Shown: positions 1 to 64,000 of the stretch, piece after piece
Layout of the letters: each line of letters begins with the position of its first letter
Position numbering within the stretch: position 1 is the stretch's first letter
NCBI GenBank assembly: GCA_902624535.1
Contig: CACNYF010000002.1
Coordinates: 3,128 to 67,127, forward strand
DNA: 64,000 nucleotides
Reading direction: 5' to 3'
DNA from: an uncultured Pelagibacteraceae bacterium
GTDB taxonomy: Bacteria > Pseudomonadota > Alphaproteobacteria > Pelagibacterales > Pelagibacteraceae
Notes under the pieces: generated by a model
Told to the model about the DNA's origin: nothing
What the model saw: only the letters and a program-made list of their open reading frames with translations
The model's database searches: none
Position numbers and translations under genes: made by a program

Positions 1-3000
1 TCATTTGTTGTATTTTTACACTTAGTTATATCATCAGCTTTTGTAGGTTTAGCAATTTCCCTATAGAAAGGATAATCTTTATCTTTTATTCCTAGAAGAT
101 AGTTTTCTACCCCACGTGTTGTATCATTGATTCTTTCAAAGTCTCCTGTTCCTGCAAACAACCATAATTCATTTGTTGTACCACCTATCGTAGCATCCAT
201 TGAATGATACATGTATCTACCATTTGTTTTATTTGAACCAGCAGTGAATAAAGTCGTGCTGTCAAAAATTTTAATTGCATTTCCAAGACCATCATCTGAC
301 AAGTTTGATAAATTAAATTTAGTTATTTTACCCTCTAGGTCACTTAAATATAATAACCCACCTGTAAATGTTATCCCTGTTGCAGTGTCTGGTGTAATTA
401 ATACAGGAGAACCAGGTGTTGAATTAACAATGTCACTTGATGCTAAATCTTCTATTTCGATAACTTTGTAAAGACTTCCTGGATTAGATGAATCTTCTAA
501 ATTAATTATAGTTAAGTTTGAACCCACGCCTTCAAACTGCGTTCCATATCCTCCACCCATAGCCGCAACATAAATATCATCTTCAATGTTTGCATCACCA
601 GCACCGTTGTTTGGAATTCTAAATATTCTTGGATCAGACCATGTTTCTCCTAATAAACTGTAGTCATACATATCATGAGGAGCTTGAACTCCAGTTGCCT
701 TAGCTCCTGATTTAATAGTAAATCCTACTTCTGAAGAGTCTATATCCGGATGAGCTGAATATTTTATAGCTTGTGCAAAGTTTATAATAGTATCACCAGC
801 AGAGTCAGTACTTACTGTAAAATTAGTATAATTTTTACCATTTTTAATAATTGTTATATCGTTCTTAGAAATTCCTTGTACTGGGAAGGTCCAAGATTTT
901 CCTTCATAACAATAATTATCCTCATTATTTGCACATTTTTTCTTACTAGCATCAACTCCAGAACCATTAAAGTCATCGTTATAATTGTCAGCAACTTTTA
1001 TTGATTGTCCCATTGCAGCCAGAGAATAAGACCTAGAAATATAATCAAATGTTGAAACGACCTGATTATGATCCATTTTGTAAATTCTGTTATTAATAAT
1101 ATCGTTGTATATAGAGTATAGGTGCAAAGGCTTTAATGGATTAGTTATATCTAATACACTAAATCCAGGACCACCTCTTCCATATGGAACAAATAATATT
1201 GTATGCCATTTTTTTGATGTTCCAAGTGGACTTTTGAAATACATGTCATGGACTACTATTGAACCATCTACTCCAAATACAGCATTAGTTCCCCCTTGGC
1301 CTGGTTGGTTCAAATTAGTATTCATTACATTTGGTAAATTAGGAGCTAATAATGGTGGAACAAAACCCCATTCCTCTTTACCAGTTTTAGCATCAAACGC
1401 ATGCAGTATTCCACTATTTGATCCTGCATAAATTATTTCTTTTCTACTTGCTAATGATGCTGCCCATGCATCATAACCTTTTAATTTTCTATAATATGCT
1501 TCTTGATTTGTTGATACAAATGCAGTTTCAGCAGACGGAGCACCAACCACAACTAATTGAGAATGATAAATATCTCCTAAAGGATTTTTTCTAGTCTCTG
1601 TTAAGTTACAATCTGAGTCATAATCAAAGTAATCTTGTCCTCTTACGAAGTTTATTAAACCTTTTAGGTCGTCAGTAGTCCCATCAATTACGCCAGGGGA
1701 ATTAGCACACCTTCTATTATTAGTAGATCCATCTGCATTATTACTATCTTTATGATAATCGAGAATATCATTCGCATAAATTGCAATTAAATTTCCAACT
1801 GCTGTTGCATTTGAATCTCTGAAGTTGTTGTAATCTGTTTTATAATCAGTTGATGGAATTACACTCCAAATTTTTCTTTTTGCTGGGGCTGGCATTTGAT
1901 CAACTGCTGACCAATTCCCTTTGTCTTTTGTATCAAGTGAACCATCAGGATTTATTTTTGTTCTAGTAATAGTTCCAGCCCATTCTTTGTTTTGTCTATA
2001 ATCAAATTGTGCTTGATACATTGATCCACCTTGTTCAATTGTGGCTGTAATTGAAGGTGCTGTAAATGAAAGTTTTGAGGCGATGATTTGTGAGATAGCA
2101 GCTTTTAATTGGGTTTTTAAAGATTCTGCTGTGGTCGCAACAATTGCTTTTGTTGTTCCTCCGGCATTAGCAATCTGATTAAAGTTTCTTAGTCCACTGC
2201 TACTAATTCCCGTTCCAAAAGCAACAGTAAATGTTTTTATTTTATGATTTTGAAATAAGTTTCTAGCTTTGGACAAAGCCCTACTGTGATTGTACCAATC
2301 TCCATCTCCAATAACTAATACATAACTATTTTGACAGGGTGAGTTTTTATCTACTGGTGAATAAGTTCCATTTAGATAATACTGTTGTGCAATTTTCATA
2401 AATGCATCTGCATCAGTTCCTCCTCCAGGATTAACTGAACTAATAATTCTTGCAATGTGAGCAGCTCCACCTTTATAAATTGGAACTTTCAGACAATTAT
2501 ATCTATTGCATGGAGACGCAGTTCCTGTTCCTGTCTTTATATCTCCACCACTCCACCTAGAAAAACCTGCGGTACCATGTGCCCAATAAGCAAAACCATA
2601 ATCAACACCAGATGTTAAAGAAGCATCTGTTACCAACGATTTTATAGCGGCATGAGCTGCTTGCATCCTGGTAGTAGGGGCTCCTCCAAAATTTTGAACC
2701 CAGGCTCCATTTGAGTCAAAGACTTGAACTGAACCTTTGTTTAAGTCTGCTGCTAGCAATCTGTTATTTCCATCATCCCAACCTAATCCCCAAGGATAAT
2801 AAAAGTATGTAGCAGATGCAGAGCTATTTGCTCTACTTCTACTACCAAATCTAGTTGTTGAACTTATAGATGTAAGACTGCTATTCATCGTCAATTTTTC
2901 CATTCGACTGTTGCTCCAAGAAAGTGTCCACAATTCTTGGTTATTATTAGGATTGAACTGAAGACCAGTATAATATCCAGAATTATAACGCATACTTGAA

Positions 3001-3719
3001 TATCCACTTGTATTTGGACATTTGTGGTTATGTGTACTTAATTGAAACGTATATAAATAATTGTTTCTCGCGTAGACTATTTTATTACCAGAAATTGCAG
3101 CACCAAATGCATATGCCATATTGATGTTTGTGCTACAATTATAAATCGTTCCACTCGAAAGATTTATTGTTTTATATCCCCAAGAACCGCCTACATATAA
3201 ATAACCCGTACTTTTATCTATTGTCATATTATATGGATAAATACCAAGGTAGTATTTCTTCAAACACCTACCATCACTTGCTCTTATTGCTACAATTGCT
3301 CTTTCATAATATGCCGTTGTGTAATAGACGTCGTTATAAGTTTCTCCACTATAAGAGTAAGATGTTCTGCAATTTGAATTACCTTCGTATGTTCTATTCC
3401 CTTTTCCAGAAACACCTCTATTTCCAAATCCTGTATCTAGAGTTTTAGAACCATATAGAAATTTTTTAACACCATCTCTATTATATTGTGATACTAGAAC
3501 ATCGCCATTGCTATCAGCATCAGCATCGTATGGGTAACGCATACTTGCGGTACCACCACTCATCCGCCACCCCATACTTCCAGATTTATCCAACATTATT
3601 AAAACATTGGCAGGAACATCACCAATTCCAGATCCTGGTGGAAGTGCTTTTGAAAAAGCATGATTTGATAATGAAAATAAAATTAAAATAATTGAATAAA
3701 TTAAATTTTTTATTTTCAT
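1..3719 (-). CDS. pilY1: PilY1/PilC-type pilus tip adhesin with vWA domain (partial, >1239 aa, runs off left edge; not in ORF track)
   Basis: Manual translation from ATG at 3719 (ATGA overlap with upstream ORF): signal peptide MKIKNLIYSIILILFSLSNHAFS, vWA MIDAS VLIMLDKSGSM, GGGT, VLVIGDGD; PilY1 propeller motifs LGDIYHS, IYAGSNSGILHAFDAKTGKEEWGFVP, FGVDGS, AGTGD; same frame open at position 3. Confidence 0.9.
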   Translation of the reverse strand, partial: MKIKNLIYSIILILFSLSNHAFSKALPPGSGIGDVPANVLIMLDKSGSMGWRMSGGTASMRYPYDADADSNGDVLVSQYNRDGVKKFLYGSKTLDTGFGNRGVSGKGNRTYEGNSNCRTSYSYSGETYNDVYYTTAYYERAIVAIRASDGRCLKKYYLGIYPYNMTIDKSTGYLYVGGSWGYKTINLSSGTIYNCSTNINMAYAFGAAISGNKIVYARNNYLYTFQLSTHNHKCPNTSGYSSMRYNSGYYTGLQFNPNNNQELWTLSWSNSRMEKLTMNSSLTSISSTTRFGSRSRANSSASATYFYYPWGLGWDDGNNRLLAADLNKGSVQVFDSNGAWVQNFGGAPTTRMQAAHAAIKSLVTDASLTSGVDYGFAYWAHGTAGFSRWSGGDIKTGTGTASPCNRYNCLKVPIYKGGAAHIARIISSVNPGGGTDADAFMKIAQQYYLNGTYSPVDKNSPCQNSYVLVIGDGDWYNHSRALSKARNLFQNHKIKTFTVAFGTGISSSGLRNFNQIANAGGTTKAIVATTAESLKTQLKAAISQIIASKLSFTAPSITATIEQGGSMYQAQFDYRQNKEWAGTITRTKINPDGSLDTKDKGNWSAVDQMPAPAKRKIWSVIPSTDYKTDYNNFRDSNATAVGNLIAIYANDILDYHKDSNNADGSTNNRRCANSPGVIDGTTDDLKGLINFVRGQDYFDYDSDCNLTETRKNPLGDIYHSQLVVVGAPSAETAFVSTNQEAYYRKLKGYDAWAASLASRKEIIYAGSNSGILHAFDAKTGKEEWGFVPPLLAPNLPNVMNTNLNQPGQGGTNAVFGVDGSIVVHDMYFKSPLGTSKKWHTILFVPYGRGGPGFSVLDITNPLKPLHLYSIYNDIINNRIYKMDHNQVVSTFDYISRSYSLAAMGQSIKVADNYNDDFNGSGVDASKKKCANNEDNYCYEGKSWTFPVQGISKNDITIIKNGKNYTNFTVSTDSAGDTIINFAQAIKYSAHPDIDSSEVGFTIKSGAKATGVQAPHDMYDYSLLGETWSDPRIFRIPNNGAGDANIEDDIYVAAMGGGYGTQFEGVGSNLTIINLEDSSNPGSLYKVIEIEDLASSDIVNSTPGSPVLITPDTATGITFTGGLLYLSDLEGKITKFNLSNLSDDGLGNAIKIFDSTTLFTAGSNKTNGRYMYHSMDATIGGTTNELWLFAGTGDFERINDTTRGVENYLLGIKDKDYPFYREIAKPTKADDITKCKNTTN

Positions 3720-4255
3720 TGACTATCCTTCATTACTTGCATTTCCATGTCCTGCATATATTTCATTAATTTTTCATCTAGTTTAGGAGTTGAGATATAA
3801 ATTTGTTCGTCAATAACTCCTTGGTCATTAGGTATACGTTGATAAACTATAAATTTATTTGATTTGTCTACTATCTCATAACCAGTAAATGATTTGGGAT
3901 TTTGTGTCGTGTCAAATTGACCATAATTTTTCTTCATATAATTCATCAAGGTAAGTTTTTCAGAAACAGAGTTTGTTTCATCATTTAGAGCAATTAAATT
4001 AATTGCGATTAATTCATCATTTAAAAATTTGTATTCAATAGCAATATCTTTTAAATTTTGTTCAGGACAAATGTCTTCAGCCAATATTCCGTAAAAATCT
4101 AAATTTCCATATTCTCCAGGTAATGGTGCACCAACAATTTCCTTTGATTCAAACTCTGCTCTTTTAATTCCAAGCTCAGCTTTAAAGTTACATGCAGAAT
4201 ATGAATAAGAAATAGATAAAGTTAAAATTAATATTATTTTAGTTATTAATTTCAT
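3716..4255 (-). CDS. Hypothetical exported protein in minor-pilin operon
   Basis: 179 aa ORF, N-terminal signal peptide, stop overlaps pilY1 start. Confidence 0.75.
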   Translation of the reverse strand: MKLITKIILILTLSISYSYSACNFKAELGIKRAEFESKEIVGAPLPGEYGNLDFYGILAEDICPEQNLKDIAIEYKFLNDELIAINLIALNDETNSVSEKLTLMNYMKKNYGQFDTTQNPKSFTGYEIVDKSNKFIVYQRIPNDQGVIDEQIYISTPKLDEKLMKYMQDMEMQVMKDSQ

Positions 4256-4313
4256 AAATTAATTATACCCTATTTTTAAAAATAATTTCTCTTTAAGACC
4301 ATTTTAGACATAT

Positions 4314-4997
4314 TTATTTTGGAAGTACAACAACGCTTTCAAGCGCAACTACCATTGGATCTTTTTCTTTTTTAATACCACACCCATACACTCTATACGC
4401 CATACCGTCATTTCCGGTATTATTTGCACCTTTTTTAACACTAGAACCTGAGCCTCTATAAGGAGCTGATCCAATTCTTGTTACAAAAAATTGATAATAA
4501 TATTTTAATAATTTTTGAGCCTCTTCTTTTTCAACTGTTCCGCCTTTTGAGGAAAAACTATCTCTTATTATTACTCCAAAGTTCCAGCTTTCAGCTGTCA
4601 CAACTTTAAGATTATCTTTATCTATCTCTGAAAATGAATTGTAACAAATAGTGCTTGGACTTAAATAATCATCTCTTCCAATAGACCTTGAGTTATAATT
4701 CTTTTGCGTCATATTTCCTGTGTACTTAGATGTTTGATTTGCTGGCAAATTTCTTTTTGCTGTATCTCTTTTATGACTAGAAGTATTCCAAGGTCCAAGG
4801 AATTGATTAAGAATATAACGCTCACCTTCTATTAAAGCCGTTTCAGCAACATAAAAAGTTTGTTGATAGTCTTCACTTCTATTATTACTTTGATGATCAC
4901 CAGCTGAGATAACTATTAATGCTCCACCCATCAAAGACATCACAAGCATTAATACTAATGATAAAACTAATGCAAAACCTTTTTCATTTTTTCTCAT
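4314..4997 (-). CDS. pilX: PilX-like minor pilin
   Basis: KG|FALVLSLVLMLVMSL prepilin N-terminus lacking Glu5, TFYVAETALIEGE; position after pilW. Confidence 0.85.
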   Translation of the reverse strand: MRKNEKGFALVLSLVLMLVMSLMGGALIVISAGDHQSNNRSEDYQQTFYVAETALIEGERYILNQFLGPWNTSSHKRDTAKRNLPANQTSKYTGNMTQKNYNSRSIGRDDYLSPSTICYNSFSEIDKDNLKVVTAESWNFGVIIRDSFSSKGGTVEKEEAQKLLKYYYQFFVTRIGSAPYRGSGSSVKKGANNTGNDGMAYRVYGCGIKKEKDPMVVALESVVVLPK

Positions 4998-5836
4998 TAT
5001 TGCATTCCTAAATTTCTTGCATGTGCAGTTACCACAATACTTTCTCTTAAGTATCTATCTGTCTTAACTTTTTTTCTAGTTTGATCGTTTAATGTTTCTT
5101 GAAATCTTGCTTTAATATTTCTAAAAAAATTCTTTGTTGATCTAACTGTTAAGGCGATATCAATAGTTTTAATTTTATATAATTTACTTTTTGTTGCATT
5201 CGTTGGTGTTGGAGGAGGATTTATTATTTTTCCTTCTTCATCGATAGGTATGAATACTAAGTCTTCAATATAATCTGCGATCAGTTGTTTTTTATATGTT
5301 GCATCAACTCCGTCTGTTTCAGGATTTTTCCAGTTATTAGCGGTCTTGTCCCAAATAACTTTAGTTTTATAAATTGCAAAAGCATCTATCGGAGGCTGTT
5401 TACCACCAGGTAAAGGTTTAGCATTTTTATTAGGCAATTTTGATTTTTCGCAATGATATGTGATTTTATATCTTTGATAAACATATTTTGGTGTTTTGTT
5501 TTTGTTGTAATCAACATCGCCATACACGATATCAATTTTATCACAGTCATTATTAAAATTTGATGACTTTGTAATAATTATTGGAGCATGTTGATTATTT
5601 GTTTTAACATTGTCACCATAATATTTGTACCCGGCATTTCTTATATCTCTCATCATCATTCCAATAACATCTCTTCCTTGACTTGATATTTTTGCTCTAT
5701 CAGTTACTTGAGAGTAAGAATTATTTACAACATTGTATGAAGTAAACATTGCAGCCATCATTACTACAGAAATTACAATACCAATTAAAATTTCAATTAA
5801 GGTAACTCCAGCAATTTTACTTAATTTTTTTCTCAT
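4997..5836 (-). CDS. pilW: PilW-like minor pilin
   Basis: AG|VTLIEILIG prepilin motif, MMRDIRNAGY, longest minor pilin, gene order. Confidence 0.85.
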   Translation of the reverse strand: MRKKLSKIAGVTLIEILIGIVISVVMMAAMFTSYNVVNNSYSQVTDRAKISSQGRDVIGMMMRDIRNAGYKYYGDNVKTNNQHAPIIITKSSNFNNDCDKIDIVYGDVDYNKNKTPKYVYQRYKITYHCEKSKLPNKNAKPLPGGKQPPIDAFAIYKTKVIWDKTANNWKNPETDGVDATYKKQLIADYIEDLVFIPIDEEGKIINPPPTPTNATKSKLYKIKTIDIALTVRSTKNFFRNIKARFQETLNDQTRKKVKTDRYLRESIVVTAHARNLGMQ

Positions 5837-6453
5837 TATTTAATTTGGAAATATAAGTATTTTTTCTTTGGCTTTGCATTTCCAGATGCATCAACTCGCC
5901 CAGTACTTACATTAACTTCCATTCTACCAAGTACCCATTGATCATAAATTCCTGTTCCGGTATAGTTTTTATTATTATTATAAGTGCAGCTGTTGCCTGC
6001 TGCTGCATTATTGCAGATATCATAAACTTTCAGTGCTTTTCTATTCTGTGTCCCTTTACATTTTAGCCTTCTCTTTGAAAATCTATTGTCCCATTTGTAT
6101 TTTTTAGCATCTAAAGTGTTTGTGAAAGTTTTAGAGGATGATGATCCCGTGCTACAAGTTGCAGAATTCCAGGATGCTTTACCTTTTTTTTCTTCAGATA
6201 CTAAATAATCAACAAAAGATACTTTGCTTGTGGGAGAAGTTGAGTTTTTTTCTGAAATAAGGTCTTCCGCAACCATTGATATCAAAAGGTTTGATTTTGT
6301 TCTTTCCCCCGATACGTCAATAGATCTTACAGAATATTGAACCATCTGAAAAATAGCTACAAAACCAATACCGATTATAACTGTTGATACTAGAGCCTCT
6401 ATTAGAGTTATTCCTTTCTGATTTTTAAAAAAATTACATCCTAGTCCAACCAT
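5836..6453 (-). CDS. pilV: PilV-like minor pilin
   Basis: KG|ITLIEALVS prepilin motif; ATG at 6453 (GTG at 6459 possible). Confidence 0.8.
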   Translation of the reverse strand: MVGLGCNFFKNQKGITLIEALVSTVIIGIGFVAIFQMVQYSVRSIDVSGERTKSNLLISMVAEDLISEKNSTSPTSKVSFVDYLVSEEKKGKASWNSATCSTGSSSSKTFTNTLDAKKYKWDNRFSKRRLKCKGTQNRKALKVYDICNNAAAGNSCTYNNNKNYTGTGIYDQWVLGRMEVNVSTGRVDASGNAKPKKKYLYFQIK

Positions 6454-7087
6454 TACCACTCCATCTAAATTTATTCACATTACCAAATCTTGTCCATTCA
6501 ACCAAGTAGGCAGGTTTTTCTAATCCTTTAGCTTTATTAATAGGGCACTTTCCACCATTCTTTTTAGCATTATCAAAAGTACACATTATTATATATTGAT
6601 CAGTAGCATTTGAAGGTTCGTCTAAAGTAACTCTTAATTGGTTTTTTATTTTACCTAAAGTTTTATAATGAGTTCCATTTTGTGAAAAACATATTGAGCT
6701 TTCTCTATCTATGTGAGTTGCCACATCATATGTTTTGTTATCTACTTCTGAAGTCCAAAATGAACTTGATGTATAACAATCTATTGGGTTACCACTATTT
6801 AATCTATTTGTATAAGCACTTCTTGATAATCCTCTTGTTATAATTTGTGTTGGGTTACTACCATTAGGTTTGATGTAAACTTGCACAAAAGGAAGAGAGC
6901 CCCTTTGTGATTGAGTATTTATTGAATTAATCATATTAACAACTTTTTCAGTAGAAGCTCTTAACACTCTATCTTTGTTCCAGCTCATAAAATTTGGAAT
7001 TCCAACTGCAGATACAATTGCTACAATTGAGATAACAACTAGCAATTCAAGTAATGTGAAACCTTTAATGTTCTGATCTTGCAGCAC
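6434..7087 (-). CDS. FimT/FimU-like minor pilin
   Basis: KG|FTLLELLVVISIVAIVSAVGIPNF motif; first gene of minor-pilin run. Confidence 0.8.
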   Translation of the reverse strand: MLQDQNIKGFTLLELLVVISIVAIVSAVGIPNFMSWNKDRVLRASTEKVVNMINSINTQSQRGSLPFVQVYIKPNGSNPTQIITRGLSRSAYTNRLNSGNPIDCYTSSSFWTSEVDNKTYDVATHIDRESSICFSQNGTHYKTLGKIKNQLRVTLDEPSNATDQYIIMCTFDNAKKNGGKCPINKAKGLEKPAYLVEWTRFGNVNKFRWSGNGWTRM

Positions 7088-8081
7088 CTGGATCTATTTT
7101 CCCTGCTTTAGCTAACTCTTCTAAAGATTTTTCCATTGTTATCATTCCATCTCTTACTGCAGTTTGCATGATACTTGGAATTTGATGAATTTTAGCTTCT
7201 CTGATTAAGTTTTGTATTGGTGCCGTACATTTCATAATTTCAAATGCGCCAACTCTACCTGCACCGTCTCTAGTTTTTAATAATCTTTGTGTGACAACCA
7301 TTTTTAAAGAAGTTGAAATTTGAGCTCTTATTTGTTCTTGTTGCTCGGGTGGAAATACATCAATAATTCTGTTTATTGTACTTGGTGCACCACTTGTGTG
7401 AAGAGTTCCAAATACTAAGTGACCAGTTTCAGCAGCAGTTAATGCAAGACTAATAGTTTCCAAGTCTCTCATTTCTCCAACTAAAATTACATCTGGATCC
7501 TCTCTAAGAGCTGCCTTTAAAGCTGCAGCAAATGTTTCAGTTTGTTTTCCCACTTCTCTATGAGAAACAATACTTTTGTTATCTTGGTGTATAAATTCTA
7601 CTGGATCTTCTACTGTAATAATGTTTGCAGTTCTTGTTTTATTTATTTCATTAACAATTGCTGCAAGCGTAGTTGATTTACCTGAGCCTGTTGGTCCTGT
7701 AACCAAAACTAAGCCTTTATGAAAGTCCACAATATCATAAAGAGATTGTGGTAAATTAAATTGATCCATTTCAGGAATTTTACTTTCTACTCTTCTACAA
7801 ACACACGCTGGACCTTTAATTGTTTTATAAAAGTTTGCTCTAAATCTTAATCCACTTAATGATACAGAAGTATCTAACTCATGTGTTTTATCAAATTTAT
7901 TCAATTCATGTTCGTTACAGTTCATTGATAACAAATCTTTTAAATCTTGAGCGGTAACCATTACTTCTTGAACTTTAATAATCTCACCTGTCTGTCTGTA
8001 AGCTAATGGAGCTCCAGCCCTTATGTGGAAATCGGAAATCTTCTTGTTATTTTTTGCCAGTTCTTCTAATTTTTCAAACAT
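7065..8081 (-). CDS. pilT: Type IV pilus retraction ATPase PilT
   Basis: GPTGSGKSTT Walker A, LREDPDVILVGEMRD, GHLVFGTLHT, PIQNLIRE (AIRNLIRE-like). Confidence 0.95.
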   Translation of the reverse strand: MFEKLEELAKNNKKISDFHIRAGAPLAYRQTGEIIKVQEVMVTAQDLKDLLSMNCNEHELNKFDKTHELDTSVSLSGLRFRANFYKTIKGPACVCRRVESKIPEMDQFNLPQSLYDIVDFHKGLVLVTGPTGSGKSTTLAAIVNEINKTRTANIITVEDPVEFIHQDNKSIVSHREVGKQTETFAAALKAALREDPDVILVGEMRDLETISLALTAAETGHLVFGTLHTSGAPSTINRIIDVFPPEQQEQIRAQISTSLKMVVTQRLLKTRDGAGRVGAFEIMKCTAPIQNLIREAKIHQIPSIMQTAVRDGMITMEKSLEELAKAGKIDPGAARSEH

Positions 8082-8207
8082 TCAATATTGATACTATAAA
8101 TATAAGTAATTTTTAGTAATTTATTTCAAAAAAACTCATTATGTACTACTCAAGCTTTTTATTCTAGTAAAAGTTGAGTATATAGATAAAATTCAAATTA
8201 TAAAATT

Positions 8208-9923
8208 ATGAAAAATCCTTTTGCTAATCTTTTTAAGAAAAAGAGTAAAGATGGTGCACCAGATAAACCTGTGCCAAAGCCAGATGCGGGAAAAAAGAAA
8301 GAGGGTTTTTTTAGTAAACTTTTAAAAAATAGATTAGGAAAATCTTCAATAAAAGGTGAGGAAATTTTAGGTGTTGAATTGACACCAAGCGAAATTAGAC
8401 TTGCTCAAGTATCAAGTAATAAAGCAAACCAATGGGTTTTAGATAAATTTTTTGTTCACAAATTCGAGGGAGTTCCTGATGGCGGCACTGTTTTAGAAAA
8501 TCAAGATAAAATTGCTGAAGAACTAAAGTTAGCTTTATTAAAATCAAAAGTATCAACAACAAACGCTGCAATAGCAATTCCAGTCACTAGTGCGATCATT
8601 AGAGTGGTGACCGCACCTTTGATGACAGAAGAAGAATTAAAAAAAGCAATCGATACTGACTCACTTTGGGAAAATTTAGTTCAACTAACAGATAACTTGG
8701 CAGAATATTCAATATTCCATCAGGTCATAAATAAAGATGAAAAAGCTAATACGATGGATATCTTGTTCGTTGCCTCAAAACTTTCTGACATTAATAGTTA
8801 TACAGCAATCATAAAAAAAGGTGGACTAAATGCTGTAATCATCGATGTTAAATGTTTTGCTTTAAAATCAGCTGTAGATCAAATAAATCAAATAGCAGGT
8901 TCAATTGAAGATTCTAATTTAACAGCTGTTTTAGAATTTGGATTAGATGAGAACTACGTAATGATACTTTACGAAAATAACCCAATAATAACTGATATCT
9001 TTATTAGAGCTCAAGACAGAAAAACTTTATCTGAAAGTAATAATCAAGAAGAAATGGATGCTTTAGTCAGAAGGTATATGACACAGGTCAAGCAAGCCGT
9101 TCAAGATTTTGAAACAAAATATGAAAAGAGAATTAGAAATTTAAAAGTCACTTCTAATTTGCCAAATGTAGAAGACTATTTAGCAAGCTTTAGAAAAAAT
9201 ATGGTTAATACTGGTTATAATCTTTTTAATCCATTTGATGGAATAAAAGTTCCTGCACAGATAGAAAATGAAACTAAATTAAGCAACCCTTCTTATTTTT
9301 CAACAGTTATGGGTTTAGCATTTAGAAAGCTTGATGTTTTTGGATATTATAAATTTGTAACTGCAGTAAAAAATATTAACTTACTTCCCAATCGAGAAAA
9401 TATGATAGCGCAAAAAAAAGCTAAAGCATTTTCTAATTTTGCATTTAAAGGAATAGCAGGAATTGTTGTAGTTATATACCTTGTTCTATTTGGATTTTCA
9501 TTTTGGCAAATTACTGACTTAAATAAAAAAATTGCAGGATATGAGGAAGTAATTCAAACACATGAATTAAGAACATTAGAAAGAAATAAATATCTTAAAG
9601 AGAAAAAATTAATGGATAAATCGCTAGAATTAAGCAATTCAATTAAATCAAATAAAACAATAAGTTTTAGAGTATTAGCTCAAATAGCATCAGCAGTACC
9701 GAAAAGAGTTAAGTTTGATTCTATTGAATATAACGGGTCAGATTTAGTGATAATTCAAGGATCAGCATTTAGTGATCAAGATATATTAAAATTAATCAGC
9801 AATTTAAATAATAAAAAATTAATTTCTCAAGCATCCCTTGCAAGTATGACGTTGCCAAATGAACAACAGGGTTCACAAACAATGAAGGGTTTTAAAATTG
9901 CCTGTATATTGGAGAACGTATAA
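8208..9923 (+). CDS. Fused PilM-PilN alignment protein
   Basis: N-terminal PilM-like actin fold (LGVELTPSEIRLAQ, GLAFR) followed in frame by the PilN signature INLLP, one TM helix and a PilN-like periplasmic domain. Confidence 0.85.
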   Translation: MKNPFANLFKKKSKDGAPDKPVPKPDAGKKKEGFFSKLLKNRLGKSSIKGEEILGVELTPSEIRLAQVSSNKANQWVLDKFFVHKFEGVPDGGTVLENQDKIAEELKLALLKSKVSTTNAAIAIPVTSAIIRVVTAPLMTEEELKKAIDTDSLWENLVQLTDNLAEYSIFHQVINKDEKANTMDILFVASKLSDINSYTAIIKKGGLNAVIIDVKCFALKSAVDQINQIAGSIEDSNLTAVLEFGLDENYVMILYENNPIITDIFIRAQDRKTLSESNNQEEMDALVRRYMTQVKQAVQDFETKYEKRIRNLKVTSNLPNVEDYLASFRKNMVNTGYNLFNPFDGIKVPAQIENETKLSNPSYFSTVMGLAFRKLDVFGYYKFVTAVKNINLLPNRENMIAQKKAKAFSNFAFKGIAGIVVVIYLVLFGFSFWQITDLNKKIAGYEEVIQTHELRTLERNKYLKEKKLMDKSLELSNSIKSNKTISFRVLAQIASAVPKRVKFDSIEYNGSDLVIIQGSAFSDQDILKLISNLNNKKLISQASLASMTLPNEQQGSQTMKGFKIACILENV

Positions 9924-10561
9924 TGGATTTAAAGAACATGACAATGGACGATCTAAAACAGAAATTTTCTACTATAGATAAAAAGACACTTATAAAATTT
10001 GGAATAGGATTTGGAGCAATTATTCTCTTCTTAATTATTTACTATGCAATCCTAAATCCGATGGTTAAGGAGAGAAAAGCAAAATACCAAGACAAAATTC
10101 AAAAAGAGCAAGAAATAGTTGATTTTGAAAATAATATTATATCTTTAAAAAAAACTATAAAAAAAATGAAACCGAAGTTTGAAGAAACGTCAACTTTATT
10201 TCATTCAAAAGCAGAAGTAGAGGATCTCTATCAAAGTCTTAGTAAGCATGCAGCAGTCAATGGTTTGGTTATTTCAAAAATAGAAAAAAAAGAACCAAAA
10301 CCAGTTTTAAAGGTTGGAGTGACAGATCAGTCAGAAAATAATCTTCAAAAAGAAATGGTCTCATATTACAAAATTCCAGTAGACTATGAAATTAAAGGAA
10401 ATTTCTTAGGTTATATAAAGTTCAAAAGAGCAGTATCTAAGCAAAAGAAAATGTTAAATTTTGACAAAGAGACGATAAGTGTAGTACAAAATGATTCAAC
10501 TGGAGCGATAGTTGCTACAGGAGAGTTAACCATAGTAGGAATGCCAGATGAGTTTTTTTAA
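9923..10561 (+). CDS. pilO: PilO
   Basis: Single TM, coiled coil, YYKIPVDYEIKGNF motif; position. Confidence 0.85.
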   Translation: MDLKNMTMDDLKQKFSTIDKKTLIKFGIGFGAIILFLIIYYAILNPMVKERKAKYQDKIQKEQEIVDFENNIISLKKTIKKMKPKFEETSTLFHSKAEVEDLYQSLSKHAAVNGLVISKIEKKEPKPVLKVGVTDQSENNLQKEMVSYYKIPVDYEIKGNFLGYIKFKRAVSKQKKMLNFDKETISVVQNDSTGAIVATGELTIVGMPDEFF

Positions 10562-10997
10562 AATATTAATTTTTTTAGTTTTGATGTTAATACCGACAAT
10601 TTCTTTTTCTGATAGCCATGATCAAAAGAAAGAAGTTTTAGAACAGGTAAAAGAAATTGCTAAAGAAATGGAAGATGATGAGGAGGTTCCTCTTAATGAT
10701 CCTTTTGCTGGAAATGAGGGAACAAGCTCGATGTCTGGAAATATACCTGAAGATGAACAGGAAAATGAACTAAGTTTATATAATTTTAAATTAGCAGGAC
10801 TTATATCAGGAAAAGATTATAGCTATATATCAATCGTTAATTCTGGTGGAGAAGTTTTAACTCTATCACTTGGACAATATTTAGGAAAAATTCAACTAGT
10901 AGATTTAAGATTAAATGAAGCAATATTTAAAAAAGAAGATGGAAAATTTATGATCATAGATTTTAACGGACAAGTAAGAGAGGCAGATGATTATTAA
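10548..10997 (+). CDS. pilP: PilP-like protein
   Basis: NDPF and LYNFKLAGLI motifs, GQYLG; between pilO and pilQ; no Cys, so no lipobox. Confidence 0.7.
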   Translation: MSFFKILIFLVLMLIPTISFSDSHDQKKEVLEQVKEIAKEMEDDEEVPLNDPFAGNEGTSSMSGNIPEDEQENELSLYNFKLAGLISGKDYSYISIVNSGGEVLTLSLGQYLGKIQLVDLRLNEAIFKKEDGKFMIIDFNGQVREADDY

Positions 10998-12549
10998 GAA
11001 ATATTACAACACTCTTTTGGTTATATTATTTGCATTTTTATTAAGTGCTTGCGGCCCAAACTCAAAATTTCAAAAAAAATACAACAAACCTTTTAAGCAT
11101 AATACACCATTAATTAAAGACAAAGCTATAGTAGAGTCAGGAAAATCTGAAGTTGCTAAAACTCTAGAGATGGGTCCTAAGCCATTAGAAGGAGACTCTC
11201 GAAAATTAGGCAAAAGAAAAAAAATATCATCTGAGGCTCAAAGAAACTATTTAATTATCTCTGATGAATATCCATTATTAAAACAAAGAGTAACACTAAA
11301 ATTTAAAAACTTAGATTATAAAGAAACCATGAAGTTGATGGGTAAAATCGGTGAAATTAATATTCTAGTAGGCGATGAAGTTGCCGGAGCAATTTCAGCA
11401 GAATTAATTGACGTTCCTTGGGATAAAGCTTTTCAGGCTTTATTAGATATGAAAAATTTTGCATCCGATGTAGATGTTGCAAGTAACTTAATTAGAATTC
11501 ACTCACCAGAAACATTAACTGCACAAGAAACTTATAAATCTGAAAGAGCACAAGCCGTAAAAAAGAAAGTAGAATTAGAAGACAGTGTTGAACCGATTTA
11601 TTCTGAAATATTTAGACTTTACTATATAACGCCAGCTCAAGCTAAACAAACAATTGAAGAATTATTTACTCAATCATCTGGTGATAGCTCTTATACACCA
11701 ATACAAATTACAGAAGAAATTACCACTCGTTCAATTATAGTAAGAGGTAAAGAAAAAGACTTAGACGTAGTTGATAAAGTTGTTAAAGAGATAGATATTA
11801 GAACAAAACAGGTTTTAATTGAGGCTTTCATTGTTGAAGCTAATTCAGATTTTGAGAGAGCGCTTGGTGCTAGGCTAGGCGGTTATTATAATAAATATGG
11901 AAAAATAGCAGGGGGTACAGCAAGCACTAGCAGTGGAAGTGCATTCGGAACTGATTTAGATACTGCTGCAGGTCTAGGATCAGCAACAGATAGTATAGCT
12001 AATTTTCCAGTTACTGGTGCTACAAGTGGTATCGGAATTTTGAGACGAACACCTGCAGGAGTTCTTAAAGCTGAAATTACTGCATTAGAAAGTTCGGGTA
12101 TGGGTAAAACCATATCAAATCCAAAAGTGTTTACTTTAGATAACCAATTGGCCACTGTTACACAAGGTGAAGAAATTCCATATCAAACAACATCTGATGG
12201 TACAACTTCTACTTCTTTTAAAGAAGCTGCATTAAAATTAGAAGTCACTCCAAGTATTATCGGTGATGGAAATGTTCTTTTAACTATCAAGGTAAATAAT
12301 GATACACCAAATAGATCAGCAGGAGGTGATGAGCCACCTATTAATAAAATGGAAATTGTAACAAAATTGTTAGTTGCAGATGGAGATATTGTTGTAATTG
12401 GTGGTATCAAGAAAAATGTACTATCTCAAAGTAAAAACCAAACCCCAGGTATTGGTAATATGCCTGTAATCGGTAACCTCTTTAAAGGCAAAGCAAATTC
12501 TGATAACCTAGATGAATTATTGGTATTTATAGCACCAAGAATTTTATAA
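10987..12549 (+). CDS. pilQ: Secretin PilQ (short, predicted lipoprotein)
   Basis: VPWDKA, QVLIEAFIVEA, QGEEIPY, LKLEVTP, PVIGNLFK, ELLVFIAPRIL; lipobox LSAC. Confidence 0.95.
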   Translation: MIIKKYYNTLLVILFAFLLSACGPNSKFQKKYNKPFKHNTPLIKDKAIVESGKSEVAKTLEMGPKPLEGDSRKLGKRKKISSEAQRNYLIISDEYPLLKQRVTLKFKNLDYKETMKLMGKIGEINILVGDEVAGAISAELIDVPWDKAFQALLDMKNFASDVDVASNLIRIHSPETLTAQETYKSERAQAVKKKVELEDSVEPIYSEIFRLYYITPAQAKQTIEELFTQSSGDSSYTPIQITEEITTRSIIVRGKEKDLDVVDKVVKEIDIRTKQVLIEAFIVEANSDFERALGARLGGYYNKYGKIAGGTASTSSGSAFGTDLDTAAGLGSATDSIANFPVTGATSGIGILRRTPAGVLKAEITALESSGMGKTISNPKVFTLDNQLATVTQGEEIPYQTTSDGTTSTSFKEAALKLEVTPSIIGDGNVLLTIKVNNDTPNRSAGGDEPPINKMEIVTKLLVADGDIVVIGGIKKNVLSQSKNQTPGIGNMPVIGNLFKGKANSDNLDELLVFIAPRIL

Positions 12550-14297
12550 TGATTAACATTAGTAGAGAGTCAGAGATAAATTTAATTAATATCTTGATAG
12601 ACCAAGATATTATTTCTGGAAAAGATTTAGCCGAAATCAAAAAAGTTTCTAGCGATGGAAACAAATCACAATTAGATGCTGTATTTGAATTAAATCTTAC
12701 AGATGAACAAAAAATTTTAGATTTATTAGTTCATGATCAATCATTAGATGTTGTTGACTTATCAACAATACAAGTAACTGATGAGCTAAAAGCTGTACTT
12801 CCTTCTAATTATATAAATATGAATTTTATAGCACCATTTAAAATTGATGGAAAAGTTTTACATATTGCAATTTCAGATATTTCAAAGTTAAGTTTGATGA
12901 GAAACTTAAGAACTATTACAAAAATGGATATTGAGCTTCATGCAGCAAAAGTTTCAGATATTTCAAATTTTGTAGATAAACTATTAGCAGATGGAGAAAA
13001 AACTATTTCGGATATTAGACAAACTCAGGCAGAAAAAACTAAAACATTTGATTATGATGTAGATGAACAAGCTGAAGTTCTAGAAAGCCAACCCGAAGAG
13101 GATATAGAAGCAATAGAAAACGAGTCTGAGGTTATTAAATTTAGCACTGCTGTTGTTGCTGATGCTATTAAATCAGGTGTATCCGATATACATATTGAGC
13201 CATATAGATTTTCTTCAAGAGTTAGATATAGATTAGATGGAATTCTTACAGAACAAGAACACTTCAAAAAATTTTTACATTCTAATTATGGTGCTGTTGT
13301 TACAAGATTTAAAATTATGGGAAAATTGGATATTGCAGAAAGAAGACTTCCACAAGATGGAGCTATACCATTTAAAATTGATGGAAAAGTAGTGGACTTA
13401 CGTTTATCTATTTTACCTACTGCAACGAATGAAAGAATTGTAATGAGGGTTCTTAACAAAGATGCAGGAGACATAAGTTTAGAGCAATTAAATTTTGAAG
13501 AAACAGATCTTAAAAATTTAAGAAAAGCAATTCACGGTACACAAGGATTAGTATTGGTTACAGGACCAACAGGTTCAGGAAAGACAACAACATTGTACAG
13601 TATTCTTAAAGAAGTATCTAAGCCTCATCTAAACATTTTAACGGCTGAAGATCCAGTTGAGTATGAACTTGATGGTGTTGGACAAGTTCAAATTAAAGAT
13701 GATATTGGTTTTAACTTTGCAACAGCGTTGAGATCATTTTTAAGACAAGACCCAGAAATAATTCTAGTTGGAGAGATGCGGGATAAAGAAACAGTTGATA
13801 TAGGATTAAAAGCAGCGCTTACAGGACACTTAGTTTTCAGTACACTACACACAAATGATGCCCCTAGTACTATTACAAGATTACAAAATATGGGCACTCC
13901 AGATTATTTAATAAGCGCGGCTGTGAGTTTGGTGTTAGCACAAAGACTAGCGCGAAAAACTTGTACAGAATGTAGAGAGCCAGACAATGACATTACTCCA
14001 AAAGCACTAGCAGACCTAGGTTTTACAGTTGAACAAGCATCTAGAGCAAAAGTACAAAAAGGAAAAGGTTGTCCAAAATGTAAAGATACTGGTTACAAAG
14101 GTCGAATGGGAATTTATGAAATTTTAAATGTTACAAAACCAATAAAAGAAGCAATATTAAGAAAAGCTACAACACCAGAGTTAAAAGAAATTGCATCTAA
14201 TGAAGGCTTTAGAACAATGCAAGATATGGGAAGAGAACTTATATTAACTGGAGACTTAAATTTCAGAGAATTTGATAGAGTTCTTTCTATGGATTAA
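12549..14297 (+). CDS. pilB: Type IV pilus extension ATPase PilB
   Basis: SDIHIEP, LDIAERRLPQDG, GPTGSGKTTT, LRQDPEIILVGEMRD, CTEC...CPKC zinc site. Confidence 0.95.
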   Translation: MINISRESEINLINILIDQDIISGKDLAEIKKVSSDGNKSQLDAVFELNLTDEQKILDLLVHDQSLDVVDLSTIQVTDELKAVLPSNYINMNFIAPFKIDGKVLHIAISDISKLSLMRNLRTITKMDIELHAAKVSDISNFVDKLLADGEKTISDIRQTQAEKTKTFDYDVDEQAEVLESQPEEDIEAIENESEVIKFSTAVVADAIKSGVSDIHIEPYRFSSRVRYRLDGILTEQEHFKKFLHSNYGAVVTRFKIMGKLDIAERRLPQDGAIPFKIDGKVVDLRLSILPTATNERIVMRVLNKDAGDISLEQLNFEETDLKNLRKAIHGTQGLVLVTGPTGSGKTTTLYSILKEVSKPHLNILTAEDPVEYELDGVGQVQIKDDIGFNFATALRSFLRQDPEIILVGEMRDKETVDIGLKAALTGHLVFSTLHTNDAPSTITRLQNMGTPDYLISAAVSLVLAQRLARKTCTECREPDNDITPKALADLGFTVEQASRAKVQKGKGCPKCKDTGYKGRMGIYEILNVTKPIKEAILRKATTPELKEIASNEGFRTMQDMGRELILTGDLNFREFDRVLSMD

Positions 14298-14300
14298 TAA

Positions 14301-15542
14301 ATGTCCTCAGAAACATTTACATATAAAGGTATTTCAGCAGGAAAATATATTGAGGGCGAAATAGAGGCTCTAAATCAGGAAGAAGCGTCATATAAGCTAA
14401 AAGAACAAAAGATAATAATAACCAATTTAGTTAAAGCAAAAAAGAAAAAAGCAGCTAAAGAAAAAGGCAAAAAAAGCAGTTTTTCATTTGGAAAGAAAAA
14501 AGTTACGCCTCAAGATGTAATGATTTTCTCAAAACAGTTTGCAACCATGGTTAAAGCAGGTCTTCCAATTTTAAATGTACTTTCAATGCTACGTGATCAA
14601 ATTGAGCATCCAACAATGAAAGAAATTATTGAGGATATTAGAAAAAGTCTAGAAGGGGGTATAACACTTTCAAAATGCTTTGAAAAATACCCAAAGGTTT
14701 TTGACAATATTTATATAAACTTAATAAAAGCAGGTGAGGCTAGTGGTAAATTAGATGTTTTCTTACTCAAGTTAGTAGATTCACTTGAAAAAAGAGAAAA
14801 AGTAAAAAAAAAAATTAAAAGTGCATTAACGTATCCTGTTGTCATGTTTACAGTAGCAATAACTGTAATGGTATTCATGTTAATTAAAGTTGTTCCAATA
14901 TTTGCTGAAATGTATGAAGGTATGGGAGTACCTTTGCCAACACCTACAGCAGTCATTATGAATGCCAGTAATTTTATGAGAGGAGCAGGTGGTTTAACTT
15001 TATTTTTAGTTTTAGCAATAGGATTTGCTATTTTTAAATACACAACAACGAAAATACCTGCAGTAAGATATAAATGGCATTATAGAGTTTTAAAAATGCC
15101 TGTATTTGGAGATATGATTTTAAAATCTTTAATTGCAAGAGTTTCTCTTATTATGGGTAATCTTAGTTCTGCAGGCGTAAATTTACTTGAAAGTATAGAA
15201 ATTGCAAAACAAGTAAGTAACAATGATGTTGTCACTCAAGCTTTGGAAAATGTAAAAAAAGGTGTTTTCTCAGGAGATACATTAACAAAACTATTTTTAA
15301 AAGAACCAGTATTCCCTGCAACTTTTAGTCAGCTAATTTCTGTTGGAGAGCAGACAGGAAATTTAGATGAAATGTTTACATCAGTATCAGCTTATTATGA
15401 AGAAGAGTTTGATACAGCTGTAGATAATATGTCGAGTTTAATTGAGCCGATTATGATTGTATTTATGGGTACAATGATCGGTGGTTTAATGATAGCTATG
15501 TATTCACCAATCTTTAATGTTGGTGCAATTATCGGAAGTTAA
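14301..15542 (+). CDS. pilC: Inner-membrane platform protein PilC (GspF family)
   Basis: KAGEASGKLD, ALTYP, GEQTGNLDEM, LIEPIMIV. Confidence 0.95.
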   Translation: MSSETFTYKGISAGKYIEGEIEALNQEEASYKLKEQKIIITNLVKAKKKKAAKEKGKKSSFSFGKKKVTPQDVMIFSKQFATMVKAGLPILNVLSMLRDQIEHPTMKEIIEDIRKSLEGGITLSKCFEKYPKVFDNIYINLIKAGEASGKLDVFLLKLVDSLEKREKVKKKIKSALTYPVVMFTVAITVMVFMLIKVVPIFAEMYEGMGVPLPTPTAVIMNASNFMRGAGGLTLFLVLAIGFAIFKYTTTKIPAVRYKWHYRVLKMPVFGDMILKSLIARVSLIMGNLSSAGVNLLESIEIAKQVSNNDVVTQALENVKKGVFSGDTLTKLFLKEPVFPATFSQLISVGEQTGNLDEMFTSVSAYYEEEFDTAVDNMSSLIEPIMIVFMGTMIGGLMIAMYSPIFNVGAIIGS

Positions 15543-15967
15543 TAATCTATTTTTTTAGATAATATTAAATGGTTGATCCAAGGCTTTTCGCCTTCTTTAA
15601 ATACTACTGCATCCATTATTTGTTGAATAAAAAAAGTTCCAAGACCACCTGGTTTAATATCATCTATTTTTCTGTGCCTAATTTTATCTTTTTCAACTGG
15701 TCTCCCTTTATCAAAAAAACCAATTTCTAAATTTCCATTTTCTAAAGAGATTTTAATCTCCATTCTATCTTCAGTATCTTCACCTTGGTAAGCATGTTTT
15801 ACAATATTCTGAGCTGCTTCTGCTATCGCTAATACTAATTCATCTTTTAAGTCTTGTTCAATATTTACTTTTTCAAAAACTTCTCTTGAAAAACTTCTTA
15901 CATCTTTAAGGCTAGATGAACTTACAACAAAATCTCTCTGTTCTGATATTTGAGCAAGATTATTCAT
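15539..15967 (-). CDS. RsbW/SpoIIAB-like anti-sigma factor Ser kinase (GHKL)
   Basis: N-box EAAQNIVKHAY, FDKG, PGGLGTFFIQQIMD. Confidence 0.9.
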   Translation of the reverse strand: MNNLAQISEQRDFVVSSSSLKDVRSFSREVFEKVNIEQDLKDELVLAIAEAAQNIVKHAYQGEDTEDRMEIKISLENGNLEIGFFDKGRPVEKDKIRHRKIDDIKPGGLGTFFIQQIMDAVVFKEGEKPWINHLILSKKIDY

Positions 15968-15970
15968 TAT

Positions 15971-16270
15971 TTATCCTAAGTTTAAAATTTGCTCCAGTTT
16001 TGCCATCATGATTACTTTTAAAACTGATTTGCTAATATCTTTTAAGATGACTTTTGTCCCAAGTTCAGTTGCTTTTTGATGACTTTCAATTAATACAGAT
16101 ATTCCAGAAGAGTCCATGTACTGAACTTCTTTTAAATTTAGATGAACTTCTTTTTTTGCCTCAATAAGAGGCATTATAACTTCTTTTGCTTTTTCTGTTA
16201 CATCCATATCAATTTCACCATCAAGGTGAACAATTGATATTTCTCCTTCTTCTGTAACTTTGTATGACAT
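15971..16270 (-). CDS. RsbV/SpoIIAA-like STAS anti-anti-sigma factor
   Basis: LDGEID and VQYMDSSGISVL with the conserved phospho-Ser motif. Confidence 0.9.
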   Translation of the reverse strand: MSYKVTEEGEISIVHLDGEIDMDVTEKAKEVIMPLIEAKKEVHLNLKEVQYMDSSGISVLIESHQKATELGTKVILKDISKSVLKVIMMAKLEQILNLG

Positions 16271-16412
16271 AAATATTAATATTTATTAAATTTACCTGTG
16301 AAATCAACAAAAATGACCCATTTTGAATATATTATGTATGTAGATATTGACTTTCAAAAGATATAGTTATTATGTATATACATATTTTTTATTTAAAATA
16401 GGATCATAAATT

Positions 16413-16877
16413 ATGAAAAAAAATAATAAAGGTTTTACACTTATAGAATTATTAGTCGTTGTAGCAATCATCGGTATTTTAGCTGCCGTTGGAGTTGTTG
16501 CTTATTCTGGTTACACAAAGGGAGCAAAAAAATCAGCAGTTAAATCAAATCAAGCTGCAGTTATTAAATATGTAGCCGCAGAATTAAAAAAATGTGAGAT
16601 TGGTGAAACAGATGTCATGGTTAAAGGCAATGATAAACTAGTTTGTGCTGATAGAAAAAAATCTACAAATACAGCAGTTGCAGTAGAAAAAGCATTAGGC
16701 TCAGAGTTTAAAAATCCATACAGAACATCAGAGTCTGCGATTCAAACTTCTACGATATCATGCAGTGGTAATGGTGAAGGACAAACCGCTGTAGTACAAG
16801 TTGGTACTACAATCACAGTTTCATCTTGTGAAGTCGATGGAGCCACACTTTTATCTGGTACTGTTACCATAGAATAA
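16413..16877 (+). CDS. pilA: Type IV pilin, probable major pilin
   Basis: KG|FTLIELLVVVAIIGILAAVGVVAY; AGGA RBS; first gene after an intergenic promoter region. Confidence 0.85.
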   Translation: MKKNNKGFTLIELLVVVAIIGILAAVGVVAYSGYTKGAKKSAVKSNQAAVIKYVAAELKKCEIGETDVMVKGNDKLVCADRKKSTNTAVAVEKALGSEFKNPYRTSESAIQTSTISCSGNGEGQTAVVQVGTTITVSSCEVDGATLLSGTVTIE

Positions 16878-16889
16878 ATTTAAAATTTT

Positions 16890-17297
16890 ATGACAACCAG
16901 GAGCTCAGGTTTTACGCTAATTGAGCTTTTGGTTGTTGTTGCAATTCTTGGAATAATTTCAGCAATAGGAATCGTCAGTTATAATGGTTACGTATCGTCA
17001 GCAAAAAAGAAATCTGCAGAAAATATAATTCTACAAATTTCACTTGCACAAAGTGAATACTACTCTGATGAGGATAGATATTTTACTCCTGGATGCGGAC
17101 CTAATAATTCAACATCGACTACTTTAGAAACAACACTACTTGGTGGGTCCGACGTTATAACACCTGAGATTGGTTATGAATTTTGTTCTCAAGGATCTGC
17201 AGAAAATTATACAATTATTGCTCAAGAAACTGGGACTAAATCACCATGCAAACTTGAATATACAGATAAGTCTGTTTGGACAAGAACTAATTGTTAA
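16890..17297 (+). CDS. Type IV pilin, PilE-like
   Basis: SG|FTLIELLVVVAILGII, AQSEYYSDEDRYF, C-terminal Cys pair. Confidence 0.85.
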   Translation: MTTRSSGFTLIELLVVVAILGIISAIGIVSYNGYVSSAKKKSAENIILQISLAQSEYYSDEDRYFTPGCGPNNSTSTTLETTLLGGSDVITPEIGYEFCSQGSAENYTIIAQETGTKSPCKLEYTDKSVWTRTNC

Positions 17298-17299
17298 TA

Positions 17300-17551
17300 A
17301 TGAACATTGAGATTAGTAAATATTTAGAAAAAGTTAAATTTGTTTTTTCTGGAGATCTCTCAAAAAATTTTAAGATCTATGCAACTCTTAGTTTAGCATG
17401 GATAATTTTTATTGGGTACTTGACCTGGTGGAACGGTTTAAGTAGTCCGATGTTAGACAAAAGCTTTAGATGGGATGAGTGGTTCTGGTTTGGGATTGTT
17501 CCCGCTCTATCTCCTTACTTATTTTATTTTATCTGGAAAAAGAAAGAGTAA
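17300..17551 (+). CDS. Small Trp-rich membrane protein, unknown function
   Basis: Two hydrophobic segments; ATG at 17300 (TTG at 17291 possible). Confidence 0.7.
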   Translation: MNIEISKYLEKVKFVFSGDLSKNFKIYATLSLAWIIFIGYLTWWNGLSSPMLDKSFRWDEWFWFGIVPALSPYLFYFIWKKKE

Positions 17552-17613
17552 CAAACCTAATTTGAGCATCAATTATCTATGATGAATACTTTTTTATAAT
17601 AATTTAGGGAAAA

Positions 17614-19764
17614 ATGGAGAGTGTAGATTTGGATTCAGTAAAATCATTTGTTGATACCCTTTGGGTTATAGATTGTGCAATTCTTGTTTTTATAATGCAA
17701 GCAGGTTTTATGTGTATGGAGACAGGTCTTTCTAGGCACAAAAATAGCATAAATGTTGCTCTTAAAAATGCTGCCGATTTTGGTGTAGCAGTTGTAATTT
17801 TTTGGATTTTTGGTTTTGGTTTAATGTTTGGAAAAAGCTATAACGGTTATTTTGGAACTGACTTATTCTTTTTTAAAACAGATCAGGCTGAATATATGAC
17901 TTATTTTGTGTTCCAAGCAATGTTTGTTGCAACTGCTGCTACAATCGTTTCAGGTGCAGTAGCAGAGAGAATGAAATTTAATGGATATTTAATTTTAACT
18001 ATTCTTGCCACAGGTATTATTTATCCAATTGTTGGTCACTGGGCTTGGTCCTCAAATTATTTAAACAATATTGATGCAACAAGACAGTTACTTGCAGTTA
18101 CAGGACAAGTAAAGACTACTGGATGGCTAACAGATATAGGATTTGTCGATTTTGCAGGAAGCACAATAGTTCATTCAGTTGGTGGATGGATTGCTTTATC
18201 GGCAGTTTTAATCTTAGGCCCAAGAATTGGAAAGTATTCTGATGCTAATAAAGGAAAATTTACAGGTTCAAGTTTTCCACTAGCAGTTTTGGGGACTTTA
18301 ATTTTATGGTTTGGTTGGTTTGGTTTTAATGGTGGTAGCAATGGTGCTATGGATGAAGCGGTACCATTAATTTTAATTAATACATTTCTTGCAGCTGCAT
18401 TTGGATTATTAACAGGTCTTGGTATTTCATTTATTTTATTTAAAAAACCAGATCCCTATTACGTTATTATAGGTCCTTTGGCAGGTTTAGTTTCAATAAC
18501 TGCTAGTTGTAACTCTTTAACTTCAGTTAGTTCAATTTTTGTTGGAATTATTGGAGCCGTGGTTGCCATTGCTATAAATGAATTTTTAGAGAAAATCGAA
18601 ATCGATGATGTTGTAGGCGCCGTTCCTGTTCATTTAGGAGCTGGAGTTTGGGGTACTATTGCTGTAGCAATGTTCGGAGACCTTGAGATTCTTGGAACAG
18701 GACTATCGAGATTGGAACAAATTAAAGTTCAATTTATTGGCGTTGTCTCAATAGGTGCATTTGCTTTTATTGGATCATACTTAATTTTAAAAATTTTAAA
18801 TTATTTCTATCCGTTAAGAGTAAGTCCATTACATGAAGAGTTAGGTCTTAATATTGCTGAGCACAATGCAACTTCTGTTGAGCACGATTTGATTTCAATT
18901 TTAGAAAAGCAATCTGAGTCTGGTGATTTAACAATTAGAGGTCCCCAAGATCCTTTTACTGCAGGAGGTGTAATAGGACTCTATTATAATAGATTGATGA
19001 GTAAACTAGAGACAAGTGAAGCCGAAAAGAAAGTATGGAGAGACAGAATTTCAAATGAAGTAAAACTTGCTGTGAAAGTTCAAGAAAATTTCTTACCAAA
19101 AAGAAACTTAGAAAATTATCCTGTGCACGGAATTAATATTGCTGCTAGAGAAGTTTCTGGAGATTTCTTCAGCTTTTATCCTCACAATGATAGTGTTTAC
19201 TTTATTATTGCAGACGTTGCGGGTAAAGGAATTCATGCCGGAATGGTAATGGCAAAAGCATCAACTTTATTTGAGATTATGTCTAGAGATCAAGTAGATC
19301 CAGATGAAATGATGTTTCATATGAATAATGATCTATTTTTAACTAAAACTGGAGGCATGTTTGTTACTAGTATATTGGGAGAATATAACATGAGGACTGA
19401 TGAATTAAGATGGGTAAATGGAGGTCATCAACCTGCTATTATTAGATCATCATCTGGAAATTATGAACAATTCGAGAGTAATTCACCGCCTATGGGCGTA
19501 ATACTTCAAAAGGACAAATCAGTTTATAAAACGCACAAAGTTAAGTTAGAAAATAATAGGTTTTATGCGTTCACTGATGGTTTATCTGAAAGCTTAAATA
19601 GCTCAGGTGAAGAAATAGGAATAGAGGGATCATTAAAAATAATAGAGAAAAATTTTAATACAGATTCTAGCAAACAATTATCAGATATATCAAATAGCGT
19701 AATTGATACTGCTGGGGATAACAAGCTAAGTGACGACTTAACCTTAATATCTATAGGTAAATAA
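17614..19764 (+). CDS. Ammonium transporter (Amt) fused to HAMP-like linker and SpoIIE/PP2C Ser phosphatase
   Basis: Amt motifs FQAMF, SGAVAER, DFAGSTIVH, LWFGWFGFNGGS, DDVVGAVPVH; linker GDLTIR...YNRLM; PP2C motifs VSGDFF, IADVAGKG, NGGH, FTDGLSE, SDDLT. Confidence 0.93.
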   Translation: MESVDLDSVKSFVDTLWVIDCAILVFIMQAGFMCMETGLSRHKNSINVALKNAADFGVAVVIFWIFGFGLMFGKSYNGYFGTDLFFFKTDQAEYMTYFVFQAMFVATAATIVSGAVAERMKFNGYLILTILATGIIYPIVGHWAWSSNYLNNIDATRQLLAVTGQVKTTGWLTDIGFVDFAGSTIVHSVGGWIALSAVLILGPRIGKYSDANKGKFTGSSFPLAVLGTLILWFGWFGFNGGSNGAMDEAVPLILINTFLAAAFGLLTGLGISFILFKKPDPYYVIIGPLAGLVSITASCNSLTSVSSIFVGIIGAVVAIAINEFLEKIEIDDVVGAVPVHLGAGVWGTIAVAMFGDLEILGTGLSRLEQIKVQFIGVVSIGAFAFIGSYLILKILNYFYPLRVSPLHEELGLNIAEHNATSVEHDLISILEKQSESGDLTIRGPQDPFTAGGVIGLYYNRLMSKLETSEAEKKVWRDRISNEVKLAVKVQENFLPKRNLENYPVHGINIAAREVSGDFFSFYPHNDSVYFIIADVAGKGIHAGMVMAKASTLFEIMSRDQVDPDEMMFHMNNDLFLTKTGGMFVTSILGEYNMRTDELRWVNGGHQPAIIRSSSGNYEQFESNSPPMGVILQKDKSVYKTHKVKLENNRFYAFTDGLSESLNSSGEEIGIEGSLKIIEKNFNTDSSKQLSDISNSVIDTAGDNKLSDDLTLISIGK

Positions 19765-19836
19765 CAATCTAAGTAAAATAAACCCGCGATCAAATATCAT
19801 ATATAATAAGTATTTCTAAGAAAATATATTCACTGG

Positions 19837-21078
19837 GTGGATGAAAAAAATCTGAAAATTGGAATTATTGGTGCAGGTATTCAAGGTGTTTGCAATGCCT
19901 TGTTTCTTCAAAAAAAAGGTTTTCAGGTAACACTTTTTGATAGAGAGGAGCCAGGAAGTGCAGCATCATATGGGAATGCTGGTCACTTTTCCCCTTATGC
20001 GTCCGTTCCTTTAAACAGACCAGATGTTATAGCAGACGTTCCCTCAATGTTAATTAGTTCAAGAGGACCATTAGCTTTAAAGTGGAACTATGTGCCAAAG
20101 ATGATCCCTTGGTTTGCAAGATTTATATTTAATTGTAGAGAGGAAAAAATGATGCATACAGCTAAAAATATGCATCAAATTTTAGATCAATCATTGCCAG
20201 CATTCGATGAATTATTTGACGAAATTGATTTAGAGGGATTAGTTGAAAATAATGGTATTCTCTATGTTTGGACTGATAAAAATATGAAAAGTAGAGAACT
20301 AGAAATTAGAATTAGAGATCAGCTTGGTGTAAAGCAACAACTAGTTAATAAAAAGGAAATTCATGATTTAGAGCCAAATTTAAAACCCTTTTATCATGGT
20401 GGGGTATTTTATGATTATGCAAGACATGCACGAAACCCAAGAAAAATTTTAATAAAATTATTTGAGAATTTTGTAAATAAGGGTGGAAAGTTTTTAAAAT
20501 TAAATATTCAAAATTTAGATTTTGATGAAGAAAAACCTGTATTGAGAACAGAAACGCAAAGATTTATTTTTGATAGACTTGTAATTGCGTGCGGGGCATT
20601 TTCAAAAAGACTAACAGACAAGCTACATGAAAATATACCTCTAGATACTGAAAGAGGATATCATGTTCATTTTAAAGATTATGACCACTTAATTTCAAGA
20701 CCCATTGTTTATGCAAATAGAGGTTTTGGAATGACGCCAATGGAACAAGGTTTAAGAGTTGTTGGAACAGTAGAATTTGGAGGTTTAGAAAATTCTCTAT
20801 CTAAATCGAGAATAAAAAACTTGATATTAAATGCAAAGGATATGCTAGATGGTTTACCAGAGCATAAAGATGAGTGGCTTGGTTTTAGACCCACATTGCC
20901 AGATTTTCTTCCAGTTCTAGGTCCTTCAAAAAACTATAAAAATGTTTTTTATTCATTTGGTCATCATCATTTAGGTTGGACACTTGGTGCAATATCAGGA
21001 AAAATTATATCTAAAATGATCTCAGGTGAGAATACTAACTTAGATCTGCAACCATACAGTTCAATAAGGTTTAGTTAA
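19837..21078 (+). CDS. FAD-dependent D-amino acid dehydrogenase (DadA family)
   Basis: IIGAGIQG, ASYGNAG, ERGYH, WLGFRPTLPD, FGHHHLGWT. Confidence 0.85.
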   Translation: MDEKNLKIGIIGAGIQGVCNALFLQKKGFQVTLFDREEPGSAASYGNAGHFSPYASVPLNRPDVIADVPSMLISSRGPLALKWNYVPKMIPWFARFIFNCREEKMMHTAKNMHQILDQSLPAFDELFDEIDLEGLVENNGILYVWTDKNMKSRELEIRIRDQLGVKQQLVNKKEIHDLEPNLKPFYHGGVFYDYARHARNPRKILIKLFENFVNKGGKFLKLNIQNLDFDEEKPVLRTETQRFIFDRLVIACGAFSKRLTDKLHENIPLDTERGYHVHFKDYDHLISRPIVYANRGFGMTPMEQGLRVVGTVEFGGLENSLSKSRIKNLILNAKDMLDGLPEHKDEWLGFRPTLPDFLPVLGPSKNYKNVFYSFGHHHLGWTLGAISGKIISKMISGENTNLDLQPYSSIRFS

Positions 21079-21105
21079 AAATAATCTTTTATAGTACTCT
21101 ATTTA

Positions 21106-22011
21106 ATGCTTGAAAATAAAAGTAATATTATAATTGCATCTATTTTGCTTTTTTTAGCAGCTTTGTTTTGGTCAGGAAATTTTATTGTTGGAAAGATAGC
21201 GGGTTTAAATGAAATACCTCCAATATCATTAAACATATTAAGGTGGTCACTGGCGTTTCTAATTTTATTACCTTTTACCTATAAAGAGATGATTGAAAAA
21301 AAGGAATTAATTTTTAAAAATATTTATCTCTTATGTTTTTTAGGAATAACAGCGGTCAGTATTTTTAATTCAGCACTTTTTTATTCTTTAAAAACTACAC
21401 AAGTAATTACGGGTGTACTTATGATCTCAACTGTTCCTGTTATGATTATTTTATTTTCTATAATTTTAAAAATAGAAAAAACAAATACCTTTCAGGTTTT
21501 GGGAGTTGTATTTTCTTTGTTAGGTGTATTATTTATAATTTCAAAAGCAGATTTTGAAGTCTTTAAAAGTTTAGCTTTTGAAAAAGGAGATCTATTTGCA
21601 TTATTTGCAATGATATCTTGGTCACTTTATTCAGCGCTTTTAAAAAAAAAAAATTATGGACTATCTCCAATAACCTTACTTCAAGTTGTAATTGGTCTTG
21701 GGGTAATATTTCTTATTCCAGTGTATGCAATAGATTATATTTACATTGGTAATCGAATTACAATTAATACAAATTTCATTCTTGTTTTATCTTATGTTGT
21801 TTTGTTGCCTGGCATCATTTCTTTCTTTTTCTGGATAAAAGGTGTTGCTTTAATAGGTGCTAATAGAGCAGGAATTTATTTACATTTAATGCCAATTCTT
21901 GCAGCAATTCTTGCAATGATAATATTTGATGAGGTATTGCTATTTTATCATTATATCGGTGGAATATTTATTATTTCAGGGATATTACTTTCAAACAAAA
22001 AAAATGCTTAA
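21106..22011 (+). CDS. DMT/EamA family transporter
   Basis: About 10 TM, FWSGNFIVGK, GANRAGIY. Confidence 0.85.
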   Translation: MLENKSNIIIASILLFLAALFWSGNFIVGKIAGLNEIPPISLNILRWSLAFLILLPFTYKEMIEKKELIFKNIYLLCFLGITAVSIFNSALFYSLKTTQVITGVLMISTVPVMIILFSIILKIEKTNTFQVLGVVFSLLGVLFIISKADFEVFKSLAFEKGDLFALFAMISWSLYSALLKKKNYGLSPITLLQVVIGLGVIFLIPVYAIDYIYIGNRITINTNFILVLSYVVLLPGIISFFFWIKGVALIGANRAGIYLHLMPILAAILAMIIFDEVLLFYHYIGGIFIISGILLSNKKNA

Positions 22012-22957
22012 AGTAGCTATACTCGACGATTATCAAAATATCGCTAAAGATTTTATTGATCTTAAAAAATTATCTTCAACATACGAATTTCAGGTATTTA
22101 ATGATCCATTTGAAAATGAAGATGATGCAATTGAAAAATTAAAAGAATTTGAAGTTCTTTTTATAATGAGAGAAAGAACAAAGATAACAAAAAAATTTAT
22201 AGAGAGTTTAAAAAAATTAAAATTAATTGTTACTAGCGGAATGAGAAATAAGTCAATAAATTTAGAAGCTACAAAAAAAAATAATATTGTTGTTAGTGGC
22301 ACCGAAATTAATAGCAACCCAACACCAGAACTAACTTGGGCATTAATTTTGGGACTTGCAAGAAATTTCAAAACCGAAATAGATAATATGTACCAAGGTT
22401 ATTGGCAATCAACAATTGGAGTTGAGCTTAAGGGCAAGATATTAGGTTTGCTTGGATTGGGGAGGGTAGGTTCTCAAGTTGCTAAAATTGGCAAAGCTTT
22501 TGGCATGCAAATTATGGCTTGGAGTGAAAATTTAAACTTAAATAAATGCAAAGAGCTGGATGTTTTGCCGTGTAGCAAGGATGATTTAATTCAAAATTCA
22601 GACTTTCTATCAATTCATGTTCAAGGTGGAGAAAGATATAGAAACTGTATTACTATTAAAGAATTTGAGAAGATGAAAAAAACCTCATATTTAATAAACA
22701 CTTCAAGAGGTGAAATAGTTAATGAAGATGATTTAATTATAGCTTTATCAACAAATATTATATCTGGTGCAGGTATAGATGTTTACGAAAAAGAACCATT
22801 GCCCGAAAGTCATAAGCTTAGATTCGTTCAGAATGCTCTTCTGCTTCCTCATATAGGTTACGTAACTGCTGAAAATTATGCAACATTCTATAATCAAATG
22901 ATTGAAAATCTTGATAGTTTTGCATCAGGCAAACCTCAAAGAGTTATAGAACAATAG
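22004..22957 (+). CDS. D-2-hydroxyacid dehydrogenase family protein
   Basis: Start MLKVAILDDYQ at ATG 22004; MRERT, GLGRVG, INTSRG, PHIGY. Confidence 0.9.
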   Translation: MLKVAILDDYQNIAKDFIDLKKLSSTYEFQVFNDPFENEDDAIEKLKEFEVLFIMRERTKITKKFIESLKKLKLIVTSGMRNKSINLEATKKNNIVVSGTEINSNPTPELTWALILGLARNFKTEIDNMYQGYWQSTIGVELKGKILGLLGLGRVGSQVAKIGKAFGMQIMAWSENLNLNKCKELDVLPCSKDDLIQNSDFLSIHVQGGERYRNCITIKEFEKMKKTSYLINTSRGEIVNEDDLIIALSTNIISGAGIDVYEKEPLPESHKLRFVQNALLLPHIGYVTAENYATFYNQMIENLDSFASGKPQRVIEQ

Positions 22958-23013
22958 AAATCTTAGACAATTTTACCAGATAAAATTTTTTATTTTTGTG
23001 TATACTATTATTG

Positions 23014-25668
23014 ATGAGCAAAGAACTTAAAGCTAATCAAAATCAAAAATTGGATAATCAAGAGTTAAATGATTGGTTAGATTCTTTAGATGCAGTAGTA
23101 GAGAATCATGGTAGAGATGGAGCTAAAGTAATTTTAGAAAAACTTGAACAACGGGCAAAAGATTTAAGAGTATTATATTCACCCGTCCCTTATTCACCAT
23201 ATAGAAATACTATATCTCAATATGATCAAGGAATTTACCCTGGTGACTTAGCAATTGAAGAAAAGATAACAGCAATTTTAAGATGGAATGCTTTAACAAT
23301 GGTTATGAAAGCAAATAAAAACTTTGGAGGTCTTGGAGGACATATTGCAAGTTATGCATCATTTGCTGAAGTATTTGAAACTGGCTTTAATCATTTTTTT
23401 AAGGGAGGAGACCAAGCAGATTTAATTTTTTATCAATCTCAGTGCACAACAGGAATTTATGCAAGATCATTTTTAGAGGGAAGATTAACAAAAAATCATT
23501 TAGAAAATTATAGACAAGAACTTAATGAACAAGGGCTTTCATCTTATTGTCATCCATATTTAATGAAAGAATATTGGACATTCACTACAGCATCAATGGG
23601 AATAGGTTTGGTTAATGCAATTTATCAAGCTCGTTTCATGAAATATTTGGAAAATAGAAACTTATTAAAAACAGATAAAAGAGTTTGGGGTTTATTTGGA
23701 GATGGTGAAATGGATGAACCCGAAAGTTTGGCTGGATTATCAATAGCATCTAGAGAGAAATTGGACAATTTAACATTTATAATAAATTGTAATCTTCAAA
23801 GATTAGATGGACCAGTAAGAGGTAATGGACAAATAATTCAAGAACTTGAGACAATTTTTAAAGCCAATGGATGGAATGTTATAAAAGTCCTTTGGGGGTC
23901 TGAATGGGATAAGATTTTTCAACAAGATAAAGATCACTTGTTATTAAAACGTTTTGCTAAAACTGTAGATGGAAAATATCAAACTTTAGGGGCAAGAGAT
24001 GGTGAGTATAACCTTAAAAATTTTTTTGCAGAAGATCCAGAAGTTTTAAAATTGGTTTCTTCACTTAGTAAAGATGAAATTGACAAATTAAAAAGAGGTG
24101 GACACGACTTTAAAAAACTTTATGCAGCTTTTAGTGCAGCAGTCAAAACTAAGGGGAAGCCAACAGTTATACTTGCTAAAACAAAAAAAGGCTACGGTAT
24201 GGGAAAAGCAGGAGAGTCTAAAATGACAAACCATCAACAAAAAGAATTAAATCTTGATGCTTTAAAGGAATTTAGAGATCGTTTCCAACTTGATATCCCA
24301 GACAATAAAATAGAAAATTTAGAATTCTACAAACCCTCAGATGACTCAGATGAGATAAAATATTTAAAAAAGAGAAGAGACATGCTAGGGGGTCCACTAC
24401 CAAAGAGAAGTTTTAAAAAGGTAGAACTGAAAACCCCAAGTATAGAAAAACATTCAAATTTTTTATTTGAAAAAAGTGATAGAGAATATTCAACCACAAC
24501 AGGATTAGTAAGATCTTTAGGAAATATAATGAGAGATAAAGATTTTGGAAAAAGAGTAGTTCCTATTGTAGCTGATGAAGCCAGGACTTTTGGAATGGCT
24601 AATTTGTTTTCACAAATTGGAATATATTCACCAGATGGTCAGTTATATGAACCTGAAGATGCAACATCGATTTTAAAATATCAAGAATCTAAAACAGGAC
24701 AATTACTTGAAGAAGGAATTAATGAAGCTGGCGCAATATCTTCATGGCTAGCAGCGGCTACCTCTTACAGTAATCATAATTTTCCAATGATGCCTTTTTA
24801 TATTTTTTATTCTATGTTTGGCTTTCAAAGAATTGGAGATTTAATATGGGCTGCAGCAGATCAAATGCCAAGAGGATTTTTAATTGGTGCAACAGCAGGA
24901 CGAACTACTCTAGCTGGAGAAGGATTGCAACACCAAGATGGACAAAGTCACATAATTGCATCGACATTCCCAAATTTAAAATCTTATGATCCATGTTTTG
25001 CAAGTGAGCTAGCTGTTATATTTGATGAAGGAATGAAAAGAATGATGACAGAATGCAGGGATGAATTTTATTACATTACTGTAAATAACGAAAAATACTC
25101 ACATCCTAAAATTGATATAAAAAATAAAGATGGAATAATAAAAGGCGGCTACCTTTTTAAAGATCAATCAAACTCAAAAATAAACATAAATTTATTAGGA
25201 TCTGGACCAATTTTTAGAGAATGTATTGAAGCGTCCAAAATACTTAAAGATGAATATGGAATTGGTTCAAGATTATACAGTATAACAAGTTATTCAGAGT
25301 TAGAAAAAAATGCTAAATCAGTTTTAAGAAAAAACACATTGTCTCCTGCGAATAAAAAACAAAATTATTTGCAGCAGCTAATTTCTAATGGCGACCCTAT
25401 AATTGCTACTTCAGATTATGTAAGAGCATATTCTCAATTAATCTCTAGTCACATAAATAATAAATTTGTAGCAATGGGGACAGATGGATTTGGAAGAAGT
25501 GATACGCGAAAAAATTTGAGAGATTTTTTTGAGGTAGATAGCAAACATATAGTCGTCAGTTCTTTGTATACACTTTATGAAGATAAGAAAGTCTCATTAC
25601 AAATACTAGAAAAAGCGATTACTAAATATAATCTCAACAACAACAAGAATAATCCTTGGGAAATATAG
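23014..25668 (+). CDS. Homodimeric 2-oxoacid dehydrogenase E1 (AceE family, MdeB-like)
   Basis: GGHIASYAS, GDGEMDEPES ThDP motif, NLQRLDGPVRGN, EGLQHQDG, GTDGFGRSD. Confidence 0.9.
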   Translation: MSKELKANQNQKLDNQELNDWLDSLDAVVENHGRDGAKVILEKLEQRAKDLRVLYSPVPYSPYRNTISQYDQGIYPGDLAIEEKITAILRWNALTMVMKANKNFGGLGGHIASYASFAEVFETGFNHFFKGGDQADLIFYQSQCTTGIYARSFLEGRLTKNHLENYRQELNEQGLSSYCHPYLMKEYWTFTTASMGIGLVNAIYQARFMKYLENRNLLKTDKRVWGLFGDGEMDEPESLAGLSIASREKLDNLTFIINCNLQRLDGPVRGNGQIIQELETIFKANGWNVIKVLWGSEWDKIFQQDKDHLLLKRFAKTVDGKYQTLGARDGEYNLKNFFAEDPEVLKLVSSLSKDEIDKLKRGGHDFKKLYAAFSAAVKTKGKPTVILAKTKKGYGMGKAGESKMTNHQQKELNLDALKEFRDRFQLDIPDNKIENLEFYKPSDDSDEIKYLKKRRDMLGGPLPKRSFKKVELKTPSIEKHSNFLFEKSDREYSTTTGLVRSLGNIMRDKDFGKRVVPIVADEARTFGMANLFSQIGIYSPDGQLYEPEDATSILKYQESKTGQLLEEGINEAGAISSWLAAATSYSNHNFPMMPFYIFYSMFGFQRIGDLIWAAADQMPRGFLIGATAGRTTLAGEGLQHQDGQSHIIASTFPNLKSYDPCFASELAVIFDEGMKRMMTECRDEFYYITVNNEKYSHPKIDIKNKDGIIKGGYLFKDQSNSKININLLGSGPIFRECIEASKILKDEYGIGSRLYSITSYSELEKNAKSVLRKNTLSPANKKQNYLQQLISNGDPIIATSDYVRAYSQLISSHINNKFVAMGTDGFGRSDTRKNLRDFFEVDSKHIVVSSLYTLYEDKKVSLQILEKAITKYNLNNNKNNPWEI

Positions 25669-25684
25669 TCCCTACTAATTTTTT

Positions 25685-26578
25685 ATGGAATTACCTGTCG
25701 TCAATCATAAAGATTATGAAGCTCAACTAAATGATGACAATAAATTTCCTATAAAAAAATTTGGAGAATTAGCTAAAGGTTTAATTAAAAATAAAATAGT
25801 TAAAAATTTCTATATTCCAGAACCATGCTCAGTAGAAACTTTAAAAGAGGCACATACTGAAGACTATATAAATAAAATAAAAAATAAAACTTTAGATAAA
25901 AACGAGATTAGAAAAATTGGTTTTCCTTTGGTTGACAGTGTAGTTAGAAGGTCTTTTGTTGCAACTGGAGGTACAGTACTTGCTACAAAGCTAGCTTTAA
26001 ACTATGGCATAGCGTGTAATACTGCAGGAGGTAGTCATCATGCAACATCTAATGAAGGAGCCGGTTTTTGTGTTTTTAATGATGTTGCGGTAGCAGCCAA
26101 ATATTTAACTACAAGAGGTTTGGCAAACAGAATTTTAATTATTGATTTAGACGTTCACCAAGGTAACGGCAATTCTGAAATATTTAAAAATGATAATCAA
26201 GTCTTTACATTTAGTATGCATGCTAAAGTTAATTATCCAGCAAAAAAATCAGTAAGTGATCTTGATATTGAATTAGAGGAAAATTTGGAAGATAGAGAAT
26301 ATATTGATATTTTAAAAAATAACCTAAAATATTTAAATGAAGAAGAGTTTGATTTTGTTTTCTACATCGCTGGTGTTGATATTCACTATAATGACAGGTT
26401 GGGTAAACTAAAAATTTCTGATAATGGTATATTTGAGAGAGATGAATTAGTAATTGAAAATTTCTTCTCAAATAAAATTCCTATTTGTGGAGTATTAGGA
26501 GGTGGATACAACGAAGATTTTAACAAGCTAGTAGAATTACATTCTAGTTTACATAAAACATGTGCTAAATTTTTATAA
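25685..26578 (+). CDS. Histone deacetylase family protein
   Basis: GGSHHA, GFCVFND, IDLDVHQGNG, GGGY. Confidence 0.92.
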   Translation: MELPVVNHKDYEAQLNDDNKFPIKKFGELAKGLIKNKIVKNFYIPEPCSVETLKEAHTEDYINKIKNKTLDKNEIRKIGFPLVDSVVRRSFVATGGTVLATKLALNYGIACNTAGGSHHATSNEGAGFCVFNDVAVAAKYLTTRGLANRILIIDLDVHQGNGNSEIFKNDNQVFTFSMHAKVNYPAKKSVSDLDIELEENLEDREYIDILKNNLKYLNEEEFDFVFYIAGVDIHYNDRLGKLKISDNGIFERDELVIENFFSNKIPICGVLGGGYNEDFNKLVELHSSLHKTCAKFL

Positions 26579-26946
26579 TGAAAAAAAATTCAAATTTAAC
26601 TCCAGAACAAGAAAATATTTTATTCAATGAAGCAACAGAACCACCAGGAACAAGCGAATTAAATAATGAAAAAAGACAAGGATCTTATCACTGTGCAAAC
26701 TGCGATATAAAACTTTTTGAATCTTCAACAAAATATGAAAGTGGATCAGGATGGCCATCTTTTTATAAATCTCTTCCAGATGTTTTTGAAACTAAAACTG
26801 ATCACTATATTGGTTATGCTAGGACTGAGTACCATTGCAAAAAATGTGGAGGACATCATGGACATATATTTGATGATGGTCCAAAACCAACAGGAAAAAG
26901 ATACTGTAATAACGGAGTATGTTTAGTTTTTAAGCCAGAGAATTAA
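26578..26946 (+). CDS. msrB: Peptide methionine (R)-sulfoxide reductase
   Basis: SGSGWPSF, GHHGHIFDDGP, RYCNNG. Confidence 0.95.
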   Translation: MKKNSNLTPEQENILFNEATEPPGTSELNNEKRQGSYHCANCDIKLFESSTKYESGSGWPSFYKSLPDVFETKTDHYIGYARTEYHCKKCGGHHGHIFDDGPKPTGKRYCNNGVCLVFKPEN

Positions 26947-26982
26947 TTGTAATTAATATAAAAATAAATTAAACCTATATGT

Positions 26983-27858
26983 ATGCATTTATTAAATAAG
27001 TTTATTTTTATAACTTGCTTATATCTATTCACTACTTTTGCATACGCAGATACAAGTAATGATATAATTAATAAACTTTCAGACAAAGTCTCATCATTTG
27101 TTGAGAATACTTTAGGAGGAGACACTGAATTCTCTTTAGAGTTTCCAGAGGATGATGAAGTGGAACTAGAATTACTTAAATTTAAAGAATTAGATAATTC
27201 TGAAAATCAAAATTCATTTTCACAATTTAGCTTGCACACTCAAGAAGTGAACGATGATACTAGATTTATCCTGAACCTAGGTTATGGCCAAAGATATATA
27301 TCTTCAGACAAATCAATGATCACAGGAATGAATGCATTTATTGATTATGATACCGAAGGTCATGCAAGAACAAGTTTGGGAGTCGAGGCAAAAGCTCCAA
27401 TTTTAGAATTAACAGGAAATTACTATCTAGGTTTATCTGGTGTAGAAACGATAGATGGAACAAAAGAAAAAGTATTAGATGGTTATGAACTAAATTTATC
27501 ATCTCAGTTGCCATATATGCCTTGGACAAGAATTAATATCCAAAATTACGATTTTGAGAAAGATAAAGCATCTGAAAATACAGGTGGAAATCTAGTTTCC
27601 TTAGAAATGAATTTATCACCAAGTATACAATTTGAGGCTTCTAGAAACTTTATAGACACAAGTGGTGTTGAAGATGAAAATTCTTTCAAAATTATGTATT
27701 ACAATCCTCCAAGAAATAAAACATCACTTCAGGATGGGTTTTTATCAGCGAGTGCTTTTGAAAAAGGTGATGTCGAGGCAAAAATGAAAGACAAAGTTAG
27801 AAGAAGAAATTCAATGACAATAGAAGTTCAAGGAGCTGTGGTTTTAACGAAGCAATAA
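26983..27858 (+). CDS. Inverse autotransporter (invasin/intimin-type) beta-barrel-only protein
   Basis: Signal peptide; NLGYGQR, GMNAFIDYD, RTSLGVE, GNYY, LDGYE, KVRRRNSM. Confidence 0.75.
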   Translation: MHLLNKFIFITCLYLFTTFAYADTSNDIINKLSDKVSSFVENTLGGDTEFSLEFPEDDEVELELLKFKELDNSENQNSFSQFSLHTQEVNDDTRFILNLGYGQRYISSDKSMITGMNAFIDYDTEGHARTSLGVEAKAPILELTGNYYLGLSGVETIDGTKEKVLDGYELNLSSQLPYMPWTRINIQNYDFEKDKASENTGGNLVSLEMNLSPSIQFEASRNFIDTSGVEDENSFKIMYYNPPRNKTSLQDGFLSASAFEKGDVEAKMKDKVRRRNSMTIEVQGAVVLTKQ

Positions 27859-27861
27859 GTT

Positions 27862-28560
27862 ATGAAAAATTTAATAAAATCAATATTTATTTTTTACATT
27901 TTGTTTTACTCAGTTAATTCATTTGCAGCGACAGGAGCAGCTACTGAATATAAGGTAACAATGACAAAACTTGAACTGTGCGAAACTGGAAGTACTACAG
28001 CAAATTGTTTAAATGCATTAACTATATCACCATCTGGTACATCTGGTGCTGTAGATATTGCAGCAGTCAGTGCAGGAGCTACAGCTGGATCTTATGGAAA
28101 CATTGCAAAAGCAAAAATTGGAACATTATATACCTTTATTCAAATTACTATGAGTAGACAATTTTCAATGACTGGGACAGCAGGAAGTTGTGCAACCAAA
28201 GCTGGTGAGTCTGGTACCAAAACCACAGACGCAAAAGGACAAACTGGTGGTACTCCTGGATCGTCAACTTTATATGTTCCCGATGGAAGTAGTTATAATG
28301 ATCACATGAATGGATCAGTAGACTCATTAGGTGCAAGTGTTTCAAATGATGGTGTAATAGGAAGTAGTGACGAGTTTTTTCAATATAGAAAAATTATTTC
28401 AGGAGGTGGTTTAAAAGTTAAAGCGGGAGATTTTCCTACAGTAAAAGTAGCATTTGATGTTTCAAATGCAGTTGGTGAAGCCACAGGTGGTGCAGCTGCA
28501 TGCACTGGTAATGTTATGTATGCAAATGAACCTGGAATGACAATATCATTTGTTGATTAA
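27862..28560 (+). CDS. Exported Gly/Thr/Ala-rich hypothetical protein
   Basis: Signal peptide ending SFA, 4 Cys, 3 bp after the barrel gene. Confidence 0.75.
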   Translation: MKNLIKSIFIFYILFYSVNSFAATGAATEYKVTMTKLELCETGSTTANCLNALTISPSGTSGAVDIAAVSAGATAGSYGNIAKAKIGTLYTFIQITMSRQFSMTGTAGSCATKAGESGTKTTDAKGQTGGTPGSSTLYVPDGSSYNDHMNGSVDSLGASVSNDGVIGSSDEFFQYRKIISGGGLKVKAGDFPTVKVAFDVSNAVGEATGGAAACTGNVMYANEPGMTISFVD

Positions 28561-28564
28561 CAAA

Positions 28565-28819
28565 TTATTCTAAAGAACTAAAAAGCTTTCCGGTTTTCTC
28601 TAATTCTCTTAATTCTTGATAACCTCCGACATGATAATCATCAAAAAATATTTGAGGAATAGTTCTTCGTCCATTTGCTCTCTTTGTCATTTCGTCCCTA
28701 AGACCTTCTTTTGTTGATATATCTATTTCATCATAACTAAGATTATTTCTTGATAATAATCTTTTTGCTGCATCACAAAAGTTACACATTGGACCAGAAT
28801 AAATTGTTATATTTTTCAT
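28565..28819 (-). CDS. grxC: Glutaredoxin 3
   Basis: CNFC active site, TIPQIF, VGG. Confidence 0.9.
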   Translation of the reverse strand: MKNITIYSGPMCNFCDAAKRLLSRNNLSYDEIDISTKEGLRDEMTKRANGRRTIPQIFFDDYHVGGYQELRELEKTGKLFSSLE

Positions 28820-28851
28820 TAAGCAATATATAAGTGATGTTTTACAAATTA

Positions 28852-29151
28852 CTATAGTAAGTAATCATTTTTATTGATTTTTGACTTAATCTGTTTTCTT
28901 GAATATTCAAATTTTTTTCTGTGTTTTATACTTTGCGAACTTGCTCTTTTTCTCCATAACCTAAATGATGAGGGTTTTAATGATCTCCTCATAATTTTAA
29001 TAACCTCACCTTCAGTCTTTCCAGTTTTTTTTTCAATTTCCTCAAAAGTAATCCGGTCAGCCCACGCCGCCCATACAACCCAATCTGGACTCTCCAAAGG
29101 GGGTTCTGGATTTTTAACTCTGGTTGTGGGTCTGTGACTTTTTTTCATCAA
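28852..29151 (-). CDS. DUF2805/TIGR03643-like small protein
   Basis: AWADRITFEEI...EVIKIMRRSLKPSSFRLWRKR. Confidence 0.75.
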   Translation of the reverse strand: MMKKSHRPTTRVKNPEPPLESPDWVVWAAWADRITFEEIEKKTGKTEGEVIKIMRRSLKPSSFRLWRKRASSQSIKHRKKFEYSRKQIKSKINKNDYLL

Positions 29152-29213
29152 AATTCAACAAATTGCTAAAATTATTTTAATGCAAATATTTAATCCTATG
29201 ATATTATCAGTTT

Positions 29214-29262
29214 TAGATAGTCCTATCTAGCCATCTTTAGCTCCCGGTTTTTTAGGACTATC
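29214..29262 (+). promoter_or_regulatory. Candidate cis-regulatory RNA leader: RBS-sequestering stem with an alternative hairpin
   Basis: GATAGTCCTA (29216-25) is the exact reverse complement of TAGGACTATC (29253-62, contains AGGA); overlapping alternative TAGATAG (29214-20)/CTATCTA (29223-29). Confidence 0.6.
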
Positions 29263-29268
29263 CTCGAA

Positions 29269-29883
29269 ATGCTTCCCATAGATTTTATCCTTTTTTTACA
29301 GATCATCATTTTTATGTTTATAACTCCAGGCACACCTAGAATTGTAATTATCTCTTACTCAATGAATTATGGTGTTCAAAAATGTGTCTGGACTGCGTTA
29401 GGAGACGTAACTGCAAATATAATTCAGGCAACTTTAGTAATTTTTGTAATTGGATCTTTTTTGTCGGACAATCCAACAATATTAAATACTTTAAAATGGT
29501 TAGGTATCGCCTATTTAACATATCTCGCTTATGATATTTATAAATCGAGTCCTAAAGATATAAACACGAAAGATATTTCTAATAAAAGTTTTTTTTCGTT
29601 TTACAAAGATGGATTTTTAGTAGCAGGGACAAGTCCGAAAGCATGGATGTTTTTTCCGTTCATATTCCCGCAATTTATTGATTTTAACTCTAATTATGTT
29701 GTTCAATTTATTATTTTAATTTCTACTTACGTTGTATTGGATTTTCTATCTCTAGTTGGTTATGCAGTCTTAGCTAATAAATTAATTGTTTGGATCAAAG
29801 CTAATCCTAAAATTATAAATACAATTTCAGCTTGTGTAATTATATTGATTGCAATAATTATTGCATTTACCCAACAATACTAG
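29269..29883 (+). CDS. LysE/RhtB family exporter
   Basis: ITPGTP, LKWLGIAYL, GFLVAGTSPKAWMFF, FPQFI. Confidence 0.9.
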   Translation: MLPIDFILFLQIIIFMFITPGTPRIVIISYSMNYGVQKCVWTALGDVTANIIQATLVIFVIGSFLSDNPTILNTLKWLGIAYLTYLAYDIYKSSPKDINTKDISNKSFFSFYKDGFLVAGTSPKAWMFFPFIFPQFIDFNSNYVVQFIILISTYVVLDFLSLVGYAVLANKLIVWIKANPKIINTISACVIILIAIIIAFTQQY

Positions 29884-29967
29884 GGTATATTGCGTTACTA
29901 CTCCCACTTGCAATTAAATAGTTTTTGTTATTAATTTAAGCTTTATTAATTAACTAAAGGGGAATAA

Positions 29968-31206
29968 ATGAAAATAAAAAACATTTTAATTACATTTGTT
30001 TCTGCAATAGCATTATTATTTTCAACTTCAGTTGTATCTTTTGCAAAAGTTGTTGGAGATAAAATTATTTTAGGTGCTGCAATCTCTTTAACTGGTAAGT
30101 ATTCATCTAATGGTGTTCATACTCAAAACGGCTATAACATGGCTGTTGATAGAATTAACAGCATGGGTGGAGTAAAAGTTGGGGGAAAAACTTATAAGTT
30201 TGACATCATATATTATGATGATGAGTCAAACCCTAAGAGAGCAGCTCAACTTGCAGAAAGATTAATCTCACAAGATAAAGTAGAGTTCATGCTTGGACCT
30301 TACAGTTCAGGTTTGACAAAAGCGATCGCACCAGTAACAGAAAAATATGGTGTTCCAATGGTTGAGGCTAACGGTGCTTCTAGATCTTTGTTTACAAAAG
30401 GTTACAAATATCTATTTGCGGTATTAGCACCAGCAAACTTGTATCTTGATGTAGCAATAAGAACAGCTGTTGAGTTAAATGGCGGAAAAGGTGTAAGAAT
30501 TGCACAAGCTTTTGAACAAGATGCATTCTCACAAGACGTACGATTAGGCATTTTAGATGCTGCTAAAGAAACTGGATCTGAAATTATAATCGACGATAAA
30601 CTTCCAAAAGAACTTAATGATATGGCTGCTACATTAGTTAAAGTAAAACAAATGAAGCCAGATGTATTGGTTGTTTCAGGTCATACAAAAGGAGCTTTGA
30701 CAGCTATAAGACAAATTTCAGAAATGAAAGTTGATGTTCCAATGTTGGCAATGACACACTGTGATGCTGCAAAATTATCAAAGCAACACGGTAAAAATTC
30801 TCAATATGCATTATGTGCTTCTCAATGGCATAAAACATTAACTTACAAAGATGATTTCTTTAAAGATGGCATGACTTATGCGGCAGATTTCCAAAAAGAA
30901 TTTGGATATGACCCACCATATCAGTCGGCAGAGTCTTCAGCTGCATTGTTAGTATTTAAAGATGCTTTTGAAAGAGCAAATACTTTTGATCAAAAAAAAG
31001 TAAGAGATGCTCTTGCTGCAACTAACATGCAAACATTCTATGGAAATATTAAATTTGCACCTGGTGGTCAAAATGTTGACAAACCAATGGTACTTTTCCA
31101 AGTAATGTGTGACGCTGGTGGAAAGTGTGAAAATAAAGTTGTTGCTCCATTAAAATGGGCTTCAGCAGAGTTAATTCACCCAATTCCAAAGTGGTCTGAA
31201 AGATAA
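29968..31206 (+). CDS. Liv-type (HAAT) ABC transporter substrate-binding protein
   Basis: Signal peptide, GAAISLTG, YYDDES, LGPYSS. Confidence 0.9.
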   Translation: MKIKNILITFVSAIALLFSTSVVSFAKVVGDKIILGAAISLTGKYSSNGVHTQNGYNMAVDRINSMGGVKVGGKTYKFDIIYYDDESNPKRAAQLAERLISQDKVEFMLGPYSSGLTKAIAPVTEKYGVPMVEANGASRSLFTKGYKYLFAVLAPANLYLDVAIRTAVELNGGKGVRIAQAFEQDAFSQDVRLGILDAAKETGSEIIIDDKLPKELNDMAATLVKVKQMKPDVLVVSGHTKGALTAIRQISEMKVDVPMLAMTHCDAAKLSKQHGKNSQYALCASQWHKTLTYKDDFFKDGMTYAADFQKEFGYDPPYQSAESSAALLVFKDAFERANTFDQKKVRDALAATNMQTFYGNIKFAPGGQNVDKPMVLFQVMCDAGGKCENKVVAPLKWASAELIHPIPKWSER

Positions 31207-31218
31207 AAAAAAACATTT

Positions 31219-31247
31219 AAGCCCCCTAGAAATAGGGGGTTTTTTTT
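31219..31247 (+). terminator. Intrinsic terminator/stabilising hairpin after SBP gene
   Basis: AAGCCCCCTA-GAAA-TAGGGGGTT followed by a T run. Confidence 0.85.
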
Positions 31248-31267
31248 ATAGAAATCAAAAATAAACT

Positions 31268-32161
31268 ATGGATTTTTTAGTCTTCCAATATCCAATGATA
31301 ACAATTCAAGCATGTCTTGATGGACTTTTACTTGGAATATTATTTGCATTAATTGCTTATGGAATGGCACTCCAATGGGGTGTTATGAACATAATAAATA
31401 TTGCACAGGGAGACCTTGTTATACTTGGTGGTTACATTGCATATTTTATGTATCTATATGGAATTCATCCGGCTTGGGGAGTAATTGTCTCTCCTATAAT
31501 TATGTATTTTGTTGGTATCGCAATTTATAAATTAGTTATAAATAAAGTTGTAGACAGAGATCTCTTCATTTCAATATTAGCGACATTTGGAATTAGCATT
31601 CTTTTCATGCAGTTAATGAACTTTGCATTTGGAGCAGACGTTGTTTTGGCTAATTCTGGATACGGGACCACAATGTTGTTTGATAATAACGTCGTTTTGC
31701 CGAACTCTAAAATATTTTCTGCCTTTATAAGTATTGTATTTGCAATTTGTTTAGTAGTTTATATGAAAAGATCAAAATTAGGTCGTGCTATTAGAGCAAC
31801 AGCTCAAAACGCAAGAGCTGCAAAAATTTTAGGTGTTGATACTGAAAAAGTTTATGCAGCAACCTTTGGAATAAATGCAGCGTTATGTGGTGTAGCTGGG
31901 GCGTTAATTTCAATAACATTTACTATCCACCCATACATGGGATTACCTTACACTATAAGATCATTTATGATTGTAATTGTTGCGGGATTAGGAAATTTAC
32001 CTGGAGTTGCTATGTCAGGTATGGGATTAGGAATATTTGAAGAATTTGCAGATTACATTCTTGGTACAGAATTTAGAATTGGTTCAGTATTTTTATTATT
32101 AGTTTTAATTTTAGTTTACAGAAGATTTAAACTTTCAAGAAAGAGAGAGTATTTAAAGTGA
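31268..32161 (+). CDS. Liv-type ABC permease (LivH family)
   Basis: GVMNIINIAQG, GRAIRATAQN. Confidence 0.9.
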   Translation: MDFLVFQYPMITIQACLDGLLLGILFALIAYGMALQWGVMNIINIAQGDLVILGGYIAYFMYLYGIHPAWGVIVSPIIMYFVGIAIYKLVINKVVDRDLFISILATFGISILFMQLMNFAFGADVVLANSGYGTTMLFDNNVVLPNSKIFSAFISIVFAICLVVYMKRSKLGRAIRATAQNARAAKILGVDTEKVYAATFGINAALCGVAGALISITFTIHPYMGLPYTIRSFMIVIVAGLGNLPGVAMSGMGLGIFEEFADYILGTEFRIGSVFLLLVLILVYRRFKLSRKREYLK

Positions 32162-32340
32162 AAAAAGCTAAAATTAAGGATGATAATGGCAAATTTATAG
32201 AGGTGGATATTGTCAAATTTAAAAAACATTTAGATCAATATCATTCAACAGGATCTAGTCTTCATGAAGAAAATGGACACTATTTTACAGTTGATAAAGA
32301 TTTTAGAGATAAAATAGAGAGTTTATATGAACAAAAATAG
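32158..32340 (+). CDS. Small hydrophilic hypothetical protein
   Basis: 60 aa, GTGA overlap with upstream gene, exactly fills the livH-livM gap. Confidence 0.6.
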   Translation: MKKAKIKDDNGKFIEVDIVKFKKHLDQYHSTGSSLHEENGHYFTVDKDFRDKIESLYEQK

Positions 32341-33379
32341 TTGGATCTTGTACATTGGAATTTTAGTATTCGGTTTATTTGCACCATTTGTTTTTCCAGC
32401 TTTTAAAGTTCAATTATCAATTCTATGTGTATTAATTGTTCTAGCAACTACTTGGAATATCCAAGGTGGTGAAATGGGCTACAACACATTTGGAAATATT
32501 CTTTTTTATGGTTTGGGAATGTATCTTTGCGCATCAGTTCAAGTCGGTATGTTTTTCCCATTGGCAGAATGGACAGAAAGCGGTGGTGAAAAAACTTTCG
32601 TTCATACACCTTCACAATTCTTTCAAGGTATGGCAGCTGGTCTGGTAGTTGCCGCTGTTGTTCCTACAATAGTTGCGGGATTAATTGGTTATGCAATTTT
32701 AGGATTAAGAGGTCATTATTTTGCAATTTGTACATTAGGTTTAGGAGTTGCAGCAGGAGAAATTTCTGGAGGTATTGAAATTATTGGAGCTGGACAGGGC
32801 TTTACTACTCCTCCTTTTCCAAACATAGGAGGCCTTGAGGCAAGAGGTGAATTTTTTTATTTTCTAAGTTTTGGAGCACTCGTTCTAACTTTCATTGCTG
32901 TAAGAGCAATTTACACAACAAGGTTTAGATTAATTCTGAACGCAATCAGAGATAATGAAGACAAAGCTGAAGCAATGGGAATTGAGACTATGAAATACAA
33001 AATAACTGGATGGATGATTTCAGCTTTCTTTTGTGGTCTTGCAGGAGGAATAATGGGAGGTCTAGTTGGTTATATCGACTCAACAGATGTTGCATTCGAC
33101 GGGAGAGAAATGGGTGTTTTTATGGTTTTAATGGCAATCCTTGGAGGTAAGGGAACTTTATGGGGCCCAATTATTGGTGCAACTTTATTTCACTTTTTTA
33201 AAGAGGGTTTTTGGACATTCTTCCTTGGTTGGCAATATGTTGCATTAGGAGTTTTAATAGTAGTTATAGTAATTTATTTCCCTGAGGGATTAATGGGATG
33301 GTTAAGAGAAAAATATCCAGAAAGATTTGGTGAAGTTGTCGATGAAGCTGATCGAAAAGCACAGGTTGAATTAAAATGA
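32327..33379 (+). CDS. Liv-type ABC permease (LivM family)
   Basis: LRGHYFAICTL, AIRDNE, GGKGTLWGP. Confidence 0.9.
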   Translation: MNKNSWILYIGILVFGLFAPFVFPAFKVQLSILCVLIVLATTWNIQGGEMGYNTFGNILFYGLGMYLCASVQVGMFFPLAEWTESGGEKTFVHTPSQFFQGMAAGLVVAAVVPTIVAGLIGYAILGLRGHYFAICTLGLGVAAGEISGGIEIIGAGQGFTTPPFPNIGGLEARGEFFYFLSFGALVLTFIAVRAIYTTRFRLILNAIRDNEDKAEAMGIETMKYKITGWMISAFFCGLAGGIMGGLVGYIDSTDVAFDGREMGVFMVLMAILGGKGTLWGPIIGATLFHFFKEGFWTFFLGWQYVALGVLIVVIVIYFPEGLMGWLREKYPERFGEVVDEADRKAQVELK

Positions 33380-34116
33380 GTATTTTAGAAGTAAACAACG
33401 TAAGTAAATCATTCGGAGGTGTTAAAGCTAATGTTGATATTTCTATGTCAGTTGAAAAAGGAAAGATAGTTGGTCTTATAGGACCTAATGGATCTGGCAA
33501 AACTACATTGTTTAATTCGATAGTTGGCACATATCCAATAGATAATGGTTCAATTAAGTTTAATGGAAAAGAAGTATCAGAATTACCAGTACCAGTAATT
33601 GCAAAACTAGGATTATTAAGAACATTTCAGCAAACTAGAATTTATGGAAAATTAAATTGTGTAGATAATATGCTTATCAGTCACAAAGGTAGTGATGAAA
33701 GTTTGTTTAAAATATTCTCAAAAATTCCAAAAGAGCTTACAGAAAAAGCAGAAAATTTACTTAATTTTGTTGGATTATATCAAAAAAGAAAACTTAGAGC
33801 AGGAGACTTATCTTTTGGTCAGCAAAAGTTATTAGAACTTGCAATGGCACTAATGAATGAACCAGAAATGTTGTTATTAGATGAACCAACTGCAGGTATA
33901 AATCCCACTTTAATTAATGGAATTATTGACAGACTAATCAAAGTTAATCAAGATTTTGGCATAACATTACTTGTTATTGAGCACAATATGAGAGTAATTA
34001 TGCAATTAGCAGAAGACATTTTTTGCCTTGCTCACGGCAAAATGCTCGCAAATGGCACTCCCGAAGAAATTAAAAATGATAAAAGAGTAGTTGATGCATA
34101 TTTGGGGGCTCAATAA
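33376..34116 (+). CDS. Liv-type ABC ATPase (LivG family)
   Basis: GPNGSGKTT, LSFGQ, LLDEP, AYLG. Confidence 0.9.
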   Translation: MSILEVNNVSKSFGGVKANVDISMSVEKGKIVGLIGPNGSGKTTLFNSIVGTYPIDNGSIKFNGKEVSELPVPVIAKLGLLRTFQQTRIYGKLNCVDNMLISHKGSDESLFKIFSKIPKELTEKAENLLNFVGLYQKRKLRAGDLSFGQQKLLELAMALMNEPEMLLLDEPTAGINPTLINGIIDRLIKVNQDFGITLLVIEHNMRVIMQLAEDIFCLAHGKMLANGTPEEIKNDKRVVDAYLGAQ

Positions 34117-34901
34117 TGTCTAGTCAATATGAAGTTTTAGGAAAAGCACCTGGTGCGGAGGATCTAAAAAACTTATCCTCAGAAGATATTCATTTAACTA
34201 TAAAAAATTTAAATGCAGGATATGGTAAAATGGAAATTCTTCATAATTTTGATTTATTTGTAAGTAAAGCACAATCATTATGTTTAATTGGTCCAAATGG
34301 AGCTGGCAAATCAACAATACTTCATTCAATATATGGGTTTACAAATATTTTCTCAGGCAAAATAGAAATTGATGGAAAAGAAATAACTAATTTAACTCCA
34401 GCTGAAAAATTGAAGTCAGTTGGTATAGCTTATATTCTGCAAGATAACTCAGTTTTTCCAGATATGACTGTAGAGGAAAATTTATTAATGGGTGGTTTCA
34501 TTAAAGATAAAACAGAAGAATCATATCAAGAGGCAGAAAAAATTTTAGATAAATATGAAAGATTAAGAAATAGAAGAAATCAACCAGCAAAAGTTTTATC
34601 AGGTGGAGAAAGAAGATTATTAGAAATATCAAGAGCTTTAGTAATGAAACCTTCTGTTCTTTTAGTTGATGAACCTTCTATTGGATTAGAGCCGAGATAT
34701 ATTGATATGGTGTTTGAAATTTTGGGTGACTTACAAAAAAATGAAAAGAAAACAATTATTCTAGTTGAACAAAACGCCAAAAAAGGTTTAGAGTTTTCTG
34801 ATATTGGATATGTTTTGGTATCTGGCCAAACTGCAATAGCTGGAAGAGGTGATGATTTACTTAAAAACGATGATGTTGGACGTCTATTCCTAGGCGGATG
34901 A
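34116..34901 (+). CDS. Liv-type ABC ATPase (LivF family)
   Basis: GPNGAGKST, LSGGE, DEPSIGL, VEQNA. Confidence 0.9.
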   Translation: MSSQYEVLGKAPGAEDLKNLSSEDIHLTIKNLNAGYGKMEILHNFDLFVSKAQSLCLIGPNGAGKSTILHSIYGFTNIFSGKIEIDGKEITNLTPAEKLKSVGIAYILQDNSVFPDMTVEENLLMGGFIKDKTEESYQEAEKILDKYERLRNRRNQPAKVLSGGERRLLEISRALVMKPSVLLVDEPSIGLEPRYIDMVFEILGDLQKNEKKTIILVEQNAKKGLEFSDIGYVLVSGQTAIAGRGDDLLKNDDVGRLFLGG

Positions 34902-35602
34902 TTAATTCAAAATATTTTTTTAAAGGAATTCTTTCTGCAAAAGAATTCGATAGCCCTGCAATTGCTCTTGGTTTAAGCTTTTTAGCAATTGGTGCTTTAT
35001 TAAAAAATTTAGGTTTTACAATTCAAGAAAGTATTTTTTCTACCTTTTTAACTTATGCATTACCTGGCTCACTTGTGATGGCAGAATCAATTTTGATTGG
35101 CGTTTCGTTACTTAATTTATTTTTTGCAGTTTGGTTAGTGAATGCAAGATTGTATCCGATGACTGTATCTTTAATGCCATTGTTACAGCACCAAAGTCAA
35201 CCAAGATGGAAGTATTATCTTTCATGTCATTTTGTTGCAGTATCTTCGTGGTTAATTCTTAAAAATAATTATAAAGATATTGAAAAAAAATATAGAGTCG
35301 ATTTTTGGATAGGAATTGGAACTGCAACTTGGTTGATAGCAATTTTTTCAACGATCTTAGGTTATTACTCGGCTGATTTCTTAAATAGAGAGATGATGAT
35401 TGGACTAGCTATAATTAATCCAATTTATTTTACTTGCACAATGATAGGGGTGATGAAGTCTATACAATTAAATGTTTCAATAATTTTAGGAGCTATCTTA
35501 GGACCTTTATTTTATCTTATTAGCCCTGATTGGTGTGTTTTGATCGGTGGGTTTATAGCTGGAACTGTTGCTTTTGTAATAGGAGAGAAAAATGTCAGCT
35601 AA
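34898..35602 (+). CDS. azlC: AzlC family branched-chain amino acid exporter subunit
   Basis: Hydrophobic, LVNAR motif, paired with an AzlD-like gene. Confidence 0.75.
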   Translation: MINSKYFFKGILSAKEFDSPAIALGLSFLAIGALLKNLGFTIQESIFSTFLTYALPGSLVMAESILIGVSLLNLFFAVWLVNARLYPMTVSLMPLLQHQSQPRWKYYLSCHFVAVSSWLILKNNYKDIEKKYRVDFWIGIGTATWLIAIFSTILGYYSADFLNREMMIGLAIINPIYFTCTMIGVMKSIQLNVSIILGAILGPLFYLISPDWCVLIGGFIAGTVAFVIGEKNVS

Positions 35603-35918
35603 TATTGTTTTAATAATAGTTATTACGTCTTTAGCTACTTATATTTCAAGGTTTTTAGGAGCTTTTACATCTGAAATAATAGATGAAAATACTAAAATAT
35701 ATAGGTGGTTTAATTATTTAGCTTATTCGACATTAGCTGCTCTAATTTCAAGAATGATAATATTCCCAGCTGGGGCGCTTTCTGACAGTAATTATTTGTC
35801 TAGATTTATTGTTGTACTTTTTGCAGTAATAATTTTTAATATAACAAAAAAAAATTTAGTTTACCCAACTTTATTCTCTGCTATCATTATGTTTTTATTA
35901 AGTAGCGTTTATATATAA
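35592..35918 (+). CDS. azlD: AzlD family exporter small subunit
   Basis: 108 aa hydrophobic, ATYISRFLG, TLAALI. Confidence 0.7.
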   Translation: MSANIVLIIVITSLATYISRFLGAFTSEIIDENTKIYRWFNYLAYSTLAALISRMIIFPAGALSDSNYLSRFIVVLFAVIIFNITKKNLVYPTLFSAIIMFLLSSVYI

Positions 35919-36425
35919 ATGAAAAAAATTATTTTATTATTGTTTATAATTTTAATACCAAGTATTTCACAAGCAGCATGTGATGATCCTTTAACTGACG
36001 GTGTTGATTATACTAATTGTAGATTTTCAGATGGACAAGATTTACAAGGCAGTTATTTGCCTAACTCAAATTTATCATTTGCAAGTTTTATACAAGTAAA
36101 TTTTGATAAAAGTATTATGATGACATCAAATTTGTCATTTGGAACTTTTCCAGAGTCATCATTTATAAGAGCTAACTTATACGAGTCAACTCTTGTTGGT
36201 GGAAATTTTGAAAAAGCTAATTTTACTGGAGCAAATATGACTAGAGTTGATTTTATGGGCTCAACATTAATTGAAACGAATTTTCAAAACGCAAATCTAA
36301 TGGAAGCTAATTTTACCTCATCTAATATGACTAATGCTAATTTTGATGGAGCAAACCTAATTGGAGCCACCTGGACTAATGGTGAAACATGTGGACCAAA
36401 TTCAATTGGTGTTTGTAATAAATAA
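35919..36425 (+). CDS. Exported pentapeptide-repeat protein
   Basis: Signal peptide; A(N/D)(L/F)xx repeats (ANFTG ANMTR, ANLME ANFTS, ANFDG ANLIG). Confidence 0.9.
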   Translation: MKKIILLLFIILIPSISQAACDDPLTDGVDYTNCRFSDGQDLQGSYLPNSNLSFASFIQVNFDKSIMMTSNLSFGTFPESSFIRANLYESTLVGGNFEKANFTGANMTRVDFMGSTLIETNFQNANLMEANFTSSNMTNANFDGANLIGATWTNGETCGPNSIGVCNK

Positions 36426-36430
36426 TTATA

Positions 36431-37351
36431 ATGCATAGCTTAGATACCATTCAAGGCTTTGATATTTCATTCAGTGATTATTCCAAAAGAATAATAAATA
36501 TTAAAATTGAAGATGAAATTATTGATAAATTAATATTTCCTTTCAAAAAATTTGATATTACGGCTCTTGAATATAAACCTTTTACTAGATTTACACTTGC
36601 AAAATCTTTAGACGATTCAACAGGTGGAAAGCTAGGAAAATTTATAAACTCAGTTTTAAGAGATAGAGATACTGGTTGTTTTATTATAGGGCCTAAAAAT
36701 AAGTCCAAAAAAATTGATAATAATTTTCTTATTAAATTATCAACAGCCGTAACACACTTACTTGGTAATCCAAATTTTGATTCAATGGCTGGAAAATATT
36801 ATGCGAGATTTCATGTTAAACATGAGGACAATAGCGATTCATATCTTAGAAAAGCATATACTAATATGGATCTTCATACTGATGGAACTTACGTCAAAGA
36901 AAAAACTGATTGGTTGTTAATGTTAAAAATGGAGGAAGAAAATGTTCAAGGAGGTGAAACTGCAATGTTACACCTTGATGATTGGGAACATTTAGATAGC
37001 TTAACTAATGATAAAGTTGGAAAACAAAACTTTATATGGGGTTCCCCAAAAAGTAAAAATGTTGATTACAAGGTGGAACATCCTGTTTTTTCAGAAGACG
37101 AAAATGGAAAACCACAAATTTCTTACATAGACCAATTTCCTGAGCCCAAAAATATGGAACAAGGATTATTTTTACAAAAATTATCAGACTCTTTAGAGGG
37201 AAGCCAAAAAAAGATTGTCATGCCTTTACCAGTAGGTTTTTCAGTAGTTGCAAATAACTATTTCTGGCTTCATGGTAGAAAACCATTTGTAGAAAATAAA
37301 AAATTATCAAGAGAATTACTAAGAATTAGAGGTTCTTTTTTTACTAATTAA
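36431..37351 (+). CDS. glaH: Glutarate 2-hydroxylase (CsiD/GlaH), Fe/2-oxoglutarate dioxygenase
   Basis: ALEYKPFTRF, GKYYARF, SDSYLRKA, LHTDGTYV, LHLDDWEHL, NNYFWLHGR. Confidence 0.85.
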   Translation: MHSLDTIQGFDISFSDYSKRIINIKIEDEIIDKLIFPFKKFDITALEYKPFTRFTLAKSLDDSTGGKLGKFINSVLRDRDTGCFIIGPKNKSKKIDNNFLIKLSTAVTHLLGNPNFDSMAGKYYARFHVKHEDNSDSYLRKAYTNMDLHTDGTYVKEKTDWLLMLKMEEENVQGGETAMLHLDDWEHLDSLTNDKVGKQNFIWGSPKSKNVDYKVEHPVFSEDENGKPQISYIDQFPEPKNMEQGLFLQKLSDSLEGSQKKIVMPLPVGFSVVANNYFWLHGRKPFVENKKLSRELLRIRGSFFTN

Positions 37352-37384
37352 TTAATTTTAGTGATAATAATCACTTAGTTTATC

Positions 37385-38158
37385 ATGAAAATCGGATTTA
37401 TTGGTACAGGACATATTTCAAAATCAGTAATCAATGGAATACTGGGGTCAAGATTAAAAATTAATAAAATAATTATTTCAAAGAGAAATTCAAAAATTTC
37501 AAGTGAACTTAAAAGAAAAAGTAAAAAGATAAAAATATCTACTGATAATCAGGATATTATAAATCAATCAAATTGGGTTTTTTTAGCCGTAACACCAACG
37601 ATTGGAAAAATTATTCTTCCAAAACTAAAATTTAAAAAAGGTCAAACAATAATAAGTTTTATATCAACTATAAAAATGACTGAATTAAAAAAATATATTA
37701 AAGTTAAAACTAAGATTATTAGAGCAATTCCTTTGCCTCCAATTTCTATTAGAAAAGGACCAGTACCAATTTTTCCACCAGATAAACAAGTTAGAAATTT
37801 TTTTAATAAGCTTGGCACATCTGTTGAAATAAAAAATGAAAACTTATCACTAAATTTTTGGTCAACTTCATCAATGATGGCACCATTTTATGAATTACTA
37901 CAAACTCTGAGTGAATGGTTAGTAAAAAGGGGAATTAATAGAAGCGATTCTCAAAAGTATATTACTTCGTTATTTATTGCTTTATCTGAGGATGCAAAAA
38001 TTAATTCAAATAAAGATTTAAAAGTACTTGTTAAAAATTCACAAACCCCAAAAGGCTTAAATGAACAAGCTGTTAAAGAATTAAGAAAACTTGGATTTTA
38101 CAAATCACTAAATAAAACAGCAAATAGCGTCTTGAATAGATTAAAAAAAGGTAAGTAA
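37385..38158 (+). CDS. Pyrroline-5-carboxylate reductase family protein
   Basis: MKIGFIGTG, FLAVTP, SQTPKGLNEQ. Confidence 0.75.
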   Translation: MKIGFIGTGHISKSVINGILGSRLKINKIIISKRNSKISSELKRKSKKIKISTDNQDIINQSNWVFLAVTPTIGKIILPKLKFKKGQTIISFISTIKMTELKKYIKVKTKIIRAIPLPPISIRKGPVPIFPPDKQVRNFFNKLGTSVEIKNENLSLNFWSTSSMMAPFYELLQTLSEWLVKRGINRSDSQKYITSLFIALSEDAKINSNKDLKVLVKNSQTPKGLNEQAVKELRKLGFYKSLNKTANSVLNRLKKGK

Positions 38159-38159
38159 A

Positions 38160-38948
38160 ATGTCTGACAATATCTTACAAGTAAATAATCTTACAAAATT
38201 ATTCGGAGGACTAGCAGCAGTATCAAATTGCTCATTAAATATTAGATCGGGTTCAATCACTGGAATAATTGGTCCAAACGGTTCAGGAAAAACAACATTA
38301 TTTAATTTAATAGCTGGAAATTTAAAATCTAATGATGGAGAGGTAATATTTAATGATGAAAATATTACTGATGTACCATCGCATGAGTTGTTTGGCAGAG
38401 GATTATTGAGGACATTTCAAATTGCACATGAATTTTCAAACTTAACAGTATTAGAAAACTTAATGATGGTGCCTTCAAATCAAAGTGGAGAAAATTTATT
38501 AAATGCACTTATTAAGCCTGGACTAGTTAAAAAAGAGGAAAAAGTTATTAGAGAAAAAGCCTATGAGGTTGTAGATTTTCTTAATTTAACACATTTAGCT
38601 AATGAAAGGGCAGGAAATCTTTCGGGTGGACAAAAAAAATTATTAGAATTAGGAAGAACTATGATGGTTGATGCAAAATTGGTTTTACTTGACGAAGTAG
38701 GAGCGGGAGTTAATCGAACACTTTTAAAAGATCTAGGAACTGCAATATTAAAATTGAATAAAGAAAAAAATTACACTTTTTGTATGATAGAACATGATAT
38801 GGATTTTATAAGCAGAATGTGTGATCCAGTAATAGTAATGGCAGATGGTTCAGTTTTATTTGAAGGAACATCTGAAGAAGTCAAAAAAAATGAAAAAGTA
38901 ATTGAAAGCTATCTTGGAAAGTCAAACTTAACAAAAAAAGAAAATTAA
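38160..38948 (+). CDS. Liv-type ABC ATPase (LivG family)
   Basis: GPNGSGKTT, LSGGQ, IEHDM. Confidence 0.9.
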   Translation: MSDNILQVNNLTKLFGGLAAVSNCSLNIRSGSITGIIGPNGSGKTTLFNLIAGNLKSNDGEVIFNDENITDVPSHELFGRGLLRTFQIAHEFSNLTVLENLMMVPSNQSGENLLNALIKPGLVKKEEKVIREKAYEVVDFLNLTHLANERAGNLSGGQKKLLELGRTMMVDAKLVLLDEVGAGVNRTLLKDLGTAILKLNKEKNYTFCMIEHDMDFISRMCDPVIVMADGSVLFEGTSEEVKKNEKVIESYLGKSNLTKKEN

Positions 38949-39655
38949 TGGCATACTTTGAAGGAGCAAAAATGACTGCAGGTTATGGGGATGGCCCTGA
39001 TATTATTAGTTCATGTTCCATAACTGCCAATAGAGGAGAGATAGTAGCTATTCTAGGCCCCAATGGTGCTGGCAAATCAACAGCCATGAAAGCGATGCTC
39101 GGATTATTAAAATTAAAATCAGGCTCTGTAACTTTGAATGGTGAAGATATTTCAAAAATTAATCCTCAAGATCGAGTAAAAAAGGGTATTTCATTTGTTC
39201 CACAAACAAGAAATGTATTTGCAGAATTAACTGTTAGAGAAAATTTAGAGATCGGTGGCTTTTTGACAGAAGGGAGTTTAGAAAATAAAATTGAGAGTAT
39301 TTATAGCTTATTTCCGATCTTGAGCGAAAAAAAATCCCAAGTCGTCGGACAATTATCTGGTGGACAACGTCAGCAAGTCGCGCTTGGAAGAGCTTTAATG
39401 AGTGATCCATCAGTTCTTATGTTAGATGAGCCTACAGCTGGAGTTTCTCCAATTGTAATGGATGAATTGTTTGAACATATAATAAAAGTTAAAAAAACAA
39501 ATGTTGCCGTTATTATGGTTGAGCAAAACGCAAAGCAAGCATTAAGTATTTCAGATCGAGGCTATGTATTGGTAACAGGTCAAAATAAATTTGAGGGATC
39601 CGGTAATGATTTGCTTGAGGATCCAGAGGTTCGTAGATCATTTTTGGGAGCATAA
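38948..39655 (+). CDS. Liv-type ABC ATPase (LivF family)
   Basis: GPNGAGKST, LSGGQRQ, VEQNA. Confidence 0.9.
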   Translation: MAYFEGAKMTAGYGDGPDIISSCSITANRGEIVAILGPNGAGKSTAMKAMLGLLKLKSGSVTLNGEDISKINPQDRVKKGISFVPQTRNVFAELTVRENLEIGGFLTEGSLENKIESIYSLFPILSEKKSQVVGQLSGGQRQQVALGRALMSDPSVLMLDEPTAGVSPIVMDELFEHIIKVKKTNVAVIMVEQNAKQALSISDRGYVLVTGQNKFEGSGNDLLEDPEVRRSFLGA

Positions 39656-40665
39656 TGGATTTCTTAAATGCAATAATTGTACTTTTTAATTTCACAGTAA
39701 TACCAGCCTTAGCTTATGGTTCACAATTAGCTTTAGGTGCTATTTTTGTTACTTTAATTTATGCAGTTTTAAGATTCGCTAATTTTGCAACTGGAGACAT
39801 GATGTCATTTGGAACAATGTTCGCAGTTATTCTTACATATTATTTTCAATCTTTAGGTATTGGATTAGGTGTTTTACCAACAGCACTTTTAACAATTCCT
39901 TTTGCAATCTTAATGATGATTTTATACATGTTAATCATAGACAAATTTGTTTTCAGTTATTATAGGATAAAAAAAAGTCCTCCAGTTCAGTTTGCAATGG
40001 TTAGTGTAGGGGTAATGTTTGTCACTCAAGCCTTAATTAGAATAATCATTGGACCATCTGATAGAATATTTTTAGATGGTGAAAAATTTATACTTAAAGC
40101 AACAGAATTTAAAGAAATGACAGGCCTTGCTGAAGGTATAACTTTAAAATCAACACAAGCAATAACAATCATTGTAACGTTAATTGTTGTTTCAATAATG
40201 TTTTGGTTTTTAAATAGAACAAAAACAGGCACAAGTATGAGAGCTTATTCAGACAATGAAGATTTAGCATTATTGTCTGGTATAGATCCTAAAAGAGTTG
40301 TTTTGATAACTTGGGTGATTGCAGGAATTTTGGCTACTATTGGTGGAGTATTATATGGTTTAGATAAAAGTTATAGACCTTTCGTTTATTTTAATAATAT
40401 GCTTCCAATATTTGCAGCGGCAATTGTTGGAGGAATAGGAAATCCGTTTGGAGCTTTCTTAGGTGGATATGTCATAGCTTTTGCAGAAATATTTGTAACT
40501 TATGCTTACAAAAGATTTATTTCATATCTATTACCTGAACATCTTGAGCCAGACTCTTTACTCCAGTTATTATCGACAGATTACAAGTTTGCAGTTTCGT
40601 TCTCAATTTTAGTAATTGTTTTATTAATAAGACCGTCAGGTATCTTTAAAGGAAAAGTAATATGA
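39655..40665 (+). CDS. Liv-type ABC permease (LivH family)
   Basis: LRFANFATGD, MRAYSDN, GGIGNP. Confidence 0.9.
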   Translation: MDFLNAIIVLFNFTVIPALAYGSQLALGAIFVTLIYAVLRFANFATGDMMSFGTMFAVILTYYFQSLGIGLGVLPTALLTIPFAILMMILYMLIIDKFVFSYYRIKKSPPVQFAMVSVGVMFVTQALIRIIIGPSDRIFLDGEKFILKATEFKEMTGLAEGITLKSTQAITIIVTLIVVSIMFWFLNRTKTGTSMRAYSDNEDLALLSGIDPKRVVLITWVIAGILATIGGVLYGLDKSYRPFVYFNNMLPIFAAAIVGGIGNPFGAFLGGYVIAFAEIFVTYAYKRFISYLLPEHLEPDSLLQLLSTDYKFAVSFSILVIVLLIRPSGIFKGKVI

Positions 40666-42032
40666 GGAATTATAAAAATGTCATCGCCGCATATTCAATC
40701 ATGATATTTTTAATTATTTTGGTTGGGATATTTCAATCCTGGTCTATTGCATTAACTATTTTAAATTATTGTTTAATTTCTGCAGTTATGACTATTGGGG
40801 CAAATATACAATGGGGTTATGCTGGATTAATTAATTTTGGGATAATGGGATATACAGCATTAGGAGGATTAGCTGTAGTCTTGGTTTCGGTTGAACCAGT
40901 CAAAAAAGCTTGGCAAGTTGGAGGCTTAAATATTTTAGCTTGTATATGGATAATTATTGCAATTATCTTTGTAGTTAAATTTATACTAAATAGATTTGAT
41001 AAGTCTAAATTAAGAAATTACTCAGTAGCTTCTGTAATTCTAGGTGGAATAATTCTGTTAAGAATAACTGCGGCACCAGGCATTGAAGCCATCGAGGCAA
41101 TAGATCCAGCAAAGACAGGTTTTTTAGGAGGAATGGGATTACCAGTTTTATTATCTTGGATATTTGGAGCATTACTAGCAGGAGGACTTGCTTTTATAAT
41201 TGGAAAAATTGCCCTTGGTCTCCGAGCTGACTATTTAGCAATTGCAACATTATTAATTGCAGAAATTATAGTTTCAATAATTAAGCATGAGGAGTGGCTT
41301 GCAAGAGGAGTTAAAAATGTTACAGGTTTAAAAAGACCAGCGCCATACGAGATTGATCTGCAAGCCTCAGAATGGTTTGTTAATTTAGTTGCAAAATTTC
41401 ATTCAACAAAATTAAATTTAATAAATTCAGCCTCTGAAAAGCAAGAGGCTTTAACTCAAATGGTAATTGAAGCCTCATCTATCTACGTAAAACTTTGCTT
41501 TTCTGGTTTATTTTTTACGGTTGTTATTATTTTATTAATACTGACACAGAAGGCTCTATATTCCCCTTGGGGTAGAAAAATGAGAGCTATAAGAGATAAT
41601 GAGGTTGCAGCAAGTGCAATGGGTAAAAACGTTGTTAAAGAGCATCTACTTATTTTTATTTTAGGATCTGCAATTGTTGGTTTGGCTGGAGCTATGATGG
41701 TTACAAATGATGGATTATTTACACCAACTAGCTATAGGCCAATGAGATACACTTTTGTAATATGGGTAATGGTAATTGTTGGAGGAACAGGCAACAACTT
41801 TGGGGCAATTTTAGGAGGATTTGTAGTTTGGTTTTTATGGGTTGAAGCTGCTCCTATAGCATTATTTTTAATAAATTTATTTACAGCACATCTGCCAGAA
41901 ACTAATTCAGTTAAAGTTCATTTAATCGAAAGTGCACCATATTTCAGATTTTTAGTTATAGGAATTGGCTTATTACTAATTATGAGGTTTAGACCCCAAG
42001 GAATTATACCTGAAAAAATAGTTAAACAATAA
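40662..42032 (+). CDS. Liv-type ABC permease (LivM family)
   Basis: QWGYAGLINFG, LRADYLAIATL, MRAIRDNE. Confidence 0.9.
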   Translation: MRNYKNVIAAYSIMIFLIILVGIFQSWSIALTILNYCLISAVMTIGANIQWGYAGLINFGIMGYTALGGLAVVLVSVEPVKKAWQVGGLNILACIWIIIAIIFVVKFILNRFDKSKLRNYSVASVILGGIILLRITAAPGIEAIEAIDPAKTGFLGGMGLPVLLSWIFGALLAGGLAFIIGKIALGLRADYLAIATLLIAEIIVSIIKHEEWLARGVKNVTGLKRPAPYEIDLQASEWFVNLVAKFHSTKLNLINSASEKQEALTQMVIEASSIYVKLCFSGLFFTVVIILLILTQKALYSPWGRKMRAIRDNEVAASAMGKNVVKEHLLIFILGSAIVGLAGAMMVTNDGLFTPTSYRPMRYTFVIWVMVIVGGTGNNFGAILGGFVVWFLWVEAAPIALFLINLFTAHLPETNSVKVHLIESAPYFRFLVIGIGLLLIMRFRPQGIIPEKIVKQ

Positions 42033-42100
42033 TGTATTATATATTGCTTGGTATTTTTATTGGTCTAGTCTTGTATTTAGGAGATAAATATTTATTTTAA
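42032..42100 (+). CDS. Candidate 22-aa single-TM small protein MYYILLGIFIGLVLYLGDKYLF
   Basis: TAATG stop/start overlap with livM; stop lies immediately before the terminator. Confidence 0.5.
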   Translation: MYYILLGIFIGLVLYLGDKYLF

Positions 42101-42103
42101 GGC

Positions 42104-42141
42104 AAAAACCCCAACAATATTTTTGTTGGGGTTTTTTTTTT
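42104..42141. terminator. Bidirectional intrinsic terminator
   Basis: AAAAA-CCCCAACAA-TATTT-TTGTTGGGG-T10 between convergent genes. Confidence 0.9.
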
Positions 42142-42143
42142 AA

Positions 42144-43334
42144 TTATCTTTGCTTTACATCCACAAACTTCCCACCTTTTACTTCAAACTCAAGGAATGA
42201 TCCGTTTGCTTCACCAACGTCAGTAAGTTCTACGTCAGTAGCTCCTTCATAATTTACTGCTTTACCTTTAGCTAATAAATCAAGTGCTTTTTTTAATTCA
42301 CCTGGATAAATTTTTGTTCCAGGAGCATTTGCAACTGACATCACATTTTTTTGAACCGTAGCTCTATCAGCTTTTCCACCTGCCTGCATTGATAACACTA
42401 TAAGGGCTGCAGCGTCATAGGACTGACCTGTAAAAGGTCCAGCAGAGTCTATACCTGCATTTTTAGCATAATCTGTAAAAATATTTGCACCTTTGCTCAT
42501 TGATCCAGGTCTAGAACCAAATGATTTATTTAAATCTTTCCCAAATCTTTTTGTCAGAGATTCACCATACATTCCATCAGACAAAACAAATTTATCAAAT
42601 GCGCCAGAGTCCAAAGAACCTTGAATTATACTTCCACCTGCTTGATCAAGATATCCTAGAACAGCCAATGCCTCTCCACCTGCAGCAGCTAGTGTAGCAA
42701 CTTCAGCACCGTAATCTGCCTTACCTTCTTCGTGAGCAGTTACAGCTGTTACTTTAATGCCAAGTGATTTTACAAAAGACTCGTAAACATCTGCTAATCC
42801 TTTTCCATAATCATTATTTGTATAAGTTATAGCAACGCTCTTAACTTTTCTATCCTTTGTGATTTTTGCTAAGATTTCACCTCCTCTGGCATCAGACGGA
42901 GCTGTTCTAAAGAAATACCCATTATCATTTATTGATGTTAATGCTGGGGACGTTGCGGATGGAGATATCATTACTACTCCATTAGGAATCGCAGCGTTAT
43001 CAGCTATTGCAGTTGTTACACCTGAACAATCTGCACCCATTATTGCAACTACACCACCATCAATTAAACCTTGAGCAGCAGTTGTTCCAGCAGCAGAGTC
43101 AGCACAAGTTGAGTCTCCTCTCATTGCCTTAATATATTTTCCACCAAGTAATGAGCCAGAATCTGATGCTTCTTTAAAAGCAAGTTCCGCAGAAGCAGCC
43201 ATTGCAGGTGTTAGGGTTTCAATTGGACCAGTAAATCCTAAAATAATACCCATTTTAATTCCATGCCCATCTGAAAAAGCTTTTGAAGTAAAGCTTAAGA
43301 TAAACACGAATATACCTATTAATAATTTTTTCAT
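42144..43334 (-). CDS. Liv-type ABC substrate-binding protein
   Basis: Signal peptide, GFTGPIE, ISPSATSP, FFRTAPSD, NNDYGKG. Confidence 0.9.
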   Translation of the reverse strand: MKKLLIGIFVFILSFTSKAFSDGHGIKMGIILGFTGPIETLTPAMAASAELAFKEASDSGSLLGGKYIKAMRGDSTCADSAAGTTAAQGLIDGGVVAIMGADCSGVTTAIADNAAIPNGVVMISPSATSPALTSINDNGYFFRTAPSDARGGEILAKITKDRKVKSVAITYTNNDYGKGLADVYESFVKSLGIKVTAVTAHEEGKADYGAEVATLAAAGGEALAVLGYLDQAGGSIIQGSLDSGAFDKFVLSDGMYGESLTKRFGKDLNKSFGSRPGSMSKGANIFTDYAKNAGIDSAGPFTGQSYDAAALIVLSMQAGGKADRATVQKNVMSVANAPGTKIYPGELKKALDLLAKGKAVNYEGATDVELTDVGEANGSFLEFEVKGGKFVDVKQR

Positions 43335-43462
43335 ATTTTCCCTTTAATTGTTAACAATTTATATAATCAAAATTAAATCTTATTGGATTATTTTTTCAAT
43401 CACAATTTTGTCTGATATTTGAGGAATTATCAGTTAATTTTAATAATATTTTAATTTTTTCT

Positions 43463-46400
43463 TTAAAATTTAAAAGATCCTGTCACAATAAAGTTTGTAT
43501 CTAGGTTATCCTGTTTAAAATGTCCCAAATCATCAGTTATTATCGTTTTAAATCCCAATCTTAAAGAACTATCAAATTCTCTAATATAACTTAAAGTTAT
43601 ATCTTTTTGTCTACCTGATGGACTTAGCTCTATATTATGATCTTTGTATGGTATTACCCCATTTTTATCTGATAATCCTATAAATCGAAATTTCATATCA
43701 CCTTTTTCAATCCGGTTAGGTTGTGAGTATATAAAATTAAAACTATCTTTTCCAAATATGTTATTTAATTGATAATCAATTTCAAAACTTGAACTTAAAA
43801 CTTTTGATGAACCAATTATAAAGTTATCATTTCCATTTTTTAACTGAGAAATTCCAGTGGTATTATTAAATGATATTGAACTGTCGTTATTAAAATTTTT
43901 ATTTAAATTTAAACCAAAAAAATTTGTTACATTGTCATTATTTAATCCAAAAGCCCCACTTAATTTTGAAAGTAAAAAGCTTTCACTTTCTTTTATAACA
44001 CCCGTTGTTAAGGATAATTCATCAAAATTTTTATTATTTAAATTTAATGAAAAAGCAATTGTTTCTATAGGTAAAGCCATATCTTTATTTATATTTGTAA
44101 GAGGATTAATTGTTGAATTATTGTAACTAATTAATAAATCACTACCATCCAAGTATAGTCTTTGATTAAAACCAATACCCTTATTTTCAGTTAAAAAAGG
44201 ATTTATATAAAAATTATTTTTTGGTAAAGCATTTTGAATTGCTAAATTTGGGACATCTAATGTTATGCTTGTACCATAGTTATATTTATTTTTAAAATTA
44301 ATATACTCTCCCCCCAAAAGATTATTTGAAATCTGACCACTTATTTCATTTTTTCTCAAATTTTCTAATTCTTTGGTTACAGATACCTTTATTCTTTGAG
44401 TATCTTTATTTTCCATATTAATAAAATCTGAAATATATATTTTAAAACCACCATGCAATGCATCATAAGCATATGTAAATTTATTTTCTAAACCTTTAGA
44501 TATTGCATTGCCCAAAGACGATGATGTAGACAAAGATGATAGAGAAACAGGATATTTTTTTAATTGTGCAAATGGTATTTGCCCGCCACCTGAAGATCCA
44601 CCTCCACCACCACTTCCTCCACCCCCTCCAAATGAAAGAGGATTCAAGCTTGTTGTTATAGGCGATAAAGCGGCATACATGTCAGGCACACCATGACCCC
44701 ATGTATCATTATAACCATGCTTTATAGATGCTCCATGAACTGTAAATGTAGTGTTGCCGCTTGGTGTAAACCAAGCGTTATTCGCAGATGCCAAAAGTCT
44801 ATCTGTTAGCTGCTCGGGTGTATGGTTAGGAAAAGCTTGTCCTAAAAGCGCGATCATACCTGAAACTTGGGGTGCACCCATTGATGATCCATTGAGAGTA
44901 GAATATTGACTTGTGCCTCCAGAATCTATGTATCCAGCGGCACCGATTTGTTTATCATCAACCACTAAACACCATTCTTTAGCTGCTCCACAGGGATTAC
45001 CTAATCTATTAAAGTCTGATGTAGAGGCTCCAGACAAAGATGTTCCAGTAAATTCTGCATACATTACTGAAAGCCATGCATCAGTCAAATCAACTGAGTC
45101 ATCCGTACCATTGAAATATGCAGGAAGTGCTGCCATCACGCTTACATCTGTGTCATTCACATAATTTGAACTAGCCCAGACTATTACACCACTATTTTGA
45201 AAATTATCTAGGGCGGTAATATATGTAGATGTGTGTGCGCCAAAAGCATGCATAGTAGAATTATTTAATTCTTCTCTTATAGTTCTACCATTATTGCTGG
45301 CATCATTGACTAATTCAGACCACTCAACAGAACTAGTGCACACACTTCCAGAACAACCTTGACTATATCCCCAACTATTATTCATTACAATTGCAGAATG
45401 TGTTGTTCTTGCCGTGTCTATATCCGAAGCTTGAGCAGTACCATTATCATTAAAGGTTGAAAATACAATATCAGCATCTGGGGCAACACCATGAGTTGTT
45501 CCACTGATAACACCAGCAGCAATACTAGCCACATGTGTACCATGTTGCGCTGAAGAATTTGATGTTGAGGGAGAGTCTAGCATTGTTACCGTTTTACCTT
45601 GAAATGAAGAATGATTATTATGCATAGCATCATCCATTACATAGATAGTTTGATTGTCACCAAGTAAATATTGATTACTGCTATTCTTAAATGAATGAGC
45701 TTTATGTAAATTCACTAGTTCATATGGATGAACATTATTTGAAGATTGATCAACTGTAGTCCAGGAAGACCTACCAGTGATTGTGCTTTGAACACTTGTA
45801 TCTTCTGAATAAGTTGTTGTATTGCATTTTAATACATAATCATAAATTGTAATAGTTGTTTGAGTATTACCTGTTGTAGAGACATCTGTTGTACTTGCTG
45901 TTAGTATAACGGTTTCTGAAGTTTCATTTGTAGTGTCATTTACAGGTGTAAGAGTTATAGATGCACTTGTCGATCCAGATACAATTGTTGAGGATGAAGA
46001 AGATAGATTATAATCTGTACCAGCGCTAGCAGTTCCACCTGTACTATATGTAATATTTACGTTAGACGAGTGGGCTTTTGTTAAAGTTCCAGTGATAGTA
46101 ATTCCTGTATCACACTCACCCAAAGAACTTGAAGAAACTGAAAAAGATATTGTGGCTGGACTTGACGAGGTTCCGCCACTTCCACCTCCCCCTCCAGAAA
46201 GTCCAATGGCTCCAGCTACCGCAAGAGCTCCAATTTGAGTTCCACTTAAACCAGAACCTGAGATAAATTTATCAGGTTTAAAACTACTTAATAATAAAGG
46301 ATCAAAAGAATTATAAATGTTTAATAGCAATTCTTCTCTTTTGAATTTAGATAAATAACCTTTTTCAAATGTTAAAAAGTTAATATCTTCAGTTATTGCG

Positions 46401-46882
46401 TAAATATCTTTTGGATTATTTTTAATGTGTCTTTTTAGTTTGCTAAAGTCTCTTTCATCAATATTAAAATTTTTGGCCTCATTATAACTATCTGAAAATA
46501 CTGATGGTTTATTAAATATATTTTCTTCTTGAGCTATTTTATCTAAATCAGGATTTAATGTTTTATTTAAGTTTTTTTCAAAACTCTTTAATTTTTCTAA
46601 AAAACTTTTTTTTTCAACCACAATTTCTTGGTTGGGTAGTTCTAGGTCAATTATATCATCTATAATTCCTGATTTTTTCTCTATTAATTTAATTGTGTCT
46701 TTATCTAATTTTATTCCTTGATTTTTAAAACATTCATTAAGTTTATTCTTATAACCAGTAAAACTTTTATATTCATCAACACATCCACTTAATTCTAAAT
46801 AGTTTTTAAAATTTGCTGAGAATGCATAACTTAAATTTATTAAATAAAATATTAAAGATATAAAAATAATCTTAGTTCTCAT
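43463..46882 (-). CDS. Large secreted S8 (subtilisin-like) protease with Calx-beta-like domain and C-terminal beta-barrel-like region
   Basis: Triad motifs VMDD, HGTHVASIAAG, GSSMGAPQVSG; NNSWG; YSTGGTASAGTDY; terminal Phe. Confidence 0.85.
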   Translation of the reverse strand: MRTKIIFISLIFYLINLSYAFSANFKNYLELSGCVDEYKSFTGYKNKLNECFKNQGIKLDKDTIKLIEKKSGIIDDIIDLELPNQEIVVEKKSFLEKLKSFEKNLNKTLNPDLDKIAQEENIFNKPSVFSDSYNEAKNFNIDERDFSKLKRHIKNNPKDIYAITEDINFLTFEKGYLSKFKREELLLNIYNSFDPLLLSSFKPDKFISGSGLSGTQIGALAVAGAIGLSGGGGGSGGTSSSPATISFSVSSSSLGECDTGITITGTLTKAHSSNVNITYSTGGTASAGTDYNLSSSSSTIVSGSTSASITLTPVNDTTNETSETVILTASTTDVSTTGNTQTTITIYDYVLKCNTTTYSEDTSVQSTITGRSSWTTVDQSSNNVHPYELVNLHKAHSFKNSSNQYLLGDNQTIYVMDDAMHNNHSSFQGKTVTMLDSPSTSNSSAQHGTHVASIAAGVISGTTHGVAPDADIVFSTFNDNGTAQASDIDTARTTHSAIVMNNSWGYSQGCSGSVCTSSVEWSELVNDASNNGRTIREELNNSTMHAFGAHTSTYITALDNFQNSGVIVWASSNYVNDTDVSVMAALPAYFNGTDDSVDLTDAWLSVMYAEFTGTSLSGASTSDFNRLGNPCGAAKEWCLVVDDKQIGAAGYIDSGGTSQYSTLNGSSMGAPQVSGMIALLGQAFPNHTPEQLTDRLLASANNAWFTPSGNTTFTVHGASIKHGYNDTWGHGVPDMYAALSPITTSLNPLSFGGGGGSGGGGGSSGGGQIPFAQLKKYPVSLSSLSTSSSLGNAISKGLENKFTYAYDALHGGFKIYISDFINMENKDTQRIKVSVTKELENLRKNEISGQISNNLLGGEYINFKNKYNYGTSITLDVPNLAIQNALPKNNFYINPFLTENKGIGFNQRLYLDGSDLLISYNNSTINPLTNINKDMALPIETIAFSLNLNNKNFDELSLTTGVIKESESFLLSKLSGAFGLNNDNVTNFFGLNLNKNFNNDSSISFNNTTGISQLKNGNDNFIIGSSKVLSSSFEIDYQLNNIFGKDSFNFIYSQPNRIEKGDMKFRFIGLSDKNGVIPYKDHNIELSPSGRQKDITLSYIREFDSSLRLGFKTIITDDLGHFKQDNLDTNFIVTGSFKF

Positions 46883-46888
46883 AAATTA

Positions 46889-47845
46889 TTATCTATTTGG
46901 AGTATCTGTTGCTATCATCTGATTTTTTACTTTTTCTCTTAAATATATATAAACACCAGCAGCAATAATAATTGCTGCCCCAATGAAAGTGCGAGTAGTT
47001 GGAATAGTTTCGAAAAGAATATATCCGGCGACCATAGCAAAAATTATATAAGAATATTCAAACAAAGAAATTATGGAAGGTGACGCAATACTATAAGCAG
47101 AAAAAACGCAGAAAAAAGATATAGAGGCTACAATACCCATTATCAAAACATATGGCCATGAAGCCGAAGGATTAGTAAACCATTCTCTTACAATAAACTG
47201 TAAAGTTGGATCAGAAAAATTATTAAATTTTCCATCTCCACTAACAAAATAAATAATTAAACTTACAACAACTGCAAAAATATAAAGCAAGGTCATTTGA
47301 GTATAAATATTATCTTTATCAGAAGTATATTTTGTAATAGTCATTGAGCATGCATAACAAAGTGCACATCCAACAGGTGCTAATTTAAAAAAATTAAATT
47401 CTTCAAGTGTTGGATTTAGTACAATTAATACTCCCATAAAACCCACAACAATTGCACTCCATCTTCGAATTCCAATTTGTTCCTTTAAAAAAAATTTAGC
47501 AAACATTGACATAAAGAAAGGACATGAGAAAAATAATGCACTAACCATTGCCAAAGACATAAAAGTTAAAGAAATATAGAAAAAGGCAAATCCAAAAAAG
47601 AAACAAATAACTCTAAGCAAAGTTAAAAAAGGATAATGAGTTTTAAGAGTAAATTTTTTTTTTGTTATTAAAAAAAAGGATATGAGGATAGTCGCTTGTA
47701 TTAAGGTTCTTCCCAAATATAACTCAAATAATGCAATATCTTCAAAAATAAACTTTATCAATGAATCTTGAATGGAAAAAAAAGCCATTCCAGTCATAAT
47801 AAACAAAATACCTTTTGTATTATCGTTTGTTTGCATATCGCACAT
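46889..47845 (-). CDS. DMT/EamA family transporter
   Basis: FLKEQIGIRRWSAIVVGF, LFEYS. Confidence 0.85.
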   Translation of the reverse strand: MCDMQTNDNTKGILFIMTGMAFFSIQDSLIKFIFEDIALFELYLGRTLIQATILISFFLITKKKFTLKTHYPFLTLLRVICFFFGFAFFYISLTFMSLAMVSALFFSCPFFMSMFAKFFLKEQIGIRRWSAIVVGFMGVLIVLNPTLEEFNFFKLAPVGCALCYACSMTITKYTSDKDNIYTQMTLLYIFAVVVSLIIYFVSGDGKFNNFSDPTLQFIVREWFTNPSASWPYVLIMGIVASISFFCVFSAYSIASPSIISLFEYSYIIFAMVAGYILFETIPTTRTFIGAAIIIAAGVYIYLREKVKNQMIATDTPNR

Positions 47846-47894
47846 ATATCAAAAAAACTTTAACCTTCATAATTAATAAGATACTCTTAAACAA

Positions 47895-48371
47895 ATGAGT
47901 GATTTTGAAACAATTTATGGTGGATGTATTTGTGGGAGTATAAAATATTCAATTAATAGCAAACCGCTTTTTACTCAGGTCTGCCATTGTTTAGACTGTA
48001 AAAAATTAACTGGATCATCTTATGTAATGAATACTAGTATTTTTGATAATTCTTTAGAAATCAGTGGTGAACTTTTAAAAGCCGAATTGACAGCAGGTAG
48101 TGGAAAAAAATGTACTCATTACTTTTGTAAAAAATGTGGTGTCTATATTTATGCAGATTACGAATTTGCGATAGGGAGACTAACTGTAAGAACAAAAACT
48201 CTTTCAAATCCAGAACTTTTTCCACCTCAAGCTCATATATTTGTAAAAGATAAAGATCCTTGGATTAATATAGACAATAAGGATATTTGTCATAATGAAA
48301 TGTATGACCCAAAAACTGCGTGGCCAAAAGAAAGTTTAGATAGATATAAAAAATATCTCGAGACTAATTAA
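47895..48371 (+). CDS. GFA/CENP-V family zinc protein
   Basis: GGCICG, CHCLDC, FCKKCG. Confidence 0.88.
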   Translation: MSDFETIYGGCICGSIKYSINSKPLFTQVCHCLDCKKLTGSSYVMNTSIFDNSLEISGELLKAELTAGSGKKCTHYFCKKCGVYIYADYEFAIGRLTVRTKTLSNPELFPPQAHIFVKDKDPWINIDNKDICHNEMYDPKTAWPKESLDRYKKYLETN

Positions 48372-49944
48372 GGATAAAATCAGCTGCTCTTTCACCTATC
48401 ATTAAAGTTGGTGCATTCAAGTTACCACTTGTAATTTCAGGCATTACTGAAGCATCAGCTACTCTAATATTTTGTAAACCATGAATTTTTAATCTTTCGT
48501 CAACTACAGCCATACTATCTGTACCCATTTTAAGTGTACATGAGGGGTGATATGCCGTTTCTGCTTTAGATCTTATATATTCTGTAATTTGTTCATCATC
48601 ATTGGAATTTTCACCTGGACCGATTTCCCTACCTGCAAAAGGTTTCATGGATTCTTGTGATAAAATTTTTCTTGCTACTCTTACACATTTTATTGTTTCC
48701 TTAAGATCATATTCGTCCTTTAAATAATTAAATTGAATTTTGGGATAATCATATGGGTTTGAGCTGTTTAATTTAATATATCCTCTACTCTTAGGCTGAT
48801 TTAAACTTGCATGTAATTGATATCCATGTCTGTCTGGATCAACTAAGCCATGATCAATAACAAAAGCAGGAAAAAAATGAAATTGTATGTTTGGGTAAGG
48901 TTTGTCATCGGATGACTTACAAAAACCTCCTGCCTCTAAAAAAGAAGTTGAACATGGCCCACTCTTAGAAAGAAACCATTGAATTCCAATTTTTAACATA
49001 TTTATTTTATTTACATATGAATATAGAGTATCTTTTGTTTTACACTCTTGTTGAATGTAAGTTTCTAAATGATCTTGTAAATTTTTACCAACACCCTCTA
49101 AAGCATGTATAACATTGATACCATTATCTTTAAGGTTTTCTTGAGGTCCAACACCAGAAACCATCAATAACTGAGGGGAATTGATTGCTCCACCACTTAA
49201 AACTATTTCTTTATTAGCAAAGAATTTCGATATTTTATTCTTAATATTTACTTCTATTCCAATTGCTTTCTTTCCATCAAAAATTATTTTTTCAACAAAT
49301 GCATCTGTAAATACTTTTAAATTCTTTCTTTTTTTTGCTGGTTCTAAATAATATTTAGAAGCACTCGCTCTTTGACCTTTATGAATAGTTATATCATACA
49401 TGCCAAATCCCTCTTGATCTATGCCATTCATATCTTCATTGTGTTTGTAACCAGCTTCAACTGAGGCATTAATAAATGCTTTGAACAAAGGATTTTTATT
49501 TTTAGACTGATTAACAGGCAAAATTCCTTTACCACCTCTAAATTCATTTTCACCTTCTGACCATGTTTCTATTTTTTTAAAATAAGGTAAAACTTTTTCG
49601 TAAGACCAATTGTCCAAACCATTTGAAGCCCATCTTTCATAGTCATTTTTGTTACCTCTAACATAAACCATTCCATTATGTGCCGAGCAACCACCTATCA
49701 TCTTGCCTCTAGGGCAAAACAATCTTCGATTATTCAGTTGAGGTTCAGGTTCTGAATAATATTTATAATTATATTTAGGATCATGCATTGCGTATAATAT
49801 CGCCAGAGGCATATTCACTTTCCATATATTGCTATCTTTACCAGCTTCAAATATAGCAACATTAAACTTACCATTCTCAGATAGTCTATTTGCAAGAACA
49901 CAGCCAGCTGTTCCAGCACCAATAATAATATAATCAAATTTCAT
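48364..49944 (-). CDS. betA: Choline dehydrogenase (GMC oxidoreductase)
   Basis: GAGTAGCVLANRLSE, PRGK, GKNLQDHLE, PNIQFHF, TAYHPSCT, GNLNAPTLMI. Confidence 0.85.
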   Translation of the reverse strand: MKFDYIIIGAGTAGCVLANRLSENGKFNVAIFEAGKDSNIWKVNMPLAILYAMHDPKYNYKYYSEPEPQLNNRRLFCPRGKMIGGCSAHNGMVYVRGNKNDYERWASNGLDNWSYEKVLPYFKKIETWSEGENEFRGGKGILPVNQSKNKNPLFKAFINASVEAGYKHNEDMNGIDQEGFGMYDITIHKGQRASASKYYLEPAKKRKNLKVFTDAFVEKIIFDGKKAIGIEVNIKNKISKFFANKEIVLSGGAINSPQLLMVSGVGPQENLKDNGINVIHALEGVGKNLQDHLETYIQQECKTKDTLYSYVNKINMLKIGIQWFLSKSGPCSTSFLEAGGFCKSSDDKPYPNIQFHFFPAFVIDHGLVDPDRHGYQLHASLNQPKSRGYIKLNSSNPYDYPKIQFNYLKDEYDLKETIKCVRVARKILSQESMKPFAGREIGPGENSNDDEQITEYIRSKAETAYHPSCTLKMGTDSMAVVDERLKIHGLQNIRVADASVMPEITSGNLNAPTLMIGERAADFILN

Positions 49945-50477
49945 ATTAATTTTGAAAGTATTAATTCTTTATAATCATTAATACTTTTCATTTTGATACC
50001 AACTTTTTTTGAAGCCTCATCAAATTTTCTCAACAAAATTGAGTTTTTAAAATATATTTTATTTTCAAAATCTTTACTCTCTTTATCAGTTAAAACTCCA
50101 CCTTGTAGGTTAAGACTAATCTTAGACGCTTCAGATAATTTATTATAATAATTTTTTTCTCTTGCCAAATATCTTTTAGCCAATACATGATATTTTATTG
50201 GATCAACAATTTCCTTTTTAAAATATTTTTTTAAAAATTTATAAGCGACTAACTCATGTTCACCATCTTCATCATTACTTACAAGTTCATCAGGATCATC
50301 TACAATAAAATGCCCGTAATCATGTAAAAGACACGAACATATTAAATTATCACTACATTTAGCTTTTTCTGCAAGCATAGCCGATTGGATCATATGATCT
50401 GCAATTGTTAAGTCTTCCCCAATATATAATGATTTATTATTTTTGAAGTTGAAAACTATTTCGTCAACTATTTGCAT
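49941..50477 (-). CDS. HD-domain diiron oxygenase, PhnZ/TmpB family
   Basis: YIGE...HMIQSA, LLHDYGH, GEHE, HVLAKRYL, LSEASKISLNLQGG, LRKFDEASK. Confidence 0.85.
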   Translation of the reverse strand: MQIVDEIVFNFKNNKSLYIGEDLTIADHMIQSAMLAEKAKCSDNLICSCLLHDYGHFIVDDPDELVSNDEDGEHELVAYKFLKKYFKKEIVDPIKYHVLAKRYLAREKNYYNKLSEASKISLNLQGGVLTDKESKDFENKIYFKNSILLRKFDEASKKVGIKMKSINDYKELILSKLI

Positions 50478-50479
50478 TA

Positions 50480-51307
50480 TTATACGGGTCTATCTCCTTG
50501 GATTGCTATTCTATCCATTATTCTTTCGTGGCCCAAACCTCTTCCAGGAAAAAAATCAGTAAGACCTTGATGAAGAGTGCATCGATTATCCCAAATTGCT
50601 ACTGCATTTTCAGTCCATTTAAATCTACAAGTGAAGTCTAATCTTTCCTGATGAAGAAATAGTTTATTTAAAATTTCGTCACTTTCCTCATCACTAATGT
50701 CTAATATTTTTTTTGTATACATTGAATTAACAAATAAAATTTTGTTTCCTGTTTCTGGATGAGCTCTAACAATTGGGTGAACATTTGAATATTCATCTAT
50801 ATTTCCATTACCATGCATTTCCTCATATTTATCTACAAAAGCGGCTGCTCCGAGTGAGCTATGAATAGCTTTTTTTCCCTCTAATCTTTTTTTCATATTT
50901 TGATCTAAAGTCTCATAAGCAAGTTCCATATTTGAAAACATTGTATCACCACCAACAGGAGGTATTTTTCTTGATCTTAGTATAATGACCTTTGTTGGTT
51001 TTGGATTATAACTTACATCTGTGTGCCATGTCTCACCCCACTGGTGTTTTTCATTTGCACCTTTTTTTATTCTAATTATTTCAGGGTACTCAGGTAAACC
51101 TTTAACATATGCATGCATTTCAAGCGGTCCAAATTTTTTAGCTAAATCTATTTGCTCTTGAGAGGATATTTCTTGTTCTCTAAAAAAAAGAACTTTATGT
51201 TCTAACATTAATTGATTTATTTTATCCCAATTTTCTGAAGTAGAATCCTTTAAATCTATTCCTTTTACTTCAGCTCCTAATGCACCTGAAATTAAATTTA
51301 TTTCCAT
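50480..51307 (-). CDS. TauD/TfdA family Fe/2-oxoglutarate dioxygenase
   Basis: LGAEVKGIDL, WHTDVS, GGDTMF, HPIVRAHPETG, WDNRCTLH, RIMDR. Confidence 0.92.
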   Translation of the reverse strand: MEINLISGALGAEVKGIDLKDSTSENWDKINQLMLEHKVLFFREQEISSQEQIDLAKKFGPLEMHAYVKGLPEYPEIIRIKKGANEKHQWGETWHTDVSYNPKPTKVIILRSRKIPPVGGDTMFSNMELAYETLDQNMKKRLEGKKAIHSSLGAAAFVDKYEEMHGNGNIDEYSNVHPIVRAHPETGNKILFVNSMYTKKILDISDEESDEILNKLFLHQERLDFTCRFKWTENAVAIWDNRCTLHQGLTDFFPGRGLGHERIMDRIAIQGDRPV

Positions 51308-51308
51308 A

Positions 51309-51776
51309 TTATTTTTTTAATTTATCCAAAAACACTAAATTATCATTCTTAAAATTTGCCTTATTTTCATTGATGAATTCGTCCATAATTTTTATTTTAT
51401 CTTCTTCAAATTCCGTAACTTTTCTTTTTTCAAGATCAATATAAAGAGAAAGACTTTCTGTTGTTGCGGCAAGTTTTCTTGTTTTTTTTTCAATCATTTC
51501 ACATTTTAAATGTAACCTTTTTTTATCATGATCAAAGAAAGTACAGTAAATATCTACTTCCTCATTTTCTTTAACTTCATTATTATAAGTTGTTCTTATT
51601 TCAACTACCATTGTACTTCTTTTATTAATTTGTGCTTTAGCTCCACCCATTTCAAATTTATTAAGCATAGTTTCCCAAGCTTCATCAAAAATTAGAACAT
51701 AATAAGCCATGTTCATATGCTCATTATAATCTGTCCAATCTTTTATTATTTTTCTAGTAGCTAAATGAAATGACAT
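51309..51776 (-). CDS. Hot-dog thioesterase, CdhB-like (betainyl-CoA thioesterase)
   Basis: DWTDYNEHMNMAYY, DKKRLH; near cdhC/cdhA-like genes. Confidence 0.75.
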   Translation of the reverse strand: MSFHLATRKIIKDWTDYNEHMNMAYYVLIFDEAWETMLNKFEMGGAKAQINKRSTMVVEIRTTYNNEVKENEEVDIYCTFFDHDKKRLHLKCEMIEKKTRKLAATTESLSLYIDLEKRKVTEFEEDKIKIMDEFINENKANFKNDNLVFLDKLKK

Positions 51777-51780
51777 TTTA

Positions 51781-52641
51781 TCAGTTTTTATTTATTTTGT
51801 TTGCTACTAACAATTTTCTTTGCATCTCTCGTAAAACAGGCCTTTCTATTAATTTGCCATCTATTACTACTAAACCTGTATTTGCTTTTTTAAATTGATC
51901 CATAATTCTTTTAGCTTTACTTATTTCCTCTTCAGATGGAGTAAAAATTTCATTTAAAATATTTATTTGTTTTGGGTGAATGGATCCTTTTCCAGTGAAA
52001 CCTAAATTTTTAACAAACTGGGCTTCTTTTTTCATCCCTTCCATATTTTCTAGATTTAAATACGGAACATCAATAACATCTACACCTTTGCTAGCTCCAG
52101 CATGAACTAATCTTGATCTTGCATAAACTAAATTCTCTAGTTTGTTTTCCACCCTTAATTCTGCAGCCATATCTTCTCCTCCAAAATACAGAGCAACTAT
52201 TCTATCACTAGAATGAGCGATATCGTAAATACTTTCAAGAGCTTGATTAGTTTCCATTATAACATGAAGATCAGTATCCAAACCACAATCAGTAAGCATG
52301 TCATCAATAAATGTAATTTCGTCAGGTGTTTTAACTTTTGGTAACATAATAGCTTTAACTTTAAGTTTATTTGAAGCAATAGCCTCTAAGTCTAAAAGCC
52401 CATGTTTAGTTCTTTGACAATTTAATCTAACAACTAATTCAACATCATTTTTTACCTCAAGTGACTTTAATGCATCTATGGTATTTTTTCTTGCTTCATC
52501 TTTGTCTTTCATGGCTATTCCATCTTCTAATTCAATACAAACCATATCAGCACCTGAAGCTAAGGCTTTAGGAAACATTTCTGGCTGAAGACCTGGTGTA
52601 AAGATAAAACTACGTCTTACTCTTAGATTATTTAAGTCCAT
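51781..52641 (-). CDS. CitE/HpcH family CoA-ester lyase
   Basis: RRSFIFTPG, ELEDG, MLPKV, GGED, GKGSIHPKQ, IDGKLIE. Confidence 0.88.
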   Translation of the reverse strand: MDLNNLRVRRSFIFTPGLQPEMFPKALASGADMVCIELEDGIAMKDKDEARKNTIDALKSLEVKNDVELVVRLNCQRTKHGLLDLEAIASNKLKVKAIMLPKVKTPDEITFIDDMLTDCGLDTDLHVIMETNQALESIYDIAHSSDRIVALYFGGEDMAAELRVENKLENLVYARSRLVHAGASKGVDVIDVPYLNLENMEGMKKEAQFVKNLGFTGKGSIHPKQINILNEIFTPSEEEISKAKRIMDQFKKANTGLVVIDGKLIERPVLREMQRKLLVANKINKN

Positions 52642-52700
52642 TTAATTTTTATTTCCTATAATTATTGATGATATGATATTATATTTTTCTATAAATAAAA

Positions 52701-53588
52701 ATGAACAATAAAGTCTTCATCTCATGTGCAGTTACAGGATCTGGTGATACAGCAAGTAAACATCCTGATTTACCTAAAACTCCAGAGCAAATTGCAAAAG
52801 CGGCAATAGAGTCTGCTAAAGCTGGTGCAGCAATTGCTCATATTCATGTTAGAGAGGAAGATGGAACTCCAAGCAGAAGACTCGACCTTTATAAAGAAGT
52901 AGTTGATAGGATAAGGTCATCTGAAACTGATGTAATTCTTAATCTTACAACAGGAATGGGTGGTGATTTAGATATAGGCCAAGACAAGAACCCTCTAGAT
53001 TTTGGTCCAATGACAGACATGGCAAATGTAATGGAGAGAATTGCCAATGCCGAACAATTCCTTCCAGAAATATGCACACTTGATTGTGGCACATTAAATT
53101 TTGGAGACAGTTCTGTTATCACAGTTAATACACCTAACGATTTAAGAAAAGCTGCAAAAAAACTTCAAGAAATAAAAGTTAAACCTGAGATAGAAGCTTT
53201 TGATTTAGGAAATATGTGGTTTGGTGCTCAATTATACAAAGAAGGTTTATTAGATGACCCTCCACTATTTCAAATGTGTTTAGGAATTCCATGGGGAGCT
53301 CCAGCCACACCTCTTGCTATGCAAGCGATGAAAGAGATAATGCCAAAAGAGGGAGTATGGTCTGGTTTCGCTATCTCAAAAAACGAAATGCCGTATGTTG
53401 CTCAGACAGTCGTAATGGGTGGAAATCCAAGAGTAGGACTTGAGGATAACCTATACTTATCAAAAGGAAAGTTAGCTACAAATGCTCAATTGGTAGAGAA
53501 AGCAAGAAGAATTGTTACAGATCTTGGAGCATCAATAATGACACCTGATGAAGTAAGGGAAAAATTAAAGCTTGTAAAACACAAGTAA
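52701..53588 (+). CDS. cdhC: Beta-keto acid cleavage enzyme (BKACE/DUF849), CdhC-like 3-dehydrocarnitine cleavage
   Basis: CAVTGSG, AHIHVR, NLTTGMGGD, PEICTLDCGTLNF, RVGLEDN. Confidence 0.8.
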   Translation: MNNKVFISCAVTGSGDTASKHPDLPKTPEQIAKAAIESAKAGAAIAHIHVREEDGTPSRRLDLYKEVVDRIRSSETDVILNLTTGMGGDLDIGQDKNPLDFGPMTDMANVMERIANAEQFLPEICTLDCGTLNFGDSSVITVNTPNDLRKAAKKLQEIKVKPEIEAFDLGNMWFGAQLYKEGLLDDPPLFQMCLGIPWGAPATPLAMQAMKEIMPKEGVWSGFAISKNEMPYVAQTVVMGGNPRVGLEDNLYLSKGKLATNAQLVEKARRIVTDLGASIMTPDEVREKLKLVKHK

Positions 53589-54529
53589 TGCCAAAGATTA
53601 AAACCATAGGTATCGTTGGTACAGGCGTAATAGGAACTGGTTGGATAATTAGAAATCTGGCTCATAATAAAATTGTTCATGCGTACGATCAAAATAAAAA
53701 TCTTAAAAAATATGTTTTAAAAGAAATAGGTAGGACTTCTAAAAATATAAAAAAGTTATTTAAAAAAAAACTTCTAATTAAAAACTTAAAATTTTTTAAT
53801 TCACTAGAGGAAGCCTTGTATCATGTAGATTTTGTTCAAGAAAATGTTTTAGAAAATTACAAAGTCAAAACAGATTTAATTCAAAAAATATCAAAATATG
53901 TAAGATCAGATGTTATTATTTCTTCAAGTTCATCGGGACTTTTACCTTCCAAAATATTTTCTAAATGCAAGAATCCAGAAAGAGGAATAATCGGTCACCC
54001 ATTTAACCCACTGTATTTACTTCCAGCAGTTGAAATAGTACCTGGAAGGAGAACAAAAAAACAATCACTCATAAAAGCCAATAATTATTATAAATCGATA
54101 TCTATGAAACCGATTATGCTGAAAAAAGAGTTACCAGGTTACTTATCAGATAGACTTCAAGAAGCGTTATGGAGAGAGGGCTTGCACATTATTAATGAAA
54201 ATTATGCAACAACTGAGGAATTAGATAGGGCTATAGAGGATGGTCCTGGTCTAAGATATTCCTTAATGGGTACTTTTTTAACATTTCATTTAGCTGGTGG
54301 TAATGCAGGAATGAAACATATGTTAAGACAATTTGGTCCAGCATTAAAATTGCCTTGGACAAAATTAAAAGCTCCAAAACTTACAAAAAGATTATCTGAA
54401 AGACTTATTGCTGGTACTAAAAAACAAGCCAAAGGTAAATCAATTAATAAACTTTCAAATATAAGAGATGAATATTTAGTTGATCTATTAAAAATTAGAA
54501 AAAAATATGAAAGCAAAATTCGAAATTAA
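53588..54529 (+). CDS. cdhA: L-carnitine 3-dehydrogenase-like (3-hydroxyacyl-CoA dehydrogenase family)
   Basis: GTGVIGTGW, GHPFNPLYLLP, DRLQEALWRE, AGGNAGMKHMLRQFGPALKLPWTKL. Confidence 0.85.
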   Translation: MPKIKTIGIVGTGVIGTGWIIRNLAHNKIVHAYDQNKNLKKYVLKEIGRTSKNIKKLFKKKLLIKNLKFFNSLEEALYHVDFVQENVLENYKVKTDLIQKISKYVRSDVIISSSSSGLLPSKIFSKCKNPERGIIGHPFNPLYLLPAVEIVPGRRTKKQSLIKANNYYKSISMKPIMLKKELPGYLSDRLQEALWREGLHIINENYATTEELDRAIEDGPGLRYSLMGTFLTFHLAGGNAGMKHMLRQFGPALKLPWTKLKAPKLTKRLSERLIAGTKKQAKGKSINKLSNIRDEYLVDLLKIRKKYESKIRN

Positions 54530-54939
54530 TGGGTGAAAAAATTTTCATAGAAAAAACTGGTGGATGTATATGTGGAGATATCAAATTTAAAGTCAAACTT
54601 GATGAAATTCCATTAGTTTTTAATTGCCATTGTATTGATTGTCGAAAAAAAATTGGTGGTATGATGACTATAATTTTATTAAGAGATAAAGCTATAGAGA
54701 TTGATAAATCGAAACTGAAGATCTATGAACACCCAGGAGGGAGTGGAAATAAAATAAAAAAACATTTTTGTGGAAATTGTGCGGCTCCAATTTTAACTTA
54801 TGTGGAAAAATATAAAAAATATTATCTATATGCTGGTTTGCTAGATGATATTAGTTTCTTAAAAAAAGCTGAAAATATCCATTTCAAAGATTCTCATTTT
54901 CCGTTTATGGAGATAAGTGACAACAATACCAAAGTATAG
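54529..54939 (+). CDS. GFA/CENP-V family zinc protein
   Basis: GGCICG, CHCIDCRK, FCGNC. Confidence 0.85.
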   Translation: MGEKIFIEKTGGCICGDIKFKVKLDEIPLVFNCHCIDCRKKIGGMMTIILLRDKAIEIDKSKLKIYEHPGGSGNKIKKHFCGNCAAPILTYVEKYKKYYLYAGLLDDISFLKKAENIHFKDSHFPFMEISDNNTKV

Positions 54940-54942
54940 ATA

Positions 54943-55728
54943 TTAATGCATTCTTAAGGTATTTCCATCTACCGCAATCACTTGTCCTGATATTCTTGGC
55001 GCATCATCAGAAATTAAAAAACTACATATTTTTCCAATATCTTCTTCGTACACCCAAGTATTCATTGAAGTCATAGATACAAATTCTTTTTCTATTAATT
55101 TTTTTGAAATATTTAAAAATTTCGATTTATCTCTTATCACTCTTCCCATTCTGTCTCCTTTTATTGTTCCAGGACAAATAGCATTTACTCTTATTTTATA
55201 TTTTCCAAGCTCCATAGCTAATGTTTTCGTTATACCTACAACAGCCCACTTGCTAGCACAGTAAGGAGATCTTAATGGAAACCCAAATATTCCAGCCGTT
55301 GAAGACAAATTAATTATAGCACCGCCTTTATTTTTTTTTAACATAGGTATTGCATATTTTGAAAAGTAAAAGTGACTTATAACATTTACTTTTAATGTAT
55401 TTTCCCAGTCTTTACCTTTTAATTTTTCAAGAGTACCGGTTGGTCCGGCTATTCCAACATTGTTAATAAGACCATCTAGCTTTTTAGTTTTTTTTGATAC
55501 TTTAATAAAAAAATTTTTTACCTGATCTTCATCAGAAGCATCACATTCAAATACAAATAATTTTTTATTAATTAGTTTATGTTTTCTACATTTTTTGAGA
55601 AAGATAGGATTAATATCACATATATAAACCGTAGCTCCTTTTTCTAAAAATATTTTTGTAGTACTCCATCCTATTCCGGAACCCCCAGCAGAAATAATAA
55701 TTTTCTTGTTTTTTAAGTCTATTGTCAC
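54943..55728 (-). CDS. Short-chain dehydrogenase/reductase
   Basis: SAGGSGIG, NNVG, YCASK, VNAICPG. Confidence 0.9.
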   Translation of the reverse strand: MTIDLKNKKIIISAGGSGIGWSTTKIFLEKGATVYICDINPIFLKKCRKHKLINKKLFVFECDASDEDQVKNFFIKVSKKTKKLDGLINNVGIAGPTGTLEKLKGKDWENTLKVNVISHFYFSKYAIPMLKKNKGGAIINLSSTAGIFGFPLRSPYCASKWAVVGITKTLAMELGKYKIRVNAICPGTIKGDRMGRVIRDKSKFLNISKKLIEKEFVSMTSMNTWVYEEDIGKICSFLISDDAPRISGQVIAVDGNTLRMH

Positions 55729-55732
55729 AGTA

Positions 55733-56758
55733 TTAAGATTTACTCAAAGAGTGTTGTAGCTCTTTATTTGTAATATACCCTTTAACATTACCTTTTTTAT
55801 CTACTACCTCACAATTGGCATTATTGCATACAACTTGTGGTAAAAATTCTTCTATAAATTGATCTTCTTGTATTTTAATTAAGTTATTTTTTTCTTCATT
55901 AGTTGTTTCATTAATTGATTTCATTATAATTTTAGCTTTTAAAACTTTTGCTCTATTTACATCTTTTACAAATGCCTCAACATAGTCATCAGCAGGGTTC
56001 ATAATAATATCAACAGGAGTTCCAACTTGGACAAGTTTACCGGCATTAAGAATACCAATATGATCTCCTAGTTTTAGAGACTCATCTAAATCATGCGTAA
56101 TAAATACAATTGTCTTTTTTAGTTCTGATTGAAGATCAAGCAATTGTTTTTGCATATCACTTCTTATTAAAGGATCCAAAGCAGAAAAAGCCTCATCCAT
56201 TAACATTATATCAGTATCTGTTGCTAGCGCTCGAGCTAAACCAACTCTTTGCTGCATACCCCCAGATAATTGATTTGGAAATTGATTTTCAAAACCAGTT
56301 AAACCTACCGACTCAATCTTTTCCATAGATACATTATTTCTTTTTTCAAGCTCAATTCCTTGCATCTCAAGACCGTAACCAACATTTTGTAATACTGTTT
56401 TGTGTGGAAATAAACCAAATCTTTGAAAAACCATGCTCATTTTATGTCTTCTAAAATCTATCAGTTCCTCTTTTTTAAGACTCATTACATTGGTGCCCTC
56501 AATTAAAATTTCGCCATCCGTAGGGTCTATCAATCTATTTAAGTGCCTGATAAGAGTAGATTTTCCTGAACCTGATAAGCCCATACAAACAAATGTTTCA
56601 CCCTCATTAATCTTTAGAGTTACATCGTCCAATCCAACTGTGTGTCCTGTTTTTTCTAAAACTTCTTCTTTACTTGAACCATCTTTAACCATTTGCAAAA
56701 CACTTGCTGGTTTTGGTCCAAAGATTTTAAATACATTATTTATTTCAATTTTAGACAT
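55733..56758 (-). CDS. ProV/OpuAA-type quaternary amine ABC ATPase
   Basis: GLSGSGKST, LSGGMQQRVGLARAL, DEAFSALDPLIR. Confidence 0.92.
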   Translation of the reverse strand: MSKIEINNVFKIFGPKPASVLQMVKDGSSKEEVLEKTGHTVGLDDVTLKINEGETFVCMGLSGSGKSTLIRHLNRLIDPTDGEILIEGTNVMSLKKEELIDFRRHKMSMVFQRFGLFPHKTVLQNVGYGLEMQGIELEKRNNVSMEKIESVGLTGFENQFPNQLSGGMQQRVGLARALATDTDIMLMDEAFSALDPLIRSDMQKQLLDLQSELKKTIVFITHDLDESLKLGDHIGILNAGKLVQVGTPVDIIMNPADDYVEAFVKDVNRAKVLKAKIIMKSINETTNEEKNNLIKIQEDQFIEEFLPQVVCNNANCEVVDKKGNVKGYITNKELQHSLSKS

Positions 56759-56876
56759 TTAAAAAAAAGTAATAATTTCTTTTAACAAATTAACTTTCAT
56801 TAATAAATCTCTCAAAAAATATTAAGTCAACTATTAATTGAGATAAAATACAATATAGTTTATATATTCATTAATA

Positions 56877-58001
56877 ATGCACTCTATATCAAAAATTTCT
56901 AAAAACAGTACATACTTGCAAGTAATTTGGAATGATGGGAAAGAGAGTAAGTTTAATTATATGTGGTTGAGAGATAACTGCCCAACTGCCCATGACAAAG
57001 ATTCAAGACATAGAATGTTTAATATTTTAGAGGTTTCAGAGAATATTAATCCAATTAATTATAATGTTAATCAAGATGGAAAACTAAAAATAGAATGGAG
57101 TGAAGGAAATCATACAAGTTACTATGATTTAGAATGGTTGAGAAATAATTGTTATACAATTAAAAATAATGAGAAATATAAGTCACCATATCACCTTTGG
57201 AATAGTGAATTAGAGAAAGACATAAAGAGTATATATATTGATCATGAAGAAATTATTTCATCCGAAGAAGGCCTTATTAAATGGTTAAAACTTCTGCATT
57301 ACAAAGGAATAGCTATTGTTGAGAATTCGCCAACAGATAAAAATTCAGCGTTTCCGGTTTTAAATAGAATAAGTCATACTAGGGAAACTTTTTTTAAAAC
57401 ACCATTTGAGGTAATCAATATACCTAAACCAAATAATTCAGCATATACTGCGCATGCTCTAAGAAATCATATGGATTTACCTTGGTTTGAAAATCCACCA
57501 GGATATCAATTTTTACATTGTCTGATTAATTCTGCTGAAGGTGGAGACTCATCAGCTGTTGATGCTTTTGCTGTTGCTGAATATTTAAAAGAAAATGATA
57601 AAGAAACTTTTGATACACTGGTAAATGTCCCTCTAAAATTTAGAGATAAAGATTACACACAACAGGCCCACAGAGGTTTTCATGCCCCAGCAATAAGCCT
57701 TACAAAAGATGGTGATTATCACGATGTAAGGTTCAGTGTAGCAACTATGGATGCTTTAGATTGTCATCCTGATTTGATGGATAAGGTTTATAAATCACAC
57801 CATAGATTTGGAAATTTACTACACGATGATAAGTTTCAAATTAAATTTAGATTAAGACCTGGTGATATTTACTCTTTTAATAATAGAAGAGTTTTGCATG
57901 GAAGAACAGAATTCAATCCTAACTCTGGCCATAGGCATTTGCAAGGTTACTATATGGATAGAGATGAAATTATAGGTAGATTAAATTATCTTACCAAATA
58001 A
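56877..58001 (+). CDS. Gamma-butyrobetaine hydroxylase-like Fe/2-oxoglutarate dioxygenase
   Basis: WLRDNC N-terminal domain, SAYT...HMDLP, PGYQFLHCL, FNNRRVLHGR, RHLQGYY. Confidence 0.85.
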   Translation: MHSISKISKNSTYLQVIWNDGKESKFNYMWLRDNCPTAHDKDSRHRMFNILEVSENINPINYNVNQDGKLKIEWSEGNHTSYYDLEWLRNNCYTIKNNEKYKSPYHLWNSELEKDIKSIYIDHEEIISSEEGLIKWLKLLHYKGIAIVENSPTDKNSAFPVLNRISHTRETFFKTPFEVINIPKPNNSAYTAHALRNHMDLPWFENPPGYQFLHCLINSAEGGDSSAVDAFAVAEYLKENDKETFDTLVNVPLKFRDKDYTQQAHRGFHAPAISLTKDGDYHDVRFSVATMDALDCHPDLMDKVYKSHHRFGNLLHDDKFQIKFRLRPGDIYSFNNRRVLHGRTEFNPNSGHRHLQGYYMDRDEIIGRLNYLTK

Positions 58002-58030
58002 AAAAAAGGGCTTTGTAAACAAAGCCCTTT
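58000..58030. terminator. Intrinsic terminator between convergent genes
   Basis: A run, then AAAGGGCTTTG-TAAA-CAAAGCCCTTT. Confidence 0.85.
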
Positions 58031-58055
58031 AATTTTTTAATAATTTAAAAGTATA

Positions 58056-59060
58056 TTAATTTGGAAGCCAGCTTTTCCATTTATCTGGATTAGCATCTTT
58101 CCACTCTTTAACAACTTCTTTTAACTCTCTATTTTTCTGTTTAACTTCAACAAGCATTACTGCTTGGTCTGCATTATCAAATTTCATTTTAGAAAAGAAC
58201 TCTGCAGCTTTAGCATGCTCAGGTTTTGCAAACGTCTCCGGATTACCATAATTCATTGTGTAGTCTTTTGCCCAACCAGTTGCCGGCCATGCAGCAGTTC
58301 CACAGTCTTTCCAGTTATTTGCTTCTGTAAAGCTTTCACATGTTTTATGATCAGGTAGTTGAACACCTACCATATCATATGCTCCAAAAAACCAGTGAGG
58401 CTCCCAAAGATATAACAAGAATGGTTCTTTTCTTTCATATGCTGCTACAGCTTCAGCAATTGCTGCTGCTTCTGTTCCTAATTCATCAGCTTGAAAGTCA
58501 ATACCTAACAAGTCTAATCTTTTTTGATCGTGACAGTTCCATCCAGCTACTGGACATGCAATTAATCTTCCTCTTTTGCCAGTCTCAATTGTTGCAAATT
58601 TAGCTTTATGTTTGTTTAAGTCTTTCCAAGTTTTAATACCCAAGCTTTCTGCTGCATATCTTGGAATATAATAATCAGATAAACCAATAATTCCTGCTGT
58701 ACCTAGAAGTTTAACACTTCCATCACCTTCATACATGAATTTTGTTTCACCATCATAAACTAGTGGCCCTTTAAGCATAACTGTATCTGCCTCAGCATAA
58801 CTTGGCCAGCTCTCACAAGCAAAATCAATTTCACCTGCTGCTATTGCTTCCCATAATCCAGTTCCTGAAGGGAAAACCACTCTTTTGACTTTGTATCCTA
58901 ATTCTTCCTCAAGAATACTAACAGCAACCTGACATGTAATTTCGCCACCTGTCCAGTCTGCCACTGCTGCAGTTAATCTTTTAGCATTTGCAGTACCAAA
59001 ACTTCCAAGGACAAGAATCAATGACAATATCATTGCTGATATAGTTTTTGATAACTTCAT
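58056..59060 (-). CDS. ProX/OpuAC-type quaternary amine substrate-binding protein
   Basis: Signal peptide, DWTG, LEEELGY, ESW, CPVAGWNC, LYLWEPHW (aromatic cage). Confidence 0.85.
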   Translation of the reverse strand: MKLSKTISAMILSLILVLGSFGTANAKRLTAAVADWTGGEITCQVAVSILEEELGYKVKRVVFPSGTGLWEAIAAGEIDFACESWPSYAEADTVMLKGPLVYDGETKFMYEGDGSVKLLGTAGIIGLSDYYIPRYAAESLGIKTWKDLNKHKAKFATIETGKRGRLIACPVAGWNCHDQKRLDLLGIDFQADELGTEAAAIAEAVAAYERKEPFLLYLWEPHWFFGAYDMVGVQLPDHKTCESFTEANNWKDCGTAAWPATGWAKDYTMNYGNPETFAKPEHAKAAEFFSKMKFDNADQAVMLVEVKQKNRELKEVVKEWKDANPDKWKSWLPN

Positions 59061-59157
59061 TTATTTCCTCTCTTTTTAATTAATTAAAATATTATTGTAG
59101 ATCAAAACCATTACGGATGTAAACCGTTCAAAAATGTGCAATTTTGTGAATAAAAAA

Positions 59158-61272
59158 TTATAAACCTAGAGCTTCTCTTTGTTTTTTTGTCCAAGCTAAA
59201 GATATTCTATCAATTATTATTGCAAGTAACACAATACCTATACCAGCAGCCAGTCCTCTACCAGTATCAGATCTAGCCAAACCGTTAAAAACCTCTAATC
59301 CTAAGCCTTTTCCACCTATTAATGGAGTAACTATCTGCATGGCAAAAGCCATAATCACTGTTTGGTTGAATCCTACAACTAAACTTGGCACTGCAAGTGG
59401 AAATTTTACTTTATTTAAAGTCTGTATCAACGTTCCTCCAAAAGATCTTGAGACCTCTGAGTATGTCCCAGAAACTTGTGTCAATCCTAGAGCAGTTAAA
59501 CGGATAATTGGCGGTATAGAGTAAATTACAGTTGCTAAAACTGCTGAGACTATGCCCCCACCAAAAAACATAAGCACAGGAATTAAATAGCAAAAATAAG
59601 GTAAAGTTTGCATTGCATCTAATACAACGTTTTGAATATTCCTATATCGTTCGTTATAAGAAGCTATAATTCCAAGAGGGACACCAATGGCAAAACATAA
59701 AACCACAGAAACAAGAACTGATGATAAAGTAATCATTGACTGAGGCCAGATACCACAAGCCCCAATAAAGATTAAGAGAACTGCTGTGATCAATGCAAAT
59801 CTTAATCCTACAGTAAAATAACTTATAGCTATAAATACTGCCATAGTATACCACCAAGGGATATGAGTTAAAAAAATATCTAATGGATGTAATAAGTTTA
59901 GGTAAACAAAACCTCTCAAACCTTTTGTAAAAGATATAAATCCAGGATGTACTGTAAGAGCTTTCACACCATCTGCAATTGGTTGTCTTATTGATAGTTT
60001 CCACTCCTCAGGGAAAGAACCAAATTGAAAAATGTTCGTATCAATAATTGAAATTATAAAAAAAATAATGAAACTTGGAATTATATAGAATCTTCTACTT
60101 ATTATCTCTGCAATATCATTAGCAGTAGATTTATTAACTAAAGATATTATAAAATTAAAAATATAAGCAACAAAGTTTGTAGTTTTTATACATACATATT
60201 GAATTATAGAATGTATTATACTTAAGGGTTTTTCTAATAGTCTTGCAATTTGATATTTTTCCCAACTTTGAGGTAGTAGATAAAATTTTTGCACATCAGA
60301 TGGAAGTGTTGCCTCTTGTTTACTAAATGACATGCTAAATCTATCAAACATAATTGCCATAAATAATATACATAAGCCACCCTCCATTGCCCAACCAACA
60401 TCTAAATTTCTAATTGCTAGCCAAACTTGACCACCAATTCCCTCAGCACCTATAAAGCAGGCCAACACTACTAAAGCAAGTGCCATCATTATGACCTGAT
60501 TAATACCCATCATTATACTTGGAAGAGACAAAGGAATTTTTATTTTTAATAATAGTTGTAGTTTGCTTGATCCAAAAGATGTGGCCGACTCTATTGTTTG
60601 TTCTGAAACTTGTCTTATACCAGTATTAGTTAATCTTATTATCGGGGGCATGGCATATATCATTGTAGCGAGTATTGCCGGTGCCCCACCTATTCCAAAA
60701 AAGAATAGAGCAGGAAATAAATACACAAATGCTGGCATGACCTGCATGGTATCTAATATAGGTTTCATGAACTTCTCAAACCTGTCACTCTGAGAGCATA
60801 AAATTCCTAGAATAATTCCAAAGAAAACACACAATAGAACTGAAAGTCCCATTAAACCTACTGTCTGTAATGACTCATTCCACATTCCAACAGCACCCCA
60901 GAAATAAATTACAAAACAAGAATAAAGACCGAGTCTTAATCCTCCTGCTATTAAGCAGGGAAGAACAATCATTGATGCCACCAGTATCCAGGGAGAATCT
61001 ATTAGAAAATCCTCAATAAAATAGTAACCATTCTTAATATAGTTAGCTATTATTTTTGTTATCCATCTGTAGTTTTTTTTTAAATAATCCTCACCATCAT
61101 TCACCCAGGCTGTGAATGTAAACTTATCTGTTACTTCTTTTGGAAATTTTGATGGTCCATCGCTTTGGGTTGAAAGCCATAATGCAACTAAAAAAACTAC
61201 AGCTATAATAATATATGTTATTAAATTTTTAGAATGATTAGATTTATTTATTAATTCAGATCTACTAGCCAT
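59158..61272 (-). CDS. Fused double ProW-type ABC permease
   Basis: Two ProW repeats: LDTMQVMPAFVYL...PPIIRLT and LDAMQTLPYFCYL...PPIIRLT. Confidence 0.9.
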   Translation of the reverse strand: MASRSELINKSNHSKNLITYIIIAVVFLVALWLSTQSDGPSKFPKEVTDKFTFTAWVNDGEDYLKKNYRWITKIIANYIKNGYYFIEDFLIDSPWILVASMIVLPCLIAGGLRLGLYSCFVIYFWGAVGMWNESLQTVGLMGLSVLLCVFFGIILGILCSQSDRFEKFMKPILDTMQVMPAFVYLFPALFFFGIGGAPAILATMIYAMPPIIRLTNTGIRQVSEQTIESATSFGSSKLQLLLKIKIPLSLPSIMMGINQVIMMALALVVLACFIGAEGIGGQVWLAIRNLDVGWAMEGGLCILFMAIMFDRFSMSFSKQEATLPSDVQKFYLLPQSWEKYQIARLLEKPLSIIHSIIQYVCIKTTNFVAYIFNFIISLVNKSTANDIAEIISRRFYIIPSFIIFFIISIIDTNIFQFGSFPEEWKLSIRQPIADGVKALTVHPGFISFTKGLRGFVYLNLLHPLDIFLTHIPWWYTMAVFIAISYFTVGLRFALITAVLLIFIGACGIWPQSMITLSSVLVSVVLCFAIGVPLGIIASYNERYRNIQNVVLDAMQTLPYFCYLIPVLMFFGGGIVSAVLATVIYSIPPIIRLTALGLTQVSGTYSEVSRSFGGTLIQTLNKVKFPLAVPSLVVGFNQTVIMAFAMQIVTPLIGGKGLGLEVFNGLARSDTGRGLAAGIGIVLLAIIIDRISLAWTKKQREALGL

Positions 61273-61348
61273 AAGATAAAGTAAAATAAATAATTTTACA
61301 TTTAAAGTAAAATATTGTCTATTTTCAGAATAAAACTTTAATTAAATC

Positions 61349-62395
61349 ATGGCCAAAGAGCAAAAAATCACTTGTAAAAATATTTGGAAGTTATTTGGGC
61401 CAGACGAAAAAAGAATTATCAAAAATTTAGACAAAAATTTATCTATAAAAGAAGTTCAAGAAAAAACTGGTCACGTAGTAGCGGTTAAAGATGTAAGTTT
61501 TTCAATTCAAAAAGGTGAAACTTTTGTAGTAATGGGTTTATCAGGTAGCGGTAAATCAACATTAGTTAGATGTATCTCAAGATTAATTGAACCTACGGCA
61601 GGTGTTGTAAAAATGGATGATACCGATGTTACAAAAATGAGTGGAAAAGATTTATTAGAACTTAGAAGAAACAAAATGAGCATGGTATTCCAGCACTTTG
61701 GTCTTTTTCCTCATCGGACTGTCATTGAAAATATTGGATATGGCCTAGAAGTAAGAGGGACCAAAAAAGATATAAGATTAGAAAAATCAATGGAAGTTTT
61801 GAAGATGGTTGGATTAGAAGGATGGCAAAATAATTATCCAAGAGAATTATCCGGAGGAATGCAACAAAGAGTTGGTTTGGCAAGAGCGCTTGCAGTAGAT
61901 CCTGAAATATTAATATTTGACGAACCATTTTCTGCTTTGGATCCACTTATAAGAAGAGAGATGCAAGATGAGCTACTAAAAATTCAGGAAAAACTACAGA
62001 AAACTATGGTTTTTATTACACATGATTTTTTAGAGGCAATTAAGATGGGAGATCATATAGCAATCATGAAAGATGGTGAAGTTTCTCAAGTTGGAACTCC
62101 TGAAGAAATCGTTTCTAATCCAAAAGATCAATATGTTAAAGATTTTTGCGAAGACGTGCCAAAGTATAAAGTTTTAAGCGCAGGTAAAGTAATGAGGAAA
62201 GAGTTTTCAGACGCAACAAAGAATTTATTTGAAGATGGAAAAAATAATATATTAGATAATTCTAAAATTGACTCCTTAATCGATAAACTACTTGATAGCG
62301 ATAAGCCTTATCCAGTTGTATCAAATGAGACCGGTAAGTTAGTAGGTGAAATTGATAGAGCTATAGTAATGAAATCAATGAGATCAAATCAATAA
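61349..62395 (+). CDS. ProV/OpuAA-type quaternary amine ABC ATPase
   Basis: GLSGSGKST, LSGGMQQRVGLARAL, DEPFSALDPLIR. Confidence 0.92.
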   Translation: MAKEQKITCKNIWKLFGPDEKRIIKNLDKNLSIKEVQEKTGHVVAVKDVSFSIQKGETFVVMGLSGSGKSTLVRCISRLIEPTAGVVKMDDTDVTKMSGKDLLELRRNKMSMVFQHFGLFPHRTVIENIGYGLEVRGTKKDIRLEKSMEVLKMVGLEGWQNNYPRELSGGMQQRVGLARALAVDPEILIFDEPFSALDPLIRREMQDELLKIQEKLQKTMVFITHDFLEAIKMGDHIAIMKDGEVSQVGTPEEIVSNPKDQYVKDFCEDVPKYKVLSAGKVMRKEFSDATKNLFEDGKNNILDNSKIDSLIDKLLDSDKPYPVVSNETGKLVGEIDRAIVMKSMRSNQ

Positions 62396-63321
62396 ATTTG
62401 TTTGTTACCTTTTATTGACTTTGGTTTTACATTGTCTCTCCAAATAATTATCATACCAGCAAAAATAATTACAAATACTCCTGGAAATAACTGGCTCCAG
62501 GGTGCCTCATTAAAAAAAATCCATCCTAAAATAAATGAAGAAGGAATACCAAGATATTCAAAAGAAGCTATTTTACTTGCTGAAATTAAGCGGTAAGAAT
62601 AAATAAATAATATTGCAGCTGTACCACCTAAAATTCCAGTCATTGTCATCAAAATAAAGTCTTTTAAATTTTTAATTTCAACATGTCCTGTTGTTACAAA
62701 AAATAATATTAAACCACCAATAACATTAAATATTAATGTGTATAACTGAATTTTTGCGGTTGAATGATTGCCTTTAATAAATTTTAAAATTATTACTGAA
62801 AAAGCCCATGCTATAGCAGTTAGAATTGGAAAGATTGAGTAAAAACTAAAAATTTCACTTGTTGGTTTCATTATCATAATTACACCAACAAAACCAATTA
62901 CAACAGCTGACCATCTATAAATACCAATTTTTTCACTCAACAAAATTATTGATAGTATTACTATGAAGAAAGGTGATGAGAAGGTTAGTGTCATTGCTGT
63001 TGCAAACTCTAGATTTACTACTGAGATAAAAATAAATACATTCATAGAAAGAAAACATATTCCTCTCAAACAACTCAATATCAAAAACTTATTACCTATG
63101 TTTTTAAATATTGATGTGAATTCATTTGTGAATAAAATCAATAGTAATAAAGGTATAACAGCTGCAACATTTCTAAATAAAGTTAATTGAATTATTGAAT
63201 ACTCATCACCCAAAAATTTAATAATAACCATGTAAAGATCTATACACAAAATTGCTAATAGCATTGTTGCTACGGCTAAATATGTTTTTTTTAGATCTAC
63301 TTTTTCAGATGAAATTTTCAT
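62389..63321 (-). CDS. DMT/EamA family transporter
   Basis: LSEKIGIYRWSAVVIGF, SFEY. Confidence 0.85.
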   Translation of the reverse strand: MKISSEKVDLKKTYLAVATMLLAILCIDLYMVIIKFLGDEYSIIQLTLFRNVAAVIPLLLLILFTNEFTSIFKNIGNKFLILSCLRGICFLSMNVFIFISVVNLEFATAMTLTFSSPFFIVILSIILLSEKIGIYRWSAVVIGFVGVIMIMKPTSEIFSFYSIFPILTAIAWAFSVIILKFIKGNHSTAKIQLYTLIFNVIGGLILFFVTTGHVEIKNLKDFILMTMTGILGGTAAILFIYSYRLISASKIASFEYLGIPSSFILGWIFFNEAPWSQLFPGVFVIIFAGMIIIWRDNVKPKSIKGNKQIY

Positions 63322-63359
63322 TTAATAATATTGAAATTAGTATAAGTTTTTAAAATATT

Positions 63360-64000
63360 ATGCAAAATTTTAAGCTTAATGAAGAATTTTTATTAAATAA
63401 CCAGGATTGGACATTTCCAACTTTTACAGCATATGGACCTGGAAGATTTAAAGAAATTGGAAAGTTTTGTAAAAATTTTAAAATAAATAATGCATTAATC
63501 GTTACTGATAGTGGTAGTTTAAATCTTCCATTTATAAGTGATTTACAAAATTTACTTAACGATTCAAAAATCAAATCAGATATTTATTCAAATATATCTC
63601 CAAACCCTAGAGATGATGAAATAGATTCTGGATGTAAAAAATTTCGTGAAGGTAACCATGATGCAATAATTGCAATAGGTGGTGGAAGCGCTATGGATGG
63701 AGGAAAAGCAATTTCTCTTACTGTTAATAGCGGCGTACCATTATGGGATTTTGAATTTGAAAAAGAGCCACCAAAATTAACTATGGAAAATCCTTTTCCA
63801 AAAATAATTACTATTCCAACTACAGCAGGAACTGGCGCTGAAACAGAAGTTACAGCCATGGTCACTCATCTTGAAAAAGGAATGAAGTTTTGTTTATGGC
63901 ATCCAGATGCCCGACCTTGTTTAGCTTTAGTCGATCCAGAGCTTACTTTAAAATTACCAGCTAATCTTACTGCCTGGACTGGTATAGATGCAATGATACA
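63360..64000 (+). CDS. Iron-containing alcohol dehydrogenase (partial, runs off right edge; not in ORF track)
   Basis: Manual translation from ATG 63360: LIVTD, PNP, IAIGGGSAMDGGK, IPTTAGTGAE, VDPELT, TGIDA. Confidence 0.9.
   Translation, partial: MQNFKLNEEFLLNNQDWTFPTFTAYGPGRFKEIGKFCKNFKINNALIVTDSGSLNLPFISDLQNLLNDSKIKSDIYSNISPNPRDDEIDSGCKKFREGNHDAIIAIGGGSAMDGGKAISLTVNSGVPLWDFEFEKEPPKLTMENPFPKIITIPTTAGTGAETEVTAMVTHLEKGMKFCLWHPDARPCLALVDPELTLKLPANLTAWTGIDAMI

Follow-up and report, generated by a model that had tools for sequence, protein, structure and literature searches.

Gene content of the pilus locus

The window analyzed here, a 64,000-nucleotide stretch of a SAR11-like genome (G000, 71% complete), carries intact genes for an RsbW-type kinase, a STAS protein and an Amt-PP2C fusion among the genes of a type IVa pilus, and analyses of ORFs and Pfam matches bear out the original prediction on this point. 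The minus strand of positions 1..8081 holds a PilY1-like gene that extends past the window start, minor pilins including PilX (4314-4997), and pilT (7065-8081); the names PilY1 and pilV/W/fimT rest on position and an N-terminal motif, not on a family match. On the plus strand are the assembly genes pilMN-pilO-pilP-pilQ-pilB-pilC (8208..15542), of which pilC (14301-15542) matched T2SSF and pilP, with no Pfam match, was named from its position and the HTCC1062 annotation. With pilD, located on contig C19, the type IVa set of PilA, B, C, D, M/N, O, P, Q and T is complete.

The minus-strand kinase gene (15539..15967) encodes a 142-aa GHKL Ser/Thr kinase of the RsbW/SpoIIAB type (HATPase_c_2, E 9.5e-20), and its stop codon overlaps that of pilC by 4 bp. 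Beside it on the same strand is the gene for a STAS-only protein of 99 aa (15971..16270; Pfam STAS, E 4.1e-17, and alignments with RsbV/SpoIIAA). A divergent spacer of 142 bp (16271-16412) separates the latter from the plus-strand gene for the major pilin PilA (16413..16877; 154 aa, N_methyl), which stands at the position equivalent to that of HTCC1062 pilA, SAR11_0054. The second pilin (16890..17297, plus strand; 135 aa) matched N_methyl and also ComP_DUS (E 1e-7), a family match for which a DNA-binding role is at most putative. The Amt-SpoIIE fusion (17614..19764, plus strand) is 716 aa in length, with Ammonium_transp at residues 17-420 (E 2e-110) and SpoIIE at residues 526-714 (E 4e-35); the Amt part lies at ~17662-18873, the linker extends to ~19020, and the SpoIIE part lies at ~19189-19755. 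The source genome also holds two ordinary Amts and, outside the window, a second phosphatase of GAF-SpoIIE type (G000:C19:5129-6418).

Between the second pilin and the fusion is a small hydrophobic membrane ORF (83-86 aa; 17291/17300-17551, plus strand) that had been overlooked. No named family was found for it, and a relative immediately upstream of pilD in a pilus locus with no switch (L129) indicates that it is pilus-associated.

De novo motif analysis revealed a palindrome of the RYYCA-W3-TGRRY type (16315..16329) in the spacer between STAS and pilA, 45 nt upstream of the STAS start. It was present in 19 of 23 dereplicated spacers, recurs upstream of other island genes and is likely a transcription-factor site. 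As a switch-specific operator it was ruled out, because it occurs in switch-less pilus loci too, is not enriched in the non-coding DNA of the source genome (4 matches vs. 1-5 in shuffles), and in its strict form is modestly above control in switch and switch-less genomes alike. A search for NtrX motifs gave nothing usable, and a promoter scan was at chance level (21 vs. 22.1). Metatranscriptome contigs span the region piecewise with small shares, and these give neither a ranking of the genes nor proof of their transcription.

The probable switch proteins and the Amt fusion

The N-box (E50/N54), D86-x-G88 and PGGLG motifs of the kinase were kept in 65/65 aligned kinase sequences, and the protein matched RsbW in the PDB (6m36, E 1.6e-5). 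Its predicted structure (pLDDT 83) has the SpoIIAB/RsbW fold, with 1l0o as the best Foldseek match (E 4e-10, TM 0.81), and a homologue search returned only close relatives among the best 120 of 5624. Arg24 is invariant in the alignment; we take it to correspond to SpoIIAB Arg20, a residue in contact with sigma as well as STAS. The phospho-acceptor of the STAS protein, Ser54, lies in YMDSSG (codon 16109-16111), and a D-S-x-G serine motif was found in 63 of 64 STAS sequences, the remaining one being frameshifted. The PP2C metal-binding aspartates (D517, D534, D655, D707/708) are present in 42/42 fusions. The three proteins most likely form one switch, as was first proposed; adjacency and homology suggest that the kinase would bind the STAS protein, with partner exchange.

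The switch has the same three folds and phospho-serine as the Bacillus systems RsbU/RsbV/RsbW-sigmaB and SpoIIE/SpoIIAA/SpoIIAB-sigmaF but, unlike them, no accompanying alternative sigma. The 65 switch genomes encode two Sigma70_r2 proteins in 62 cases, one in two and three in one, much like switch-less genomes of the family, and no extra sigma factor accompanied the switch in that set, although a very divergent ECF sigma could escape such a count.

In HTCC1062, whose orthologues are SAR11_0055/0056, STAS pS54 was detected in vivo (PMC13198564 supplement), with 883 and 1199 PSMs for the STAS phosphopeptides (PMC13198564). In that study, the conditions of which did not include a nitrogen treatment, SAR11_0056 pS54 was 0.15-fold in carbon limitation, and STAS pS54 shifts are absent from the table of significant sites. 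RsbW was the sole annotated Ser/Thr kinase beside 555 phosphoproteins, and PilT, PilB and PilMN bear phosphosites (PMC13198564).

Both its ligands and its closest structures place the Amt domain with ammonium receptors. The core residues W145 and S242 (Trp/Ser), F104 and F236 (Phe gate), and H187 and H340 (twin His) are all present. Taking the ligands of Sd-Amt1 as reference (Q22, E29, N45, D48, T104 and S107, with switch pair K44/Y119), the fusion has Q29, E36, N52, D55, T110 and S113 at N1/N2 and K51 and Y125 as the switch pair. These were found in 42/42 fusions (Thr to Ser in two), and the two ordinary Amts of the source genome lack the receptor Q and D. The nearest structures were the receptors Sd-Amt1 of Shewanella denitrificans (8qj3, 388 bits) and Ks-Amt5 of Kuenenia (6eu6, 294 bits), with transporters at 152 bits or less (PMC11152129, PMC5764959). 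Common to both receptors and the fusion are the N1/N2 ligands, Lys/Tyr pair, twin His, Phe gate and a helical HAMP-like linker, whereas the fusion has a PP2C output in place of a diguanylate cyclase or histidine kinase, and Ile where Asn269 stands. All spacings of the published receptor motif, QX6EX15NX2D(F/T)X54-60TX2(S/T), fit except the long spacer, which at 53 is one residue short and reflects a one-residue loop gap relative to Sd-Amt1. At the cytoplasmic exit, fusions have Ile/Leu/Thr vs. Ser in Af-Amt1. By analogy, the fusion is predicted to bind NH4+ without transporting it and to control the phosphatase. Over residues ~10-470 the fusion matches other fused Amts, which were found in 13 of 400 genomes of the phylum, and none of 44 Amt relatives on viral contigs extends into the phosphatase part. 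The linker has no Pfam HAMP match and is HAMP-like by eye and according to PMC11796062. True transporters can carry the published N1/N2 motif as well.

The fusion equals, in length and architecture, SAR11 Amt-GI5 (gMED; HTCC1062 SAR11_0049/0050), a 716-aa Amt-HAMP-like-phosphatase encoded in a genomic island and proposed in 2025 as a likely ammonium sensor; the accessible part of that paper (PMC11796062) gives no substrate for it and, for those genomes, no further phosphatase domain. A 2026 bioRxiv preprint, in the portion available, places STAS/RsbW in a pilus locus. Each part is of a known kind, and both the fusion and the placement of STAS/RsbW have been published, though separately; added here are the STAS/kinase pair, the GAF-PP2C and the link to the pilus. 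Our literature search, with most subscription papers outside its reach, found no paper joining the Amt fusion with STAS/RsbW, and none that assays an ammonium receptor whose output is a phosphatase. Three published gaps meet at this locus: the role of SAR11 type IV pili, which has been called unclear (PMC12789548), the partner of the Amt-phosphatase (PMC11796062, as far as accessible), and the protein phosphatase that HTCC1062 is stated not to have (PMC13198564). The locus provides a kinase, a substrate whose phosphosite is known and as many as four phosphatases, each of a size that allows reconstitution, and a cultured strain has them.

Co-inheritance with the pilus across the order

Across 151 genomes of the order, relatives that are not independent of one another, the kinase was found in 65, SpoIIE in 66 and pilC in 75; the switch is therefore accessory. 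The kinase occurred in 65 of the 75 pilC genomes and in none of the 76 without pilC, which ties the switch to the pilus island. All 65 kinase genomes have a SpoIIE-type phosphatase, 64 a small STAS protein, and in 64 the kinase lies within ~10 kb of pilC. This link recurs in three pilus lineages whose PilC proteins are 40-49% identical and whose gene order differs, with STAS divergent from pilA, close to pilD or immediately before it, and kinase tree distances followed those of PilB/C/Q (r 0.95-0.98, 54 loci). Pili evidently work without the switch, since ten pilC genomes lack it (two of them on weak or partial matches) and lineages D and E, which have no switch, nest beside that of the source genome. 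Part of the co-occurrence is physical linkage in a single island, where autotransporter, FecR and barrel genes are found too. Comparable kinase-STAS-PP2C sets from outside the order adjoin ABC transporters, and 0/20 of these loci were beside pilB/C/Q.

The Amt fusion was found in 34 of the 65 switch genomes and in 0/86 others, all 34 carrying the kinase. Of the predicted conservation of three genes with each other and with pil genes, the association of kinase, STAS and a PP2C with the pilus held, but the fusion is absent from 31/65. In 27/34 genomes no more than 5 kb separates the fusion from the kinase; five copies are more distant, at 22 to >400 kb, and two of these are >400 kb from the locus. 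The slot downstream of the pilins holds differing cassettes in differing genomes. Another PP2C is present in 33 of the 34 fusion genomes. Because 31 switch genomes lack the fusion, the source genome has its second GAF-PP2C, and the switch PP2Cs of relatives are CHASE2- or receiver-type, ammonium is one optional input and a circuit dedicated to it is not supported. The lack of glnK beside this amt had been read as a sign of PII-independent signalling, an argument that falls because P-II loss is general in SAR11 (PMC3870248) and the absence is uninformative. No P-II gene was found in the source genome at its 71% completeness, one was present in 1/5 genomes checked, and in most SAR11 genomes neither P-II nor the fusion occurs.

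Proposed output of the switch

We hypothesize, at about an even chance, that the co-inherited proteins form a sigma-less, multi-input phospho-switch acting post-translationally on pilus activity, to which the Amt fusion would contribute a predicted and optional ammonium input. The kinase would almost certainly be what phosphorylates Ser54, the site seen modified in the HTCC1062 orthologue, and one to four sensor PP2Cs per cell (GAF, CHASE2, receiver, Amt) would very probably dephosphorylate the same STAS protein. By analogy with Sd-Amt1, two NH4+ bound at N1/N2 of the Amt trimer would very probably act on the phosphatase by way of the HAMP-like linker. We lean slightly towards ammonium turning the phosphatase on, again from Sd-Amt1, so that STAS would be unphosphorylated with ammonium present, the reverse of the nitrogen-limitation picture first proposed. 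Unphosphorylated STAS may be the output, as in Nostoc HmpV and Rhodobacter RbaV, and it probably targets the pilus machinery, with a motor ATPase that has lost its c-di-GMP input as the most plausible partner. The apparent K0.5 of Ks-Amt5 is ~23 mM, far above seawater ammonium (nM to low µM), and this counts against an ammonium input.

PilB in the window carries an MshEN domain that lacks the c-di-GMP motif, and this motif occurred in 0/70 PilB. No GGDEF was found in 5/5 genomes, and c-di-GMP was rejected as an output. A search for a direct link of STAS to any pilus protein found none. Residues exclusive to the switch-bearing pilus lineages (PilB 4, PilC 1, PilQ 0, PilMN 1, PilT 2) showed no excess over other lineage trios, and a predicted complex of full-length PilB with STAS (alignments of 18 and 20 rows) scored 0.00 in both runs vs. 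a mark of 0.32, which is evidence neither way.

The SAR11 switch compares with the sigma-less STAS-output class of HmpUVW, RbaVWY and SypA/E. Nostoc HmpU, HmpV and HmpW are a PP2C, STAS protein and kinase with STAS output and no known sigma, and are needed for type IV pilus motility (PMC6495340, PMC8256260, accessible parts); they differ in forming a cyanobacterial developmental system, connected to a chemotaxis-like pathway, with no Amt input, and homology by descent is not implied. As described in the available text, Rhodobacter RbaV/W/Y is a proteobacterial switch that governs the gene transfer agent, its cognate sigma not found (PMC3999984), and Bordetella BtrU/V/W controls a surface machine, type III secretion, post-transcriptionally (PMC8256260). 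Those portions describe no exchangeable sensor-phosphatase repertoire for Rba or Btr. A bolder form of our hypothesis, tentative and on balance unlikely, is that one STAS hub binding the pilus motor directly replaces c-di-GMP and sigma control, with sensor phosphatases (ammonium receptor, GAF, CHASE2-FecR, receiver) swapped as cassettes. Ammonium would then be a cue of nearby particles or lysed cells that switches pilus DNA or nutrient capture, and the PP2Cs would be the phosphatases reported missing in the SAR11 phosphoproteome study.

Rather improbable is a canonical anti-sigma role, in which the kinase would hold the core sigma RpoH (or RpoD) until unphosphorylated STAS releases it to alter transcription. 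The SpoIIAB-like fold, the invariant Arg24 and an RpoD precedent in Chlamydia are consistent with this, as is a 2.5-fold rise of groEL mRNA in stationary-phase cells limited for N (p 0.04, q 0.46). However, both sigmas are universal, while the switch is restricted to 65 genomes and is always found with pili, the Rhodobacter switch has no cognate sigma found, and HTCC1062 pil mRNAs were flat under N limitation. There, pilA mRNA was 0.85-fold (p 0.56) and PilA protein 0.73-fold, vs. 5.2-fold for glnA protein and 2.7-fold for amtB mRNA; the PilA value is mid-range among ~695 significant proteins, and so represents no specific nitrogen response in abundance. Together with the lack of an extra sigma, this speaks against pilin expression being set by nitrogen status.

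Somewhat less probable still is that the switch governs other island or envelope targets, such as adhesins and autotransporters, or that STAS titrates a broad kinase. The islands contain autotransporters, FecR, outer-membrane barrels and PilY1 variants, the sets outside the order lie near ABC transporters, and HTCC1062 has one annotated Ser/Thr kinase for its many phosphoproteins, PilT, PilB and PilMN included. Against this, no gene set other than the pilus core accompanies every switch among the mapped loci, and 86/151 genomes lack the kinase, which is therefore not the clade's general kinase.

We consider quite improbable the original prediction, namely a circuit dedicated to ammonium that increases pilin expression in nitrogen limitation and replaces P-II. 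The fusion is usually close to the kinase, and one comparison showed enrichment of a pilus island in water poor in N (PMC12789548), but the frequent absence of the fusion, the other PP2Cs in genomes that have it and the lack of both P-II and fusion in most SAR11 genomes argue otherwise, and its transcriptional part is largely contradicted by the HTCC1062 measurements. Least probable is that the fusion is a passenger cassette at a site of gene turnover, with another substrate or chiefly a transporter: the varied cassettes, the five distant copies and the motif shared with transporters would fit, but the exit position is not the Ser of Af-Amt1, the genome has two ordinary Amts already, no genome without the kinase carries the fusion, and in one genome (G079) it is the only SpoIIE match.

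The switch genes and their distribution

All genes of the original prediction were recovered intact by ORF calling and Pfam searches, with the predicted positions and orientations. The pilC gene (14301-15542, + strand) and the RsbW-type kinase gene (15539-15967, - strand) converge with a 4-bp overlap, and a 3-bp gap separates the kinase from the STAS gene (15971-16270, - strand). A 142-bp spacer lies between STAS and pilA, the first of two pilin genes (16413-16877 and 16890-17297, + strand), and a hydrophobic ORF of 83-86 aa precedes the Amt-PP2C (Amt-SpoIIE) fusion (17614-19764, + strand). This gene order is that annotated in the SAR11 strain HTCC1062. The genome (0.99 Mb, ~30% GC, 71% complete) encodes three Amts of 716, 466 and 429 aa, akin to the gMED set (716, 466 and 433 aa), and on its Amt set and gene order it appears SAR11-like. 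Three more pilin genes lie outside the island (C1:42833-43805 and C10:8178-8687), and one contig, C28, has 44% GC versus 30% for the assembly.

We surveyed 151 genomes of the order, namely the window's own and others at least 85% complete (one, G076, marked as unpublished, enters only the denominators and the sigma tally). The kinase was found in 65, SpoIIE in 66, pilC in 75 and the Amt fusion in 34. The kinase, pilC and SpoIIE occur together in 65/65 kinase genomes; the fusion is missing from 31 of these. A small STAS was present in 64/65, the exception being a contig break, and ten pilC genomes had no switch (one pilC match was weak and one partial). All 34 fusion genomes carry the kinase, and 33 have another PP2C alongside the fusion; the fusion-kinase distance, for 32 of the 34, was <5 kb in 27, 22-29 kb in three and >400 kb in two.

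Mapping covered the kinase region in the other 64 genomes, pilC in nine of the ten switch-less ones and 20 further stretches. Switch-bearing loci had three layouts: A, like the window (44 genomes, with two STAS genes in 17/44 loci); B, with STAS-kinase close to pilD (4 genomes); and C, with the kinase near pilT (17 genomes; in the four mapped, a long STAS directly precedes pilD). Pilus trees gave ((A,D),E), B and C, where lineages D and E have no switch. Kinase distances correlated with those of PilB, PilC and PilQ (r 0.95-0.98, inflated by kinship and linkage; 54 loci with all four genes). Outside the order, a similar kinase was present in 28/400 genomes of the phylum, and pilB, pilC or pilQ was found in none of the 20 such loci fetched. 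Switch-less pilus loci (L098, L100, L101, L102, L104) often had 3-11 pilin genes immediately 3' of pilC, versus two pilin genes in type A loci. In L060, L061, L063 and L064, from single-contig genomes, pilC or adjacent pil genes were split or frameshifted, through assembly error or decay.

Kinase, STAS protein and output

The RsbW N and G boxes were present in 65/65 aligned kinases, and the modeled kinase fold resembles SpoIIAB/RsbW. In alignments, STAS Ser54 falls at the phospho-serine position of RsbV and SpoIIAA, and the window STAS shares 72-76% identity with its 99-aa counterpart in two-STAS loci of the HTCC1062 layout. In supplement rows of a published phosphoproteome, both HTCC1062 STAS proteins carry pS54 (peptide groups with 883 and 1199 PSMs, site assignment being shared among S/Y positions), and pS54 of the 99-aa protein is 0.15-fold under carbon limitation, 0.5-fold in the light and 2.4-fold at 8 °C (PMC13198564). 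Those rows were not found in the available table of significant sites, and the study did not vary nitrogen (PMC13198564). The available part of that paper names RsbW as the sole Ser/Thr kinase of HTCC1062, with no protein phosphatase found, and its supplement lists significantly changing sites at PilT Ser52 and PilMN Ser272 and a PilB Thr543 site 5-fold up in carbon limitation (PMC13198564); these three sites are possible direct kinase substrates. The type C STAS (L114:8632-9162, L120:393-902) has an acidic, proline-rich tail of 70 residues with a conserved basic motif at its end; its gene lies divergent from one for a zinc-ribbon protein.

GGDEF was absent in 5/5 genomes checked, and the c-di-GMP motif occurred in 0/70 PilB N-termini. 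PilB would therefore be without the usual second-messenger input, which makes a protein regulator plausible, but the comparison of pilus lineages with and without the switch gave no positive sign of its target. A STAS protein as output has precedents in Nostoc HmpV, Rhodobacter RbaV, Vibrio SypA and Bordetella BtrV, as described in the available portions of PMC6495340, PMC8256260 and PMC3999984. Within the order the switch is co-inherited with pilus genes. The system is real and coherent and behaves like a partner switch, and its control of the pilus is likely. We propose that the island's kinase and sensor phosphatases act on its STAS, that the fusion responds to bound ammonium, probably by becoming active as in the ammonium receptor Sd-Amt1, and that the STAS would act post-translationally on the pilus machine; this chain as a whole has about an even chance of being correct.

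The SAR11 switch differs from the canonical partner-switch family in its sigma factors: switch genomes encode two sigma-70 family proteins, the same as their switch-less kin, named RpoD and RpoH in the available part of PMC13198564. An output through these core sigma factors is unlikely. Slightly less probable again is an output that is broad or lies outside the pilus.

Nitrogen status and pilin expression

The original prediction had ammonium, read by the fusion, set STAS phosphorylation and thereby pilin expression or pilus activity. Relevant data come from N-limited versus replete stationary HTCC1062 cells, as mRNA/protein ratios (Table S2, PMC3870248). These were 0.85 (not significant)/0.73 for pilA, 1.06/0.78 for pilB, 1.21/0.98 for pilQ and 1.23/1.58 for pilP, with glnA, for comparison, at 1.91/5.16. 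In those cells, therefore, pilin expression was not governed by nitrogen, contrary to the predicted effect on expression. By row order among ~695 significant proteins, PilA ranks mid-range and STAS eleventh from the bottom. The switch proteins gave 0.92/0.37 (STAS 0055), 0.92/0.61 (rsbW) and 0.99/0.54 (rsbU), and the two fusions 1.21/0.95 and 1.05/0.88; the unchanged sensor levels fit a receptor role.

The STAS-pilA spacer contains a palindrome identified de novo, RYYCA-W3-TGRRY (window 16315-16329), present in 19/23 dereplicated spacers (four rows were dropped before the matrix was built), with a mean score of 17.6; shuffles, for which fewer restarts were used, scored 8.7-9.8. It also occurs, mostly 50-70 nt upstream, at pilMN, pilT, FecR, lipoprotein, HMA, autotransporter and symporter starts (loci L034-L130), and switch-less pilus loci carry it too. 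The originally predicted control of pilin expression by ammonium is, overall, improbable.

The Amt-PP2C fusion and other inputs

The window Amt domain scored 388 bits against Sd-Amt1, 294 against the receptor Ks-Amt5 and 152 or less against transporters. Of the fusions, 42/42 keep the N1/N2 ligands, the Lys/Tyr switch pair, the gate and the twin His, and the exit position is occupied by Ile/Leu/Thr; the genome's two ordinary Amts do not have the Gln and Asp of the N1/N2 set (residue roles from the available part of PMC11152129). One motif spacer in the window fusion has 53 residues where the published motif asks for 54-60, and the motif occurs in some transporters as well (PMC11152129). PP2C metal ligands are complete in 42/42 fusions. 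That the fusion is a passenger is the least probable reading. Outside the order, 15/400 phylum genomes had a close Amt relative (two candidates scored per genome), and the phosphatase part was matched in none of these 15.

The available text of PMC11796062 already presents the Amt-phosphatase fusion as a likely sensor, naming no partner; a figure legend draws STAS and RsbW in the pilus locus (bioRxiv 10.64898/2026.10.07.757358), and a speculative link between pili and DNA uptake in N-poor water has been drawn (PMC12789548). Our literature search found no publication joining fusion, STAS/RsbW and pilus into one circuit; the parts of the SAR11 switch are each of a known kind.

Ammonium is one exchangeable input of the switch. 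The inputs observed across loci are a GAF-PP2C, a CHASE2-PP2C accompanied by FecR and a barrel protein, a receiver-PP2C paired with a hybrid kinase, and Amt-PP2C fusions of two paralogous types. The second phosphatase of the window's genome, GAF-SpoIIE, is encoded divergently from pilD on contig C19. In genome G093, which carries a 95% identical Amt fusion, the GAF-SpoIIE gene is found at the opposite end of the same island, 24 kb away from the kinase, and thus two phosphatases likely bracket the island. The longer Amt-PP2C paralogue is usually accompanied by a periplasmic HMA gene, its signal-peptide HMA (CxxC) product preceding the paralogue in most loci (e.g., L036:14063-14422); this protein could be a periplasmic partner. 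Several type C loci also have an HMA (CxxC) gene adjoining the kinase. In genus g2 (L115:1046-7002), a HisKA-like/receiver PP2C input lies beside a Cache-HAMP hybrid histidine kinase and a lone receiver.
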